Assembly (NCBI GenBank): GCA_030613505.1
Contig: JAUWLW010000003.1
Span: 41,387-105,386, forward strand
Length of the DNA: 64,000 nt
From: Candidatus Zixiibacteriota bacterium
GTDB taxonomy: Bacteria > RBG-13-66-14 > B26-G2 > WVWN01
Reading direction: 5' to 3'
Position numbers and translations under genes: made by a program. This document shows positions 1 through 64,000 of the stretch, one piece after another. The notes below the pieces were generated by a model. That model made no database searches and was not told where the DNA came from. It was given only the letters and a program-made list of their open reading frames with translations. The first letter of the stretch is position 1; every line of letters starts with the position of its first letter.

Positions 1-149
1 CGGTCCGTAATTACGACGTCCCAAAATACCTTAAACTGATAACCGAATACGAAGACGGCACCCACCACGAAAAGGACCAGGCAAAAGATATGCAAATCCA
101 GCGGCCGTCGCCGAAACGCGTTTACCACACGCCGGACCGCGAGAACCAC
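1..149 (-). CDS. Hypothetical membrane protein, N-terminal ~49 codons only (gene runs off the left edge)
   Basis: The minus-strand frame is open from GTG 149..147 to the window edge. Translation VVLAVRRVVNAFRRRPLDLHIFCLVLFVVGAVFVFGYQFKVFWDVVITD has a basic stretch followed by one hydrophobic helix. No family recognised. Confidence 0.25.
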   Translation of the reverse strand, partial: MVLAVRRVVNAFRRRPLDLHIFCLVLFVVGAVFVFGYQFKVFWDVVITD

Positions 150-1628
150 TTAGCTCCCCCCTCGCTTCAATTCGCGCAAAACCTCTTCGACCACCCGCTC
201 GACGAGGTCCGGGCCAACGCCGCCGAAAGATTTACGGTCGCCCTCCGCCGCACCGGCAGGACTTAATTCGGCCAGCCCCGCCTCGGCTTCGGCGCGGCCC
301 GCGGCTACCCTCTTAATATGTAGGAGGTGCATCGGCGTTATATTGTCGGACGTAATATTCCCGCCGAGCGTACCGCAGCCGAGCGTCAAGGCGGGCGCCA
401 AGTTGGTAGTCAACCCTATGGCCCCCTGCGACGCCGGCGTATTGACGACGACGCGGAACACCGGCTTGCGGAGGCCGAACTCGCGAATGACTTGCTCGTC
501 GCGCGCGTGGATGGCCAGCGTATGGCCCATGCCGCCGTTGGCCAGAATTTCCAGGCAACGCTCGCACCCATTTACCCAATCCGGGACGTCGTACCACGCG
601 AGCACCGGCGAAATCTTCTCCCAGGAAAACGGCACGTTCCGACCCACGCGGTCCTCGAAACCTATCAGTATCTTCGCGTCGGCCGGCACGTCGATCCCCG
701 CCATCGCCGCGACGCGCGCCGCGGGTTGGCCCACGACGGCGTTATTGAGTTTACCGTTGTCGTCGAGCAACGCGGCGACGGCGCTTTTCTGTTCGTCGTT
801 TAGGAAGACGCAGCCGGCGCGTTCGAATTCCTGGATCGCGGCTGAGCGAACCGGCGCGTCGCATACCACCGCCTGCTCCGACGAGCAGAACACGCCGTTG
901 TCGAAGGTCTTCGACTCGACTATGCACGATACGGCGTGGGCGACGTCGGCGCTGCGGTCGACGTACGCCGGTACGTTACCCGGGCCGACGCCGTAGGCAG
1001 GCTTCCCGGAAGAATAGGCCGCCCGCACCATCGCCATCCCGCCGGTCGCGAGTATCAAATCTACGTCGGGATGGCTCATTATCTCGCGCGCCGCTTCCGC
1101 CGTAGGTTGCGTTAAACAACCTACGACCCCCTCCGGGGCGCCGGCCGAAACCGCGGCCTGGGCCATCAGGCGCGCCGCCTCCAAGGAGCAGTTGAGCGCC
1201 CCCGGGTGCGGCGAGAAGACAACGGCGTTGCGCGCCTTCAGCGAGATGAGGGCTTTATAGATAACGGTCGAGGTCGGGTTCGTGACGGGCGCCACGCCGG
1301 CTATGACGCCTACCGGAACGGCGATTTGGACGATGCCTCGAGCTGGGTCTTCGGCAATAACGTCGCAAGTCTTTAAATCTTTTATATATAGGTAAACGTC
1401 GCGCGCGGCGAAGAGGTTCTTCTGCACCTTATGCTCGACGACGCCGAAGCCGGTTTCCTCCGCCGCCATACGCGCAAGGTTCTCGGCGGCGCCCTCCGCG
1501 GCGCAGGCCATAGCCGCGACGACGCGGTCGACCGCGGCCTGGTCGAACGTGGCGAACGCCGCCGCCGCCCGCCTGCCGGCCTTAATCTTGTCGCGCGCCT
1601 CCTGAACCGATTCCAAGTCCCGGTCCAC
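150..1628 (-). CDS. CoA-acylating (acetylating) aldehyde dehydrogenase, EutE/PduP-like
   Basis: 492-aa ORF with an aldehyde-dehydrogenase layout. Catalytic-Cys context FDNGVFCSSEQ; glycine motifs ATGGMAMV and GVGPGN; length and order match acylating AldDHs. It has a ~50-aa C-terminal tail (see findings). Confidence 0.85.
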   Translation of the reverse strand: MDRDLESVQEARDKIKAGRRAAAAFATFDQAAVDRVVAAMACAAEGAAENLARMAAEETGFGVVEHKVQKNLFAARDVYLYIKDLKTCDVIAEDPARGIVQIAVPVGVIAGVAPVTNPTSTVIYKALISLKARNAVVFSPHPGALNCSLEAARLMAQAAVSAGAPEGVVGCLTQPTAEAAREIMSHPDVDLILATGGMAMVRAAYSSGKPAYGVGPGNVPAYVDRSADVAHAVSCIVESKTFDNGVFCSSEQAVVCDAPVRSAAIQEFERAGCVFLNDEQKSAVAALLDDNGKLNNAVVGQPAARVAAMAGIDVPADAKILIGFEDRVGRNVPFSWEKISPVLAWYDVPDWVNGCERCLEILANGGMGHTLAIHARDEQVIREFGLRKPVFRVVVNTPASQGAIGLTTNLAPALTLGCGTLGGNITSDNITPMHLLHIKRVAAGRAEAEAGLAELSPAGAAEGDRKSFGGVGPDLVERVVEEVLRELKRGGS

Positions 1629-2543
1629 TTATTTCGCCCCGGCTCTCCCGCCTTTGGAGCCTTCTTCGCCCAAGGCCATATCTACCGCTTCTTCGCGTAT
1701 GCGTTCCGGGTGGCGCTCGATGTCGGCGGCCGCCTCGAGGTCCGTACCGATACTATTCGCCGTCTCCCGCCACAGCACGACCTTCGCCCGGTCGCGCAAC
1801 ACCTCCATGCCGATGCCTTCGGGCTTAAGGTAATCGCCGGCCTCGACGCGGTCTTCCAATTTGATTATAACGTAGAAATCGGCGAGTTTGAAAGGCCCTG
1901 CGATTCCTCCCACTTTCGTCTTCGCTACGACGGCGCGGTACGCCGGGCTCACGTCCTCCAGGCGCCGGTAACCCAGGCTCCCCGCCTCCAACTTCTCCGG
2001 CGTGACCGATTTGCTGCTCGCGACGCCGACGAAGTCTTCGCCGCCCTCAAGGCGCCGCATCACCTCGTCGACGCTCTCTTTAGAATTTAATAGTATGCGC
2101 CGCAGCCAGACGCCGGTGGTCCTGGCACGGTACTTTTCGTCCTTGTTCTCTTCGTACCACTTAAGCGCTTCCTCGTCGCTCACGTCGGCGTACTTTTCGT
2201 AGACTTCCAGCTCCCAAAAGCGCTGTATAACTATACCCTTGCCGCTATTGTGCAGACGCCACGCGCACTCTTTTTCCTTGTCGACCTCTTCCTCGAGAGC
2301 CTGTTGGTATAGCACTTCGCTCCGTATCCATTCCTCCATCAGCTCTTCCTTCGTAAGGTACTGGGGCATCTTAACCTTACGTTGGTCGACGTCGAGGCGG
2401 TCGAGGTCGTCGGCCGTGAGGACGGCGTCCCCCACGCGAGCGACCACTTCCGATTCGTCGGCCGGGGGTCCCCCCGTGCACGCGAGGAGAATGCCTAACG
2501 AAAACGCCAAGGCTACCGAAACTACGATAACTTCTTTTCTCAT
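1629..2543 (-). CDS. Parvulin-type peptidyl-prolyl isomerase lipoprotein (SurA/PrsA-like)
   Basis: Start moved from 2606 to ATG 2543; AAGGA lies upstream and this removes the overlap with the ligase gene. MRKEVIVVSVALAFSLGILLAC is a lipoprotein signal with lipobox LLAC. The C-terminal segment GSLGYRRLEDVSPAYRAVV...GPFKLADFYVIIKLEDR looks like a rotamase domain. Confidence 0.7.
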   Translation of the reverse strand: MRKEVIVVSVALAFSLGILLACTGGPPADESEVVARVGDAVLTADDLDRLDVDQRKVKMPQYLTKEELMEEWIRSEVLYQQALEEEVDKEKECAWRLHNSGKGIVIQRFWELEVYEKYADVSDEEALKWYEENKDEKYRARTTGVWLRRILLNSKESVDEVMRRLEGGEDFVGVASSKSVTPEKLEAGSLGYRRLEDVSPAYRAVVAKTKVGGIAGPFKLADFYVIIKLEDRVEAGDYLKPEGIGMEVLRDRAKVVLWRETANSIGTDLEAAADIERHPERIREEAVDMALGEEGSKGGRAGAK

Positions 2544-2544
2544 A

Positions 2545-3243
2545 TTATTCCTTAATGCAACGAACGTTAGCTTCTTCGCGCGTGCGGCCGAGGCCAACGC
2601 CCGCACAAACCGGTTTCATACCTGTCGCGGCGGCCAGCGCCCGGGCGAACTCCGCCAAGGCGACCGGCCGTCCCAAAAGCTCCGCCAACGTCGCCGTCCG
2701 TTCATCGTCCCAAAGGCCCAGCGTGCGTAATATTTCCGGGGGCGGCGCCGCGGCGACCGAGCCGTGGTGAAGGACCACGTCTTTGAAACGCCGTTGGGCA
2801 CAACCGACGACCTTCCGGCCGCGGAAGTGTATGTCGTACGGCGCAAGAGAAGCGAAACACCGATCGGCCCGCCCGGTAGGCCCGCCCCGCCATACCGCAC
2901 CCGCTACGCCCAGCTCCCCAAGCGCCGCCGCAACCGCGGCGACGATGTCTTCGTAGTTATCGAAGCCCCGTCGCCGCTCGCGCACTACGCAATACGTAAA
3001 ATCGGCGCCGTGCGGTACTAGGCCGCCGCCGCTGACCCGCGGAACGACCGCCACGCCGTCCCACCGCGGCGCCCTCTGGCCGCGGCCGTACGTCACCGCC
3101 GCCTCGCGCCATTCATACAGCCGCCACGTGGGAGGCGCCTCACCCGCGCGGTACGCCGCCAGCAGCGCTTCGTCGCGGGCCATATTCTCGCGGGCCCCGC
3201 CCGGGCCCTCCACCAACAACTCGTAACCGCGCCAATCGGTCAC
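2545..3243 (-). CDS. Lipoate-protein ligase / octanoyltransferase family protein (BPL/LPL catalytic domain)
   Basis: GRKVVGCAQRRFKDVVLHHGSV matches the LplA/LipM-type lysine-containing motif. It lies immediately downstream of the glycine-cleavage genes, whose H protein needs lipoylation. Confidence 0.7.
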   Translation of the reverse strand: MTDWRGYELLVEGPGGARENMARDEALLAAYRAGEAPPTWRLYEWREAAVTYGRGQRAPRWDGVAVVPRVSGGGLVPHGADFTYCVVRERRRGFDNYEDIVAAVAAALGELGVAGAVWRGGPTGRADRCFASLAPYDIHFRGRKVVGCAQRRFKDVVLHHGSVAAAPPPEILRTLGLWDDERTATLAELLGRPVALAEFARALAAATGMKPVCAGVGLGRTREEANVRCIKE

Positions 3244-3250
3244 CGGCGTT

Positions 3251-4711
3251 TTACGTCCCCCCCTCCTCGGCCATCATTTGGGTCAGTATCGGGTTACGGG
3301 CCGCGGCCGCTTCGTCGAGGCGTCGCACCGGCGCATTCAAGGGCGCGTCGGCGTACGCATGCCCGTCGGCCGTCAAGTCGGTTACAATTCTCTCGAGCGC
3401 CGCGGCGAACTCATCCAACGTCTCCTTGGTTTCCGTCTCCGTCGGCTCTATCATCAGCGCCTCCGGAACAACCAACGGAAAATACGTCGTCGGCGGGTGG
3501 AAACCAACGTCGATTAACCCCTTGTCTATGTCGCCGGCCGAGCCGCGGCCGAACTTAGCCGAGGAGGCCACGAACTCGTGCATGCACGGCGCCGTTCCGG
3601 CCACCTCGATAAACCTCGCTACCTTCGCGCGGAGGTAGTTCGCGTTCAGGACCGCAGCTCCGGAAACGTCGCGTAGGCCGGCGGCGCCGAGGTGACGTAT
3701 ATACGCGTACGCCCTCACAAGAACGCCGAAGTTTCCCGTGAAAGAACGGATTTGGCCTATGGAGTCCGGCGCGCCGTAATCGAGCTCGTACTTACGTCGT
3801 TTTTTAACGACCCGCGGCACCGGTAGGAAATCCACAAGCTTATCGCAAACGCCAACCGGGCCCGCGCCCGGGCCGCCGCCGCCGTGAGGGGTCGAGAAGG
3901 TCTTGTGAAGGTTGACGTGGCACACGTCGAACCCCATATCGCCGGGCCGCGCGCGACCTACGACGGCGTTGAGGTTGGCGCCGTCGTAGTACAGCAGGCC
4001 GCCGACACCGTGCACGGCGTCCGCTACCTTCAAGATGTCCGGTTCGAACAACCCCAGCGTATTGGGGTTGGTTATCATCATGCCGACGACGCTTTCGTCC
4101 AGCTTAGTTCTGAGATCGTCGAGGTCTATTACGCCGTCCGCGCTCGACGCTACCGCTACGACGTCGAAGCCCGCCATCCTGGCCGAAGCCGGGTTCGTGC
4201 CGTGCGCGGAGTCCGGTATCAGCATAACGTTGCGCCCGTCGTCGCCCCGTTTGCGGTGGTACGCACGCGTCAGCAACATCCCCACCAATTCGCCGTGGGC
4301 GCCCGCCGCCGGCGCGAGCGTGAACGCGCTCATCCCGCATATCTCGACGAGGTAGCGCTCGAGTTCGTCGATAAGTTGCAGCGCGCCTTGCACGTCCCGA
4401 GCCGGCGCGTACGGGTGAAGCGCGGCGAACCCGGGGAGCGCCGCGGCATCCTCGTTTACCTTCGGGTTGTACTTCATCGTACACGAGCCGAGCGGATAGA
4501 AGCCGGTGTCGACGCCGAAGTTCATCGCGGCCAGCCGCGTATAGTGGCGCACGACTTCCGGCGTGGCTACGTCGCGCATCGGCCCGAAGTCGTCTCGCAC
4601 GAATTCTTCGGCGTAGAACGCCGCGAGGTCAACCTCGGGGGTATCCGCGGCGCCGGCTTCGAAACCCCGACCGGGCGGTATTTCGAATATGTTTCGGTAT
4701 TCGTAGTTCAT
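3251..4711 (-). CDS. gcvPB: Glycine dehydrogenase (decarboxylating) subunit 2
   Basis: PLP-lysine context NLHKTFSTPHGGGGPG, plus typical N- and C-terminal P-protein beta-subunit sequence. Start placed at ATG 4711 (GGAG 7 nt upstream) rather than GTG 4723. Confidence 0.9.
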   Translation of the reverse strand: MNYEYRNIFEIPPGRGFEAGAADTPEVDLAAFYAEEFVRDDFGPMRDVATPEVVRHYTRLAAMNFGVDTGFYPLGSCTMKYNPKVNEDAAALPGFAALHPYAPARDVQGALQLIDELERYLVEICGMSAFTLAPAAGAHGELVGMLLTRAYHRKRGDDGRNVMLIPDSAHGTNPASARMAGFDVVAVASSADGVIDLDDLRTKLDESVVGMMITNPNTLGLFEPDILKVADAVHGVGGLLYYDGANLNAVVGRARPGDMGFDVCHVNLHKTFSTPHGGGGPGAGPVGVCDKLVDFLPVPRVVKKRRKYELDYGAPDSIGQIRSFTGNFGVLVRAYAYIRHLGAAGLRDVSGAAVLNANYLRAKVARFIEVAGTAPCMHEFVASSAKFGRGSAGDIDKGLIDVGFHPPTTYFPLVVPEALMIEPTETETKETLDEFAAALERIVTDLTADGHAYADAPLNAPVRRLDEAAAARNPILTQMMAEEGGT

Positions 4712-4997
4712 GAACTGCTCCACAAAGAACGGTTAGAGCCAACGGCCGAATACCGCCTACGCGAACAGGCCGGCAAGCGGCGGTACTATTAACGTCGAGA
4801 GGCACCGCGCGATGGCGAAAGCGATAACCAAGAGCGCCAGCGTACTAAGAAAGGTCTTGCCGCCGAAGGTAAGCCCCTTCTGTAGCGACCCGCCGCCCTG
4901 TCATATCGCGACTGTTATGAGCGCCGCGAGGATTACCGCCATCGCTATGGTCGCGTTTCTCACTTTTTAAATACGATCTCCGCGCCGGTTACGTTTA

Positions 4998-6350
4998 TTA
5001 AGCCAACGCGAGCACGTCGCACAACCGATCGACATCCGCCTTCGTCTTCGTCTCCGTAACCGTTACGAGCAGGCAATCGTCGTACTCCGGGTAGAAGCGG
5101 CCGAGCGGTAGCCCCGGGTCGACGCCTTTCTTCAAACAGGCCGCGCGGATTTCCTCGGCGGCCTTCGGGCACCGGAGCACGAACTCGTTAAAGGTCGGCT
5201 CGTCGAAGACCATTTCGTAACCGTCCAACCCGGTGGCGCGGTATTGAGCGTATGCCGCGTTCTGGACGTTCTGGCGCGCGAGCGCGGCGAGGCCGGAACG
5301 TCCAACGAGCGAGAGGTAGATCGTAAATATCGTCGCCGCCAACGCGTGGTTGGTGCAAATATTCGACGTCGCTTTTTCGCGGCGTATGTGCTGTTCGCGG
5401 GTTTGTAGCGTCAGGACGTACCCGGGCTTGCCCTCCACATCCGCCGTCTTGCCGACAAGGCGCCCGGGCATCTGGCGCAAGAATTCCCGGCGGGTAGTGA
5501 AGAAGCCGACGCCCGGGCCGCCGAAAGAGGGCGCCAAGCCGAAGCTCTGCCCCTCGCCCACGACGACGTCGGCGCCGAACTTGCCGGGCGGCGAAAGCGC
5601 CGCCAACGCCATCGGCTCCGCCACGGCCACGACGAGGAGTGCCCCCTCGCGGTGGCAAACGTCGCCTATTTCCGCCAGCTTCGTTTCCACCAATCCGAAG
5701 AAGTTCGGATACTGCATTACGAAGCAAGCGCTGTCGCCGAGCGACCCGGTCAGCCGGTTGAGGTCCACCGTGCCTCCGGGTTCGTAAGGCGCACAACACG
5801 GTAACGTCGCCGCCTCGACGCCGGGGATATTGGCCATATACGTTTCGACTACGCGCCGGTACTCCGGGTGCAAGTTGGGGGCTAAGACTACGCGCGAGCG
5901 TCCTTTCCTCAGTCGCAAGCACATAAGCGCCGCTTCCGCGGCCGCGGTCGCACCGTCGTACATCGACGCGTTGGCGACTTCCATCCCGGCGAGGGCCGCG
6001 ACGTACGTCTGAAATTCGAAAATGACCGCCAGCGTACCCTGGCTGACCTCTGGCTGGTACGGCGTGTAGGCGGTGTAGAATTGACTCTGACCGGCGAGGT
6101 GCCGCACCGCCGCCGGGACGAAGTGATCGTAGCAACCGGCGCCGAGGAACGAGAGTCGGTCGGTGCGGTTCACGTCGGCGAGCGCCGCCATATGGCGGAC
6201 GAGCGCCGGCTCAGCCAAAGGCTGCGGCAAGTCGAAGTCGGCCTGCAGAAGCTCGTCGGGCAACGGCCCGAAAAGCTCGTCAACGGCGCCGACGCCGATT
6301 TCTTCGAGCATCCCCTTTACGGTCTCGTCGTCGTGGGGAACGTACGGCAT
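4998..6350 (-). CDS. gcvPA: Glycine dehydrogenase (decarboxylating) subunit 1
   Basis: 450-aa ORF starting MPYVPHDDETVKGMLEEIGV, with TPYQPEVSQGTL and ATSNICTN motifs typical of the P-protein alpha subunit. Sits in gcv context. Confidence 0.9.
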   Translation of the reverse strand: MPYVPHDDETVKGMLEEIGVGAVDELFGPLPDELLQADFDLPQPLAEPALVRHMAALADVNRTDRLSFLGAGCYDHFVPAAVRHLAGQSQFYTAYTPYQPEVSQGTLAVIFEFQTYVAALAGMEVANASMYDGATAAAEAALMCLRLRKGRSRVVLAPNLHPEYRRVVETYMANIPGVEAATLPCCAPYEPGGTVDLNRLTGSLGDSACFVMQYPNFFGLVETKLAEIGDVCHREGALLVVAVAEPMALAALSPPGKFGADVVVGEGQSFGLAPSFGGPGVGFFTTRREFLRQMPGRLVGKTADVEGKPGYVLTLQTREQHIRREKATSNICTNHALAATIFTIYLSLVGRSGLAALARQNVQNAAYAQYRATGLDGYEMVFDEPTFNEFVLRCPKAAEEIRAACLKKGVDPGLPLGRFYPEYDDCLLVTVTETKTKADVDRLCDVLALA

Positions 6351-6386
6351 TAACGTCCTCCTCCAACGGGTTCCTCCATCCGGCCG

Positions 6387-6416
6387 TTAAATAAAACGAG
6401 GGGCCGCAACCCCTCG
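6387..6416 (-). terminator. Rho-independent terminator/attenuator between gcvH and gcvPA
   Basis: On the minus strand a 7-bp GC stem (CGAGGGG/CCCCTCG, 6397-6403 with 6410-6416) and a 6-nt loop are followed by TTTTATTT. Confidence 0.45.
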
Positions 6417-6471
6417 CCGGCGAGGAAGCGCGACCAGCCTACGGCCGGCCGGCGCGGCGCGCCACAAATCA

Positions 6472-6849
6472 TTATGCTCCGATGAATTCTTTATATTCCG
6501 CCGCGGTTTTGAGGTTTTCAACTTCCGAGGGGTCTTTTAACTCGACCTTTACGAGCCAACCTTCGCCATAACAATCGCGGTTGACCAGGGCGGGGTCCTG
6601 GGTCGCGGCGTCGTTTACTGCGACGACCTTCCCGGAAAGGGGAGCGTAAAGGTCCGACGCCGCCTTCACGGATTCCACGACGCCGAATTCACTACCGGCC
6701 GTTACCTCGGCGCCGACTCCCGGTAATTCCAAATACACGATGTCGCCCAGTTCCGACTGGGCGTGGTCCGTAAGGCCCAGCGTAGCGACTTTGCCGTCGA
6801 TCTTTATCCACTCATGCGTCTCGCTGTAATTCAGTTCCTCCGGGTTCAC
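6472..6849 (-). CDS. gcvH: Glycine cleavage system H protein
   Basis: 125 aa with the lipoyl-lysine motif ESVKAASDLYAPLSG. Confidence 0.92.
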   Translation of the reverse strand: MNPEELNYSETHEWIKIDGKVATLGLTDHAQSELGDIVYLELPGVGAEVTAGSEFGVVESVKAASDLYAPLSGKVVAVNDAATQDPALVNRDCYGEGWLVKVELKDPSEVENLKTAAEYKEFIGA

Positions 6850-6875
6850 CCACGGCTCCTTTCCGGCAGCGGTTT

Positions 6876-7985
6876 TTACCTCCCGCCGATTAGCTTCAAA
6901 AAAGGCGTTTCTACGACGCGCGCCAAGCGCGGCTTTTTACGGACGTCGACGAGTATCTCGGTACCGACGTCGTCGTAGGGCAAGTCTAGGTACCCCAAAC
7001 CGATGTTCTCGCGCAGGCTGGGGGAATACGACCCGGACGTAACGCGGCCGATGCTTTTTTCATCCGCGTCTATGATGGCGTAATCGTGGCGCGGAATGCC
7101 CGCGTCCACCATAACGAAACCGGCCAGCTTCCGCTTGACGCCGTCTTTTTTCTGTTCGCCCAGGGCGTCCTTGCCTATGAAATCGCCCTTATCGAACTTG
7201 ACGGTCCAGCCTATACCCGCTTCGAGCGGCGACGTTCCCTCGTCGATGTCGTTGCCGTAAAGGCAGTACTTCATCTCGAGCCGGAGGGTATCGCGCGCGC
7301 CCAGGCCGACCGGAACGCCCCCAATCCCGGCGGTGAGGTCGAAGAGCGCGTCCCACACTGCGCCGGCGCTCGCCGCGTCCACGTACACTTCGAAGCCGTC
7401 CTCGCCGGTGTAACCCGTCCGAGAGACGCGGACCGGTATATCGTCGATGACGGAATATTCAAACTGGTAGTAACGGAGTTCGCTTAAATCCTCGGCCACA
7501 GCTTCCGCCATTATCGCTTCCGACTGCGGCCCCTGTATCGCTATCAGCGCCGTTTGGAGCGATTTATCTTCGACCTTCAAGCTCTTGGGGAGGTGGCTTA
7601 CGACCCAGCCGTAATCCTTTTCGACGTTAGAGGCGTTCACGACCAGCATGAACGTCTCGTCCTCGTCGCGGTATACCAGGATATCGTCTACTATGCCGCC
7701 CTGGGGAGTGCAGATGGGGGTATATAACGCCTTTCCGATGCCCAATTTCCCGACGTTGTTCGAGACGAGTTTGTCTAACGCCGAGGGTACGCCCTTGCCG
7801 GAGACGTAGAACTCACCCATGTGACTCAGGTCGAAGATGCCGGCGTTTTCGCGTACCGTAACGTGCTCGTCGATAATGCCCGAGTATTGCACCGGCATAA
7901 CGAACCCGGCGAACTCGACCATTTTGGCGCCGAGCGACACGTGTCTGTCGTAAAGGGGGGGCTTGATCGCCTTCGCCATAGACAT
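6876..7985 (-). CDS. gcvT: Aminomethyltransferase (glycine cleavage T protein)
   Basis: T-protein sequence runs from MSMAKAIKPPLYDRHVSLGAKMVEFAGFVMPVQY. Start set to ATG 7985 (AAGGGG upstream). The ORF-track extension to 8117 overlaps the aminotransferase gene and is Arg-rich noise. Confidence 0.9.
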   Translation of the reverse strand: MSMAKAIKPPLYDRHVSLGAKMVEFAGFVMPVQYSGIIDEHVTVRENAGIFDLSHMGEFYVSGKGVPSALDKLVSNNVGKLGIGKALYTPICTPQGGIVDDILVYRDEDETFMLVVNASNVEKDYGWVVSHLPKSLKVEDKSLQTALIAIQGPQSEAIMAEAVAEDLSELRYYQFEYSVIDDIPVRVSRTGYTGEDGFEVYVDAASAGAVWDALFDLTAGIGGVPVGLGARDTLRLEMKYCLYGNDIDEGTSPLEAGIGWTVKFDKGDFIGKDALGEQKKDGVKRKLAGFVMVDAGIPRHDYAIIDADEKSIGRVTSGSYSPSLRENIGLGYLDLPYDDVGTEILVDVRKKPRLARVVETPFLKLIGGR

Positions 7986-7993
7986 ACCGCCCC

Positions 7994-9157
7994 TTACAAC
8001 GACTTTAGCGCTTCGGCCATGCGTCCTATCGCCTTCTCGATATTTTCCACGGAGTTGGCGTACGAGAACCTGATATAACCTTTGCCGTACTCGCCAAAGG
8101 AAGTGCCCGCCAGACACGCTACGCCGGCCTCATTGAGGAAGTAATCCGCGAGCCACTTCTCGTCCTTGCCGGTTCCCGTAATATTGGGGAATACGTAGAA
8201 CGCGCCCTTGGGCTTCAAGCACGTAATGCCCGGGAGTGAGTTAAGGCCGTTGACGATGACGTCGCGCCGCTCGCGGAAGGCCTCGACCATTTTCGCGGCC
8301 TCCTCTTGGGGGCCGGTTAAAGCCTCCATTCCCGCGACTTGCGAGAACGAACACGTGCAGGAGTTCGAATTGGTCATGAGGCGCGTAATGTGCGGCGCGA
8401 GGTCGGCCGGCATCGCTCCCCAGCCGAGACGCCACCCCGTCATGGCGTACGTCTTGGAGTAGCCGTCGATGATGACCGTTCGTTCCTTCATCCCGGGGAA
8501 GCTGGCTACCGAACGGTGATCGCCCTCGTAGAGGGTGCGGCCGTATACCTCGTCGGAGAGAACTATCAGGTCGTGCTTCACGGCGAGTTCTACGATAGCC
8601 CCTAGGTCTTCCTTCGTCAACACGCCGCCGGTAGGGTTTTGCGGCGAGTTGACGACGATCATCCGCGTCTTATCGGTGATGAGCGACGCCAGCTCGTTCA
8701 CGTCGAGGCGGAAGTCGAGCTCCTCGCGCAAACGTACCGGCACCGCTTTGGCGCCAATATAATTAATCATGGATTCGTAGATGGGGAACCCGGGGTTGGG
8801 GTATATTACCTCGTCGCCTTCCTCGACGCAGGCCAAGATCGTAAAGAACATTATCGGTTTGGCGCCTGGCACTACGACTATTTCGTCCGGCGAGTAGTCG
8901 AGGTCCCAATATTGCTTCATATACTTGGAGATGGTCTCGCGGTGCTCGGGCAAACCGGAGCTGGGGCCGTAATGGGTCCAACCCTGGTCAAGGGCTTTCT
9001 TCGCCTCCTCCCGGATGTTTACCGGCGTGTCGAAGTCCGGTTCGCCGATCTCAAGATGGACGATGTCGCGCCCATCGCACTCGAGCTTTTTCGCTTTGGC
9101 CAAAACTTCGAAAGCCGTCTCGGTACCGAGCCGGCCCATGCGTTTAGCGATGTACAT
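7994..9157 (-). CDS. Class I/II PLP-dependent aminotransferase (aspartate aminotransferase-like)
   Basis: PLP-lysine motif SKTYAMTGWRLGW and NPQNPTG. ATG 9157 is preferred over GTG 9160 (AGGAGA 5 nt upstream). Confidence 0.85.
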   Translation of the reverse strand: MYIAKRMGRLGTETAFEVLAKAKKLECDGRDIVHLEIGEPDFDTPVNIREEAKKALDQGWTHYGPSSGLPEHRETISKYMKQYWDLDYSPDEIVVVPGAKPIMFFTILACVEEGDEVIYPNPGFPIYESMINYIGAKAVPVRLREELDFRLDVNELASLITDKTRMIVVNSPQNPTGGVLTKEDLGAIVELAVKHDLIVLSDEVYGRTLYEGDHRSVASFPGMKERTVIIDGYSKTYAMTGWRLGWGAMPADLAPHITRLMTNSNSCTCSFSQVAGMEALTGPQEEAAKMVEAFRERRDVIVNGLNSLPGITCLKPKGAFYVFPNITGTGKDEKWLADYFLNEAGVACLAGTSFGEYGKGYIRFSYANSVENIEKAIGRMAEALKSL

Positions 9158-9230
9158 CACGCTCTCCTATCGGCTAATGAACGTAAAACGTAATGAACCC
9201 AAGGGTAAATTGCGCTTCGGCTTGAGGTCG

Positions 9231-9259
9231 AAGCTATCACACCGCACCTAGAAAGTCAA
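9231..9259 (-). promoter_or_regulatory. Candidate sigma70-type promoter for the aminotransferase-gcv operon
   Basis: On the minus strand: TTGACT (9259..9254), 17-nt spacer, TAGCTT (9236..9231). Confidence 0.3.
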
Positions 9260-9313
9260 GATTGATTTTGGAAACAGGCCGCGTAGTGCCCAAAAGAACC
9301 GCCCCAACCCCGC

Positions 9314-9970
9314 TTAACCGACGGCTAAGAAGGGGTTATGGCTCCGCTCTTCACCCACCGTCGTCGCCGGCCCGTGGCCGGGTAACACTTCCGTCTTCGC
9401 CGGCAACGTAAGGATCTTAGTTTTGACTGAGGATATCAAGGTCCGTTCGTCGCCCCCGCACAGGTCCGTCCGGCCTATCGAGCCGGCGAAGAGCGCGTCG
9501 CCGCTGAATATGAAGCCGCGGCCTACGAGGGAGATACTCCCGGCCGTATGACCCGGCGTGTCTACGACCGTCAAGCCGGCTTCCGCAACTTCGTCCCCCT
9601 CGCGCAACAGGACGTCCGCCGCCGGCGACACGGTGTAATGTTCTTGGAATAGCGCTACGGCCTCCGGGCCTATGATGAGCGCGTCTTGGCGGTGAAGGGA
9701 TTCGGCACCCGGGCCGAGGTAGGGCGCGTCCCCTTCACCTATGTATATAGGTACGTCCAACAGCGCCTTGAGACCTTCGTTGGCACCGGTATGGTCGAGG
9801 TGGCCATGGGTATTTATTATTGCCACAGGCTCGAGCTCGAGCGCGCGGAGGTGGCCGGCGATTTCCTCGGCTTCCGCCGCCGGGTCTATCACGACCGCAC
9901 GTTTGCCGTCCGACGAGTAAATATAACAATTGGTAGCGACCGGTCCAAGTTGGAGGGTCTCGATAAGCAT
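9314..9970 (-). CDS. MBL-fold metallo-hydrolase (glyoxalase II-like)
   Basis: HxHxDH motif THGHLDHTG, plus later TPGHTAGS and LPGHG. Confidence 0.8.
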   Translation of the reverse strand: MLIETLQLGPVATNCYIYSSDGKRAVVIDPAAEAEEIAGHLRALELEPVAIINTHGHLDHTGANEGLKALLDVPIYIGEGDAPYLGPGAESLHRQDALIIGPEAVALFQEHYTVSPAADVLLREGDEVAEAGLTVVDTPGHTAGSISLVGRGFIFSGDALFAGSIGRTDLCGGDERTLISSVKTKILTLPAKTEVLPGHGPATTVGEERSHNPFLAVG

Positions 9971-10054
9971 GGTCGGATATTAATACTGTCGAACATAGTT
10001 GTCAAGGCAAGCGGTATCGCCGGGCTCCGCATTAGTCCGTTAGTTGACGCCAGC

Positions 10055-10090
10055 GGAAAACTAAAGAGAGAGGCGCGCCGCCGGCGCGCC
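10055..10090 (-). terminator. Candidate rho-independent terminator after the methyltransferase cluster
   Basis: 8-bp GC stem GGCGCGCC/GGCGCGCC (10072-10079 with 10083-10090), followed on the minus strand by TCTCTCTTTAGTTTT. Confidence 0.35.
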
Positions 10091-10130
10091 ATCGTAGCGT
10101 AAGAGACCGATTCCCCTATCCCGTTGGCAG

Positions 10131-10733
10131 CTACCCCATAACCCCCTTGACCGTCCACGAAAGGCCGTTGCCGATTTCGAGCACCGTCGTCGCCGCGTCG
10201 GCGCGCGAGTGAAGCCAATCCAAGAAGGGCGCCGCCTCGTCGGCGTGGGAGAGGACGTTGTCGGCCACCAGCGACGCGCCGGCCGCGAGCCGGGGCCAGA
10301 GGAGCTCGCCGTACGCCGCGTACTCGTCCTTCTCGCCGTCGACGAAGGCGAGGTCGAACGGCCCGTCGAGCGTGGTTAACGTCTCTCGCGCGTCCCCCAC
10401 CTTTATATTGACGAGGTCCGCTACCCCCGCCGACTTTAAATGGTCGGCCGCTACGTCAACTATAACGGGATTCCTCTCCACCGTCACGAGGGAGCCACCC
10501 GTCGACGCGCACGCCCGCGCCAACCACAACGCCGAATAACCCGCGCTGGTACCTATTTCCACTATGCGTTGCGCGCGCGTCGCAAGCGCCAGCAGGAAAA
10601 TAAATTCGGCGGAAGCGGGGTGGAGCGCGCGGAAGCGCTGCTCGGGCGGTAGCCCCGCACGCCGCTGGCGCCCGTCCTCGAGGCGGATCGCGGCCTCGAC
10701 TAAACGCCACGCGTCCAGGTCGAAGTTCGGCAT
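10131..10733 (-). CDS. Class I SAM-dependent O-methyltransferase (caffeoyl-CoA OMT-like)
   Basis: SAM motif IVEIGTSAGYSALWLA and the metal/acidic motif FVDGEKDEY. Confidence 0.7.
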   Translation of the reverse strand: MPNFDLDAWRLVEAAIRLEDGRQRRAGLPPEQRFRALHPASAEFIFLLALATRAQRIVEIGTSAGYSALWLARACASTGGSLVTVERNPVIVDVAADHLKSAGVADLVNIKVGDARETLTTLDGPFDLAFVDGEKDEYAAYGELLWPRLAAGASLVADNVLSHADEAAPFLDWLHSRADAATTVLEIGNGLSWTVKGVMG

Positions 10734-10735
10734 GG

Positions 10736-11146
10736 CTACTTCTCTATCTCGGCATCAACGCCGTAAAGGTCCCGCGCCGGATCAAACTCGAGGTCGAAGC
10801 CAAGCTCCATACTCCACGTCGAGCCAGGCATTTCCCACGTAAGGATCTCTTTGCGTATCGCCTCGGCGAAAGCAGCGTCGCCTATGGTATCGCTTTCGAT
10901 CTCGACCGCGGTCACCGCACCGTCCGCGGCTATCGTCAGGTTAGGATGGAGCGTCCCGGCCGGGCCGTCCGCGCCGAAGTGCGATAGGTATATCTGCTTC
11001 AGCCGCGGTTGCTTCTGCGCCAGGAGGACCGCGAGCTCCACCGTCCATGAAAGCGCCCCGGTCAAAGCGTCCAACAGGCCGGCCGCGGCGGGGGCGACGA
11101 CCGCCGCGATTAATAACGCCGTTAAAAGCATTCTCGCTTTAGCCAT
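10736..11146 (-). CDS. Hypothetical secreted protein
   Basis: Start moved to ATG 11146, an 8-nt overlap with the upstream stop. MAKARMLLTALLIAAVVAPAAAG looks like a signal peptide. No family recognised. Confidence 0.45.
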   Translation of the reverse strand: MAKARMLLTALLIAAVVAPAAAGLLDALTGALSWTVELAVLLAQKQPRLKQIYLSHFGADGPAGTLHPNLTIAADGAVTAVEIESDTIGDAAFAEAIRKEILTWEMPGSTWSMELGFDLEFDPARDLYGVDAEIEK

Positions 11147-11798
11147 AAGTAGCCTTTCTCCCGCGCAGCGCGAAATGCGGATGCGGGTAACCACGGGTTA
11201 AATCGAACGTCTCCACGGCCAGGCCGGCTCCCTCCATCGCGACGCGGTAGTCGCCGCCGGAGCGCAGGAAGATACCGGCGCCTTTCGTCAGGCCGAAGAC
11301 GCGCACCGCGAGCCACTCCTGAAGGTAACACCAACGCCGCTTCCAAACCGGTCGGTCCGTCATCTCTTTGATTATTAGACACCCGCCCGGGCGCAGCCTG
11401 CTTGCCGCGAGGCGGATAAGCTCGTCCTGACGACTCGCGGGGAGAAGGTACAACATGTCCACGACGGCGACGGCGTCGAAGGGGCCGCGGTTCTCCGCGT
11501 ACGCCTGCGCGTCGTCGAGCACGAATATTATGCCGGCCCGCCCGCGAACCGTTTTAAGGGCCGCCGTGATTTTATTGTCGTCGGCGTCGACGCCCACGAC
11601 ATCCAGCTCCGGCCGGCGCGCCTTCAGGACGTTGGCGAAGACGCCGGCCGAACAGCCGAGCTCGACGACGCTCGCGACGTCCTGCGGCACAAGCGCGGCG
11701 ACCTTCTCGAGCGGCGCCGCAGCATACCGCACCCGCGCGTAAAGGCGGTCGCGCAAGGAAAGGTCGGCGTAGAGAGATGCGATATCCGCGTACGGCAT
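11139..11798 (-). CDS. Class I SAM-dependent methyltransferase
   Basis: Motif I VVELGCSAGVF and post-I DVVGVD. Confidence 0.7.
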   Translation of the reverse strand: MPYADIASLYADLSLRDRLYARVRYAAAPLEKVAALVPQDVASVVELGCSAGVFANVLKARRPELDVVGVDADDNKITAALKTVRGRAGIIFVLDDAQAYAENRGPFDAVAVVDMLYLLPASRQDELIRLAASRLRPGGCLIIKEMTDRPVWKRRWCYLQEWLAVRVFGLTKGAGIFLRSGGDYRVAMEGAGLAVETFDLTRGYPHPHFALRGRKATYG

Positions 11799-11942
11799 CG
11801 TCGGCCGGGCCTTCCCGACCGCCCTCCCGATAACATACCGGCGGCCCGGGTGTCAATAAATTAAAAGGGCCGGCGAACCGGCCCCCGTAGAAAACGTATA
11901 TTAATGGTAAGCGGCGCGGGACCGGGCGCGAGTATCCTAAAA

Positions 11943-12695
11943 CTACTCCGGGATACGAGGTTCCGGCTTCTCGTCGGCGATGGGCAGCCCGACGCGCCAC
12001 GCCCCGAACAGTTTTTTAAACCGCCGGGCGAACAAGAAAAGGAAGTTCCTCGAGCCGTCCCGCCACAGCGATAGTTTGGATTCGCCCCGCCGCTTGACGT
12101 AGTGGAAATGAACCGGGACCTCGCGGACGCGGAGGCGACGGCGTTTCTCGAAGACCTCGAGCTTCAGCTCCTCCGAGAAAGCCATACCGTCGGACGTCAC
12201 GTTCACCTGCCCGAGCAAGTCGCGCTTAAAACACCACATCCCGGATTGCGAGTCCCGGATTCGGAACCAATACAAAAGGACGATGGTTAGGTTAAAGATG
12301 CGGTTGCCGAGGTACCGCAGAATATAATCGAAGTTCTCCTGCCAGTCGGCGGCGATGCGCCAGGCGCTGATGAAATCCAACTCGTCGGCGACGAGTACGT
12401 CTACAAGATAAGGGATAACGTTGACGGGGTACGTCGCGTCGCCGTCCAACGTGCAAATTACGTCCCCCGTCGCCTGCGACAGACCGGACTTGTACGCACG
12501 GCCGTAACCCGGGCGCACCTCGAATACCACCTTGGCGCCCCCCTCCCGCGCCACCGCGCCGGTCCGGTCGCTCGAGTTGTTATCCACCACGATGACCTCG
12601 TCGACGAAGGACGGCATCTGTCGCAAACATTCGGCGACGCCCTCTTCCTCGTTGTAGCAGGGCATTACTACCGTAATTTTTAAGCCGTGGCGCAT
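11943..12695 (-). CDS. Family 2 glycosyltransferase (polyprenyl-phosphate sugar synthase-like)
   Basis: VVMPCYNEEEGV, VVDNNSSDRTG and LDGDATYP (DxD) motifs. Confidence 0.8.
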   Translation of the reverse strand: MRHGLKITVVMPCYNEEEGVAECLRQMPSFVDEVIVVDNNSSDRTGAVAREGGAKVVFEVRPGYGRAYKSGLSQATGDVICTLDGDATYPVNVIPYLVDVLVADELDFISAWRIAADWQENFDYILRYLGNRIFNLTIVLLYWFRIRDSQSGMWCFKRDLLGQVNVTSDGMAFSEELKLEVFEKRRRLRVREVPVHFHYVKRRGESKLSLWRDGSRNFLFLFARRFKKLFGAWRVGLPIADEKPEPRIPE

Positions 12696-12713
12696 AACAG
12701 AGCGAACCTTAAC

Positions 12714-13715
12714 TCAATATCGTCTTTGGAGCAAGAAATAACTCGCCGTTCCCCACGCGCCGCCGGCGAAGCTAAAGGCGAGCTCGAGCGGAAGGAACGC
12801 CAACGCGCCCAGCGCCATAACGGCGCCGCGCCGCGCCAGGAAAGCCAGCCACCGGAAGTTCAAAGCGTAGACGGCGACGAGCGTCGCCGCCGCGCCCAGC
12901 GCGGCCCACTCCCAAACGAACGGCGCCAGCGCCGCCCATAAAAGAAATAGCCCCGGCGCCGGCAACGACAATATAAACGACGTCGGCACCGACGTCCGGT
13001 TGCCCCCCGCGCCGCGACGCCTCCCCATCCGCAATATGCACCGCGCGAGGGCCGCGCCCCGCCGGACCGCGGTCGTCAACGCGCCCACCGTGCTATATAA
13101 CTTCCGGTGTTCAACTTCGATATCCTTGTCCAGGAAAACCCGGACACCGCGCGCGGCCAGCGTTCGCCCGAAAGCGGTATCTTCCACCGACGGTTTTTTG
13201 TAACCTTCGTCCATACCCTCGGCCACCAGGAATACGTCTCTCTTAATTGACGCGCAACTTGTATAGAACAAGTCCACCCGCGCCGGCAATTGTAGATACG
13301 TGAAGCGCATCCAAAGGTTTTTATATTTACTGGCGAAATCAGGCAACGTCGGCAGCTCGGCCTCCACGCCCACGACGGCGTCGACGCCGTCGCCGTATGC
13401 GGCCGCGAGCTTTTCGAATATGTCGGCGGGGACGAAGACGTCGGCGTCGACGAATAGAAGGACGTCGTTACGAGCGGCACGCGCGCCGGCGTTGCGCGCC
13501 GCCGCGGGGCCCGGGCCGCCGTCGTTAGGTACGACGCGAAGCCTATCGCTCTCCGGCAAGGCCGCTAACAAGCCGTCGGTAACGCGGTCGTCGACGACGA
13601 CAACCTCGCCCGGCGGGGGCTTTGCCGCGAGAGCGGTCCGTGCGGCCGCCGCGGCCAGCGCGGCGCCGTTCCCTACCGGCATAACGACGGATATATCGGA
13701 AGGGTCGTACGTCAT
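12714..13715 (-). CDS. Family 2 glycosyltransferase with C-terminal membrane helices
   Basis: VVMPVGNGAA and FVDADVFV (DxD) motifs, plus a hydrophobic C-terminal third. Confidence 0.75.
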   Translation of the reverse strand: MTYDPSDISVVMPVGNGAALAAAAARTALAAKPPPGEVVVVDDRVTDGLLAALPESDRLRVVPNDGGPGPAAARNAGARAARNDVLLFVDADVFVPADIFEKLAAAYGDGVDAVVGVEAELPTLPDFASKYKNLWMRFTYLQLPARVDLFYTSCASIKRDVFLVAEGMDEGYKKPSVEDTAFGRTLAARGVRVFLDKDIEVEHRKLYSTVGALTTAVRRGAALARCILRMGRRRGAGGNRTSVPTSFILSLPAPGLFLLWAALAPFVWEWAALGAAATLVAVYALNFRWLAFLARRGAVMALGALAFLPLELAFSFAGGAWGTASYFLLQRRY

Positions 13716-13836
13716 TCGTGATAACGCCCGCAGCCGGGCGGTTCCTCGGTGGCCCTCTCCCCACTATCGCGACGTTCGCAGGATACTTCAGCTTACGTCG
13801 ATTTCGTGCTAAACTAGCGCGGCCTTCTCGCCTACT

Positions 13837-14664
13837 ATGTTCGAAGCCCCCAAAATATACGCGCTCTTCGGCGGCGCCGCCAACAACTCGCTCTATCCCG
13901 CGACGCTTAATGCGGCTTTCGCCGCCGCTGGGTTGAAATGGCCGTACGTGCCGTTCCGGGCCGACGGCGAAACGCTGGCCGGGTTGTTCGCGCGGTTGGA
14001 AGCCGACGGGTTGGCCGGCGCCAACTTCATATACCCGTGCGAGGAGGCCGCCGTCGCCCTATGCACCGAACTTTCGGTCGAGGCGGCCGCGCTGGCCGCG
14101 GTCGACACCGTCCGTTGCACGCCGGGCGTCGTAGAAGGTTTCAAACTAGACGTCTACGCCTTCGCGCGTTCGCTGGACGAATTGAAGGCCGAAGTCGCCG
14201 GCAAGCCGGTATTAGTCTTGGGCGCCGGGCCCGCAGGCCGCGCTTGCGGCCTCGCGCTCGAGCGGGCGGGCGCCGCCGTCGCGTACGCCGTCCCGGACGT
14301 AACGCGGCCGCGGCCGGGAGTCTCGACCCAGGCCACGGTTATCAGGATGGAAGACGCGTCGGCCTTTATGGCCAATAAAAAGCCGGTTGCCCTTATTAAT
14401 ACCGCCCCTCCGGCGTCGGCTTCTGACGCACCTTCCCTTAGCTACGCCGCGATACCAAGCAATTGCTTCGTATACGACCTATCGTGCTTCGCGCGGACGC
14501 CCTTGCTCGACGCCGCGGCCGCGCGCGGTTTGCGCCACGCCGACGGCCTATTAATGCTCCTCCATAAAAGCGGCCGCGCCTTTGAACTATGGACGGGAGG
14601 CGAGGCCCGGTTCGACGTTATGCGCCGCGCCGCCGCGGCAGAAATCGCCAAGCGCGACACTTAG
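13837..14664 (+). CDS. Shikimate dehydrogenase-like protein (divergent AroE family)
   Basis: GANFIYPCEEAA...AAVDTV...GFKLDVYAF...VLVLGAGPAGRA aligns by eye with AroE [12 protein letters not shown]...GAVNTL...GDNTDGVG...GAGGA. It is convergent with aroK. The catalytic Lys position is Cys (see findings). Confidence 0.6.
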   Translation: MFEAPKIYALFGGAANNSLYPATLNAAFAAAGLKWPYVPFRADGETLAGLFARLEADGLAGANFIYPCEEAAVALCTELSVEAAALAAVDTVRCTPGVVEGFKLDVYAFARSLDELKAEVAGKPVLVLGAGPAGRACGLALERAGAAVAYAVPDVTRPRPGVSTQATVIRMEDASAFMANKKPVALINTAPPASASDAPSLSYAAIPSNCFVYDLSCFARTPLLDAAAARGLRHADGLLMLLHKSGRAFELWTGGEARFDVMRRAAAAEIAKRDT

Positions 14665-14672
14665 AGCGACAA

Positions 14673-15197
14673 CTATTCGCTCGTCACGCCCACCGATTTA
14701 ATAATACGATCAACGACTTCCGCCGGCATAAGTTCGTCGGTTTTTATTTGGAGCGGTACTTTGTCGTATACGGGCCGGCGCTCCGCCTTAAGCTCCCTGA
14801 TGCGGCGAAGCGGGTCCGCGCTCTGGAGCAGCGCCCGCGGCTCCTCGCCCTCGAGCCGTTTTTGAATGGTTTCGGGATTAGCGCGCAAAGCCACCACCGC
14901 GCGGGATTCCTCGAACAAGCGACAATTTTTATCGTCGAGGATGGCGCCGCCGCCGGCGGCGACGACTAGACCCTGCTGCGACGTTAACTCGGCTACGAGC
15001 AGGTTCTCTTCGTCGCGGTATCGGCCTTCGCCGTAGCGGGCGAAGATGCCGGGGATGGATTCCCCCAGCCGTTCGGCGATGACGGCATCCATATCGACGA
15101 AGCGCCGCCTGAGCCGCCCCGCCAGTAACTTGCCGACGGCCGTCTTTCCGGTCCCGGAGAAACCCACCAGGTAGACATTATCTTCGGGAGTTATCAT
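14673..15197 (-). CDS. aroK: Shikimate kinase
   Basis: Walker A GFSGTGKTAVGK followed by RRFVDMD. Start set to ATG 15197 (GGAGA 6 nt upstream); the ORF track extends to 15230. Confidence 0.8.
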   Translation of the reverse strand: MITPEDNVYLVGFSGTGKTAVGKLLAGRLRRRFVDMDAVIAERLGESIPGIFARYGEGRYRDEENLLVAELTSQQGLVVAAGGGAILDDKNCRLFEESRAVVALRANPETIQKRLEGEEPRALLQSADPLRRIRELKAERRPVYDKVPLQIKTDELMPAEVVDRIIKSVGVTSE

Positions 15198-15358
15198 CCG
15201 ACGTCTCCAGATACCCGGCGAGGTTACCATACCGCGGCGACGGGTGTCAACTCCGCGACGAAGGCGTACTTTCGCCCGCGGAGGGCACTCGTCAACGGGC
15301 GCTTGCCGCGGCGCCGCCGTTGTGGTATTATTCTTTAAATAACCACGGAGATTCGACG

Positions 15359-16472
15359 ATGGAAGACTTAAGCGAACTCGAGCAACAGCTGGATAAACTT
15401 ACCCGCGCGGTGGACGACGTCCGGGACGGCCTTTGACCCGGAAAACACCGCCAACCGTATCGTCGACCTTGAGGAAAAGGCCGGCGCTCCGGACCTTTGG
15501 GGAAACCGCGACCGGGCCCAGGCGTTACTCGCCGAGCTGAGCCGTCTTAAAAAACGGGCCGAAGCGCTTGCCGCGGCCGAAAAGAAGCTTGAGGATTTGG
15601 GCGTCTTCTACCAACTCTGCCTCGAGGAACAAGCCGCATGCGCCGACTTCGCCTGCGAGCTCTCGGCTCTGGATGCAGAGGTCGAGCGCCTGTCTTTGTT
15701 GACCTTCCTGGGAGGGCCGTACGACGCTTCCGACGCCATCGTGGAGGTCAAACCCGGCGCGGGCGGCGTGGACGCCTCCGATTGGGCCGAGATGCTCTTT
15801 AGGATGTACCTCAAGTGGTGCGAGGCACGGGGGTATCAATGCGACGTCCTGGCGGCCGAGGTCGCCGAAGAAGCCGGCGTACGGCTCACTATGTTCGAAG
15901 CCCGCGGCGATTACGCGTACGGCAACCTGAGCTGCGAGGCCGGCGTCCACCGCCTGGTGCGGATATCACCCTTCGACCAAAAAGGCCGCCGCCATACCTC
16001 GTTCGCCAACGTCGCCGTGTGGCCCAAACTCGACGAGAAGGTGCAGGTGGAGATAGACGAGAGCAACCTCAAGGTAGACACGTTCCGCTCGTCGGGGCCC
16101 GGCGGCCAGCACGTGAACGTTACGGACTCGGCGGTGCGCATGACCCACCTCCCCACCGGCATCGTCGTATGTTGCCAGGCCGAACGTTCGCAACACCTTA
16201 ACCGCCTCCGGGCGCTGGAGGTATTGCGCGCGAAATTACACCAATTAAAAGAGGACGAGCGACGGGCTCGCGTCGAAGACCTCAAGGGGCCCAAACGCGA
16301 CATCGCGTGGGGGAACCAAATACGCTCTTACGTCCTCTTCCCGTACCAGCTGGTCAAAGACTTGCGGACGGGATACGAGACGAGCGACGTCGACGGCGTC
16401 CTCGACGGCGGCCTTGACGAATTGATCGCCGCGGCGCTAAAGTGGCGCGGCAAGAAGGGGGGCCGGAATTAA
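15359..16472 (+). CDS. prfB: Peptide chain release factor 2, requiring a programmed +1 frameshift at 15431-15437
   Basis: Frame 0 runs from ATG 15359 for 25 codons (MEDLSELEQQLDKLTRAVDDVRDGL) and ends at CTT TGA C. The +1 frame from 15435 continues DPENTANRIVDLEEKAGAPDLW... into the listed ORF 15597..16472, which carries SPF (SPFDQKGRRHTS) and GGQ (GPGGQHVN). Confidence 0.9.
15431..15437 (+). promoter_or_regulatory. RF2 autoregulatory +1 frameshift site CUU UGA C
   Basis: The exact heptamer CTTTGAC falls at codon 25-26 of prfB. Both flanking frames encode RF2 sequence. Confidence 0.85.
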
Positions 16473-17092
16473 TGGTCGAAAAGTTTCTTAAAGCGGCATT
16501 AAGCCGCCCGGTTGGAGCCGTTACTGCTTTATTGGTAATAAGCGCCACGGCCGCCGGTAGCGAAGAACTCGTCGTCCCCGCGTACCCGGCGGACGTTCGC
16601 GACAAACCGTTCGAGGTCAACGTCGTGACGTGCGGCGCCCTCGACGCCGGCAAACTCGCCGTTTGTAAGGTTATATACAACGACGGCGCATCCGCCTTCG
16701 CAGACGCCGCTTCGGCCGCGTTCGAAAAATGTACCTTCGACGCCGGCCGCGACCGCGCGACTGTTTGGTTCGTCTTCCGCCTGATGCGGGATACGAAAGC
16801 GGTAGACGCCTCGCGCGACCCGGAACGCGAATTCGACGCGGCGCCGGAGTTGGTCGAATACGTAGCACCCACCTTCCCGCCCGGCGCGCCGTCGCTGACG
16901 ACGGAAGTAGCGCTGTACCTATTCATCGGCCCCGACGGCGGCGTCTGGTACGCCGAACAAGCCGGCGACGGCGCCGATACCCTTTACGTCGAACGCGCCC
17001 TCGCCGCGGCGCGTAAGTTTAAATTCGAGCCGGCGGTCGTTGGCGGTGAACCTACGGCGACGTGGTACTCGTTCGTATTAGAATTCAAATAA
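16472..17092 (+). CDS. Secreted protein with two TonB-C-terminal-like modules
   Basis: ATG 16472 overlaps the prfB stop (TAATG), with GAAGGGGGG upstream. Signal-like N-terminus. Segments PAYPADV... and APTFPPGAP...FEPAVVGGEP resemble TonB_C. Confidence 0.5.
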   Translation: MVEKFLKAALSRPVGAVTALLVISATAAGSEELVVPAYPADVRDKPFEVNVVTCGALDAGKLAVCKVIYNDGASAFADAASAAFEKCTFDAGRDRATVWFVFRLMRDTKAVDASRDPEREFDAAPELVEYVAPTFPPGAPSLTTEVALYLFIGPDGGVWYAEQAGDGADTLYVERALAAARKFKFEPAVVGGEPTATWYSFVLEFK

Positions 17093-17139
17093 AACGGCTC
17101 AAGGCCGAAGCCGTACAAAGGGCAAAAGGGGTTAGCATA

Positions 17140-17556
17140 ATGCGCGCGTTTATTATCGTAACGACGTTCGCGGTCGCGGCCGCGGCGGCCCAGGGCGGCT
17201 TCGTCCCGGCGCAGCCGATACACGTCGAGCCGCTGGGCGAAATCGAGGTAGAGCCGGGGGTGGTTTTCGCCGACACGGTGGTACTGAAGCTCGCCGTCGA
17301 CGCCGAGGGGCAAATCACGGATGCCGAGGTATGGTCCTCCTCCGGCTACAACGTTGTAGACGCGGTGGCTTTGGCGTCGGCGCGTAAATGCATCTTTATA
17401 CCGGCCACCCAGGACGGCGAGCCCGTCGAATCTTTCTATCAGATTTATTACCGGCTCTCGGCGTACAGAACGCGGAAGTATTTGAGCGCCGAAGAAAAGG
17501 CCGGGACGGCCGGGAAAACACCTCCCCCCGAGGAGGACGATGACGGAGGAGACTAA
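17140..17556 (+). CDS. TonB-C-terminal-domain protein
   Basis: Start at MRAFIIVTTFAVAAAAAQG (signal peptide). LKLAVDAEGQITDAEVWSSSGYNVVDAVALASARKCIFIPATQDGEPV fits the TonB_C pattern. Acidic/Pro tail. Confidence 0.55.
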   Translation: MRAFIIVTTFAVAAAAAQGGFVPAQPIHVEPLGEIEVEPGVVFADTVVLKLAVDAEGQITDAEVWSSSGYNVVDAVALASARKCIFIPATQDGEPVESFYQIYYRLSAYRTRKYLSAEEKAGTAGKTPPPEEDDDGGD

Positions 17557-19894
17557 AAGCCTGCGCGATATCCGGTTGGACAAGCTCGCCCGCCTTCGCG
17601 AGCGAGGGGTCGACCCCTACCCCGTGGCGTCGACGCGAAGCCACGTCATACGCGACGTCACGACGGCCTTCGACGAGCTCGAGGGCAAAGAGGTAGCCGT
17701 CGTGGGCCGCGTCACCGCGCTCCGCCCACACGGCAGGGCCTCCTTCGCCGACGTAACCGACGCCACCGGTAAGATACAGCTGTACTTCAAATCGGACCTG
17801 CTGGGCGAGAGGTACGAGCTCTTCGACCTCCTGGACCTGGGCGACTTCGTGGGCGCCGCGGGTAAAGTTTTTAAGACTAAAACGGGTGAGATCACGATCG
17901 CCGCCGAGGACTTCACGCTCCTGGCCAAAGGGCTCCGCACGCCGCCGGTGGTGAAGACCGAAAAAACGGAAGAGGGCGACGTCACCCACGACGAGTTCGC
18001 CGACCCGGAGAAGCGGTACCGGAAGCGCTACCTCGACGTGATGGTCAACCCGCAGGCGCGGGCCTGCGTCCTCACCCACGCCGAAGTGCTCCGGGCGGCG
18101 CGGCGGTTCATGGCGGAACAGGGCTACGCCGAGATCGAGACCCCCATCCTCCAGCCGCTGTACGGCGGCGCCAACGCCTCCCCGTTCACCACCCGACACC
18201 GCGACCTGGAGATGGACCTCTACCTTCGCATCGCCGACGAGCTCTACCTCAAACGCCTTCTCGTCGCCGGCCTCGAGAAGGTTTACGAAATCGGCAAAGA
18301 CTTCCGCAACGAATCCATCGACCGGACCCACTACCCGGAATTCACCATGCTCGAGGCGTACGAGGCCTTCGGCGACTACCGGACGATGATGGCGCTGACC
18401 CGGGGCCTTATAATCGCCGCCGCGGAAGAGATACGTGGCACGTTGAAGCTGACGTACCAGGGCCGGGAAGTAACCCTCGAGCCACCGTGGGCCCGGGTCT
18501 CGCTGGTCGCGACGTTGAACGAACGGCTGGACGTGGACGTTCTGAATGAAGAGACGCAAACGCTCTCCGACCTTTACGTCCTACATTACCTGAAACGTTA
18601 CGACGAACCACAGCGGGGAAATACTGAAACCAATGAGAAAAAAGCGAGAGAAGCTATGTACGGTGCTTCGCGCGCCAAGGTAATCGACGCGCTTTTTGAC
18701 TTATTAGTGGCTTGCGATATTTGGAACCCGACGTTCGTGGTGGACTACCCGGCGGAACTTTCGCCCCTCGCCAAAAGGCAACCCGACAACCCGGCGCTCG
18801 CAGAGCGCTTCGAGCTATACCTTTGTAATATGGAAATAGCCAACGCCTTTAGCGAGCAAAACGACCCGGCCGAGCAGCGCAAGGCGCTGGAGGCGCAGGC
18901 GGAGGCCGGGGCCGCCGGCGACGAGGAAGCGCAACAGATGGACGAGGACTTCCTGGAGGCGCTCGAGTACGGCATGCCGCCCGCCGGCGGCTTGGGCGTC
19001 GGCATCGACCGCCTCGCGATGATCCTCTCCGATGCCCCCAGCATCCGCGAGGTCATCGCTTTTCCGTGTATAAAAACGGACATTGAACGAGCGGTAACGA
19101 AAGAGGTAGCGCTATCCGAACTGAGGCGACTATATATAGAAATTGTAGGTGAAAGTATCGATAAAGACCCGAATAAAAAATACTTAGAATACAAATATGT
19201 ACCTATGTTAATGGGGATAGTCGTGGGGGTTAAGCGCTCCACAGCGAAAGGAATCGTAGAATACGATTTGCGTTCTGGGATGGTTAACGACCCGCGTTTC
19301 GCGACGAGGAAGTTTAACGAATACCAAAACAAAATAAGAGCATATTTCGGCGACGAATTCCCTAAAGATAAGTTAGATCACTATTTCCAAGAATTTTATA
19401 TTAAGGGAGCCGAAGACGCTGCTATTAAGAATTCGTTATTCGAAATGCACGCGGAGTTAATCGATATCTTAGTATGCGAAGAAAAGATTAGACTTATAGA
19501 AAGGATAACCGTCATAGGAAAACCTATAAGGGCGAAGACTGGTCCCGTATTCGGATTTGGAGTAAAAGGTGCATGGGATATTAAAGTGGGTAAAGTTTAC
19601 TTCGCAGTAACGACCCAGGGAAGGAACGAAACTTCGTTCAGGATATTCCCGGATTTGAAATACTTTGATTCCACAATAAAGTCAGGGACACTTTCTGGGC
19701 TGATAGATTTTACTAAAAAAAGTGAAAAGCTCAAAATAGGTTTACCGATCGAACGAAGTGAACTAGAAGATAAAATTATAGAACTATCCTTAATTTACGA
19801 ACCTATACCTTTCCCGGAAGTCCCGGGACCGCACTCGCTTAGAAAAAAGATAGATAGTATAGATATTACCGAAGACATACTTGCATTATTATAA
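17540..19894 (+). CDS. lysS: Lysine--tRNA ligase (class IIb) fused in frame to a 275-aa non-native C-terminal extension
   Basis: Residues 1-509 form a complete LysRS: OB-fold N-terminus, motif 2 DFRNESIDRTHYPEFTMLE, motif 3 [22 protein letters not shown]. From codon 510 (TGT, 19067) the ORF continues through AT-rich sequence to 19894 instead of ending a few codons after AFP. Confidence 0.9.
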   Translation: MTEETKSLRDIRLDKLARLRERGVDPYPVASTRSHVIRDVTTAFDELEGKEVAVVGRVTALRPHGRASFADVTDATGKIQLYFKSDLLGERYELFDLLDLGDFVGAAGKVFKTKTGEITIAAEDFTLLAKGLRTPPVVKTEKTEEGDVTHDEFADPEKRYRKRYLDVMVNPQARACVLTHAEVLRAARRFMAEQGYAEIETPILQPLYGGANASPFTTRHRDLEMDLYLRIADELYLKRLLVAGLEKVYEIGKDFRNESIDRTHYPEFTMLEAYEAFGDYRTMMALTRGLIIAAAEEIRGTLKLTYQGREVTLEPPWARVSLVATLNERLDVDVLNEETQTLSDLYVLHYLKRYDEPQRGNTETNEKKAREAMYGASRAKVIDALFDLLVACDIWNPTFVVDYPAELSPLAKRQPDNPALAERFELYLCNMEIANAFSEQNDPAEQRKALEAQAEAGAAGDEEAQQMDEDFLEALEYGMPPAGGLGVGIDRLAMILSDAPSIREVIAFPCIKTDIERAVTKEVALSELRRLYIEIVGESIDKDPNKKYLEYKYVPMLMGIVVGVKRSTAKGIVEYDLRSGMVNDPRFATRKFNEYQNKIRAYFGDEFPKDKLDHYFQEFYIKGAEDAAIKNSLFEMHAELIDILVCEEKIRLIERITVIGKPIRAKTGPVFGFGVKGAWDIKVGKVYFAVTTQGRNETSFRIFPDLKYFDSTIKSGTLSGLIDFTKKSEKLKIGLPIERSELEDKIIELSLIYEPIPFPEVPGPHSLRKKIDSIDITEDILALL
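18972..19066 (+). repeat. Left copy of the 95-bp imperfect direct repeat (lysS 3' end)
   Basis: 84/95 nt identical to 20760..20854 by hand alignment. Encodes [31 protein letters not shown]. Confidence 0.9.
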
Positions 19895-20759
19895 TACTAG
19901 CGATCTTCCTAGCCTATGCTCCTAACATCCGAGAGGTAATAGCCTTCGCGTAACTGCGGGTTAAATAATATTAACGGTAAAATATGGTTTGGAATATAGA
20001 TAAAATATGGCCTTGGGCCGTTGGATATATATGCATTATTGGTTGCGTAATAATATTCCGTCTTATATCTAATCGGAGAAAACTTAGGACGGGCGCCGGT
20101 AAAAAACCAACGTCGGAAGTTGAACGGAAAATATTCAATTTCCAAGAATTCCTTCTATCATTAGCGATATTCGGATTAATCCTCAATTTTTACAGCCTCG
20201 AACTTAATAGGATTAATACCGAGAAAAATTTGGAAAACTATGAGGTAACTAATAGACCATATATCTTTATTAGGAAAATTAACGGCAAATTAGATAAAAC
20301 TACGAATGTTTTAAACTGTAGAGTCGCGATAATTAACACAGGTTCTGTACCGAGTTTGAATACTAAAATCACTGGCAAGGTTTTTTTTGGTGATGAATCC
20401 TACGAAAGCAAAGATAAACCAGGTTATTCAGCGATTTATCCGGAATCCTTAGTCTGGACCAGGTTCGGTTTTCCCGTTGATCCAGTAAAACCCGTTAAAA
20501 TCGTTAATAAAGTGACTTATTCCGATTACCGCGGGTATTTATACGAATACGAAGTCCATATTAGATATAATCGCGAGTTCCATAGTTTCACGTTCGAGAA
20601 ATCTGACGAGACTATTACTAAACCTCAATTACCTAATTAAAAAGCCCGCGTATTATTTCGGGAGTAAGACGTAGGGAATTAAAGGGTAAGATCGCCGGCA
20701 GTAAGAAAGGTTAATGGGCTTCGTAAAGGTACTCATTTGGCCTGCTATAATATTCTCCA
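19067..20759. mobile_element. AT-rich ~1.7-kb insertion in the lysS 3' end (no integrase or transposase seen; mechanism unknown)
   Basis: Sharp composition break: hand counts of single 60-nt lines give 20/60 G+C (19381-19440) and 15/60 (20221-20280), versus 45/60 at 18961-19020. The segment is bounded exactly by the two repeat copies. Confidence 0.7.
19984..20640 (+). CDS. Hypothetical 2-TM membrane protein (island cargo)
   Basis: 218-aa AT-rich ORF. Hydrophobic helices WPWAVGYICIIGCVIIF and FLLSLAIFGLILNFY are followed by a ~140-aa soluble domain. No family recognised. Confidence 0.5.
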   Translation: MVWNIDKIWPWAVGYICIIGCVIIFRLISNRRKLRTGAGKKPTSEVERKIFNFQEFLLSLAIFGLILNFYSLELNRINTEKNLENYEVTNRPYIFIRKINGKLDKTTNVLNCRVAIINTGSVPSLNTKITGKVFFGDESYESKDKPGYSAIYPESLVWTRFGFPVDPVKPVKIVNKVTYSDYRGYLYEYEVHIRYNREFHSFTFEKSDETITKPQLPN

Positions 20760-20854
20760 GCATGCCGCCCGCCGGCGGCCTGGGCGTCGGCGTCGACCGC
20801 GTCGCGATGATCCTGGCCGACGCGTCCAACATCCGCGAGGTCATCGCGTTCCCG
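20760..20854 (+). repeat. Right copy of the 95-bp imperfect direct repeat
   Basis: Encodes [31 protein letters not shown]. The sequence then continues QLRVKK-stop, the expected LysRS ending. Confidence 0.9.
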
Positions 20855-20875
20855 CAGCTTAGGGTAAAAAAGTGA
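20762..20875 (+). pseudogene. Displaced native 3' end of lysS (last 37 codons plus TGA)
   Basis: GC-rich fragment [37 protein letters not shown]. It is a motif-3-to-terminus piece of a class II LysRS with no upstream catalytic core. Confidence 0.8.
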
Positions 20876-20899
20876 CGGCTATCTTCTCGCAATAGGCTA

Positions 20900-21613
20900 A
20901 TGTTTTCGTATACCGCCGCCATGGAAGGAATAGAAATCCCCACCCGCGAGCTCGTCTTAGGGCTCGTCGGCGTATACAACCGGGCGCACTGGCCCGCGGC
21001 GGCCTTCGGCGCCGTCGTCGCGTTGGCCGCGGCCGCGTTCGTATTGGCCAGGCCCGGCGCCTTCAGCGACTTAATAGTTAAAATTCTGCTCAACGTGTTG
21101 TGGCTCTGGACCGCCATTATCTTCTTTTGGGGCCGCTTCGCGCCCGATTTCCACGTCGCCTATCTCTTCGCCTTCGCCTTCATACTACAGGGCACTTTTT
21201 TCTTTATGGACGCCTTCTTCGGAACGTTGGAATTCCGACCTTTTAAAAGTCCCGCCACGCTATTAATAGGGTGTTCGTTGATCGGCGTGGCCGGAATCTT
21301 ACACCCTATTATTTCGACCTGGCTCGGCCGCGGTTGGCCCGAGCTGAGGCTCGTAGGCACCGCGCCGGGGCCCACCGCGGCATTTACGTTGGCCCTACTC
21401 ACTTTCACGCTCCATAAGCCGAGGCCGCTATTTTTCGTGGTCCCCGCGGCCTGGGCGCTAATCGCCGGCCTTTGCGTCGCCGAGGCCTGGCACTTTTACG
21501 AGGAATTAATCCTGGCCGGCGTCGCGGCCGCGGTTATACTTTATTTCGTAGCCGCCTTATGGCGAACGCTGCCCGTACGCGAATCTAAACCCGCCGGAGG
21601 AGCTACCCCATGA
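20900..21613 (+). CDS. Polytopic membrane protein, paralog 1 (family not confidently named)
   Basis: ~6 hydrophobic helices. Shares ARPG..SD, LEFRPF/IEFRPY and GWPEL motifs with the next gene. Confidence 0.6.
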   Translation: MFSYTAAMEGIEIPTRELVLGLVGVYNRAHWPAAAFGAVVALAAAAFVLARPGAFSDLIVKILLNVLWLWTAIIFFWGRFAPDFHVAYLFAFAFILQGTFFFMDAFFGTLEFRPFKSPATLLIGCSLIGVAGILHPIISTWLGRGWPELRLVGTAPGPTAAFTLALLTFTLHKPRPLFFVVPAAWALIAGLCVAEAWHFYEELILAGVAAAVILYFVAALWRTLPVRESKPAGGATP

Positions 21614-22257
21614 CAAGCGCAGAGGCATTTACATCCTTCCTCGCGGAATTCAACCGCGCCGTCTTTCCGGCGCATATCCTCTTCTACCTGCTGGCGATAG
21701 GCGCGGCGTTCCTCGTCTTCGCGCGCCCCGGCAAGTGGTCCGACGTCGCCGCGAAAGGCGTCCTGGCGGTCCTTTGGGCCTGGCTCGGCATCTTCTACAT
21801 GATAACGTTTTACACGCGGATAAATTCCGCCGGCTACGCCTGGGGCGCGCTATTCCTCCTGCAGGCGGCATTTTTCGCCGTCGAAATCTTTTGGCCCAAG
21901 ATCGAATTCCGGCCGTACTTTCACCCGAAGCTCGGCCACATCGGCGCGACCGTCGCCGGGTGGTCGCTGGTGGGGTACCCCATAACGGCGCTGATATTCA
22001 AACACGGGTGGCCCGAGCTCGCGCTCTTCGGCTGCGCGGCGCCGGTAGCGATATTCACGTGCGGGATGCTGCTCTTCACCTTCGACCGCAAACCGCGCTG
22101 GCGCTTCACGTTCATACCGTTCCTGTGGTCCGTCGTGGGCGGCCTCGGACCCGCGGTGCAGTGGCGCTACTTCGAAGATTACGCCCTCTTCGCCGCCGGC
22201 CTTATATTGCTCGCCGCGTGGATATGGGCTTCTTACAAATACAAGAAAAAGAAATAG
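21610..22257 (+). CDS. Polytopic membrane protein, paralog 2
   Basis: 4-nt ATGA overlap with paralog 1. Collinear similarity: FNRAVFPAHI, ARPGKWSD, IEFRPYF, HGWPELALFG. Confidence 0.6.
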   Translation: MTSAEAFTSFLAEFNRAVFPAHILFYLLAIGAAFLVFARPGKWSDVAAKGVLAVLWAWLGIFYMITFYTRINSAGYAWGALFLLQAAFFAVEIFWPKIEFRPYFHPKLGHIGATVAGWSLVGYPITALIFKHGWPELALFGCAAPVAIFTCGMLLFTFDRKPRWRFTFIPFLWSVVGGLGPAVQWRYFEDYALFAAGLILLAAWIWASYKYKKKK

Positions 22258-22326
22258 GACCTTGCGCGAATTCGAAAAAGGAAACGTAACCCAAAACGAA
22301 ACGTACGCGGGGACGCCGACCGACCT

Positions 22327-23295
22327 ATGAACCACCTCCCTATAATTACAGCCACGCTGGCGGCCGCCCTCGCGGCAACGTCCGCGGCGACGTACGTATA
22401 CGAAGGGCAATGGGGCCGGTTGGGTACGGGCCACGGCGCGTTCACGGAGGTCTCCGGCGTCGCCGTGGCGCCGAACGGAAACGTCTACGTCTCCGACCAG
22501 GGTAACAATTGCATCCAATACTTTACGGCCGGCGGCAGCTTCCTCGGCAAGTGGGGGACGGCCGGTACGGAGCCGGGGCAATTCAACAGGCCGTTCGGCG
22601 TGGCGGTCGCGCCAAAAGGAAGGGTATACGTCGCCGATACGCGTAACGACCGCATACAATACTTCACCGCGACCGGCAGCTACCTCGGCCGATGGGGCCG
22701 GCCTGGGTCGGGGGCGGGAGAGTTCGATAGACCCCGGGGCATCGCGGTTGCACGTAGCGGGAACGTCTTCGTCGCCGACGCCGAGAACGACCGCGTACAA
22801 CGGTTCACCGCCAACGGCGGTTACTTGGGGAAGTGGGGTCACAGCGGTAAACGCGACGGCCAGTTCGACTTCCCCGCCGACGTCGCGCTCGCGCCCGACG
22901 GCCGGGCGTACGTGGCGGACGCCGGGAACGCGCGGGTCCAATATTTTACGGCGTTCGGGACGTTTCTGGGTAAATGGGGCTCGTGGGGCTACGGCAAAGG
23001 CCAATTCTTCTTCCCGAAAAATATAACCGTTTCGGCCGACGAACGGGTATTCGTGACGGAGGATTTCAACCACCGCGCCCAGTATTTTACGACGAGCGGC
23101 AGTTTTCTTGGAATGTGGGGCTCGCTCGGAAAGGGCGAAGGAGAATTCAACGAGCCGCGGGGCGTCGCGACGTTTAATAACGGCAAACGCGTCTACACCG
23201 CGGACAGGTGGAACGACCGCGTCCAGTATTTCCGGCGCGTGGAATACGACATCGAGCCGTGCTCGCTCGGGCGCGTCAAAGCGCTCTTCGAATAA
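22327..23295 (+). CDS. Secreted NHL-repeat beta-propeller protein, copy 1
   Basis: Signal peptide, then six units of the type GQFNRPFGVAVAPKGRVYVADTRNDRIQYFT. C-terminus EPCSLGRVKALFE. Confidence 0.85.
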   Translation: MNHLPIITATLAAALAATSAATYVYEGQWGRLGTGHGAFTEVSGVAVAPNGNVYVSDQGNNCIQYFTAGGSFLGKWGTAGTEPGQFNRPFGVAVAPKGRVYVADTRNDRIQYFTATGSYLGRWGRPGSGAGEFDRPRGIAVARSGNVFVADAENDRVQRFTANGGYLGKWGHSGKRDGQFDFPADVALAPDGRAYVADAGNARVQYFTAFGTFLGKWGSWGYGKGQFFFPKNITVSADERVFVTEDFNHRAQYFTTSGSFLGMWGSLGKGEGEFNEPRGVATFNNGKRVYTADRWNDRVQYFRRVEYDIEPCSLGRVKALFE

Positions 23296-23391
23296 CGGAC
23301 ATCATCACCTCTTCCGTTAGGAACAAACGGCGAGTACGATTATTAACGGGACCGTACGACGGTCTCACCGCTTACCCGGGGAGGTTCGAAT

Positions 23392-24369
23392 ATGAGAATA
23401 GGAATTGCGACGGCGGCCGTATTACTAGCCACGACAGCGGCGTTCGCCGACTTCGCGTACGAAGGGAAGTGGGGCGCGCAAGGGACCGGCGAAGGGCAGT
23501 TCGACCACCCGTGGGACGTCGCCGTTGCGCCCGGCGGCCGGGTTTTCGTCGTCGACCGCCACAACCACCGCGTCCAGTACTTCACGCCTACCGGGAGTTA
23601 CCGCGGGAAGTGGGGCTCGTACGGCACCGGCGCCGGCAAGTTCCGCTTTCCCTCCGGGATCGCCGCCTCGGCGACCCGCGTGTACGCGGGCGATTCGCTG
23701 AACCACCGGATACAATACTTCACAAGCGCGGGGAGTTTCCTGGCATCTTGGGGCGCCGCCGGGACGGGCGAGGGACAATTCAATAAGCCGCTGGGGGTAG
23801 CCCTGGCGCCGAACGGCAACGTATACGTCGTGGACGCCGGCAATTACCGCGTCCAGTACTTTTCGCCGGCGGGGAGCTTCCTGGGCAGTTGGGGCGCGCG
23901 GGGCAGCGGCCAGGGCCAATTCGACGACCCACAAGGGATAGCGGTAGGCGAAAACGGCAACGTTTACGTCGCGGACGCCGGCAATCACCACGTCCAGCGG
24001 TTTACTTCGGGCGGGAGCTACGTGCGGTCGTGGGGCACGCGTGGAACCGGCGACGGCCAATTCAATACGCCGTGCGGCGTCGCGGTCGGCCCGGAAGGCA
24101 ACATATACGTCGTCGATTGCTACAACCACCGCATCCAGTACTTTACGCCGACGGGTAGTTTCCTCGGCAAGTGGGGCTCCTTCGGCACCGGCGACGGCCA
24201 ACTCAATTACGCGTGGGGCGTCGCCGCGACGCGGTGGAGCCGCGGTGATACGTCGACGGTACGAGTATACGTCGCGGATACCAACAACAACCGCGTGCAA
24301 TATTTTAAGGACGGCCTGCCCGCGGTCGAGCCGACGTCGTTGGGGCGCGTAAAAGGGCTTTTCAAATAA
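23392..24369 (+). CDS. Secreted NHL-repeat beta-propeller protein, copy 2
   Basis: Signal peptide MRIGIATAAVLLATTAAFA and six NHL units. C-terminus EPTSLGRVKGLFK. Confidence 0.85.
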   Translation: MRIGIATAAVLLATTAAFADFAYEGKWGAQGTGEGQFDHPWDVAVAPGGRVFVVDRHNHRVQYFTPTGSYRGKWGSYGTGAGKFRFPSGIAASATRVYAGDSLNHRIQYFTSAGSFLASWGAAGTGEGQFNKPLGVALAPNGNVYVVDAGNYRVQYFSPAGSFLGSWGARGSGQGQFDDPQGIAVGENGNVYVADAGNHHVQRFTSGGSYVRSWGTRGTGDGQFNTPCGVAVGPEGNIYVVDCYNHRIQYFTPTGSFLGKWGSFGTGDGQLNYAWGVAATRWSRGDTSTVRVYVADTNNNRVQYFKDGLPAVEPTSLGRVKGLFK

Positions 24370-24466
24370 ATCGCGTAACGGACCTGACGGCAACTTCCTA
24401 ACACGGCTCCGGTTCGGGACGGCGTTCGCGCCGAGCCGGTAATCACATCTGAACAAAGGACGGAAA

Positions 24467-25432
24467 ATGAAACGAGTATCGATACTAGCCGCTCTCTCAA
24501 TTTGTATCGCCGCGGCCGCCTCCGCCGATTTTAAATACGCCGGCCAGTGGGGCTCGCCCGGTACCGCCGCGGGCGAATTCAACGCGCCGACGGGGATAGC
24601 GGTCGCGCCCAACGGCAACGTCTACGTCGCCGACGAGTTCAACCATCGCATCCAATACTTCACCGCCGCCGGCAGCTTCCTCGGCCGGTGGGGTTCGCGC
24701 GGCTCCGGTAAGGGTGAGTTTATCTACCCCGCCGACGTGGCGGTGGCGCCCAACGGCAACGTCTACGTCGCCGACTTCGACAACAATCGGATCCAGTACT
24801 TCAAACCGAACGGCACGTTCGTGGGCAAGTGGGGCGAGTACGGCATCTTGCCGCGGTTCTTCAATAAGCCGCACGGCGTCGCCGTAGCGCGCAACGGCAA
24901 CGTCTACGTGGCGGATACCTATAACAATCGCGCGCAGTACTTCACTCGAGCCGGCAGCTTCCTGGGCTCCTGGGGCACTAAAGGCGCCGCCGACGGCCAA
25001 TTCGACCAACCCATTAGCATCGCCGTCGCGCCCCACGGCAACGTCTACGTCGCGGACCGGCTCAACAACCGGGTGCAGTACTTCGACGCCAAGGGCGCCT
25101 TCCTCGGTAAATGGGGCACGAAGGGCTTCGGCTGGGGACAATTCGAGTACCCCTCGGCTATAGCGGCCAGCCCCGACTACCGCATCTACGTCACCGATTA
25201 CTCCTGGCACCACGTCCAGTATTTTACGGCGTCCGGCAGCTTCCTCGGCAAATGGGGAGGCCAAGGGACGCTCAACGGCGAATTCAACTTCCCCGACGGC
25301 ATCGCCATTTCGCCGGCGGGTACGAAGGCGTACGTGGCCGACTCCGGCAATAACCGCATTCAGTACTTCAAGCGCGTCGAGCCCGCCGTCGCGCCTACGT
25401 CGCTTGGGCGCGTGAAGGCGCTGTTTAAATAA
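24467..25432 (+). CDS. Secreted NHL-repeat beta-propeller protein, copy 3
   Basis: Signal peptide MKRVSILAALSICIAAAASA and six NHL units. C-terminus APTSLGRVKALFK. Confidence 0.85.
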   Translation: MKRVSILAALSICIAAAASADFKYAGQWGSPGTAAGEFNAPTGIAVAPNGNVYVADEFNHRIQYFTAAGSFLGRWGSRGSGKGEFIYPADVAVAPNGNVYVADFDNNRIQYFKPNGTFVGKWGEYGILPRFFNKPHGVAVARNGNVYVADTYNNRAQYFTRAGSFLGSWGTKGAADGQFDQPISIAVAPHGNVYVADRLNNRVQYFDAKGAFLGKWGTKGFGWGQFEYPSAIAASPDYRIYVTDYSWHHVQYFTASGSFLGKWGGQGTLNGEFNFPDGIAISPAGTKAYVADSGNNRIQYFKRVEPAVAPTSLGRVKALFK

Positions 25433-25448
25433 TAATTAAACTAACGCT

Positions 25449-26228
25449 TTGGGAAAAACGGTCAATTTATTGACCGGTATTGTTGCCGGCCTAAACGTCA
25501 TCTTACCATCCGTCGTCGCCGGCGGAACCGCCGTCGAAGGACTTACGGCGGAAAAAGCGGGAATACCCGAGCGAGATTTCATATCTCCCGAAACCGCAAA
25601 AAAATTAGCAGCCCCGCTTCGGGACCCTTTGGCGGGTGATTACGTCGTTGAGAACACGATAGTATTCCCTTGGTTAATAGAAGATTGGAACGTCTACGAG
25701 CCCGATATAAAAATGGGTTTTTACGAGATAACCGTCTACAGCGGTAAAACTCGATACTCCACGCACGCTGCCTTAAACGCCAAGGTAGAAGAATATCTTC
25801 GTTCGGTTAAGCCGCTCATTTACATCCGCAGCGGCGAGTGGTACGTGGAACCTCGGGAGTTACTATCTAGAGAAGCGTTAACCCGTGAATTATTCGGATA
25901 CTCCGACGTAATTACTTACTGGATCCCGGTTAATAAAAAATACGGCCGAAAAAGGTCGTCGTGGTCTGATAGCGCTATCGGTTGGAATACGCTGATGTTA
26001 CATATATGTAGTACCGTAGCCTCGAAGGTCGCCCCTAGTCATAACCCGGTTTATGAAAAGACGATTAAATTTTCCGGTTTAAACGAATTCACGATTTTTA
26101 GAATTAATAGTGAGGAGATTTTCATACAGACCGGGGATATACACAACCGGCACCGTATATTTACCAGTAAAGCGGATTTCGACGAATATTTACTGGCGAA
26201 CGTCGAAACGATCAAGGTTAAAGAATGA
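25449..26228 (+). CDS. Hypothetical protein in an AT-rich islet
   Basis: 259-aa ORF (TTG start in the track) with a hydrophobic N-terminus LLTGIVAGLNVILPSVVAGG. Hand-counted G+C is 18/60 at 26041-26100 and 24/60 at 25681-25740. No family recognised. Confidence 0.45.
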   Translation: MGKTVNLLTGIVAGLNVILPSVVAGGTAVEGLTAEKAGIPERDFISPETAKKLAAPLRDPLAGDYVVENTIVFPWLIEDWNVYEPDIKMGFYEITVYSGKTRYSTHAALNAKVEEYLRSVKPLIYIRSGEWYVEPRELLSREALTRELFGYSDVITYWIPVNKKYGRKRSSWSDSAIGWNTLMLHICSTVASKVAPSHNPVYEKTIKFSGLNEFTIFRINSEEIFIQTGDIHNRHRIFTSKADFDEYLLANVETIKVKE

Positions 26229-26252
26229 ACCCACAAAGGCCAAATATATAAG

Positions 26253-27524
26253 ATGAAAAAATCGTTCGAGCTCTTCGTCGCGCGCCGATACCTCACCGCC
26301 AAGGGGAAGGACACCTTCCTCTCCGTCATCACGCTAATCTCCATAGGCGGCGTTGTCGTGGGCGTGATGGCGCTCGTCGTCGTCATCAGCGTGATGAACG
26401 GCTTCGAGATCGACCTCCGCGAGAAGATCCTCGGGACCACCGCCCATATCACGGTTCTCCACGTGGGCCGCGAGGGCGTTACGGACTACCCCGCGTTGGA
26501 AGCCGAAATCGACCGAGTGGAGGGCGTCGAGGCCGTAGCGCCCTTCGTCTTCGTCGAGGGCATCCTCTCGTCGAAGCGCGACTCCATCGGCGCCGTCATC
26601 CGCGGCGTCGACATGGCGAGCCACCGCGAAATCTCCACCATCGAGGACAAAATCGTCGAGGGAACGATGGACTTCGACGTCGCCAAGAAGTCGCCTCTCG
26701 AGGCCAAGCTGGGCGGCTACGTCCCTCCCGAAGACGGCATCGTCCTCGGCGTCGAGCTCGCGCGCAACCTGGGCGTGGACCTCAACGATACCGTCACGCT
26801 CATCTCGCCCCAGGTCATCTGGAACCCGCTCGCGCCGGTCCCGCCCAAGATGAAGAACTTCCGCGTCGTCGGCATCTTCGACGTCGGCATGTACGAGTTC
26901 GATTCGTCGCTGGCATATATCGACCTCGAGACCGCCCAAGAATTCCTCGCCATACCGCACAAGGTTAACGGCCTGGAGGTCCGCGTCGCGGACGTCTTCG
27001 ACGCCCCCGCGGTCTCGGCCCGCATAAACGACGCCGTCGGCCTTCCCTACTTCGCTCGCGACTGGACCGTTACCCACGAGCAGCTGTGGACCATGTTGGC
27101 GCTGGAAAAGCACACCATGTTCGTCATCCTAACGCTCATCATTTTGGTAGCCGCGTTCAACATCCTCTCCACGCTCATCATGATCGTCATCGAGAAGACG
27201 GGCGAGATCGGCATATTGAAAGCGATGGGCGCCACTAACGGCGCCATCGTGCGCATCTTCTTACTAAACGGCCTCATTATCGGAACGGTGGGGACGGCGC
27301 TCGGCCTGGTCGCGGGCCTGGGCCTTTGCCGCGTACTTCAAAAGTACCAATTCGTCGAGTTGCCGGCGGAAGTATACGCGCTGCGGACGCTACCCGTTGT
27401 CGTTCAACCGCTGGACATACTAATTATCTGCGTCTTCGCGCTCGTCATCAGCGTGGCCGCGACGATATACCCGGCCTGGCGCGCGGCGCGCCTGGAGCCG
27501 GTAGAAGCGATCCAACATGAATAA
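26253..27524 (+). CDS. lolC: Lipoprotein-releasing ABC permease, LolC/LolE family (MacB-PCD plus FtsX)
   Basis: MKKSFELFVARRYL start, N-terminal TM, periplasmic domain and three C-terminal TMs ending YPAWRAARLEPVEAI. Followed by lolD with an 8-nt overlap. Confidence 0.85.
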   Translation: MKKSFELFVARRYLTAKGKDTFLSVITLISIGGVVVGVMALVVVISVMNGFEIDLREKILGTTAHITVLHVGREGVTDYPALEAEIDRVEGVEAVAPFVFVEGILSSKRDSIGAVIRGVDMASHREISTIEDKIVEGTMDFDVAKKSPLEAKLGGYVPPEDGIVLGVELARNLGVDLNDTVTLISPQVIWNPLAPVPPKMKNFRVVGIFDVGMYEFDSSLAYIDLETAQEFLAIPHKVNGLEVRVADVFDAPAVSARINDAVGLPYFARDWTVTHEQLWTMLALEKHTMFVILTLIILVAAFNILSTLIMIVIEKTGEIGILKAMGATNGAIVRIFLLNGLIIGTVGTALGLVAGLGLCRVLQKYQFVELPAEVYALRTLPVVVQPLDILIICVFALVISVAATIYPAWRAARLEPVEAIQHE

Positions 27525-28203
27525 CGTCGTCGAAGCCCGAGGTCTCCATAAATATTACCGGAGCGGCGACCAGACGCTCAACATCCTCGTCGGCCTGGAC
27601 CTCGACGTCGCCCCCGGCGAAGCGGTGGCCGTCGTCGGCGAATCGGGCGCCGGCAAGACGACGCTGCTCAACCTGCTGGGCGGTTTGGACAAGCCTACCG
27701 ACGGCCGCATCCTCGTGGACGGGACCGACATCTTCGGCCTAAAAGACGCGAGGCGGGCCCGCTTCCGCAACCGCCGCGTGGGTTACGTCTTCCAATTCCA
27801 CCACTTATTGCCCGAATTCACCGCGCTCGAAAACGTAATGATGCCGCTCTTGATAGCGCGGGTGGACGCCGCGGAGGCCGAGCAGCGTGCCCAAAAGTAC
27901 CTGGAGGCTGTAGGCATCCGCGAGCGCGAAACGCACCGCCCAGCCAAACTCTCGGGCGGCGAACGGCAACGGGTAGCCGTCGCCCGGGCGCTCACAGCGG
28001 AACCGGCCGTGGTACTAGCCGACGAACCGTCCGGCAACCTGGACGAGCGGACCGCGGAGAGCTTGCATGACCTCCTCTTCGATTTAAACGCACGGCTGGG
28101 GCAAACTTTCGTAATCGTTACGCACAACCGCGCGTTGGCCCGCCGGTGCGCCCGCACGTTATTATTGGAAGGCGGCGTCCTACACGATACCGAAACTCCT
28201 TAA
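27517..28203 (+). CDS. lolD: Lipoprotein-releasing system ATP-binding protein
   Basis: Walker A GESGAGKTT, signature LSGGERQR, Walker B VVLADEPSGNLD. Confidence 0.85.
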   Translation: MNNVVEARGLHKYYRSGDQTLNILVGLDLDVAPGEAVAVVGESGAGKTTLLNLLGGLDKPTDGRILVDGTDIFGLKDARRARFRNRRVGYVFQFHHLLPEFTALENVMMPLLIARVDAAEAEQRAQKYLEAVGIRERETHRPAKLSGGERQRVAVARALTAEPAVVLADEPSGNLDERTAESLHDLLFDLNARLGQTFVIVTHNRALARRCARTLLLEGGVLHDTETP

Positions 28204-28206
28204 AAC

Positions 28207-28235
28207 TTGCGGCGGTTTTCGAAAAATGGTATAAT
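28207..28235 (+). promoter_or_regulatory. Candidate promoter of clpC (extended -10)
   Basis: TTGCGG, 17-nt spacer, TGgTATAAT (TATAAT at 28230-28235). Confidence 0.45.
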
Positions 28236-28295
28236 TACGCCGTAAAAGGAAAAACGAATAACGAACTATTTCTTACGCTTTGACGCGATAAAATT

Positions 28296-30746
28296 ATGCT
28301 GGATAAATTTACGGCTCGGGCCCGAAAGGTAATCCTCATTGCGCGCGAGGAAGCGACGCGCCTCCATCACGACGCCGTCGGCACCGAGCACGTACTCCTG
28401 GGCCTTATTCGCGAAGGCGACGGCGGCGCCGCGACGGTGTTGCGTAAGTTCGGCCTTTCGCTCGAGATGGTCCGGCGCCAGGTAGAGAAGCTCGTGCCGC
28501 CCGGCGGCGGGATGCGGACCGTGGGCGACATCCCCTTCACCGCCCGCGCCAAGTCCGTCATAGGTCACGCTGTCGAGGAATCGGGTCTGCTCAGCCACAA
28601 CTACGTAGGGACCGAACACCTCTTGTTGGGAATAATCCGCGAAGCGGAGAGCGTCGCGGTCAAAGTCCTCACCCACCTCAACGTCGACCCCGACGACCTT
28701 CGCCTCGAGGTCATCTCGAGCCTGGGGACCGGCGAGAAGGCGACGCGGACTCGACGCCGCAAGTCAAAGACGCCCGTACTGGACGAGTTCGGCCGCAACC
28801 TCACCACGTTGGCGCGTGACGGCGAGCTCGACCCCGTGATCGGGCGCGAAGACGAAATCGAGCGCGTGGTGCAGATACTCAGCCGTCGCAAAAAGAACAA
28901 CCCGGTCCTCATCGGCGAACCGGGCGTCGGCAAAACGGCCATCGTTGAAGGTCTCGCCCAGCGCATCGTCGAGAACAACGTACCGGAGGCGTTGACCGGG
29001 AAGCGCTTGCTGACCCTCGACTTGGCGGCGGTCGTAGCGGGGACCAAATACCGCGGCCAGTTCGAGGAACGGTTGCGGATGATCGTCGAGGAGATACGTA
29101 AAGACGAGAACATCATCACCTTCATCGACGAACTCCACACCATCGTCGGCGCCGGCGCCGCGGAGGGGGCCATCGACGCGTCGAACATGCTCAAGCCGGC
29201 GTTGGCGCGCGGCGAGCTCCAGTGCATCGGCGCCACTACCCTCTCCGAATACCGCAAGCACGTCGAAAAAGACGGCGCGCTGGAGCGGCGGTTCCAAACC
29301 ATAATGGTGGACGCCCCCTCGGTCGAGGAGACCATTGAGATAATCCAAGGCCTTCGGGACCGGTACGAGGAACACCACCACGTCAAAATCAACGACGACG
29401 CCGTCGTCGCCGCGGCCCGGCTGGCCGATAGGTACATCTCGGATCGCTACCTCCCCGACAAGGCTATAGATGTCATCGACGAGGGCTGCGCGATGGTGCG
29501 GCTGCGCCATTCGACGTTGCCCCCCGACATCCGCGACCTGGAGGGCAAGACGGCCGAAATGCGGACCGAAAAAGAAGCGGCCATCGAGCGCCAGGAGTTC
29601 GAAACCGCCGCCCGCTACCGCGACCGAGAACGCGAGTACCGCCTCAAGGTCGAGGAGGCCAAGGAACGTTGGCGCGCCCTCACGGAACAGGAAGAGAACG
29701 TCCTCACGGTAGACGACGTCGCCTACATCGTATCCAAAACCACCGGCATACCGGTCGACCGGCTCGAGCGGGAGGAGTTCGAAAAACTGCTGCGGATGGA
29801 GGACGACCTCCACAAACGAGTCGTGGGCCAGGACGAGGCCATCGGCGTCGTGACGCGCGCCATAAGGCGCAGCCGCCTCGGCGTCAAAGACCTGAAAAGG
29901 CCCATAGGTTCATTCATCTACCTCGGGCCGACGGGCGTCGGCAAGACCGAGCTCGCCAAAGCGCTGGCCGAATTCCTATTCGAGGACGAGGACGCGATCA
30001 TTCGCGTCGACATGTCCGAATACATGGAGAAGCATAACGTCTCGCGGCTCGTGGGCGCGCCGCCCGGCTACGTCGGCTACGAGGAGGGCGGCCAGTTGAC
30101 CGAGCGCGTCCGCCGTAAACCATATTCCGTCATATTGCTCGACGAAATCGAGAAGGCTCATCCCGACGTATTCCACATACTTTTGCAAGTAATGGAGGAC
30201 GGCCGGCTGACCGACAACATAGGCCGCACCGTCGATTTCCGCAATACGGTCCTCATCATGACGTCGAACATCGGCGCGCGCCAGATCAAGGACGGCGGCG
30301 GCATAGGCTTCGGCGCCGCCCCCGGCGAGGCGACGTACGGGGAAATCAAAAAGACCGTAATGACCGAAGTCAAGAAGCTCTTCAACCCGGAATTCCTGAA
30401 CCGCGTCGACGAGGTCATCGTCTTCCACCCCCTCGAAAAACGGCACCTCCGCACTATCGTTACGCTCATGATAAACGAGCTAAAGCAACGACTCGAGGAA
30501 CACCTGCTCGAGCTCTACTTCACCGAAGACGCCAACGAGTTCTTAATGGAGAAAGGGTACGACCCGACTTTCGGCGCCCGGCCCCTCCGCCGAACGATTC
30601 AGAAATACGTGGAAGACCCGCTGGTCGAAAAGCTGCTCCGCGAGGACGTTAGCCCGGGTGACACCGTCGCCATAGACGTCAGCGCCGATAGCGACCAACT
30701 CTCCTTCGAAATCGTAAAAAGCCTTACGGGCGCCGAGCAAAGCTAG
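28296..30746 (+). CDS. clpC: ATP-dependent Clp protease ATP-binding subunit ClpC
   Basis: Two Clp_N repeats; Walker A GEPGVGKTAIVEGLA and GPTGVGKTELAKALA; UVR-like motif IERQEFETAARYRDRE between the AAA modules. Confidence 0.92.
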   Translation: MLDKFTARARKVILIAREEATRLHHDAVGTEHVLLGLIREGDGGAATVLRKFGLSLEMVRRQVEKLVPPGGGMRTVGDIPFTARAKSVIGHAVEESGLLSHNYVGTEHLLLGIIREAESVAVKVLTHLNVDPDDLRLEVISSLGTGEKATRTRRRKSKTPVLDEFGRNLTTLARDGELDPVIGREDEIERVVQILSRRKKNNPVLIGEPGVGKTAIVEGLAQRIVENNVPEALTGKRLLTLDLAAVVAGTKYRGQFEERLRMIVEEIRKDENIITFIDELHTIVGAGAAEGAIDASNMLKPALARGELQCIGATTLSEYRKHVEKDGALERRFQTIMVDAPSVEETIEIIQGLRDRYEEHHHVKINDDAVVAAARLADRYISDRYLPDKAIDVIDEGCAMVRLRHSTLPPDIRDLEGKTAEMRTEKEAAIERQEFETAARYRDREREYRLKVEEAKERWRALTEQEENVLTVDDVAYIVSKTTGIPVDRLEREEFEKLLRMEDDLHKRVVGQDEAIGVVTRAIRRSRLGVKDLKRPIGSFIYLGPTGVGKTELAKALAEFLFEDEDAIIRVDMSEYMEKHNVSRLVGAPPGYVGYEEGGQLTERVRRKPYSVILLDEIEKAHPDVFHILLQVMEDGRLTDNIGRTVDFRNTVLIMTSNIGARQIKDGGGIGFGAAPGEATYGEIKKTVMTEVKKLFNPEFLNRVDEVIVFHPLEKRHLRTIVTLMINELKQRLEEHLLELYFTEDANEFLMEKGYDPTFGARPLRRTIQKYVEDPLVEKLLREDVSPGDTVAIDVSADSDQLSFEIVKSLTGAEQS

Positions 30747-30877
30747 CAGCGCGCCGAGGTTTCGACCCGCGCCCCCCTCAAAACCGCGCCACGTCCGGAT
30801 ATCCCCCGCAGCATATCCGAAATATAATCCGGGGTATCCTCGGCTCGAGCCGTTATACCGTACCTATCGGAGGAATT

Positions 30878-31198
30878 ATGGCCGACGAGAAGAAGAAGAA
30901 ACCGGAACCGGAAAGACCTTTGGTGGAACCCGAAATGCCCGACGAGGTGGCGGACGGCGCGTACGCCAACGTCGCGCAGATAGTTTTTTCGCCGGCCGAA
31001 TTCGTCTTCGACTTCGGCCGCGCCGTACCGGGCCGGAAGGGCTTTAAAATCATAAGCCGCATAATCACGACGCCGTTGCACGCCAAACAATTTCTCCTGA
31101 CGCTATCCGAGAACGTCTCGCGCTTCGAGGACCAGTTCGGCGAAATCAAGATACCTCAGCGGCCCGAGCCGGCGGGGCCCGAAGGTTTCAGACAATAA
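30878..31198 (+). CDS. DUF3467-like small protein
   Basis: 106 aa. GAYANVAQIVFSPAEFVFDFG matches my recollection of the DUF3467 core. Confidence 0.55.
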   Translation: MADEKKKKPEPERPLVEPEMPDEVADGAYANVAQIVFSPAEFVFDFGRAVPGRKGFKIISRIITTPLHAKQFLLTLSENVSRFEDQFGEIKIPQRPEPAGPEGFRQ

Positions 31199-31200
31199 CG

Positions 31201-31717
31201 ATGGAGAAACGGCCCAACCTGTTCGTTCCCGGCAAAACGGAATACGTAAAAAAAAGGGCCGGCCTCCCCCCCCGGCCGGTGTATCCTATGCGACGTCGCG
31301 CGCGGCAAAGGCGACGTCGCAAACTTGGAGCTCGCGCGCGACAACGATTTCATAATCACGCTCAACCTCTACCCCTATAACCCGGGCCACGTAATGATTT
31401 TCCCGGCCCGGCACGTCGAGGACCCGCGGGAGCTCGACGCCGACGAGCACGCCCACCTCGCGCGGCTGCAAAACTTGTCCCTCGACGTTCTCTCGGCCGA
31501 ATATAATCCCGGCGGTTTCAACGTCGGCTGCAACGTCGGCGCGGCCGCCGGCGCTTCCATCGCCCACCTCCACCTCCACGTCGTCCCGCGCTACCCGCGC
31601 GAACTGGGCGTCGTGGACGTCCTATCGGGCGCGAAAATCGTGATCGAAGACCCGGTAGAAACGCAACGGCGCCTGCGCGCCGCGTTCGACGACGCCCTCG
31701 AAAAAAGCCGCGGCTGA
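31201..31717 (+). pseudogene. HIT-family hydrolase interrupted by a 1-nt frameshift at a homopolymer (or a sequencing error)
   Basis: ATG 31201 opens MEKRPNLFVPGKTEYVKKRAGLPP... in one frame. The HIT body is in the +1 frame: CILCDVARGKGD..., NLYPYNPGHVMIFP, histidine triad HLHLHVVP. The frames cross at runs A8 (31248-31255) and C8 (31266-31273). Confidence 0.7.
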
Positions 31718-31727
31718 GCCGCGGCTT
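31701..31727 (-). terminator. Rho-independent terminator for the PMT_2/TPR gene, overlapping the HIT stop codon
   Basis: Perfect 10-bp inverted repeat AAGCCGCGGC/GCCGCGGCTT with a 3-nt loop. On the minus strand it is followed by TTTTTT. Confidence 0.5.
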
Positions 31728-31747
31728 AACGTTAACGTCGTCGGCGC

Positions 31748-33877
31748 CTATTCCGAAGATATGCCGGCGTCGCGTTCGAAGGCCGGGTCGCGGGCGCCGC
31801 CCAGCGACAAATAATCCCGGTACGCGGCGCGGCCTCGCTCAACCTCCCCCAATTTCCCGTACGACGCCGCCAAAAAGCCGAAGAGTTCGGATGACGTTGG
31901 CTGAAGTCCAGCCTCTCGTTCGAAATATTTTAGCGCGGCTAAGTAGTCGTCGTTACGATAATAAACCCTCCCGATGATAAAGCCCGGGCCCGGCAGGTTG
32001 GGATTCGCTTCCACCGCCGCTTGCGCGTACGTCAACGCCTCCGCGACCCTCCCCATCTGTAATTGCAGCTCCGCATACCTATATAAGACAGACCCGTCGC
32101 CCGGCGACAACTCCACGACGCGACGATACGCCAATTCGGCCCGCCGATAATCGCCCAGGCCGATATATACCTCGGCCAGCTGCATCCACGCCGCCGCGTA
32201 ACTCGGCTCGAGTTCCACCGCCCGATAGAGCGACGGCAACGCCTGGCCAAGGTTGCCGCCGCGAACCAACGCAATCGCCAAATTATAATGCATCTCCGCC
32301 TTGTCGGGAGCGACGATCGTCCCGCGCCAAAAAATCTCCAAGGCCGTGTCGAGCTGCCCCAAGTTCTCGTAGGCCATACCCAGCATAGTAAACCCCTGGT
32401 ACATTTCCGGCGTAAGCTCGGTGGCCTTCTTAAGGTACGACACGGTTTCCTCATATTCGCCCTGGTCGAAATAAAATTTACCGTAACGGTAGTAGCTCTG
32501 GCCGAAAGCGCCGTCCCGGCGAATCCCGGGCGGAGGCCACATTACGCAAGCCCCCAAAACAACGGCGGCCGCCGTCAACGCCGCGGCCGAGCGCCACCGC
32601 CAACGTCGCCAAAGATCGTACCACAATACCAGCCCCGCGCCCGCGAAAGCTATGAGTATCGGAACCATCGGCAGCCGGTAGCGCGCCGAAACGAAGAAGA
32701 CCAAAACCGACAGCGCGTACATGACTACGAAGAGCACGCCCGCCGTCCGCGCGAAGGGCGATTTGCGCCACCCGGCCGCCAAACCTATTACGGCGAACGG
32801 GAACACGAACCCGAACCAGGGAATCTGCACCCGGTGGAACGGGGATATGAATTTTATAAAATAGAAATCTACGTTCAGGCTCACCTCGTAATCGTTGAAG
32901 AAGTACCGCATCTTCCGCCAGTACAATCCCGCCGCGTCCCCCGGGTGGTCCCGGAGCCACGCCAAGCCGTTCGACATCCACCACCGCGAAACCTCGGACG
33001 GCTTCATGTCGCGGCCCTCAAACTCCCGGGCGATTAGGGTCGCGAGGTTCTTGTTCAATTCCGCGGGCCTTCCCTGGTACACTTCGCCCAGGTTCCAGTA
33101 GACGCCGGTGGCGTTGGGCGAGTTGCCGAGGTAGAAGTTGAGCCCTCCCTGCGACGAGACCAAAGCGAAATCGCCGCCCACCACGCCGTTGCGCAGCGTC
33201 ACCGCCAACACTATGACCGCTATCGGCGCGAAGTAGCTGACGACGCGACGCCACCCCAACCGTTTGACGTAAACTAAAAACAACGGTACCGCCGCCGCGA
33301 CGAAGACCAGCAGGTTAGTACGGTCCAGCACCGCCAAACCCAACAGCGCCCCAGCGCCCGCGAAATTCCACCACCGACCCTCCACACCACGCGCTAACAG
33401 GTAAAACGAACCCGTTATCAAAAATATGTCCAGCGACACCGGAAGTACGAACGAGCTAAAAAATATCGCCGGCAGGTACAGCACCCATATAATACCGGCC
33501 ACCTTGGCCGCCCTCTCCCCTACTGCCCGCCGCGCGAACCCGTATATGAAAAGCGCCGACCCTATCTCCAGCGCGATATGTATGACCCGCACCACCGTCA
33601 ACTGCGGCCCGATGAGTCGGTAGATTATCCCCAAAAAGTACGCGTACAACGGCCCGATGAAGAAAACCTCGTCCCCACCCCACCAATCCCCCGACGCTAT
33701 ACCCTGCGCCCAGTTGTTGAAGAAAAACGCGTCCGGAATGTGACGGAGGTAGTCGAAGAACGGGTCGTGTACGACGCTGGCGAGGTACACGGCCCGCGTC
33801 GCCAACGTCGCCACGGCCAGCGCCAGCGGCCAACGGTTATCCATCATCCAATCCTTAAACCTTGAACTCACGCGCAA
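31748..33877 (-). CDS. PMT_2/ArnT-like (GT39/GT83-type) membrane glycosyltransferase fused to C-terminal TPR repeats
   Basis: ~450 aa of polytopic membrane domain, with an early DPFFDYLRHIPDAFFF loop. It is followed by about 6 TPR units (YYRYGKFYFDQGEYEETVSYLKKATEL and others). Confidence 0.8.
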   Translation of the reverse strand: MRVSSRFKDWMMDNRWPLALAVATLATRAVYLASVVHDPFFDYLRHIPDAFFFNNWAQGIASGDWWGGDEVFFIGPLYAYFLGIIYRLIGPQLTVVRVIHIALEIGSALFIYGFARRAVGERAAKVAGIIWVLYLPAIFFSSFVLPVSLDIFLITGSFYLLARGVEGRWWNFAGAGALLGLAVLDRTNLLVFVAAAVPLFLVYVKRLGWRRVVSYFAPIAVIVLAVTLRNGVVGGDFALVSSQGGLNFYLGNSPNATGVYWNLGEVYQGRPAELNKNLATLIAREFEGRDMKPSEVSRWWMSNGLAWLRDHPGDAAGLYWRKMRYFFNDYEVSLNVDFYFIKFISPFHRVQIPWFGFVFPFAVIGLAAGWRKSPFARTAGVLFVVMYALSVLVFFVSARYRLPMVPILIAFAGAGLVLWYDLWRRWRWRSAAALTAAAVVLGACVMWPPPGIRRDGAFGQSYYRYGKFYFDQGEYEETVSYLKKATELTPEMYQGFTMLGMAYENLGQLDTALEIFWRGTIVAPDKAEMHYNLAIALVRGGNLGQALPSLYRAVELEPSYAAAWMQLAEVYIGLGDYRRAELAYRRVVELSPGDGSVLYRYAELQLQMGRVAEALTYAQAAVEANPNLPGPGFIIGRVYYRNDDYLAALKYFEREAGLQPTSSELFGFLAASYGKLGEVERGRAAYRDYLSLGGARDPAFERDAGISSE

Positions 33878-33914
33878 TCTCCCGCAACGTTAAGCCCCCT
33901 CGGGCGGGGGCGGT

Positions 33915-33986
33915 TAGCGCTACGGGGATTCGAACCCCGGTCTGATGGCTGAGAACCACCTATCCTAACCCCTAGACGATAGCGCC
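33915..33986 (-). tRNA. tRNA-Glu (anticodon CUC)
   Basis: Hand-folded cloverleaf: acceptor GGCGCTA/TAGCGCT (G1-U71 wobble), D arm GTCT..AGGA, anticodon stem GGTGG/CCATC with loop TTCTCAG, T arm CGGGG-TTCGAAT-CCCCG, discriminator A. CCA is not encoded. Confidence 0.9.
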
Positions 33987-33995
33987 ACGATTACG

Positions 33996-34024
33996 TATAT
34001 AACTCAAACTAGGCCACGTGTCAA
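33996..34024 (-). promoter_or_regulatory. Candidate promoter of tRNA-Glu
   Basis: On the minus strand: TTGACA (34024..34019), 17-nt spacer, TATATA (34001..33996). The -10 element ends 9 nt before the tRNA 5' end. Confidence 0.5.
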
Positions 34025-34119
34025 GAGGGGATTAGGCTGGCACATAGAGAGCAATAACTAAGGTTTACGGGTAAGCTTTTTTCTGGTATAAATTATGTAT
34101 AGACAAAGACCGGCCAGCC

Positions 34120-35670
34120 GTGACCCAACAAAAACGAAAACTCTCGAGCCGCGACTTCATGTTGGCGATCTTCGCCGCCGCGGTGCTTACGCTCGCGTTT
34201 CCGCGCTTCGACGTCGAGGCGTTGGCGTTCGTCGCGTTCGTACCGCTGCTCGTAGCTTTCGAAGGTTTGAACGCCCGCCAGGGAGCCTGGCTCGGCTACG
34301 TCTTCGGCCTGCACTGGAACATATTTCTCTTGTACTGGCTGTCGCCGGCGACGACGCCCGGGTTCATATGCGCCGTCATCTATCTCGCCCTGTACGGGGC
34401 GCTCTTCGGCTTCCTGTACGTCGCGGCCCGGCGTTACGGCCGGTTGCCGGCGTTGCTTTGCGCGCCGGTCTTATGGGTCGGCGTCGAATGGCTGCGCTCG
34501 GTGGGATATCTCGCCTTCCCCTGGGGCCTGCTGGCCCATACGCAACATAAATGGAACCTGTTGATACAAGTCGCCGACGTAGCCGGCACATGGCCCGTAT
34601 CGTTGGTAATCGTCGCCGTAAACGTCCTCGCGTATTACGTCCTTAAAAACCGCCGCCACGTAGCGACGTGGCTGCGCGCCGGCGGCGCCGCAGCGGCGCT
34701 GTTGGGCGCACTTTGCCTTTACGGCGCGCTCGCCCGCGTCACACCCGACGAGGGGCACCCCATCCGCGTCTCGGTCCTCCAGCCCAATATCGACCAGGAC
34801 GTCAAGTGGGACCCGGCGTATCGGGACCAGACGATACGCGTGATGGTGGACCTGAGCTACGAGGCGAAGCGCGAAGGGGCAGCGTTGATAATCTGGCCCG
34901 AAACGGCGACGCCGTTCTACCTCTTCGAGGACCCCTTCTACCGGGAAGTAGTCTACGACGTCGCCGCGGACTTATCGGTTGACCTACTTACCGGAACGGT
35001 CGAGCGGAGGCCAAGGCCGGACGTCGTCCGCGGTCGCGACCATTACCGCTACAACGCCGCCGCGCTCATCACGCCCGCTCGAGCCGTCGCAGGCCGCTAC
35101 GCCAAAGTCCGCCTGGTGCCGTTCGGCGAACATATCCCCTGGGAAGCAGACGTGCCGGCGATAACAGATACGCTCTTCGCCAACTCCGGCGACTTCACGC
35201 CCGGCCCGGGCTGGGAAGTCATCAGCCCTTCGCGCTACGACCTGGGGTGCCTTATCTGCTACGAAGCGGTCTTCCCGGACATATCCCGTGCGTACGCCCG
35301 GCGCGGCGCGGACTTCCTCGTCAACATCACAAACGAAGCATGGTTCGGCCGGACCAACGCGCCATATCAAACGTTGGCCTCCGCCGTCTTCCGCGCCGTC
35401 GAAAACCGCAGCTGGTTCGTCCGCTCCGCAAACACGGGGGTAACCTGCTTCATAGACCCCAACGGCCGCGTCGTCCGCAAGTCCAAGATCTACATCCGCA
35501 ACCAGCTTACGGACGACGTTTACCGCCGCCGCTACCTCACTTTTTACGCTCGCTGCGGCGACTGGTTCGCTCACGTCGTCGCGGCGGCCGCAGCGCTCAT
35601 CTGCGGCTGGACGTTGTTCAGCGTTGCCAGACAATATCGGCTGTCACGGCGGCGGCGCGCGGACCACTAA
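34120..35670 (+). CDS. lnt: Apolipoprotein N-acyltransferase
   Basis: N-terminal polytopic domain plus CN-hydrolase domain, with LIIWPETA (Glu), YAKVRLVPFGE (Lys) and CLICYEAVF (Cys). Confidence 0.9.
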   Translation: MTQQKRKLSSRDFMLAIFAAAVLTLAFPRFDVEALAFVAFVPLLVAFEGLNARQGAWLGYVFGLHWNIFLLYWLSPATTPGFICAVIYLALYGALFGFLYVAARRYGRLPALLCAPVLWVGVEWLRSVGYLAFPWGLLAHTQHKWNLLIQVADVAGTWPVSLVIVAVNVLAYYVLKNRRHVATWLRAGGAAAALLGALCLYGALARVTPDEGHPIRVSVLQPNIDQDVKWDPAYRDQTIRVMVDLSYEAKREGAALIIWPETATPFYLFEDPFYREVVYDVAADLSVDLLTGTVERRPRPDVVRGRDHYRYNAAALITPARAVAGRYAKVRLVPFGEHIPWEADVPAITDTLFANSGDFTPGPGWEVISPSRYDLGCLICYEAVFPDISRAYARRGADFLVNITNEAWFGRTNAPYQTLASAVFRAVENRSWFVRSANTGVTCFIDPNGRVVRKSKIYIRNQLTDDVYRRRYLTFYARCGDWFAHVVAAAAALICGWTLFSVARQYRLSRRRRADH

Positions 35671-35708
35671 TATCGGAAATAATAATAGGCCGTAAGGAGG
35701 TCATCCCG

Positions 35709-36956
35709 ATGACCGCACTCAGGACCATAGCGATAATATTCATCTTCTTCTGTTCCGTAGTAGCGTGGGTCGTCCTCGGCGGTACCCTCGTACACCGGAC
35801 GGACGAAGCGAAGGAATTCGGCGCCGACGCCGTCGGCCAACTCTGGGGTACGGAACAACGCCAACGCGCCCCCCGCTTCTACTACTTGGTAGCGCGCGAA
35901 ATCGAAGTCGAAACCGGCGAAGGCGAAAAACCGGCCAAGGCCGAGAAGAAAGTAGTCGAGGAGCCGGTTTTCGTCGAGCCGACCGGGACCGAAGTCGACG
36001 TCGATTTGAAATTGGAGCATCGGAAGAAGGGCCTTTTGTGGTTTAGCACGTACGTCGTCGACTACCGCTCGCGATACAGCGTTAAGAACGATACGCCCCA
36101 ACCCCGTAAGGTTTTCATCGAGTTCTCTTTCCCGGCGACGAACGCCCTCTACGACGACTTCACTTTCCACATTAAAAACGAAGAGGTCGAATTTCCGCCC
36201 AACGCCGCCGACAGCATCGTGGCCTCCGCCGAGCTCGCCGCGGGCGAGACGGCGGACGTGGTAATCGGTTATAAATCGCCCGGCCTCGACCGCTGGATTT
36301 ATTCCTTCGCCGACGGCGTCGCGCGCGTCCAGAACTTTACCCTCAACGCGGCCACCGATTTCGACGACGTAGACTTCCCGGAAGGCTGCGTATCGCCCAC
36401 CGCCAAGGAGAAGACGGCCGACGGCTGGCGCTTGACGTGGCACTATAAGGACCTCGTTACCGGGTACCAGCTCGGCGTCGAAATGCCCAAGAAACTTAAC
36501 CCCGGCCCCATCGCCAGCCGCATGTCGTTCTTCGCGCCGGTATCGCTGCTGTTCTTCTTCGCGGTCCTGTTCATAGTGTCCGCCGTCAAAGCTGGTAAAA
36601 TTCCGCCTCTCCACCCGATGAACTACTTTTTCCTGGCGGCGGCGTTCTTCGCTTTCCACCTCCTCTTCGCTTACCTCGCCGACCACGTCGACATCCATTT
36701 AACGTTCCTGGCGTCGAGTCTCGTCTCGTGCGCGTTGGTCTTTATTTACGTCGCTTTGGCGCGCGGCACGAGGTACGCCGTAGCGTACGCGACGTTCCCG
36801 CAACTCATGTTCCTGGTGCTGTTCTCGTACGCCTTCTTCTACCCGGGATACGCGGGCCTCGTCATAACGGTCGGCGCTATCGTTACGTTGGCGGTACTCA
36901 TGTTAGCCACGGCTCGCGTCGATTGGGCGGCCAGATTCGGCGTTAAACGGAGCTGA
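35709..36956 (+). CDS. CreD-like cell-envelope integrity inner-membrane protein
   Basis: Real start is ATG 35709, behind AAGGAGG (35694-35700). N-terminal TM, ~270-aa periplasmic domain (RKKGLLWFSTYVVDY) and 4-5 C-terminal helices. The first 154 codons of the ORF-track entry overlap lnt. Confidence 0.5.
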   Translation: MTALRTIAIIFIFFCSVVAWVVLGGTLVHRTDEAKEFGADAVGQLWGTEQRQRAPRFYYLVAREIEVETGEGEKPAKAEKKVVEEPVFVEPTGTEVDVDLKLEHRKKGLLWFSTYVVDYRSRYSVKNDTPQPRKVFIEFSFPATNALYDDFTFHIKNEEVEFPPNAADSIVASAELAAGETADVVIGYKSPGLDRWIYSFADGVARVQNFTLNAATDFDDVDFPEGCVSPTAKEKTADGWRLTWHYKDLVTGYQLGVEMPKKLNPGPIASRMSFFAPVSLLFFFAVLFIVSAVKAGKIPPLHPMNYFFLAAAFFAFHLLFAYLADHVDIHLTFLASSLVSCALVFIYVALARGTRYAVAYATFPQLMFLVLFSYAFFYPGYAGLVITVGAIVTLAVLMLATARVDWAARFGVKRS

Positions 36957-36995
36957 AAAAAAAGGGCGCCGCGTTTGGCGCGGCGCCTTTTTTTT
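36956..36995. terminator. Bidirectional rho-independent terminator
   Basis: A8, then a 9-bp stem GGCGCCGCG/CGCGGCGCC with a 5-nt loop, then T8. Confidence 0.7.
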
Positions 36996-37043
36996 GCTAT
37001 AATATCACCAACTAAAAAGTTTGAATATCCGAGAAACGCGGTT

Positions 37044-37865
37044 ATGTTCGAAAAGCCCAAAGATAACGCGACGGAAATAGCTGGCGACCCGGGAACTACG
37101 GGGACGGTACCCGTAGAGGCCGCGCCCGCCCAAGACGAGCGGCGCCACGACTACCTGCTCACGCTGGTACACGAATTCCGCAACCCGCTGGCGGCCCTGG
37201 CCGGCGCCGTCGACATCCTCGAATACGAGCTCCGGCCTTACCTCGACCCCAAGAAGCGCGAGTTCTTCGACATAGTAGAAGTCAGCCTCGCCCGTTTAAA
37301 CCAGATGCTCGACGAAATGCTCGAGCTCACCGCCCTCGAGGGGCGCGAGATAAAATTAAACTACGAAGTGGCGGACGTCGCCGCGTTGTGCCGCGACGTA
37401 CGCGCCGAGCACGAGCCGCGCGCCGAAGTCTTCAAAGTTACGTTAAACCGTATAAAAGCAGAGGGCGACCTACCGAAAGTCGAATGCGACCCCGAATTGA
37501 TAACGAGAGTTATCGCGAATTTAGTGTCCAACGCCGTGAAATACAATAAAACGGGCGGCGAAGTCACCGTATCGTTATCGGCTCGAGACGGGAATCTCCA
37601 CGTCGCCGTCGCCGATACCGGGACCGGCATCCCGGAGGCGGACTTCGCGAAAGTGTTTAAGCGTTTCTATCGCGCCCCGGAGGTTCGGCAGCGGAAAATC
37701 GCCGGCACCGGCCTGGGGCTCGTCATAGCTAAAAACATCGTCGAACTCCACGGCGGCGAAATGTCGGTCGCCTCGCGCGCCGACCGCGGTTCGACCTTCC
37801 GGTTTACGATACCGCTTAAACGGCCGGAAAAAGCGGAAGCGAAAAATGACGAGTGCGGCTCGTAA
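37044..37865 (+). CDS. Cytoplasmic sensor histidine kinase (HisKA plus HATPase_c), no adjacent response regulator
   Basis: H box LVHEFRNPLAAL, N box SNAVKYN, G boxes DTGTGI and GTGLGL. No TM segment. Start at MFEKPKD. Confidence 0.8.
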   Translation: MFEKPKDNATEIAGDPGTTGTVPVEAAPAQDERRHDYLLTLVHEFRNPLAALAGAVDILEYELRPYLDPKKREFFDIVEVSLARLNQMLDEMLELTALEGREIKLNYEVADVAALCRDVRAEHEPRAEVFKVTLNRIKAEGDLPKVECDPELITRVIANLVSNAVKYNKTGGEVTVSLSARDGNLHVAVADTGTGIPEADFAKVFKRFYRAPEVRQRKIAGTGLGLVIAKNIVELHGGEMSVASRADRGSTFRFTIPLKRPEKAEAKNDECGS

Positions 37866-37871
37866 AAATGA

Positions 37872-38000
37872 GGTGAGCAGGCGTTCTTTCCTGGGGTTGC
37901 TCGCGGCCGCGGCGGCTTTCCTGCTCGCCCGGCTGCCGTGGCGGCGGGATGAGGGCGGACCGAAGAAAGCCCTTTTCTGGCGTCGGCTAGCGGGCGGTAA
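37872..38000 (+). CDS. Possible 42-aa ORF with a twin-arginine-like signal
   Basis: GTG start. Translation VSRRSFLGLLAAAAAFLLARLPWRRDEGGPKKALFWPSASGR has an SRRxFLG motif plus an h-region. Weak RBS; too short for the ORF track. Confidence 0.25.
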
Positions 38001-38053
38001 ATAATGGCGTATTACAGGGTGTACGTTAAAAAGGGCCCGGTGCGGGCCCGATT

Positions 38054-38797
38054 TTACTTCGCCCGCTTTCCGGGCGGGCCTGCCCGGTACAACGGGAAAA
38101 GCTTAGCCGCCCTGCCGAAGACCTTGTACAAAAGGGCGACCGGCGTATACAAAATCAGTAATAAATCCTCGGCCAAAGACCAATTGGAGACGTACGACAA
38201 GTCCGACGCGAGCTTATCGGCGAGAATATTGTCGACGTAGTTCTCGTCGATATTGACCGGCGATAACAACTCCTCCTCGGCGACGTATCGGATTTGCGTG
38301 GGGCCGGTTATCCCGGGACGGAACGTCAATATTTTTCTTTGCTCGAGCGTAAGGGCCGACATAAAACGGGGTAAGTCAGGCCGCGGTCCCACCAGGCTCA
38401 TCTCACCGCGTACGACGTTTACCAGGTTCGGAAGCTCGTCGAGCTTAGTAACGCGCAGGAAATTGCCCACCCGCGTTATGCGCGGGTCGCCGGCGCCGGT
38501 AAGGTCCGGGCCGAGTTGCGGCGCGTCTTTTACCATGGTGCGGAACTTGAGGATGAAGAACGGTTTACCGTTCTCGCCCGTCCGCTCCTGGCGGAAGAAG
38601 ACGGGCCCGGGGCTCGTAAGTTTTATTAAAAACGCGATAAGGGCGAAGGCCGGTGAGAGTACGATAAGCGCGGCGGTGGCCCCGACGAGGTCGAAGGCGC
38701 GCTTCACGTACTTCCGGCCGACGGAGGCGTCGTCCTTCTGATCGGGCGGCTCCGTACCCACGGCCTCGATTATAAAGGCCTCCGCTCTAGATGTCAA
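38054..38797 (-). CDS. Polyprenyl-phosphate sugar phosphotransferase (bacterial sugar transferase family)
   Basis: KRAFDLVGATAALIVLSPAFALIAFLIKLTSPGPVFFRQERTGENGKPFFILKFRTM and SLVGPRP motifs. Confidence 0.85.
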   Translation of the reverse strand: MTSRAEAFIIEAVGTEPPDQKDDASVGRKYVKRAFDLVGATAALIVLSPAFALIAFLIKLTSPGPVFFRQERTGENGKPFFILKFRTMVKDAPQLGPDLTGAGDPRITRVGNFLRVTKLDELPNLVNVVRGEMSLVGPRPDLPRFMSALTLEQRKILTFRPGITGPTQIRYVAEEELLSPVNIDENYVDNILADKLASDLSYVSNWSLAEDLLLILYTPVALLYKVFGRAAKLFPLYRAGPPGKRAK

Positions 38798-38831
38798 TTT
38801 ATTAGGCCCGAGGTCCGACGCCCCTTTCCCG

Positions 38832-38861
38832 TTGACTTGAATTCGCCAACTTTGCTAAAAT
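38832..38861 (+). promoter_or_regulatory. Candidate promoter of thrS (extended -10)
   Basis: TTGACT, 18-nt spacer, TGcTAAAAT. Confidence 0.45.
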
Positions 38862-38883
38862 AACCTGAAAGGATTGTATCCTC

Positions 38884-40827
38884 TTGGAGATAGAACTGAA
38901 CGTCGACGGCTTCGGGCCGGTAAAAGTGGAACGGGGAGCGACCCTGCTAGACGTGGCGAAGGCCGCCGCCGTCGAGGATGCGCTCGTCGCCCGCCGGGCG
39001 GACTCTTTGGTGGACCTCGCCGCCGGCGCCGAACCGGGCGAGACGGTGGCGTTCCTGAGTTACGAAGACGAAGCGGCGCGGGAGGTCTTCCGCCATACGG
39101 CGTCGCATATCCTCGCCCACGCGCTGACGGACCTCTACCCCGGCGTAAAGCTGGCCATAGGGCCCGCGACGGCCGACGGGTTCTACTATGATTTCGACGC
39201 GTCGGCAACCATAAGCGACGACGACCTTCCTAAGATAGAGGAGCGTATGCGGGAGATCGCCGCGGCCGACATTCCGATCGAACGAGAGGAAATAACCAAA
39301 GCCAAAGCCCGCAAATTATTCGCCGATAACCCATATAAACTCGAGCTCGTGGAGGAGATCCCGGATAAAAAAGTAATAATATACCGGCAAGGCGACTTCG
39401 CCGACCTCTGCCTGGGTCCCCATCTTCCCTCCACCGGTTACGTCAAGACGCTGAAAATCACCGCGTTGGCGGGGGCGTATTGGCGCGGCGACGAACGCAA
39501 CGACATGCTCACCCGCGTATACGGAACCGCCTACCGCAAACCGGAGGAGCTCGAGCTTCACCTGGCGCGCGTCGAGGAGGCGAAACGGCGCGACCACCGG
39601 ACGCTGGGCCGCGACCTCAACATGTTCTCCATCGCCGAGGAACGCGGCGCCGGCCTGGTCTATTGGCACCCCGACGGCGCCTTCGTACGCGACCGCATAG
39701 AGACCTTCTGGAAAGAGGAACACCAAAAAAGGGGTTACCAACTCGTCATGACCCCCCACATCGCCCGCGCCCACCTGTTCGAGATATCGGGCCACTTCCG
39801 GTACTTTCTCGAGAACATGTACACCTTCGAGGTCGACGGCGTACCGTACGTCCTCAAGCCGATGAATTGCCCTATGCACATCGCCATTTACAAATCGCGC
39901 GGCCACTCCTACCGGGAACTACCGATTAGGTATGCCGAATTGGGTACCGTTTACCGCAAAGAGCGCTCGGGAACCCTCCACGGCCTCTTGCGCGTACGCG
40001 GTTTCACCCAGGACGACGGCCACATATTCTGTACCCCCGACCAACTGGTGGACGAACTGTGCGGGTGCGTGGACTTGGCCATATTCCTGCTGCACACCTT
40101 CGGCTTTACGTCATACGACGTAGAGCTCTCGGCACACGACCCCGGCCGGCCGGAAGACTACGCCGGCACCGCGGAGGAATGGGCCCGGGCGGAGGATGCC
40201 CTCGCCGAGACGCTCAAGCGGCTCGAGCTGCCCTATACCCGCATGGAGGGCGAGGCCATCTTCTACGGCCCGAAAATCGATTTCCAGATCTACGACGCGT
40301 TGGGAAGGAAATGGCAGGGCCCCACGATACAATTCGACTTCAACCTGCCGCCCCGCTACGGCGTCAAGTATATGGGCCCGGACGGCGCCGAACACCAGTG
40401 TTATATGATACACCGCGCTATGCTGGGGTCTTTCGAACGCTTCTTTGGGACATTGCTCGAACACTACGCCGGCGTCTTCCCGCCCTGGCTCGCGCCGGTC
40501 CAGGTACGTATCATACCGGTGAACCCGGACTTCGTATCGCACGCCGCCGAACTGGCCGCGAAAATGGAAGCCGTGGGCCTGCGCGCCCAAGTGGATAAAT
40601 CGGACGGCAAACTGAACGCTAAAATCCGTAACGGCGAATTGGCCAAAGTACCCTACCTGGCCATCGTCGGCAAGAGAGAACGCGAAGCGGGAACGGTAGC
40701 GTTACGACGCCACGGCGGCGAGGACCTCGGCCCGGTCGACGTGGGACGCCTTATCGAGGTTTTACAGGCAGCGACCGCCGGTAAAACCGCCGCGCTCGAG
40801 CTGGTAGGAGGCGACGTTAATAACTAG
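38884..40827 (+). CDS. thrS: Threonine--tRNA ligase
   Basis: TGS N-terminus, editing-domain HTASHILAHA, class II motifs HRTLGRDLNMF, RVRGFTQDDGHIF, MIHRAMLGSFERF, and an anticodon-binding C-terminus. TTG start. Confidence 0.93.
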   Translation: MEIELNVDGFGPVKVERGATLLDVAKAAAVEDALVARRADSLVDLAAGAEPGETVAFLSYEDEAAREVFRHTASHILAHALTDLYPGVKLAIGPATADGFYYDFDASATISDDDLPKIEERMREIAAADIPIEREEITKAKARKLFADNPYKLELVEEIPDKKVIIYRQGDFADLCLGPHLPSTGYVKTLKITALAGAYWRGDERNDMLTRVYGTAYRKPEELELHLARVEEAKRRDHRTLGRDLNMFSIAEERGAGLVYWHPDGAFVRDRIETFWKEEHQKRGYQLVMTPHIARAHLFEISGHFRYFLENMYTFEVDGVPYVLKPMNCPMHIAIYKSRGHSYRELPIRYAELGTVYRKERSGTLHGLLRVRGFTQDDGHIFCTPDQLVDELCGCVDLAIFLLHTFGFTSYDVELSAHDPGRPEDYAGTAEEWARAEDALAETLKRLELPYTRMEGEAIFYGPKIDFQIYDALGRKWQGPTIQFDFNLPPRYGVKYMGPDGAEHQCYMIHRAMLGSFERFFGTLLEHYAGVFPPWLAPVQVRIIPVNPDFVSHAAELAAKMEAVGLRAQVDKSDGKLNAKIRNGELAKVPYLAIVGKREREAGTVALRRHGGEDLGPVDVGRLIEVLQAATAGKTAALELVGGDVNN

Positions 40828-40830
40828 TAC

Positions 40831-43800
40831 ATGTCGGCTATATGCCCCAATTGCGGCCGGGCCCTCGCGCCGACCGCGGCTTTTTGCCCCAACTGCGGCG
40901 TTAAAATTGGCGAAGCAGGAGAAGAAGCCGCCGCCGTGTCGGCCGAGCTCGCGGGGCTCGACCTACTAAGCCCTTCCCTCTCGCCCGACCTACTGGGTGA
41001 ATTGACCGAAAAATTCCTCGCCGCCGCGGACGAACTTGCCGCGGAGCGCGGCGGCGTAGTCACCCGCGAAAGCTCTTCCGCCGTTACCGTCAAATTTCCC
41101 CGCAACCTCGAGTCGCCGGCAGCCACGGCGGCGTCCTGCGCCCTAATCCTCCGGGACGCCACCCGCGGCCTCTTGGCAACGTCGCCGGAAGATTTAAGTG
41201 CGAGCGCGTACCTAACGGCCGGCGTGGACGCGACGCCGAAGGAAATCGATGTCGCCGGCGAATCTCAGGCTCCCGGTGCAAAGGCGAAAAGGCTCCGAAG
41301 AAAAGCGGGCAAGTGGGTTATTCTCGCAGGCGAAAACGTCTATACCCTAACCACCGGGGATTTCAAATACGTTCCGGTGGGTTTCTATCAAGCACGAGGG
41401 GATAAACGGGCCGTAAAAATTTACGAATTGAAGGAGGACCGGCGGTACCCCGCGTCGGCCCCGCCGGTCCAAACATCCCCGTTCGTCCCCGCTGCCGGCT
41501 TCGAGGAAGCGATCGAGAACTTCTTCGCGGCCGTCCTTTCCAAAAAACGAAAGCGAATGCTTTTCGTTACGGGTGCATCCGGGACGGGAAAAACCACCTG
41601 GTTGTCGGTTGCGTGCCGCATGGCGCGGAAAAAAGGTTTTACGGTATACGCGTCGTCTTGTACGAAACGCCGCCGGTACACGCCTTTCGGCCTCTGGGCG
41701 CCGATTTGGCGTACGGCGTTTGCCGACATGGCCCCCGAAGTACGGCCGGCGAAAGCCCCCGCTCGAGCCCTTCAAAGAATCGGCGAGGGACTAGATATAT
41801 GGGCGCCGTTAATGGCGCAAATCGTCGGCTTCCGAGCCGATTTGGACCCACACGTCGTAGACGTTTCCCCCGAGTACCGGCACCGGCAAATCCTCGAAAT
41901 CGCGAAGGGTTTAATTACGTGGGCCGCCGCTGAAAGGCCGACGGCCGTAGTGCTCGACGATATCCACTTAGCGGACGCGTCGTCCCGGGCGTTACTCGGC
42001 TCGCTGCTCGCGGTCCCGGCGGAAACGCCGCTCGCGCTCGTATTGGCCAGCGAAACCTCCGACGAGACTTTTAAGCGGGCCGCCGACGGTATTCTATCGA
42101 CAAGACCTTTCACAGAAGAAGAAATCGTCGCTTTGGCCGAGGATTTCGCCGAAACGGACGCGGAAGACGTCGCGCCGTTACTCTACGAGGCCAGCAAAGG
42201 GCGGCCAGATATCCTCGAGCAAATCTGGCTCGCGGCGCGCGAAAATACGGACCTAAACATAAAGTCGTTGGCGGCTGACGGCGCGCCGGATGGACCAACG
42301 CTCGTCGCGCGCCGCTTACGCGATTTCGACTTACGTTGGCAGCGGGCGACTGCGGTCCTAGCGACGCTGGGCGTTCCGGTCGGTGACGAAGACGTACGCG
42401 CCCTCGCCGTGGAAATTTTCGGTACGGACGGTACCGCGGGCGAAGCTTGGCGATATAAATTATATAAACTCCATTTGCTACGACCTTCCTTGGGCGACGG
42501 GGAATCCCTTTGCATACCGCCGCAGCTCGCTTCGGCCGTACTCGCCGCCACGGCGCCGACGCCGGAAAGCCGAACGGCCGCAGCGCAAACGGCGGCCGGT
42601 TTCCTGGCGGAACGTTACCCCCGAGAGCTATCGGCCCGCGTGACCTTGGAGTTAGAGGCCGGGAAGCTACCGGCGGCGTGCGACCTAGCGCAGGAAAACG
42701 TGAAACAAACACGTTGGCTGGGCTCACCCCACGACGCGGTGGCTCAACTGACGGCGGTTATCCACGAGCTAGAGAGGGTAACGCCCCTAGATAAAGCGGA
42801 TTCGGAGCTTTTGCCCCGTCTATTGTATACTCGGGCGGAGGCTTTTTACGAAGCGGGATTGGCCGCCGCCGCCCTTAACGACCTCGAAAAAATCGGAGCC
42901 GAAGAAGGTGAATTGGCGGCGCGGCGTTTTTACACGCAGGGCCAGGTATATTTACGTCGCCGCTACTTCCCGGAAGCCGAAAGCGCATTTATCAAAGCTC
43001 TACAACTCGCCGCCCGTTCAAACGATTACGACTTAGTCGCCGACGTAGAGCTGGCGCTCGCCCACCTGTTTCGCCAACAAGGAGACGTCGCCAAAGCGAC
43101 GTACGAGCTCGAGAAATCGTTGAAGGCCGACCGCGCTCCGTCGGCCCGCGCGTACGAATTACTCGCCGAGCTCAAGTACCGGGCCGGCCACGTTGCCGAC
43201 GCCGTACGAGCCGCGCAAAAAAGTTTATCTTCGATCAACGCCGCGCGAAAGCCGATAACCGCCGCGGATACTGCTCTTTTGTTAGCACTCTTATTCTTCG
43301 ATTACGGCCGGATACCCAACGCCCGCAGCCTAGTCGCAAAAGCGCACGACGCGTTCGCCGTCGTGGGCGATAAACGGCGGGAATGTGATGCGTACCTGCT
43401 CGAGGGTAAGATCGACTTGGCGATCGAGGACCTGACCACGACCGAAACTACCTTCGACGAAGCGTTGCGCTTGGCCGAAGAGGGAGGCTACGGTTTACGC
43501 GCCGTCGAAGCCGCCCTCGGTCTTAGCTTCGTACGGCTTCTCCAAAACGACTTGGCGGGGCACCGTCGTCTTTTAGTCAAAGCCAAGGAGACGGCCACGG
43601 CGGAACCGCACGCGCCCAAAGCGGGTATCTACCTGGTAGAAGCAGCGGCGAACTTCGCGGGGGAGGATTATGACAAAGCGTATCGGATGGCCAGCGACGC
43701 CGCCGCCGAATACCGGCGGACGGGTGATGCGTTTACGTACGGCGTCGCCGCCATCCTCGCCGCCCAGGCAGCACTAGCGGCGGGCAAACGGGATAAGTGC

Positions 43801-44124
43801 CGTGAGATCCTGGGTCAACCGGACATCGACCGTCGCGCCCGGGAATCTAAAGTATCTTTCGCACATTACAATCTAACTGCGGGTAAGCTTATCAACGCCG
43901 AAGGCGACCTCGAGCGTGCGCGAAAACGCTTTGTGGCCGCTGCCGCCGCGGCGCGCGAGTCGGGCCTTTGGCTCGTCCGGGGTGAATGTTACTTGGAACT
44001 GGCCAGCATCGCCGAGTACGAAAACGAGCGTGAGAAGTATCGTCGGCGGGCGTTGTGGTTGCTCGAGAGCAAAGGCGCAACGCTCTTGGCCGGCAAGGCG
44101 AAAAAGAAAGCCGGCTTATTGTAA
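40831..44124 (+). CDS. Zinc-ribbon / degenerate cyclase-homology / P-loop NTPase / TPR multidomain protein (STAND-like)
   Basis: CPNCGRALAPTAAFCPNCG double zinc ribbon. A ~130-aa block follows the class III cyclase skeleton but lacks the metal-binding Asp pair. Walker A VTGASGTGKTTW, Walker B VVLDDIHLAD. The ~550-aa C-terminal half is TPR-like helical repeats. Confidence 0.65.
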   Translation: MSAICPNCGRALAPTAAFCPNCGVKIGEAGEEAAAVSAELAGLDLLSPSLSPDLLGELTEKFLAAADELAAERGGVVTRESSSAVTVKFPRNLESPAATAASCALILRDATRGLLATSPEDLSASAYLTAGVDATPKEIDVAGESQAPGAKAKRLRRKAGKWVILAGENVYTLTTGDFKYVPVGFYQARGDKRAVKIYELKEDRRYPASAPPVQTSPFVPAAGFEEAIENFFAAVLSKKRKRMLFVTGASGTGKTTWLSVACRMARKKGFTVYASSCTKRRRYTPFGLWAPIWRTAFADMAPEVRPAKAPARALQRIGEGLDIWAPLMAQIVGFRADLDPHVVDVSPEYRHRQILEIAKGLITWAAAERPTAVVLDDIHLADASSRALLGSLLAVPAETPLALVLASETSDETFKRAADGILSTRPFTEEEIVALAEDFAETDAEDVAPLLYEASKGRPDILEQIWLAARENTDLNIKSLAADGAPDGPTLVARRLRDFDLRWQRATAVLATLGVPVGDEDVRALAVEIFGTDGTAGEAWRYKLYKLHLLRPSLGDGESLCIPPQLASAVLAATAPTPESRTAAAQTAAGFLAERYPRELSARVTLELEAGKLPAACDLAQENVKQTRWLGSPHDAVAQLTAVIHELERVTPLDKADSELLPRLLYTRAEAFYEAGLAAAALNDLEKIGAEEGELAARRFYTQGQVYLRRRYFPEAESAFIKALQLAARSNDYDLVADVELALAHLFRQQGDVAKATYELEKSLKADRAPSARAYELLAELKYRAGHVADAVRAAQKSLSSINAARKPITAADTALLLALLFFDYGRIPNARSLVAKAHDAFAVVGDKRRECDAYLLEGKIDLAIEDLTTTETTFDEALRLAEEGGYGLRAVEAALGLSFVRLLQNDLAGHRRLLVKAKETATAEPHAPKAGIYLVEAAANFAGEDYDKAYRMASDAAAEYRRTGDAFTYGVAAILAAQAALAAGKRDKCREILGQPDIDRRARESKVSFAHYNLTAGKLINAEGDLERARKRFVAAAAAARESGLWLVRGECYLELASIAEYENEREKYRRRALWLLESKGATLLAGKAKKKAGLL

Positions 44125-44218
44125 ACCGGGGACGCGATGAGAAGGTCGAGCAAAGGGGCGGCCCATATCGACCCGGGGAGGGATACGCCGAGATTGTAAC
44201 CTGGATGGCAAAAAAACC

Positions 44219-44247
44219 TTGACTTGTAAGTGATTTTATATTTTAAT
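44219..44247 (+). promoter_or_regulatory. Candidate promoter of the mglB-mglA operon
   Basis: TTGACT, 17-nt spacer, TTTAAT, inside a 217-bp AT-rich intergenic region. Confidence 0.3.
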
Positions 44248-44350
44248 CGAAAAAGTAAAGAAGTACCTTTTAAACTTAGGCCAGACCATCTTTTATATAT
44301 AAACCCACGCGCCGGCGCCGCGCTAGGTTGTCGTACGCGAGGTGAGGTTG

Positions 44351-44851
44351 ATGCCTGGGATGGAACTCGTCCTTTTTGAAGAAGACTATACCAACATCAA
44401 CGAAATATTGGCGACGCTCGTCCGCGAAACCAATTCCAAGTTCGCGTTACTAGTGGACCGCTCGGGGCAGCTCATCTCGAGCCAAGGGGATACCGAGAAT
44501 ATGGACTCGTTATCCTTCGCTTCGCTCTCGGCAGGCAACTACGCCGCGACCAGCGAACTCGCGAAAATCCTCGGCCAAGAGGAGTTCTCGGTACTCTTTC
44601 ACCAAGGCATCAGCGAATCGATACATCTTTCCATAGTCGCCAAACGCGTTATTCTGGTCGTAGTCTTCGACAACAAGACTACGTTGGGTTTAGTTCGGCT
44701 CAGAGTTAAAAAAGCGGTAGAAGAACTCTCGGGTATATTTAACCGCATCTTCCAAAAGGTCGCAGAGCGCGGCGCCGAAGCGTTTTCGCCGCTGGGTGAT
44801 ACCTTCACGAGCGTCGCCGAAAGCGAAATAGACAACCTTTTCAAAGATTAA
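44351..44851 (+). CDS. mglB: Roadblock/LC7-domain protein, MglB-like GTPase-activating protein
   Basis: ILATLVRETNSKFALLVDRSGQLISSQGD... is a Roadblock/LC7 pattern, and the gene lies directly upstream of mglA. Alternative starts at 44342 and 44360. Confidence 0.75.
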   Translation: MPGMELVLFEEDYTNINEILATLVRETNSKFALLVDRSGQLISSQGDTENMDSLSFASLSAGNYAATSELAKILGQEEFSVLFHQGISESIHLSIVAKRVILVVVFDNKTTLGLVRLRVKKAVEELSGIFNRIFQKVAERGAEAFSPLGDTFTSVAESEIDNLFKD

Positions 44852-44883
44852 AAAAGCCCTTGCCCTCGGCCGGGGGTTCGGTT

Positions 44884-45477
44884 ATGTCGCTAATTAACTA
44901 TTCATCCCGCGAAATTAACTGCAAGATCGTTTATTACGGTTGCGGTCTTTGCGGTAAGACTACTAACCTCCTGTACATCCACGAGAAGCTTCCCCACGAC
45001 ATCAAGGGGAAAATGGTCTCGCTGGCCACCGATACTGACCGGACCCTCTTCTTCGATTTCCTACCGCTCGAGCTGGGAACGGTGAACGGCTTCAAAACAC
45101 GCTTCCACCTCTATACCGTACCCGGCCAGGTCCACTACGACGCCTCGCGGAAGCTAATCCTGAAGGGCGTAGACGGCATCGTCTTCGTCGTGGACTCCCA
45201 GCGCAACCGCTTCGACGAAAACATAGAATCCTTCGAAAATATGATAAAGAACCTCCAGCTCCAGGGATACCGGCTCGAAAACATCTCGTATATATTCCAA
45301 TACAACAAGCGCGATTTACCTAACTGTTCGCCGGTGGAACAACTCGAAGCCGCGCTCAACAAGGAACAGGTACCGTGCTTCGAATCGATCGCGACTACCG
45401 GTATCGGCGTATTCGACTCCTTGCGTGCGATCTCGAAGCTCGTTATTGCGCATCTTTCCCGCCAAACGGCCCGTTAA
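44884..45477 (+). CDS. mglA: MglA-family Ras-like small GTPase
   Basis: MSLINYSSREINCKIVYYGCGLCGKTTN (P loop), DRTLFFDFLP, MglA-specific YTVPGQVHY (Thr in place of the DxxG Asp), NKRDL. Confidence 0.88.
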   Translation: MSLINYSSREINCKIVYYGCGLCGKTTNLLYIHEKLPHDIKGKMVSLATDTDRTLFFDFLPLELGTVNGFKTRFHLYTVPGQVHYDASRKLILKGVDGIVFVVDSQRNRFDENIESFENMIKNLQLQGYRLENISYIFQYNKRDLPNCSPVEQLEAALNKEQVPCFESIATTGIGVFDSLRAISKLVIAHLSRQTAR

Positions 45478-45556
45478 TCAGAAACTCGCTCTAGTCCCGG
45501 CGGCGGGCGGCGGTGCCCGGGTACTGTCGCGAGCCGCCGTTTTTCAAGTCCAAACC

Positions 45557-46603
45557 ATGGGCTTAGACGGCAACTTAGAGGACTTCCCCCTCCCCGACGT
45601 TCTGCAGCTCATAAACATGGGCTCGCGGACCGGCCTCCTCATCATTACCAAAAACGATTCCCCCGCGCGCATATGGTTCGAACGGGGGCAGGCCGTACAC
45701 GCCGAAGTCGGCGATTTGGACGGCGAAAAGGCCGTCTACGAAACCTTCAATTGGCGGGAGGGGCGTTTTACCTTTGAAACCGACGCGAAGACGGACCTGA
45801 GGACTATCGATCTCGACTGCCAGAACCTTATTATGGAGGCCGTCCGCCGGCTCGACGAATGGACCAAACTACGAAAGGTAATCCCCACCTCGGCCTACGT
45901 CGTCGCTTTCGCCGCCGGGCCCGGCGACAAAGCCGGCAATATTACGCTCCAAGCCCACGAGTGGAAAGTATTATCCTTGGTCGACGGCGAACTCACCGTT
46001 TCTATGCTTGCCGAGAAGACGGGATTCTCGGAACTTAAGACGACGCAAATTATCCACTCTCTCATAGACTCCGGCCTGCTCGAAGTAAACGCTCCAGACA
46101 GCAAACCCGCTCCCCCCTCCGAAGCAAGAGAGCGCGTCACAAGCCTGCGCGAATTCCTCAAAGGCGTCGAACAACCCGACGTCAGAAGCCCCGCCGCCAA
46201 AACCAACGTCGGCGTATTAGCATTATTCATAAACTCGTTGCTAGATAACTTCGATAAGCCCAACGGCCTTTACAACGCCGTAAAACAAGACAAACCGTTA
46301 CCCGAGCGAATAACCGAGCAAGCCGAGCGTTACCCCCAAGTTGAAATCATCGAATTCACCAACGACCGCGTCGACGTCAAACGGCTGGACGACGACATCG
46401 AATCCCTCGACGATCTGGGCAAGAAAAACCTCATCGTTGCGCTCGCCGACGTCAAAGAACAGATATTGACGACCGCCGAGAAACAAACCAACAAGATAGC
46501 CGCGGCGCGGCGCCACAACAAAGTATTGGAGCAGGTCTTCGGCCCCGACGGTACGCCCCAAAACATCGGCCTGGGTAGCATCCTCGAAAAGAAAACGCCT
46601 TAG
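45557..46603 (+). CDS. DUF4388 (PATAN-like) domain protein
   Basis: MGLDGNLEDFPLPDVLQLINMGSRTGLLII...WFERGQAVHA is the DUF4388 signature as I recall it. It is followed by a wHTH-like segment WKVLSLVDGELTVSMLAEKTGFS. Confidence 0.7.
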   Translation: MGLDGNLEDFPLPDVLQLINMGSRTGLLIITKNDSPARIWFERGQAVHAEVGDLDGEKAVYETFNWREGRFTFETDAKTDLRTIDLDCQNLIMEAVRRLDEWTKLRKVIPTSAYVVAFAAGPGDKAGNITLQAHEWKVLSLVDGELTVSMLAEKTGFSELKTTQIIHSLIDSGLLEVNAPDSKPAPPSEARERVTSLREFLKGVEQPDVRSPAAKTNVGVLALFINSLLDNFDKPNGLYNAVKQDKPLPERITEQAERYPQVEIIEFTNDRVDVKRLDDDIESLDDLGKKNLIVALADVKEQILTTAEKQTNKIAAARRHNKVLEQVFGPDGTPQNIGLGSILEKKTP

Positions 46604-46673
46604 CCGAACGAGCGCTGTTGCACCCCGACGCGCAGCGCCCGCTAGGGCGATTTTTAATGCCGGAAGAACGACC

Positions 46674-48647
46674 TTGGCCAAAACCGACTTAAACCCTTCC
46701 CAAGAACGCGTCGTCACCGCGGCCCCCGGGCCTATGGTCGTCGTCGCCGGCGCCGGTTCCGGCAAAACCCGCGTCATAACGGAACGCATTATACACCTCA
46801 TCTCGGAGCGTGCCGCGCCGCCGGCCAACACCCTGGCCGTCACGTTCACCAATAAAGCCGCCCAGGAAATGCGGCGGCGCGTCGAAGCCGTCTTGGGATA
46901 CCGGCCCGCCGTAACGGTCGGTACTTTCCACGCTACCGGGGCACGCATACTCCGCGCCGAAGCCCGCTACACCGCCGGCCGCGCCGACCGGAATTTCGTC
47001 ATCTTCGACAATGCGGACACCGAGGCCGCGATAAAGAAAATCGCCGACAAGTGGGCGCTGCCCGCCGAGCAATTCCACTACAAACGCCTCGCCGCAGCGG
47101 TCGAAACCGCCAAACGCGAACTAACACCGGCCGAGGACTACCCTCGCCACGACGGCTACCGCGAGACCGTGGCCGACGTCTACGCCGCCTATCAGAATAT
47201 CCTCCGCGAGAACAACGCCTACGACTTCGGCGACCTCTTGATGGAGCTGGTGTTTCTCTTCCGCCGCGAACGCGACGTCCTGACCCGGTGGCGAGAGCGT
47301 TTCCAACACATCCTCGTCGACGAGTATCAGGACACGAACTACGCCCAATACGAACTGCTTCGGCTCCTGGGCGAGAAATACCGCCAGATCTGCGTCGTCG
47401 GCGACCCGGACCAGTCGATATACCGATGGCGTGGCGCCGACATAACCAACTTCCAACGGTTCGCCCGCGACTTCCCCGACGCGCGCTTCTACACCCTCGA
47501 GCGGAACTACCGCTCCCACCAGGGCGTCCTCGACGCGGCCAACGCCCTCATAAAGTTCAACGCGCAAAGCCGTTACGCCAAAGAACTGTGGAGCGACCGA
47601 CCGGCGGAAGCGACGCCGGCCCTCATCCAATGCTACGACGAGCGACACGAGGCGCTCCGCGTCGCCCACGCCGTCGAAGAGGCGCGCGCCAACTACGGCC
47701 TGGACTACCGCGACTGCGCCGTGCTCTACCGCGTGAACGCCCAATCCCGTGTCTTCGAGGAAGTGTTGGCCAAAACCGGCGTACCCTTTCAAATCATAGG
47801 CGGCACCCGCTTTTACGAACGGCGCGAAGTTAAAAACGCGCTCGCTTACCTGCGATTGGTCCACAACGCCCGCGACGCCGTCGCCTTCGCTCGGGTCGCC
47901 AACTTGCCGCCGCGCGGCGTGGGCGCCGCGTCGTCCAAGATAATCGAGGAAAACCGACGCGGAAGGCCCCCGCTCGAGGCCGTCGCCGACGAGACGCTAT
48001 TGGCGCAACTCCCGGCCCGCGCCGCCTCCGGCTTACGCCGCTTCGGGGAACTAATACGCGAGCTGGCCGCCGCGGCCGACGCTAAATCTCCCAGCGAGAT
48101 CCTCTCGGCCGTCGTCGAAAGGAGCGGCTATTTAACCTGGCTCGCCGAGCAGGAAGACGTAAAGGGGGAAGCGCGCGCCGAGAACGTGAGGGAATTGATT
48201 AACGCCGCCGCCGAATTCGAAAGCGAGCACCCGGGGGCGACGTTGGCCGAGTTCCTGGAAGCCGCCGCCCTCGTAAGCGACATCGACAGCTACGACGCCG
48301 ACGCCGACCGCGTGTCGCTGATGACGCTGCATACCGCCAAGGGTTTGGAATTCGGCGCCGTCTTCGTCGTCGGCCTGGAAGAACGCCTCCTTCCTCACGC
48401 CAACTCGCTCGCCGACGCCGCGGAGCTCGAAGAAGAACGTCGCCTCTGCTACGTCGGCGTTACGCGCGCCAAGGACCTCTTGTACTTGTCGTTCGCCGGG
48501 ACGCGGAACGTAGCGGGCGTACCGGAACCGCGCGAGCGGTCGCGCTTTCTCCGCGAAATCGGCGACGGCCGCTTAGCCGAGCTGGACCCGCTGGACGTCG
48601 ACGACGTCATCCAATACGAGCCGTGGGGCCGCCGCGGCCGCCCCTAA
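46674..48647 (+). CDS. UvrD/PcrA-type ATP-dependent DNA helicase
   Basis: LNPSQERVV, AGAGSGKTRV (motif I), ILVDEYQDTN (motif II), VGDPDQSIYRWRGA, TLHTAKGLEF, YVGVTRA. Confidence 0.9.
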   Translation: MAKTDLNPSQERVVTAAPGPMVVVAGAGSGKTRVITERIIHLISERAAPPANTLAVTFTNKAAQEMRRRVEAVLGYRPAVTVGTFHATGARILRAEARYTAGRADRNFVIFDNADTEAAIKKIADKWALPAEQFHYKRLAAAVETAKRELTPAEDYPRHDGYRETVADVYAAYQNILRENNAYDFGDLLMELVFLFRRERDVLTRWRERFQHILVDEYQDTNYAQYELLRLLGEKYRQICVVGDPDQSIYRWRGADITNFQRFARDFPDARFYTLERNYRSHQGVLDAANALIKFNAQSRYAKELWSDRPAEATPALIQCYDERHEALRVAHAVEEARANYGLDYRDCAVLYRVNAQSRVFEEVLAKTGVPFQIIGGTRFYERREVKNALAYLRLVHNARDAVAFARVANLPPRGVGAASSKIIEENRRGRPPLEAVADETLLAQLPARAASGLRRFGELIRELAAAADAKSPSEILSAVVERSGYLTWLAEQEDVKGEARAENVRELINAAAEFESEHPGATLAEFLEAAALVSDIDSYDADADRVSLMTLHTAKGLEFGAVFVVGLEERLLPHANSLADAAELEEERRLCYVGVTRAKDLLYLSFAGTRNVAGVPEPRERSRFLREIGDGRLAELDPLDVDDVIQYEPWGRRGRP

Positions 48648-48665
48648 AACGTCGGAGTAAGCTAT

Positions 48666-48980
48666 ATGGACGCGGAAGAAGAGAGAATCAAAACCATCCG
48701 GCGTATGATCCGGGAAGCGTACCTGGCACTCCCGGGCGAAGAAGAGGAACAATTGGCCCGCGAGGTCACCGGCCTGCTGGAAAATGTGGAGATATTGGCC
48801 GCGTTGGACGTCGAGGAAGGGCCGCCGCCCCCGGCCTTAGAGCCGTCGGAATTGCGGGCCGACGAGGTGCAACCGTCGCTCCCCGTCGACGACGCGCTGG
48901 CGAACGCGCCCGAGAGCCACGACGACTTCGTAGCGGTACCCAAAGTGCTGGCGCCGGAAGAAAAAGGTGACTCAGAATGA
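48666..48980 (+). CDS. gatC: Asp/Glu-tRNA amidotransferase subunit C
   Basis: 104 aa. The C-terminal LRADEVQPSLPVDDALANAPESHDDFVAVPKVL fits the GatC consensus. Confidence 0.8.
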   Translation: MDAEEERIKTIRRMIREAYLALPGEEEEQLAREVTGLLENVEILAALDVEEGPPPPALEPSELRADEVQPSLPVDDALANAPESHDDFVAVPKVLAPEEKGDSE

Positions 48981-50098
48981 AAACTCGGCGCATCGTCGCG
49001 GTATCGTTACTCGCCACCGTGTCCGCTTGCACCGCACCCGAGAAAGGCGAGCCGACGGCGGAGACGGCGGCCGAACCGGAAAAGGCTCCCGTCATTGAGA
49101 CGCTTAAAGCCCCGACCGCCGCCGCCGACATAAAATGGGAGGAGTGGGCGACCGTAGGAGCCGCCGACGCCGAACTGGATTGGCCGGCGGGGGTCGCCAA
49201 AACGCGGGGCGCGCTGTTTCTGGTCGGAACTCGCGCGTTGAAAAGAACCGCCGGCCCGGGGCCACGAGCCGAAATCGTTTTCATTAAAGTAAAACCCGCC
49301 GGCCTCGAGGAAGTCGCGGCTTACCCGAGTCATTTCGGCGAACGCGCCGGCGCAGCCGTAGCCGCGGGCCCCGGCGGCCGATTATGGTTCGTCGGCGGCA
49401 TGTACACGCCGCCGCCCATAAAGCTGGCTCCTGGAGGGCGGTTGGATTTCGCCGAATTGAGTACGCCCGTCGGCGAGGTGTACACCTGGAACCCGGTAAC
49501 GAAAGAATTCAGGCTGGAGACGTTTTTACCCGTACCGCGCGGCGACGCCGCGGCTTTCTTCGCCGACGGCGAGTTATACGTCGTGGGCGGCAGATACAAC
49601 CCGGCGGAACCGGCCGACGTTAACAACCGCCAAGTGCATCGCTATAACCCGCGCGACGGCCTATGGACGAAACAACACGACCTCCGGGCGCCGCTCGCTC
49701 GAGCCGCGGCGGCCGTGGCCCGGCGAGGTCTGTACGTGATCGGCGGCATGCAACTCAAACCGGCGCACGTTACCAACGCCGTACGTCGATACGACCTCGT
49801 CGTGTACAAATGGCAAACGTTGCCGCAACTCCCGCGCCCGCGCGCCGGCGCCGCCGCGTTCGTCGTAGGCGATTATATATACGTCGTCGGCGGCTTTGAA
49901 GCCGAAGCTCTCGGCTCACCCCCGCGGATGGCTCTAAAAACGTTCCGCTACGATTTGAACGAAAAGGGGTGGGAGGAACTCCCCTCCCCCCTCCCCGAAG
50001 GGTGTTCGTTGGTGGCTTTCGACGGCTCGCACTTCTACCTGGTGGCGGCTCATAAGACTTACCGCGGCCGCATCGTACGCGCTAAAGCCCAGAGTTAA
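48977..50098 (+). CDS. Kelch-repeat lipoprotein
   Basis: Signal with lipobox LLATVSAC. Repeated GGxY blades: RLWFVGGMY, ELYVVGGRY, GLYVIGGMQ, YIYVVGGFE. 4-nt overlap with gatC. Confidence 0.7.
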   Translation: MKTRRIVAVSLLATVSACTAPEKGEPTAETAAEPEKAPVIETLKAPTAAADIKWEEWATVGAADAELDWPAGVAKTRGALFLVGTRALKRTAGPGPRAEIVFIKVKPAGLEEVAAYPSHFGERAGAAVAAGPGGRLWFVGGMYTPPPIKLAPGGRLDFAELSTPVGEVYTWNPVTKEFRLETFLPVPRGDAAAFFADGELYVVGGRYNPAEPADVNNRQVHRYNPRDGLWTKQHDLRAPLARAAAAVARRGLYVIGGMQLKPAHVTNAVRRYDLVVYKWQTLPQLPRPRAGAAAFVVGDYIYVVGGFEAEALGSPPRMALKTFRYDLNEKGWEELPSPLPEGCSLVAFDGSHFYLVAAHKTYRGRIVRAKAQS

Positions 50099-50105
50099 AT
50101 TATTT

Positions 50106-51536
50106 ATGGACCTGATAAACCTTACGGCGGCCGAAATCGCGGCCAAGGTGCGCGCGGGCGAACTCGCCCCGGGCGAAGCGGCCGACGCTTTCCGCCGTCG
50201 CGTCGACGCGCACGACGCCGCCGTCGGCGCGTTCCTTTGCTTGAACGACCGCGACGCCCCCGCAACCCCGGACGGCCCTCTGGCAGGAGTCCCCGTCGCC
50301 GTCAAAGACAACATATGTACGGACTGGATGACCACCACCGCGGCTTCTCGCATCATAGAAAACTACCGACCTCCGTACAACGCCACCGTCGTCGATAGAT
50401 TATTAAAGGCCGGCGCCCACGTCATTGGCAAAACGAACCTCGACGAATTCGGGATGGGGTCCTCCACCGAATACTCCGCGTTCTTCCCCACTAAAAACCC
50501 CCGCGACCTAACCCGCGCTCCGGGGGGTTCGAGCGGCGGCTCCGCGGCAGCGGTCTGCGCCGGCTTCGCGCCCCTCGCCCTGGGGTCGGATACCGGCGGT
50601 TCCATCCGCCAACCGGCGGCGATGTGCGGCGTCGTCGGCCTTAAACCTACCTACGGCCGCGTACCGCGCTACGGCCTCATAGCTTTCGCGCCGTCCTTCG
50701 ACCAAATAGGCCCGCTGACCCGCAACGCTAAGGATGCCGCGCTGTTATTGCAAGTCATCGCCGGCTTCGACCCTCGCGAGGCGACGTCCAGCCGCCGCGA
50801 CGTACCCGACTACGTCGCCGCCCTCGAGCGCGACTACGGTACTTTTAAGGTGGGCCTGATACGGGAATTCTTCGGCGACGACGTTGCCCCGGGCGTAAAG
50901 GCGGGGATAGAGAACGCCCTCCGCAAACTGGAATCAATAGGGCACGCGGTGGAACGGGCCGCGATTCCGAGCGCCTCCTGGGCGCTCCCCACTTACTACG
51001 TAACCGCCTGCGCGGAAACCTACTCCAACCTCGCTCGCTACCAGGGTGTGTTATTCGGGCCGCGGGCCGACGGTTACGACGGCCCGGCCGATATGGTGGC
51101 TAAGTCCCGCGCCCGCGGCTTCGGCGGGGAGGTGCGGCGACGGCTGGCTGCCGGCGCGTACGCGTTGTCCATCGGTTACCGCGACCGCTATTACGCCAAG
51201 GCGCAGACGATCCGCCAACACATGCGGGTTCAGTTCGCCGCGGCGTTCGAACAATTCGACTTCCTCGTGTACCCGGTGTCGCCGTTTACGGCTTTCAAGC
51301 TGAATACGCGCAACCTCGACCCCCAGCTAATGTACCTGGCCGATATCTTCACGGGCCTGGCGAACCTGGTCGGCCTCCCCGCCCTCTCTTTGCCCTGCGG
51401 CTTCGACGAGGAAGGGCTGCCGGTAGCGATACACGTCATGTCGCGGCCTTGGGACGAGGAGAGGCTACTGGCGCTGGGCCACCGCCTGGAGCTCGAGCTG
51501 GCGCTGCCCCGAGACGCCGTAACGCCCCAGGTATAA
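50106..51536 (+). CDS. gatA: Glutamyl-tRNA(Gln) amidotransferase subunit A
   Basis: Amidase signature GGSSGGSAAAVCAG, with KDN and GSDTGGSIRQPA motifs. Confidence 0.93.
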   Translation: MDLINLTAAEIAAKVRAGELAPGEAADAFRRRVDAHDAAVGAFLCLNDRDAPATPDGPLAGVPVAVKDNICTDWMTTTAASRIIENYRPPYNATVVDRLLKAGAHVIGKTNLDEFGMGSSTEYSAFFPTKNPRDLTRAPGGSSGGSAAAVCAGFAPLALGSDTGGSIRQPAAMCGVVGLKPTYGRVPRYGLIAFAPSFDQIGPLTRNAKDAALLLQVIAGFDPREATSSRRDVPDYVAALERDYGTFKVGLIREFFGDDVAPGVKAGIENALRKLESIGHAVERAAIPSASWALPTYYVTACAETYSNLARYQGVLFGPRADGYDGPADMVAKSRARGFGGEVRRRLAAGAYALSIGYRDRYYAKAQTIRQHMRVQFAAAFEQFDFLVYPVSPFTAFKLNTRNLDPQLMYLADIFTGLANLVGLPALSLPCGFDEEGLPVAIHVMSRPWDEERLLALGHRLELELALPRDAVTPQV

Positions 51537-51603
51537 TTAAACACGGCCCAGAAATCCGTAACGGGACCGGCAGCGGCGTCACTAATACGGCGGTGATAGA
51601 ATA

Positions 51604-52209
51604 ATGAAAACGAAAAAGGAGTTATTAGCGCGCGTTCTCCTACCGACGCTCTTTTTGGGGGTTTTAGGTGCGGCCGGTTGCGGCGACGAGGAATTAACGC
51701 CGACCGAACGCGGGCCGTACGACGCGACCGAGCCCAAGTACGTCCTCGCCAACGTCGAGCTCGCCTTCAACCGCGGCGACGTTAATTTTTTAACCAACTG
51801 CCTCGCCGGCGACTTCGCGTTCTACTTCGACGTCAACGACATAGGCAAAAAAGTCGACGGCTACACTATCCCGACGTCGTGGACGCGGGATGAATTCCTA
51901 ACGGCGGCCGGCAACTTGTTTGCCGAAACTCACGACATCTCGTTAACCAACCACTGGCGCGGGATAAGAACGCCGGGGCGGGGCGAAACCTCGCATTTCG
52001 CCGGCAACGTCGCCTTGGAGATCGTAGTCATGCTTGACGCGATCAACGGATACACGCTGGAAAACGGCATGTGCGACTACGAGTCTACCAGGACGCCGGC
52101 GCAGAAGTGGTATCTCTACAAGTGGCGGGACCGCACCCTCGAATGCAGTGGCGGCGGTTGTATCGCCGGCATGACTCTCGGACAAATCCTTGCCCGCTAT
52201 CATCCGTGA
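51604..52209 (+). CDS. Hypothetical lipoprotein
   Basis: Signal LFLGVLGAAGC. No family recognised. C-terminus MTLGQILARYHP loosely resembles the SLGRVKALF tag. Confidence 0.5.
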   Translation: MKTKKELLARVLLPTLFLGVLGAAGCGDEELTPTERGPYDATEPKYVLANVELAFNRGDVNFLTNCLAGDFAFYFDVNDIGKKVDGYTIPTSWTRDEFLTAAGNLFAETHDISLTNHWRGIRTPGRGETSHFAGNVALEIVVMLDAINGYTLENGMCDYESTRTPAQKWYLYKWRDRTLECSGGGCIAGMTLGQILARYHP

Positions 52210-52237
52210 CCCCGCAGCGCCCCCAAGGACAATATAC

Positions 52238-52267
52238 TTGACATCACTCTCCGCGTAAGTCTATAAT
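52238..52267 (+). promoter_or_regulatory. Consensus sigma70-type promoter
   Basis: Perfect TTGACA (52238-52243), 18-nt spacer, perfect TATAAT (52262-52267). Confidence 0.55.
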
Positions 52268-52314
52268 CCCACCGTACATATTTCCAACGCCGACGGCGAG
52301 CAATTCCATTACTA

Positions 52315-52599
52315 ATGAAGCGGCCAAAGTTCTATACCCGCGCTGCGCGGGGTACGGCCCCCGTAGACGACGGTACGGGCGCGCTATCGGTCCCCATCTA
52401 TCAAACGGCGTCATTCGCCGTCAGCTTCGGCGACGCGCTCACGTTGGTACAGCATCCTCCGGGCGTAACCCACGGCGCCTTCGAAGCGGAGCGAGCCGCC
52501 GGCGCCGGCATGACACCCGGCTTTTTAAGGATATCGGCGGGATTGGAAGACACGGAAGACATTACCGCCGATTTGGCCCAAGCCTTGGGGAAAGCGTAA
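52315..52599 (+). pseudogene. Internally deleted remnant of a Cys/Met-metabolism PLP enzyme (cystathionine gamma-synthase/beta-lyase family)
   Basis: This 94-aa ORF joins the family's N-terminal start (DDGTGALSVPIYQTASFA) directly to its C-terminal end (SFGDALTLVQHPPGVTHG...GFLRISAGLEDTEDITADLAQAL). The ~290-aa PLP-binding core is absent. Confidence 0.7.
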
Positions 52600-52619
52600 T
52601 TCTGAGAAGCGAGGTTATC

Positions 52620-53258
52620 ATGCGTCGTCTCATAACGGCCGCAACGCTATGCGGCGTACTAATCTTCGTCACAGGGTGCATATCGTACAAGCAGCACACC
52701 GCCTTCGAAAGCGACGGCTCCGGCCGCATAGTGGTAGACACGTGGGTCGACTACTTCAACGGCGACGAAGAAGGGGGCCAGGACGCGGAGGAAAACGCTC
52801 AACCCGAGATCAGCGAAGAATTGGGGCCGGCTTTCGCCGACTTGGAGGGCGTTACGGTCGAGGAAAACTGGACCGAGCTCGAGGGTGAGGGAGAAGAACG
52901 CCGCGAACACACCCACCTCGTCCTCTCGTTCGACAAGGTCGAAAGGCTCAACGGTCACGGCGTCTTCAAGAATCAGGAATTGACGTTCCAAAAGAAAGGC
53001 GACGAGTTCTCATTCACGCAGGTTATCCACAACGAAAGCAAGGAAGAACAAGAGGAATCTCCGGAGGAAAGCGAGGAGCTCGCGCGCACCCTTTTCGAGG
53101 GTTACACGTTCACGTACGCGGTGGTCATGCCGGGCCGGGTCGTCGACACCAGTGGGACCGTAGGCGACGACGGACGGACGGTAACGTGGGAATGGCCGCT
53201 CTTCGACTTAGCTAACGAAGAGGAAATAATAATGACGGCCACGTCGAAAAAGGAGTGA
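52620..53258 (+). CDS. Hypothetical acidic lipoprotein, paralog A
   Basis: Lipobox FVTGC, then ISYKQHTAFESDGSGRIVVD, a Glu-rich insert, and the end WEWPLFDL...IIMTATSKKE. Confidence 0.55.
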   Translation: MRRLITAATLCGVLIFVTGCISYKQHTAFESDGSGRIVVDTWVDYFNGDEEGGQDAEENAQPEISEELGPAFADLEGVTVEENWTELEGEGEERREHTHLVLSFDKVERLNGHGVFKNQELTFQKKGDEFSFTQVIHNESKEEQEESPEESEELARTLFEGYTFTYAVVMPGRVVDTSGTVGDDGRTVTWEWPLFDLANEEEIIMTATSKKE

Positions 53259-53283
53259 TGCCCGGCACGGACGTAAATTGCGG

Positions 53284-53312
53284 TTGACAGGGGAGACGTC
53301 CGTTGTTAGAAT
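53284..53312 (+). promoter_or_regulatory. Candidate promoter (extended -10)
   Basis: TTGACA, 17-nt spacer, TGtTAGAAT. Confidence 0.5.
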
Positions 53313-53411
53313 GCCGGCAATCGGAAAGCGCCACGGCTAGATAGCGGGCCGAAGGCGTATTTGCGGTATACTACCGCCCCAACACGTTTTCATAATTAGG
53401 AGGAGAACTTT

Positions 53412-64000: not shown

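Follow-up and report, generated by a model that had tools for sequence, protein, structure and literature searches.

For C-terminal displacement in Rhs, CdiA and T6SS effector loci, the published explanation is homology-facilitated illegitimate recombination (Jackson 2009, Kirchberger 2017, as covered in PMC5361080). In these arrays, homology is provided by the conserved 5' part of the gene, which acts as the anchor. Each import brings a new 3' tip together with a small downstream gene, and the old tip, which keeps a conserved piece, moves downstream. After several rounds a series of orphan ends is left, and the arrays spread by homologous recombination. The same geometry is found at the lysS locus described here, where a conserved gene body carries a variable tip and orphan ends follow downstream. 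In contrast to the secreted polymorphic toxins, the anchor is an essential housekeeping enzyme, Pfam and PADLOC give no sign that the extension of lysS is a toxin or the downstream ORF218 an immunity protein, and the displaced lysS pieces measure only 70-116 nt and encode nothing useful. Since LysRS is a cytoplasmic enzyme and neither the extension nor ORF218 shows a toxin, immunity or secretion signature, the locus shares the recombination geometry of Rhs-type arrays but is not a member of that class; a toxin tip with an immunity gene on a secreted protein was not found.

Homology-facilitated illegitimate recombination itself was described in naturally transformable bacteria (de Vries & Wackernagel 2002, Prudhomme 2002, Meier & Wackernagel 2003, as covered in PMC5361080; see also PMC3240628) and is rare where it has been measured (PMC5361080). 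There, as in our locus, a one-sided anchor with a donor-type tract has foreign DNA attached to it, and the second junction, apparently like the one here, is arbitrary and may duplicate or delete recipient sequence. The process is known mainly from laboratory selections, whereas we read it from natural products, apparently of two illegitimate events at one gene.

The 3' end of lysS is also a known integration site. In Streptococcus and Enterococcus, tyrosine-integrase conjugative elements and the vanD islands Tn6711-6713 integrate there, with lysS repeats of 13-17 bp that include the F-P codons (TTCCCAACAATGA) (PMC4701971, PMC8301612). Target gene and gene part are the same as here, direct repeats likewise flank foreign DNA, and the 13-bp core covers the F-P codons at which lysS and the extension are joined. 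These islands, however, encode an integrase and leave lysS intact, and the vanD islands span 112-126 kb. In our case a 1.7-kb insert without an integrase is flanked by a 95-nt repeat diverged by 12%, the gene end is replaced by a fusion, and one junction cuts a cargo gene.

A LysRS with an additional domain has a precedent in LysX, an MprF-like lysyl-phosphatidylglycerol synthase fused to LysRS, in which the extra domain is N-terminal and has a known function. Both proteins combine a class II LysRS and an extra domain in one polypeptide. Of our fusion protein, only the LysRS part matches the LysX model; the extra domain lies at the C-terminus, is a recent horizontal acquisition, and a search of 1.84 billion protein cluster representatives gave no relative.

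Three lysS ends from three alleles

The window, by which we mean the whole 64,000-nucleotide stretch analysed, comes from an uncultured Coatesbacteria/Zixibacteria-like bacterium and contains a lysS gene whose 3' end occurs three times in series and in the same orientation, once as the working end and twice stranded, each from a different allele (Table 1). A degenerate lysS-end pattern (AACATCCGNGAGGTNATNGCNTTC) occurs three times in the window and not once in 100 shuffles.

Table 1. Features of the lysS locus, in window coordinates
Feature	Position	Strand	Remarks
lysS-extension fusion ORF, 784 aa	17540..19894	+	From the ORF listing; complete class II LysRS (1-509) and 275-aa extension
Start of non-native lysS tract	18401..18727	+	Includes replaced patch 18524-18727
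lysS segment of diverged allele, window strain only	18728..18971	+	86.0% identical to L083
Left copy (L)	18972..19066	+	Working lysS, motif-3 region to ...AFP; imported type
Extension	19067..19894	+	275 codons, in frame with lysS; G+C 0.39; stop 19892-19894
Middle copy (M)	19897..19968	+	Degenerate, lower-G+C stranded lysS end; out of frame with fusion ORF
ORF218, small membrane protein	19984..20640	+	Two N-terminal helices, beta-rich C-terminal part; G+C 0.36
5' fragment of second ORF218-family gene	20714..20759	+	About 16 codons; cut by right junction
Right copy (R)	20760..20875	+	Stranded native lysS end with its own QLRVKK-stop; intact
Native spacer and first DUF6064 gene, right-hand host flank	20876..21613	+	Collinear with relatives; Pfam DUF6064

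The initial annotation had recognised the two outer copies as a direct repeat, and the figures given for it, 84 of 95 nt identical with two encoded peptides, hold on the sequence (88% identity). The longest perfect run is 20 nt, the two copies do not differ in their first 20 nt, and a C at repeat position 14 is common to both and absent from L083 and L001, two relatives. The 1,693 bp between them have a G+C content of 40%, as against 60% for the window. In 64 kb, 19001-20800 (40% G+C) is the sole strongly A+T-rich island, which bears out the reported drop in composition. The view that the segment is foreign is supported. As stated at the time, only the right of these two copies continues to QLRVKK-stop (20855-20875), and the left copy runs without a stop through the extension, so that an essential synthetase is encoded as a fusion in a single ORF. 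Pfam finds tRNA_anti-codon and tRNA-synt_2 in this ORF, and residues 9-513 correspond to positions 4-487 of 488 in the NCBIfam lysine--tRNA ligase model. Three further features extend that description: the third lysS end, non-native lysS upstream of the repeat and a truncated gene at the right junction.

The right copy matches Pfam tRNA-synt_2 (E = 8e-12) and agrees at 92 of 95 positions (hand count) with the lysS end in use in the close relative L083, and at 85 of 95 with L001. The flank beyond it is collinear with L001, L002, L005, L006 and L008 and, from 20933 on, 97.8% identical to L083. R is thus the native end, stranded downstream as proposed. The left copy reaches only 83-84 of 95 against L083 (77 of 95 against L001), which marks it as imported, and its likeness to lysS tails ends at 19066. 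It is more distant than the right copy from every relative, which fits two different lysS alleles, as had been suggested, and not a local duplication. The same five collinear relatives show the empty site that the initial annotation had proposed to look for, with lysS ending in ...AFPQLRVKK-stop directly before the DUF6064 gene.

The middle copy is recognisable as a lysS end by tblastn (E = 2.5e-4). It differs from the right copy at 20 positions, distributed 7/0/13 over codon positions 1/2/3, and has a GC3 of 0.50 (right copy 0.84). The absence of differences at second codon positions, together with this GC3, argues that M was still a functioning gene end while it diverged and was stranded only later. 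Its spacing to ORF218 (15 nt) mirrors the 12 nt between lysS and ORF203 in L083. The three copies do not share their limits: the left boundary of the middle copy lies 44-47 nt further in than those of the outer copies, and the left copy stops at AFP while the middle and right copies run on to a stop. There is therefore no common core with fixed limits.

Foreign sequence is not confined to the A+T-rich insert. Along the gene, the identity of the window lysS to L083 is 97.1% (17540-18400), then 80.5%, then an unalignable patch, then 86.0%, while the distance from L083 to L001 is unchanged across the same segments. Mismatches are rare up to 18401 and clustered from 18402/18424 on, which places the start of the non-native tract at about 18.40-18.42 kb, some 550 nt upstream of the repeat. 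In a codon alignment, the patch (G+C 0.49, GC3 0.54) is 38-43% identical to L083, L001, L002 and L005, which are 68-85% identical to one another there; the variable subdomain that it encodes is unlike those of all relatives. A contig of a different strain, L084, shares the patch at 98.5%. In L084, however, the segment 18728-18971 is L083-like (92-93%), so that the 244 nt directly left of the repeat are native-type up to its boundary and the foreign patch is kept further upstream. In the window, 18401-19066 forms a donor-type tract, divergent relative to L083, that runs directly into the A+T-rich insert, with the mosaic of L084 as a caveat.

Cargo and its distribution among strains

The frame of the extension would be open by chance with P ~2e-9; base-shuffled versions of the stretch carry about 20 stops, and its other five frames carry 5-30. 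The first in-frame start codon does not occur before codon 47. Neither the extension nor ORF218 matches Pfam, PHROG, PADLOC or NCBIfam, and searches for plasmid or phage relatives of the insert gave none. The AlphaFold model of the extension is unusable (pLDDT 34), and the ORF218 model has a pLDDT of 52. Between the window and L084, both cargo ORFs are under purifying selection, with dN/dS values of 0.34 for the extension (P = 0.010) and 0.29 for ORF218. No terminator is predicted between the fusion ORF and ORF218, and the two may therefore share a transcript.

ORF218 belongs to a tiny family located between lysS and DUF6064 genes. Its relatives are P0125/L084 (95%), P0002 (80%) and P0003/L083 (67%), and a homologue in L003 is 33% identical (E = 1e-35). 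Against L083, pN is 0.20 and pS 0.85; the ORF203 gene of that relative shows 71% nucleotide identity to ORF218, with synonymous sites saturated. A second family member survives as the fragment before the right copy. This fragment matches 33 of 38 nt (E = 8.8e-7) at the start of a gene of the family in L003/L085 (7439-8083); the product of that gene begins MNFVQVLIWSAIIFS. At the junction 20759/20760, codon 16 of this second gene is joined to lysS position -116, and both positions appear arbitrary. A junction that cuts a cargo gene at codon 16 is not expected of a defined attachment site.

The structure recurs in three other assemblies. The Logan contig L081 (window 18372-20803) and the ENA contig L082 (19323-20970) are 100% identical to the window and together span both junctions. 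The ENA contig L084, of low coverage (cov 3), represents a different strain that is 94.6% identical, with 281 differences, and has the same architecture. This all but excludes the chimeric contig against which the initial annotation had advised a check. In L084, the left flank is 90-92% identical to the window and the island 97%, whereas L083 is 97% identical in the flanks, yet has only ORF203 in the lysS-DUF6064 interval. The type of island does not track the flanks. Across the clade, the interval is empty, holds ORF203 alone, or spans 3.5 kb with four genes. A nonsense codon interrupts lysS in L084 just before the left copy, in a stop / GGAG / TTG arrangement, a finding that makes it doubtful whether all strains need, or make, the fusion.

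As in the initial annotation, mobility genes and terminal inverted repeats were not found. No integrase or transposase is encoded by the island's two ORFs or by the ORFs scanned between 3 and 46 kb, which outside the island are all housekeeping genes. In or near the island there is no tRNA or Rfam match and no long inverted repeat; those detected are short, imperfect and not terminal. A transposon or insertion sequence was rejected, given the lack of a transposase and of terminal inverted repeats and the 12% divergence of the 95-nt flanking repeat.

Routes of assembly

The locus looks like the product of recombination anchored in the gene itself, not like a classical integrase-driven island. 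We propose, as a reading that we hold to be somewhat more probable than not, that serial C-terminal displacement at lysS gave rise to an accessory islet that varies between strains. Here, imported DNA from related lineages would pair with the recipient through lysS homology on the left, with lysS as the anchor, while the right end of the import would join illegitimately within the last ~70-120 nt of the recipient gene. From then on the working gene would end in the donor's lysS 3' part, and the former end of the recipient gene would lie displaced downstream as a relic. Two such rounds may be recorded. The older relic, M, would derive from a lower-GC3 lysS allele with ORF218 directly downstream, and the younger, R, would be the native end of the window's lineage, stranded in the later round. 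The intactness of R despite its relic status fits a recent stranding, over a length of only 116 nt. The resulting composite of lysS 3' part, extension, M, ORF218 and the stump of the second family gene would now be exchanged among strains through ordinary homologous recombination in lysS and the right flank. LysRS would be made as the 784-aa fusion, with the small membrane protein encoded just downstream. The fusion would be active, and the cargo may have a function.

Several observations sit less easily with serial displacement. Because no donor genome was found, the illegitimate joins are read from their products only; the second junction is defined by codon 16 on the donor side and -116 in lysS. 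The left copy is G+C-rich and the extension A+T-rich, which pushes the origin of the 19066/19067 junction to an unobserved earlier event. L084 is native-type up to the repeat boundary. This pattern is what a crossover inside the repeat, whether site-specific or Campbell-type, predicts, and the displacement model has to assume that the segment was converted back later. The identical first 20 nt and the shared C hint either at a crossover within the repeat or at a donor that already had an R-like copy.

If the crossover did take place within the first ~20 nt of the repeat, the locus could be a site-specific integrative element, either decayed or an integrase-less remnant mobilised in trans, whose attachment site mimics the lysS 3' end. 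The left copy would then be mostly element-derived and the right mostly host-derived, and the middle copy would be the scar of an earlier tandem integration. The position at a conserved housekeeping gene's 3' end and the imperfect direct repeats on both sides of the A+T-rich DNA suit this reading, as does the precedent of the lysS-type islands, whose repeats include the F-P codons. We nevertheless consider it unlikely. The repeat, 95 nt at 88%, compares with 12-54 bp in site-specific streptococcal elements (PMC4701971) and with 13 bp and at most one difference in the vanD islands (PMC8301612). The initial annotation had likened the locus to islands that target gene ends, as at tRNA genes, and carry their own copy of that end. 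Against this stand the non-native tract upstream of the repeat in the window, the cut cargo gene, the three different extents of the copies and the lack of an integrase in the island and among the ORFs scanned between 3 and 46 kb; the gene end, moreover, is not restored to QLRVKK-stop but replaced by 275 in-frame codons. No second lysS end was present at any other LysRS locus fetched from reference genomes.

A crossover in the repeat could also be of the Campbell type. In this scenario, a plasmid or circularised fragment with only a ~95-nt lysS 3' fragment plus the cargo entered by one homologous crossover, the homologous segment being duplicated in the process, and the upstream non-native tract came from separate recombination events. 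After one crossover, an insert is flanked by exactly one hybrid copy at either end, L084 shows the expected native-type sequence up to the repeat, and the locus has clearly been shaped by many independent recombination events. However, 95 nt at 88% with a longest perfect run of 20 nt is a poor RecA-type substrate, the shared patch and the window's diverged 18728-18971 require at least one event more than the anchored model, the different boundary of the middle copy is left unexplained, and no plasmid or phage relative turned up for the insert. We regard this route as very unlikely.

An artefact or local accident, be it a chimeric contig or a lysS end duplicated in situ that later diverged around non-coding filler, is largely refuted and highly improbable: the source is a metagenome assembly, and L084 combines low coverage with an in-frame stop in lysS, but the structure recurs in further assemblies including a second strain, both cargo ORFs are open and constrained in both strains, diverged ORF218 relatives occupy the same genomic interval of other genomes, and the distances of the left copy fit two alleles.

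Consequences for lysS and its neighbours

Genes for aminoacyl-tRNA synthetases count as stable core markers. In the present case, the last third of one such gene appears to have been overwritten by foreign DNA at least twice, and the gene has gained a 275-residue domain with no known relative that is nonetheless under purifying selection. If recombination was anchored in lysS as we propose, the displacement process of polymorphic toxin loci also acts on essential housekeeping genes, and a conserved gene end would suffice for the integrase-free spread of new genes between lineages.

A bolder version, which we think distinctly unlikely, sees in the conserved 3' end of an essential gene a portable homology arm, by which cargo without relatives spreads between species with no recombinase of its own. 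The LysRS-extension fusion and its membrane neighbour would then form a selected functional module, and the stop / GGAG / TTG arrangement of L084 would reflect a real division of the synthetase into two polypeptides. Examples of what such a module would do are a membrane-tethered or regulated LysRS, or sensing or defence using LysRS chemistry.

A mosaic lysS misleads marker-gene phylogeny in an uncultured clade. Stranded gene ends are a readable record of past transfers and also an annotation trap; in one assembly, a 53-codon relic is annotated as a gene.

The lysS fusion gene and its A+T-rich island

In the window, prfB, two TonB_C genes and lysS precede two DUF6064 genes, after which come three NHL-repeat genes. 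lysS starts at 17540 and encodes a complete class II lysyl-tRNA synthetase (LysRS), of which residues 9-513 align to positions 4-487/488 of the NCBIfam lysine--tRNA ligase model. Past codon 509 (…AFP, 19066), the reading frame continues for another 275 codons and stops at 19892-19894. No called gene on record has exactly this fusion protein as its product. The G+C content is ∼40% in 19067-20759 (1,693 nt) versus 60% for the window, and this segment is the sole strongly A+T-rich island within the 64 kb.

The initial annotation held that the inserted DNA is foreign, that the native lysS end is displaced and that the enzyme is encoded as a fusion, and it was right on all three points. The direct repeat that it reported on either side of the insert (18972-19066 and 20760-20854) indeed matches at 84 of 95 nt, and the ending QLRVKK-stop is reached from the right copy only. 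Beyond this description we found a third lysS end, a non-native part of lysS upstream of the repeat and a gene stump beside the right copy.

Features of the lysS locus, its surroundings and related contigs (window positions unless a contig is named)
Feature	Position	Description
prfB frameshift site	15430-15436 (region 15425-15440)	classic programmed +1 site CTT TGA C, upstream of the long RF2 frame (15597-16472)
Patch	18524-18727	inside lysS; G+C 0.49, GC3 0.54
Left copy	18972-19066	lysS end, continuing into the extension
Extension	19067-19894	275 codons fused in frame to lysS
Middle copy	19897-19968	third lysS end, in a frame different from that of the fusion ORF
ORF218	19984-20640	small membrane protein
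Stump	20714-20759	46 nt, adjoining the right copy on its left; 5' part of a second ORF218-family gene
Right copy	20760-20875	stranded lysS end
53-codon chimeric ORF	20714-20875	16-codon membrane-protein stump in frame with the stranded LysRS end
NHL-repeat genes	22327-25432	three tandem proteins of ∼322 aa each; common C-terminal motif …(S/T)LGRVK(A/G)LF(E/K), possibly a sorting signal
259-aa ORF	25449-26228	no Pfam match; immediately precedes a MacB/FtsX-type ABC transporter pair
Low-G+C segment	25401-26400	moderately low G+C (0.47) around the 259-aa ORF
Cluster adjoining thrS	40831-46603	1,097-aa AAA_16/TPR (STAND-like) protein, then Roadblock/LC7, small Arf/MglA-like GTPase and DUF4388 protein; looks like a small-GTPase signalling cluster
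Split site in L084	L084 1930-1950 (= window 18957-18977)	left edge of the left copy
lysS-DUF6064 interval in L085 (= L003 contig)	L085 3980-8083	Zixiibacteriota-labelled MAG; two paralogous ∼375-aa secreted proteins (71% mutual identity), a 347-aa protein and an ORF218-family gene; G+C 0.53-0.60, slightly below the flanks

An assembly chimera, which had been raised as the alternative, is ruled out by three further contigs. Two of them, L081 from Logan (window 18372-20803) and L082 from ENA (window 19323-20970), are each 100% identical to the window and jointly cover both junctions. The third, L084 (ENA ERZ26800074), comes from a different strain (94.6% identity over 5,195 nt, 281 differences) and has the same order of left copy, extension, middle copy, ORF218, stump and right copy.

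Native and imported parts of the locus

Uncultured MAGs under the labels Coatesbacteria, Zixiibacteriota or "bacterium" are the closest reference genomes, with LysRS identities of 71-80%. The empty site that the initial annotation proposed to look for is present in five relatives' loci (L001, L002, L005, L006 and L008), where lysS ends …AFPQLR[VIT]KK* and the DUF6064 gene follows within ∼70 nt. None of the other LysRS loci fetched from reference genomes has a second lysS end.

A very close relative, L083 (GCA_030589375.1; flanks 95.7-97.8% identical at the nucleotide level), shows which copy is native. At its working lysS end, 92/95 nt agree with the right copy and only 83-84/95 with the left copy. 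Window and L083 are 97.1% identical over 17540-18400 and 86.0% over 18728-18971, while the patch is unalignable, and their mismatches cluster from 18402/18424 on. The distance of L083 to the outgroup L001 is constant across these lysS segments. The variable subdomain encoded by the patch (…LSDLYVLHYLKRYDEPQRGNTETNEKKAREAMYGASRAKVIDALFDLLVACDIW…) is unlike that of any relative's or database LysRS, and the patch is shared with the L084 strain at 98.5% identity. A protein database search for the donor gave no closer allele (best 64%). In the window, the imported tract thus extends from ∼18.40-18.42 kb to 20,759, and the right copy and everything downstream are native.

The type of island is independent of its flanks. 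L083 has 97% flank identity, yet it carries only ORF203, without extension or stranded end, and this ORF203 block takes the place of the lysS tail through DUF6064 codon 11. L084 is 90-92% identical to the window in the left flank and 97% in the island; its 18728-18971 segment is L083-like (92-93%), whereas the patch and all sequence from 18972 on are window-like. It follows that the locus is a mosaic of recombined segments. Across the clade, the lysS-DUF6064 interval is empty, contains ORF203 alone or holds 3.5 kb with four genes (L003), and it is a variable hot spot.

The middle copy is recognised by tblastn (E = 2.5e-4), and a degenerate lysS-end pattern occurs three times in the window and in none of 100 shuffles. 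Middle and right copies differ at 20 sites over 22 codons, 7 times at the first, never at the second and 13 times at the third codon position, and their GC3 is 0.50 versus 0.84. Even decay would leave all second positions unchanged with a probability of (2/3)^20, or ∼3e-4; the bulk of the divergence therefore arose while the middle copy still served as the end of a functioning lysS allele of lower GC3. A few disabling changes (M>I, I>F, D>Y, P>A, Q>stop) are later. ORF218 starts 15 nt past the middle copy, and its relative ORF203 in L083 starts 12 nt past the working lysS stop. The middle copy together with ORF218 thus retains an older lysS-ORF218 arrangement.

The stump matches the start of the L003/L085 family member at 33/38 nt (E = 8.8e-7). 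The protein encoded there starts MNFVQVLIWSAIIFS and shares 33% identity with ORF218 (E = 1e-35). The chimeric ORF that begins in the stump is called as a gene in L084, but all three changes in its leader between the strains (3/3) are non-synonymous and the ORF is thus probably non-functional.

Possible routes of import

We favour serial C-terminal displacement, the model put forward for Rhs and T6SS effector arrays (PMC5361080), which we apply here to the lysS locus. In this process, the incoming DNA would be anchored by homology within lysS on the left and joined illegitimately on the right. Each import would carry its own lysS 3' part and strand the prior end, and ordinary recombination could later exchange the composite. 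We prefer this model because the donor-type tract runs without a break into the cargo, the right junction falls at arbitrary points within both a cargo gene and lysS, the limits of the three copies are unequal, and neither the island nor the ORFs scanned between 3 and 46 kb included a recombinase gene. At 19066/19067, where the G+C-rich lysS end meets the A+T-rich extension, there is no trace of an old lysS tail, and displacement leaves this join unexplained.

The main rival, site-specific integration at the lysS 3' end, is credible. Integrase-driven elements use this site in Firmicutes, and their core covers the same F-P codons at which lysS meets the extension here (PMC4701971, PMC8301612). 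Furthermore, native-type sequence in L084 reaches as far as the repeat boundary, and the first 20 nt of the left and right copies are identical. However, of four defining features tested, three were not observed, and the fourth, native host sequence outside the repeats, gave a mixed picture: left of the repeat the window is non-native for ∼550 nt, and L084 is native-type in the adjacent 244 nt but has the foreign patch further upstream. The origin akin to tRNA-gene islands proposed in the initial annotation is probably not the route. An intein or homing endonuclease is rejected, as such domains are lacking and the insert lies at the very end of the gene, and a transposon is rejected in the absence of a transposase and terminal repeats. 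Serial displacement at lysS would be a known kind of process acting on an unusual substrate.

The cargo and its expression

No relatives of the extension were found in a word-indexed search of 5.8 billion proteins or an exhaustive HMMER search against 1.84 billion representatives, and there was no match in Pfam, PHROGs, PADLOC, NCBIfam, PDB sequences, or IMG/VR and JGI metagenome contig scans. The 1.7-kb insert as a whole, searched by BLASTN as suggested at the outset, had no match among phages and plasmids. Comparison of the extension with ORF218 and with the L003 proteins inserted past lysS showed no relationship. Past the AFP of the left copy there is no significant similarity to lysS tails, and the fusion therefore did not result from a native tail that simply lost its stop or shifted frame.

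The chance of an open frame as long as the extension is low (P ∼2e-9). It is open in both strains, with 14 non-synonymous and 11 synonymous differences (dN/dS 0.34, P = 0.010 versus neutrality), and its beta-rich C-terminal half is more constrained (dN/dS 0.12). The extension is thus a true coding region. Its structure prediction is unusable (pLDDT 34). Because its first in-frame start codon is codon 47 and lacks a ribosome-binding motif, the extension in the window can be produced only as a LysRS fusion.

ORF218 is predicted to have a pair of helices at the N-terminus and a C-terminal part rich in beta structure, but the model is poor (pLDDT 52), and a PDB fold search with it gave no match at E <= 0.001. 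The protein is conserved: its dN/dS is 0.29 versus L084; versus L083, pN is 0.20 and synonymous sites are saturated. In L083 and L003, family members immediately precede the DUF6064 pair, and scans of metagenome, genome and viral collections for family loci returned the L003 contig only. The island holds no Rfam family, tRNA gene or terminator.

In L084, the frame is split by three changes within 15 nt (CTC>CTG, TAC>TAA, ATG>TTG). The Tyr codon before the left copy (window 18969-18971) is TAA, with the variant at its third base, the change in the preceding CTC creates GGAG and the Met codon is TTG, giving the order GGAG-TAA-GGC-TTG. The resulting lysS encodes a 476-aa LysRS without motif 3, followed 3 nt on by a 306-aa TTG-initiated ORF that contains motif 3 and the extension. 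This arrangement may reflect a genuine split of the gene, a pseudogene whose genome has a further LysRS, or an error at a coverage of only 3x, and it matters for the question whether the fusion is essential.

Follow-up and report, generated by a model that had tools for sequence, protein, structure and literature searches.

An AT-rich, strain-variable segment at the 3′ end of lysS and its possible origin as a recombinational mosaic

In the 64 kb stretch of DNA analysed here (the window), the segment at positions 19067–20759 is, on balance, better regarded as a recombinational mosaic at a strain-variable hotspot than as a self-contained two-gene cassette. The lysS frame (17540–19894, + strand) encodes 784 amino acids, which consist of lysyl-tRNA synthetase (LysRS) to residue 509 followed by 275 in-frame AT-rich codons. 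The latter, termed the tail, begin with codon 510 at position 19067 (CIKTDIE...), and the frame terminates with ...DITEDILALL and a stop codon. ORF2 (19984–20640) encodes 218 amino acids on the same strand, 89 nt downstream. GC content falls from ~0.62 to 0.34–0.44 at ~19050–20800, and this is the sole such trough in the window. An earlier reading, made from the sequence alone, had described two close neighbours on one strand that share a foreign AT-rich composition; the trough and the ORF coordinates bear this out.

Architecture and strain variation of the lysS 3′ region

The elements follow one another in the order lysS core, R1, tail, R2, ORF2, spacer, stub, R3 and the DUF6064 pair. Their coordinates, and the evidence for each, are as follows.

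17540–19066, +: lysS proper, class II LysRS residues 1–509, ending ...IREVIAFP (Pfam tRNA_anti-codon and tRNA-synt_2, which ends at residue 510; LysRS structure alignment to FP)
18491–19066, +: foreign-allele tract within lysS (blastn against the close relative L001; protein alignment; contigs of X6 and X3)
18972–19066, +: R1, the lysS 3′ repeat copy still joined to the gene, GC 0.71 (direct-repeat family D2; 88% identical to R3)
19067–19894, +: tail, 275 AT-rich codons in the lysS frame plus stop (no homologue found; open and fused in the X4 variant)
19900–19971, +: R2, a decayed AT-rich copy of the final 24 lysS codons, GC 0.46 (repeat family D1; out of frame with the tail)
19984–20640, +: ORF2, 218 amino acids, two transmembrane (TM) helices and a beta-rich domain, GC3 0.35 (AT-rich-subfamily member of a small unnamed family)
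20641–20713, no strand: 73-nt spacer between ORF2 and the stub, GC 0.45 (composition; no promoter- or terminator-like site found there)
20714–20761, +: 16-codon 5′ stub of a native-type ORF2-family gene, abutting R3 (38/48 nt shared with the L006 member at its 5′ end)
20760–20875, +: R3, the native lysS 3′ end in its displaced position (94% identity to the end of L001 lysS; C-terminus as in relatives L004–L011)
20900–21613 and 21610–22257, +: two tandem DUF6064 membrane-protein genes (Pfam PF19540; synteny in L001, L006 and L085)

An assembly chimera, in which unrelated AT-rich DNA was misjoined to lysS, might be suspected from the abrupt compositional switch and the metagenomic derivation of the sequence. 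However, contigs with the insert junctions come from runs of three different studies, the sequence appears separately in the Logan and the ENA assemblies, and read depth in X1 is 30.8 over the insert versus 29–33 in the flanks. Contigs from run X4, which holds a ~97% identical variant, span both the lysS/tail junction and the right-hand junction. A chimera was thus rejected and is, for practical purposes, refuted.

No mobility genes are present within the 1.7 kb. The genes identified at 14673–25432 are a 185-aa ORF (14673–15230, − strand), RF2, two TonB_C proteins, lysS, the two DUF6064 genes and three NHL-repeat paralogues. No recombinase was found among these, in a Pfam scan that covered RF2, the TonB_C proteins, lysS, the DUF6064 genes and, of the NHL paralogues, NHL1. 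Promoter- and terminator-like signals inside the insert do not rise above chance, and transcription of both ORFs is therefore probably part of that of the lysS operon.

The three copies of the lysS end are spaced 884 and 904 nt apart. R1 and R3 form a direct repeat of 95 nt, and R3 also retains the last seven lysS codons. R2 differs from R3 by nine synonymous and eight non-synonymous codon changes, two stops among them. The copies begin at different points, R3 at 95 nt and R2 at 54 nt before the FP codons. The last ~575 nt of lysS ahead of the insert represent a diverged allele. Positions 18728–19066 are 86% identical to L001, compared with 95.7% and 97.8% in the flanks (blastn, which gave no alignment to L001 over 18523–18728), and 18491–18727 cannot be aligned to the sibling allele, which carries 207 nt in place of 237; the 207-nt segment was found in contigs of X6 and X3.

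The segment is foreign in composition, as the sequence-only reading held, and it is also variable between strains. The full mosaic is found in X1 and, at ~97% identity, in X4. Sibling strains at ~95–98% flank identity show either an empty site or ORF2 alone. Contigs of X2 (depth 6.6) and X6 (depth 52) join 18971 directly to 20760. Flanking direct repeats derived from the target (R1 and R3) and an empty site equal to one repeat copy are both observed. L001 has an ORF2 homologue with no tail, with other boundaries and with no repeats. In relatives L004–L011, lysS ends in IAFPQLR[VIT]K... and no AT-rich trough is found downstream.

The 275-residue LysRS tail

No homologue of the tail was found among 1.84 billion representative proteins, in agreement with its earlier description as unrecognisable. 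Neither the tail nor ORF2 has a match in Pfam, PHROGs, PADLOC or NCBIfam, among PDB sequences, or in phage, plasmid and IMG/VR collections. The tail is soluble, and a low-confidence model is helical in its N-terminal half and built of strands in its C-terminal half. ORF2, regarded as an orphan in the earlier reading, was placed in a family by sequence. The probability that a 275-codon frame stays open by chance at 38% GC is ~1e-8 by our own estimate.

At the level of translation, the first 45 codons of the tail have a coding score of +8.5 bits in the lysS frame versus −35 and −25 in the other frames. There is no canonical start codon within the first 46 codons and no Shine-Dalgarno-like sequence before Met47. 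The simplest reading is therefore that the tail is fused to LysRS and would be translated solely as an extension of its C-terminus, and the suggestion that it may have its own internal start loses ground. In the X4 variant the lysS/tail junction has no indels and the tail is still fused and open. The solved bacterial LysRS structures 3a74 and 9jkl terminate two to three residues past the alignment end at FP, and LysRS 4up7 (777 aa) has ~200 additional C-terminal residues. As the tail is attached just past the last core strand, where natural LysRS proteins end or bear appended domains, the extension appears tolerable and LysRS activity is probably retained.

Between the window and X4, 10 of the 24 changes in the tail are synonymous (5.8 expected, p = 0.04); in ORF2 the count is 7 of 17 (3.8 expected, p = 0.06), and the pooled excess has p = 0.003. 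With p = 0.04 over 24 substitutions, the tail by itself gives a weak indication of selection. A synonymous excess in the tail is also expected if it need only avoid harming the essential enzyme to which it is attached. A selected function for the tail and a status as tolerated passenger are judged to have even chances. Perhaps the tail was acquired horizontally as a domain that is functional, but only within LysRS, with its expression guaranteed by the fusion. Such a domain might couple tRNA-Lys charging to an accessory activity, or might be a new homing insertion that tolerates the unspliced state, and in this candidate phylum the lysS end would then be a landing pad dedicated to AT-rich genes; this proposal is considered rather improbable. 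Neither Pfam nor PDB sequences link the tail to any of the tRNA-binding or regulatory domains known to be appended to synthetases (EMAPII, WHEP, GST-like and others).

ORF2 and its family

ORF2 has hydrophobic segments at approximately residues 7–31 and 56–74, followed by a beta-rich C-terminal part. It is predicted to be a hairpin membrane protein, with a positively charged loop in the cytoplasm and the C-terminal domain facing outward. The assertion that neither ORF could be assigned to a family holds insofar as no curated family exists for either, but five further members of a small, unnamed ORF2 family were found (tblastn E-values of 1e-32 to 1e-58). The six proteins align over their full length with 40 invariant columns, and share the motifs QE before TM2, YEVxNRPY, NxGSxP, YxAxYP, YxDYR, Y.Y and DE. 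They fall into two subfamilies that are 30–37% identical to each other. GC3 is 0.35 in ORF2, of the AT-rich subfamily, versus 0.81–0.83 in the L006 and L085 members.

Gene order points to a resident locus. A position between lysS and two DUF6064 genes is seen in the window, L001 and L085, with L084 as the exception. In L085, the lysS stop is followed 24 nt on by the ORF2-family gene (GC3 0.83), two DUF6064 genes and NHL; in L006, the family gene is 5 nt upstream of the DUF6064 pair and three extra genes follow lysS. The ATG of ORF2 lies 12 nt past the final R2 stop, and the L001 homologue has the same spacing (13 nt) to its lysS stop. Homologues of normal GC content are thus native to the order lysS–ORF2–DUF6064–DUF6064–NHL in relatives, which is at odds with the view of ORF2 as novel cargo. 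The AT-rich ORF2 appears instead to be a horizontally exchanged variant of a resident gene, and its most likely partners in function, as judged from gene order, are the two DUF6064 membrane proteins whose genes follow it. AT-rich ORF2 alleles occur in at least three contexts (the window, L001 and L084; P0002, then a 385-aa gene), which suggests that these alleles move by some dedicated mobility. A vestige of a native-type gene is also present: 38 of the 48 nt of the stub at 20714–20761 match the start of the family gene in L006 (MNFVQVLIWSAIIFSC), and the stub starts a 53-aa chimeric ORF (20714–20875) that runs directly into R3.

Origin, significance and comparison with known systems

The recombinational mosaic would have arisen as follows. 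A diverged donor would already have carried the arrangement lysS–tail–R2–ORF2(AT)–ORF2(native), deduced from the present order; no donor contig with this order was found. The left crossover would lie within conserved lysS, near 18491. The right join would be illegitimate, from codon 16 of the donor's native ORF2 to the recipient's lysS at the point where its final 119 nt begin, in a process that resembles homology-facilitated illegitimate recombination. R2 may be the trace of an earlier event of the same kind.

The sequence-only reading suggested that the tail and ORF2 might be a co-functional defence, abortive-infection or addiction pair, borne on a single compact cassette that an essential gene holds in place. 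Defence and addiction pairs often combine a soluble protein with a small membrane protein encoded next to it, and this layout is present; in addition, the ORFs are adjacent on the same strand, both AT-rich, and similar in their divergence between the window and X4. However, the decayed lysS end R2 separates them, the tail is confined to one lineage in the searches, and the ORF2 homologues of L001, L006, L085 and L084 have no tail, so that a search for the pair elsewhere finds only one partner. The ORF2 family is moreover the resident partner of DUF6064 genes. No significant similarity to known defence or toxin-antitoxin proteins was found for either protein in PADLOC, PHROGs, Pfam or NCBIfam, and no other evidence speaks for such a role. 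Loss of the segment, which had been thought costly, could be free of cost: as the native lysS end is kept in R3, recombination between R1 and R3 would give back a normal gene, and sibling strains with empty sites show exactly that join. A defence or addiction pair is accordingly very unlikely. Equally doubtful is a selfish homing-type insertion, either an unrecognised nuclease or a Hint-like self-cleaving start at Cys510, at the conserved motif-3/C-terminal region of lysS, spread by repair-mediated copying with co-conversion of lysS. The site is highly conserved and in an essential gene, presence/absence polymorphism is observed, the ~575-nt foreign lysS tract upstream resembles a co-conversion tract, and the tail starts with Cys (residue 510) directly after the ...IAFP junction. 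But recombinational import explains this pattern of conserved site, flanking tract and polymorphism equally well. Down to E = 1, Pfam matched the tail neither to a nuclease (LAGLIDADG, GIY-YIG, HNH, His-Cys or PD-(D/E)xK) nor to a Hint or intein domain. Visual inspection shows neither a TxxH block nor a C-terminal HN, and no extein follows in frame; the tail ORF stops and R2 lies out of frame. The tail has just three His and two Cys in 275 amino acids, and its low-confidence model opens with helices, not with Hint-type strands. A single carrier lineage among billions of proteins is a poor fit to an actively homing element.

The possibility that two integrase-less mini elements, one the tail cassette and the other R2 plus ORF2, accreted in tandem at the lysS 3′-end site through a recombinase elsewhere in the genome or in a helper, with R1, R2 and R3 as att copies, is unlikely but carries more weight. 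Three lysS-end copies bracket two units, the left junction falls precisely at the FP codon, R2 differs mainly by synonymous A/T-ending codons as would a decayed element-borne mimic, and clean empty sites exist. In Streptococcus, the lysS 3′ end is a documented target of tyrosine-integrase ICEs (PMC4701971). Against these points, no integrase was found in the insert or among the identified genes around it, and about 575 nt of lysS, well past the repeat, were replaced along with the insert. Constant element ends were not found over independent insertions, in a comparison of the window with L001: the repeat copies begin at differing offsets, the right junction is a truncated ORF2-family gene and no element end, and the L001 homologue has other boundaries and no repeats. 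Among the observations that count against the recombinational mosaic are the switch in GC from 0.71 to ~0.40 exactly at the codon boundary after FP, and the resemblance of the intermediate repeat R2 to attachment-site accretion; together they leave room for an integrase acting in trans. The occurrence of AT-rich ORF2 alleles in several different contexts, with the dedicated mobility that it suggests, also counts against the mosaic.

The source of this DNA is an uncultured marine-sediment bacterium. Ends of conserved housekeeping genes are known landing sites of mobile DNA, but the outcome here is unusual. Nested and displaced copies of the lysS end appear to record successive imports, and an essential synthetase bears a foreign extension of 275 residues, retained across ~3% sequence divergence. 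Should the tail be functional, a synthetase would here have gained an appended domain by horizontal transfer, which is rare in bacteria; if it is merely a tolerated passenger, the locus would be an ordinary recombination hotspot in an uncultured lineage. Part of what seemed to be island cargo appears to be a foreign allele of a gene that is resident at this locus. The analysis also defines a small membrane-protein family, as yet unnamed, that is linked to DUF6064 genes and provides a first handle on DUF6064.

When e14 or phage 21 integrates in icd of Escherichia coli, the element brings its own substitute for the 3′ end of the gene, and the native end becomes a displaced pseudo-fragment. The lysS locus is similar in that the 3′ portion was swapped for a diverged copy and the original end lies downstream (R3, with R2 from an earlier round). 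It differs in the absence of prophage genes, in a replaced tract (~575 nt) that is longer than the displaced fragment (119 nt), and in a substitute end that fails to terminate the protein normally. Homology-facilitated illegitimate recombination is known from the natural transformation of Acinetobacter and Streptococcus pneumoniae. There is a likeness in that one end is anchored in a conserved gene and the other at a 2–3-nt microhomology (..CAGC|ATGCC..), although here the process is deduced from sequence alone. PDB entries 4up7–4upa (a 777-aa LysRS), which we take to be the Entamoeba enzyme with an EMAPII-like domain, also have an extra domain beyond ...FP, where the class II core ends, and this position thus tolerates large extensions. 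The two extensions have no sequence similarity, and the tail is compositionally foreign, strain-variable and limited to one lineage.

The Streptococcus lysS ICEs and IMEs (Ambroset et al., 2016; PMC4701971) use the same gene end, with flanking direct repeats and a site that is either occupied or empty. However, these elements are tens of kb in length and have a tyrosine integrase and a conjugation module, whereas the segment described here is 1.7 kb and has no recombinase. Their repeats are 13–17 bp and their insertion leaves the lysS ORF intact; here the repeats are 54–95 nt and imperfect, a 275-aa tail is added, and the right junction is a truncated gene. The nearest parallel to ORF2 is found in the Coatesbacteria/Zixibacteria-labelled MAGs L006 and L085, where DUF6064 pairs have a small two-TM gene upstream. 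ORF2 is a full-length homologue of these proteins (32–37% identical, with the same motifs) and is also upstream of the same DUF6064 pair. In contrast to them, it is AT-rich and cut off from the DUF6064 genes by the stub and R3, and its subfamily is also found in an unrelated context, that of L084.

The lysS insert and its displaced gene ends

At the 3′ end of lysS the G+C content falls from ~0.62 to 0.34–0.44, at about 19050–20800, and this is the sole such trough in the window. The lysS open reading frame continues into it. By Pfam, the anticodon-binding OB fold and class II core (tRNA-synt_2) occupy residues 52–510 of the product, and the remaining 275 residues, which begin at nt 19067 with CIKTDIERAV..., are unmatched. 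These residues are termed the tail, and the gene that follows is ORF2; ORF calls, Pfam and the GC profile agree with the coordinates and description of both in the sequence-only reading. The lysS end occurs three times, as copies R1, R2 and R3.

Features of the locus (window positions)
15372–16472: prfB (RF2), upstream of lysS, PCRF and RF-1 domains
16442–17092 and 17062–17556: two TonB_C-domain genes, between prfB and lysS
17540–19894: lysS plus tail, 784 residues
18972–19066: R1, GC 0.71, the copy still joined to lysS
19900–19971: R2, GC 0.46, between the tail and ORF2
19984–20640: ORF2, same strand as lysS, 218 aa, 89 nt downstream of the tail
20714–20875: chimeric ORF, 53 aa, ORF2-family stub plus displaced lysS end (MPPAGG...)
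20760–20875: R3, GC 0.68, 88% identical to R1
22327–25432: three tandem NHL-repeat beta-propeller paralogues (322, 325 and 321 aa), downstream of a pair of DUF6064 genes

An assembly artefact was considered and rejected: Logan and ENA assemblies independently contain the same 2.4 kb, the insert and its flanks have equal depth in sequencing run X1, and a ~97% identical strain (run X4) has contigs across both the lysS/tail and the right-hand junctions, without indels. At the insert site there is no Rfam family and no tRNA nearby. Inside the insert, no promoter or terminator signals above chance were found, which suggests that the tail and ORF2 are probably both expressed from the lysS operon.

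R2 represents the entire lysS terminus, with a Gln changed to a stop, and its frame differs from that of the tail. R2 and R3 differ at 17 codons, and nine of these differences are synonymous, mostly to A/T-ending codons; R2 therefore evolved for a time as a functional lysS terminus against an AT-richer background, and decayed later. The ORF2 ATG sits 12 nt past the last stop of R2. A candidate 17-nt tandem duplication (19877–19893/19894–19910) was also seen, and removing one copy would bring the tail in frame with R2; just 10 of the 17 nt match, and this reading is not relied on.

On the right, a 16-codon stub (20714–20761) abuts R3 directly, and 38 of its 48 nt match the 5′ end of an ORF2-family gene at a relative's locus, L006. 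At the right-hand junction, a gene that has been cut short thus runs into the beginning of the final 119 nt of lysS, with a microhomology of 2–3 nt; this is not an element end. The chimeric ORF so formed has an ATG, and its translation could yield a small peptide with the C-terminal strand of LysRS; most likely it is a pseudogene.

Eight loci encode LysRS 71–87% identical to that of the window, in MAGs labelled Candidatus Coatesbacteria, Zixiibacteriota or unclassified. One of them (L010, 87%) is broken off inside lysS, and the comparison of 3′ ends covers L004–L009 and L011. In all seven, lysS ends IAFPQLR[VIT]K... and no AT-rich trough is present downstream of it. Thus R3 is the native end, whereas R1 and the preceding ~480 nt constitute a foreign allele. 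In the databases the foreign lysS tract finds at best a partial match, only 63% identical for the part of LysRS encoded by 18491–18727, so the donor lineage is unsampled. This LysRS insertion-domain segment (…DVLNEETQTLSDLYVLHYLKRYDEPQRGNTETNEKKAREAMYG…, window 18491–18727) is unlike that of all relatives.

The locus L001 (GCA_030589375.1) has the order TonB_C, lysS of normal length (505 aa), ORF2 homologue, DUF6064, DUF6064, NHL. Its ORF2 homologue is 67% identical to ORF2 and starts 13 nt past the lysS stop, and neither tail nor repeat is present. By blastn, the flanks are 95.7% and 97.8% identical to those of the window, R3 94%, ORF2 71% and window 18728–19066 just 86%, and 18523–18728 gives no alignment; at the protein level, the insertion-domain segments of the two LysRSs differ from about residue 328 on. 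At L001 2850–2900, the opening ~10 codons of the upstream DUF6064 gene read MAPSPIGNYEIP..., vs MFSYTAAMEGIEIP... in the window; the recombination tract that delivered L001's ORF2 allele therefore ends inside DUF6064.

Contigs of runs X2 (depth 6.6) and X6 (depth 52) join 18971 straight to 20760, and these empty sites have a native-type lysS allele in which a 207-nt segment replaces 18491–18727. Low-depth contigs identical to the insert are also found in X2, X3 and X5, and X4 has a diverged version of the full mosaic. Accordingly, among strains with 95–98% identical flanks the site may be empty, have just an ORF2 homologue (L001), or have tail, R2 and ORF2 together. That the DNA is foreign, as first proposed, is borne out by its AT-rich composition, and the empty sites show it to be strain-variable. 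Its loss had been thought costly; recombination between R1 and R3 would restore a normal lysS and empty sites occur, and the insert is thus not locked in.

Other features of the neighbourhood may be mentioned. prfB has at 15431 the CTTTGAC motif, classic for +1 frameshifting, and the NHL-repeat paralogues are kept in relatives' loci. A second AT-rich patch (25449–26228, GC down to 0.41) has an ORF of 259 aa that starts with TTG, is unmatched in Pfam and shows no relation to the tail by BLASTP. On one side of the patch is the third NHL-repeat gene and on the other a 423-aa ORF, by eye a presumed LolE-like permease; the patch may be another strain-variable insert. Two milder GC dips (0.44–0.47) are at 44101–44500 and 55701–56050.

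The ORF2 family

Initial scans of JGI metagenomes and GTDB genomes with a 3-sequence alignment found no ORF2 relatives; these surfaced via tblastn on lysS-anchored loci and via a 4-sequence alignment. tblastn matched ORF2 to the L006 gene (E = 1e-32), which is of normal composition (GC 0.59, GC3 0.81) and stops 5 nt before the DUF6064 pair. At L006, lysS is separated from the ORF2-family gene by three extra genes (3980–7379, GC slightly reduced at 0.53–0.60), two encoding PD40 beta-propellers and one a 347-aa unknown protein; the junction downstream of lysS thus varies across the clade, beyond the species of the window. The widened alignment found two further members in JGI metagenomes, L085 and L084. 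The L085 contig starts with a lysS end (PQLRTKRP*), followed 24 nt on by the ORF2-family gene (GC3 0.83) and then by DUF6064, DUF6064 and NHL. The L084 homologue (7986–8603) is 47% identical to ORF2 by tblastn and 50% in the six-member alignment, has a GC of 0.38 in a genome of GC 0.55, and is away from lysS and DUF6064. From the translations, its upstream neighbour is presumably an outer-membrane-type gene and its downstream neighbour presumably an MscS-like channel gene with a cyclic-nucleotide-binding domain. This context suggests that the AT-rich ORF2 subfamily moves horizontally.

An alignment of the six proteins spans their full length and has 40 invariant positions, among them QE immediately ahead of the second TM helix, YEVxNRPY, NxGSxP, YxAxYP and YxDYR. 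They form two subfamilies that are mutually only 30–37% identical: an AT-rich one (window, the protein P0002, L001, L084; 50–80% identical within), in which the segment near the second TM helix is almost invariant, and a GC-normal one (L085, L006; 62%). ORF2, first read as unassignable orphan cargo, is therefore a foreign allele of a gene family resident at the locus.

The 6-member profile gave only weak matches in the PDB (YcdA lipoprotein, E = 0.18), and the six members singly gave scattered one-member matches in Pfam (best E 0.0026; CARDB, E = 0.14). No relative is thus detectable in either collection, and at best the matches hint at an Ig-like sandwich. The loop between the two TM helices is Lys/Arg-rich, and by the positive-inside rule the beta-rich C-terminal domain should face outward. 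The usual neighbours of ORF2 are the two DUF6064 membrane proteins, and the best-supported guess from gene order would be that ORF2 works with them.

The tail of LysRS

No homologue of the tail was found in 5.8 billion proteins by word-indexed search or in 1.84 billion representatives by exhaustive phmmer, and there is no match in Pfam, PHROGs, PADLOC, NCBIfam, PDB sequences, phage and plasmid tblastn, IMG/VR, or tblastn against all 85 fetched loci. The tail is also unlike ORF2, the AT-rich ORF at 25449 and the 347-aa L006 gene. The description of it as unrecognisable thus stands. A Hint/intein reading, raised by Cys510, was rejected: Pfam has no Hint or intein match at E ≤ 1, inspection by eye showed neither TxxH nor a terminal HN, and the ORF stops with R2 out of frame. 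Structure prediction, proposed as a check, gave no usable assignment: the single-sequence AlphaFold2 model of the tail has a pLDDT of 33.8, and that of ORF2, built from three sequences before the wider family was known, has a pLDDT of 52, with a meaningless best Foldseek match in the PDB (E 0.12, TM about 0.2). At this low confidence, the tail model would place helices in the first half and mostly strands in the second, and no hydrophobic segment was found in the tail.

Judged from its sequence, the tail is coding. Its frame is open over 275 codons at 38% GC. Between the window and X4 strains it shows 24 listed substitutions, no indel and no stop; synonymous changes number 10 vs 5.8 expected (p = 0.04). 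For ORF2, 7 of 17 changes are synonymous (p = 0.06), and pooling the two gives p = 0.003. The insert diverges by about 3%, in line with the flanks (2.7–5.7%), and so the fusion is older than the split of these strains. An internal start had been suggested, but fusion to LysRS is the best reading: no ATG, GTG or TTG occurs among the first 45 tail codons, which score as coding in the lysS frame only (+8.5 bits vs −35 and −25), and Met47 has no SD-like sequence, which lysS and several other host genes have.

The fusion point is just past the last core strand of LysRS. The solved bacterial LysRSs 3a74 and 9jkl stop 2–3 residues past the end of the alignment at FP, and the 777-aa LysRS 4up7 has about 200 additional C-terminal residues. 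Given the fusion point and the extension of 4up7, LysRS activity is plausibly kept. Whether the tail is an appendage with a selected function or a passenger that is tolerated as long as it does the enzyme no harm is about evenly balanced. It is improbable that LysRS has here gained a functional domain by horizontal transfer, or that the tail is a homing insertion of a new type.

Origin of the insert and comparison with known insertions

Four features, the foreign lysS tract, the abrupt insert, the joining of stub to R3 and the lack of a recombinase among the genes recognised from 14673 to 25432, find their simplest single account in import of a donor block by recombination that would have been anchored in conserved lysS and closed on the right by an illegitimate join. 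The genes identified in that interval are an unscanned 185-aa minus-strand ORF, RF2, two TonB_C, lysS, two DUF6064 and three NHL, of which only NHL1 was scanned. The donor would be a more diverged relative already having the order lysS–tail–R2–ORF2(AT-rich)–ORF2(native), and R2 would mark an earlier import of an AT-rich lysS-end-plus-ORF2 unit.

As the main rival, an integrase could have worked in trans at an attachment site in lysS. Streptococcus ICEs with tyrosine integrases use the lysS 3′ end (PMC4701971), and a junction exactly at the FP codon, as well as three repeat copies, would fit such an event. However, the repeats are unequal in length, the right junction is a truncated gene, the replaced lysS tract is long and the boundaries in L001 differ. 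None of these four points fits it.

The interpretation in the sequence-only reading is only partly supported, and its possible two-gene accessory module does not hold. The tail and ORF2 are not a co-inherited pair, since the ORF2 homologue of L001 occurs without a tail and the tail has no homologue, and nothing in PADLOC or PHROGs points to the suggested defence or addiction role. Housekeeping genes into whose 3′ end DNA has inserted, leaving displaced copies of that end, are a known kind of feature. What is unusual here is that the displaced ends are nested and a mobility gene is absent, and that an essential synthetase bears a fused ORFan domain which has persisted over about 3% divergence.
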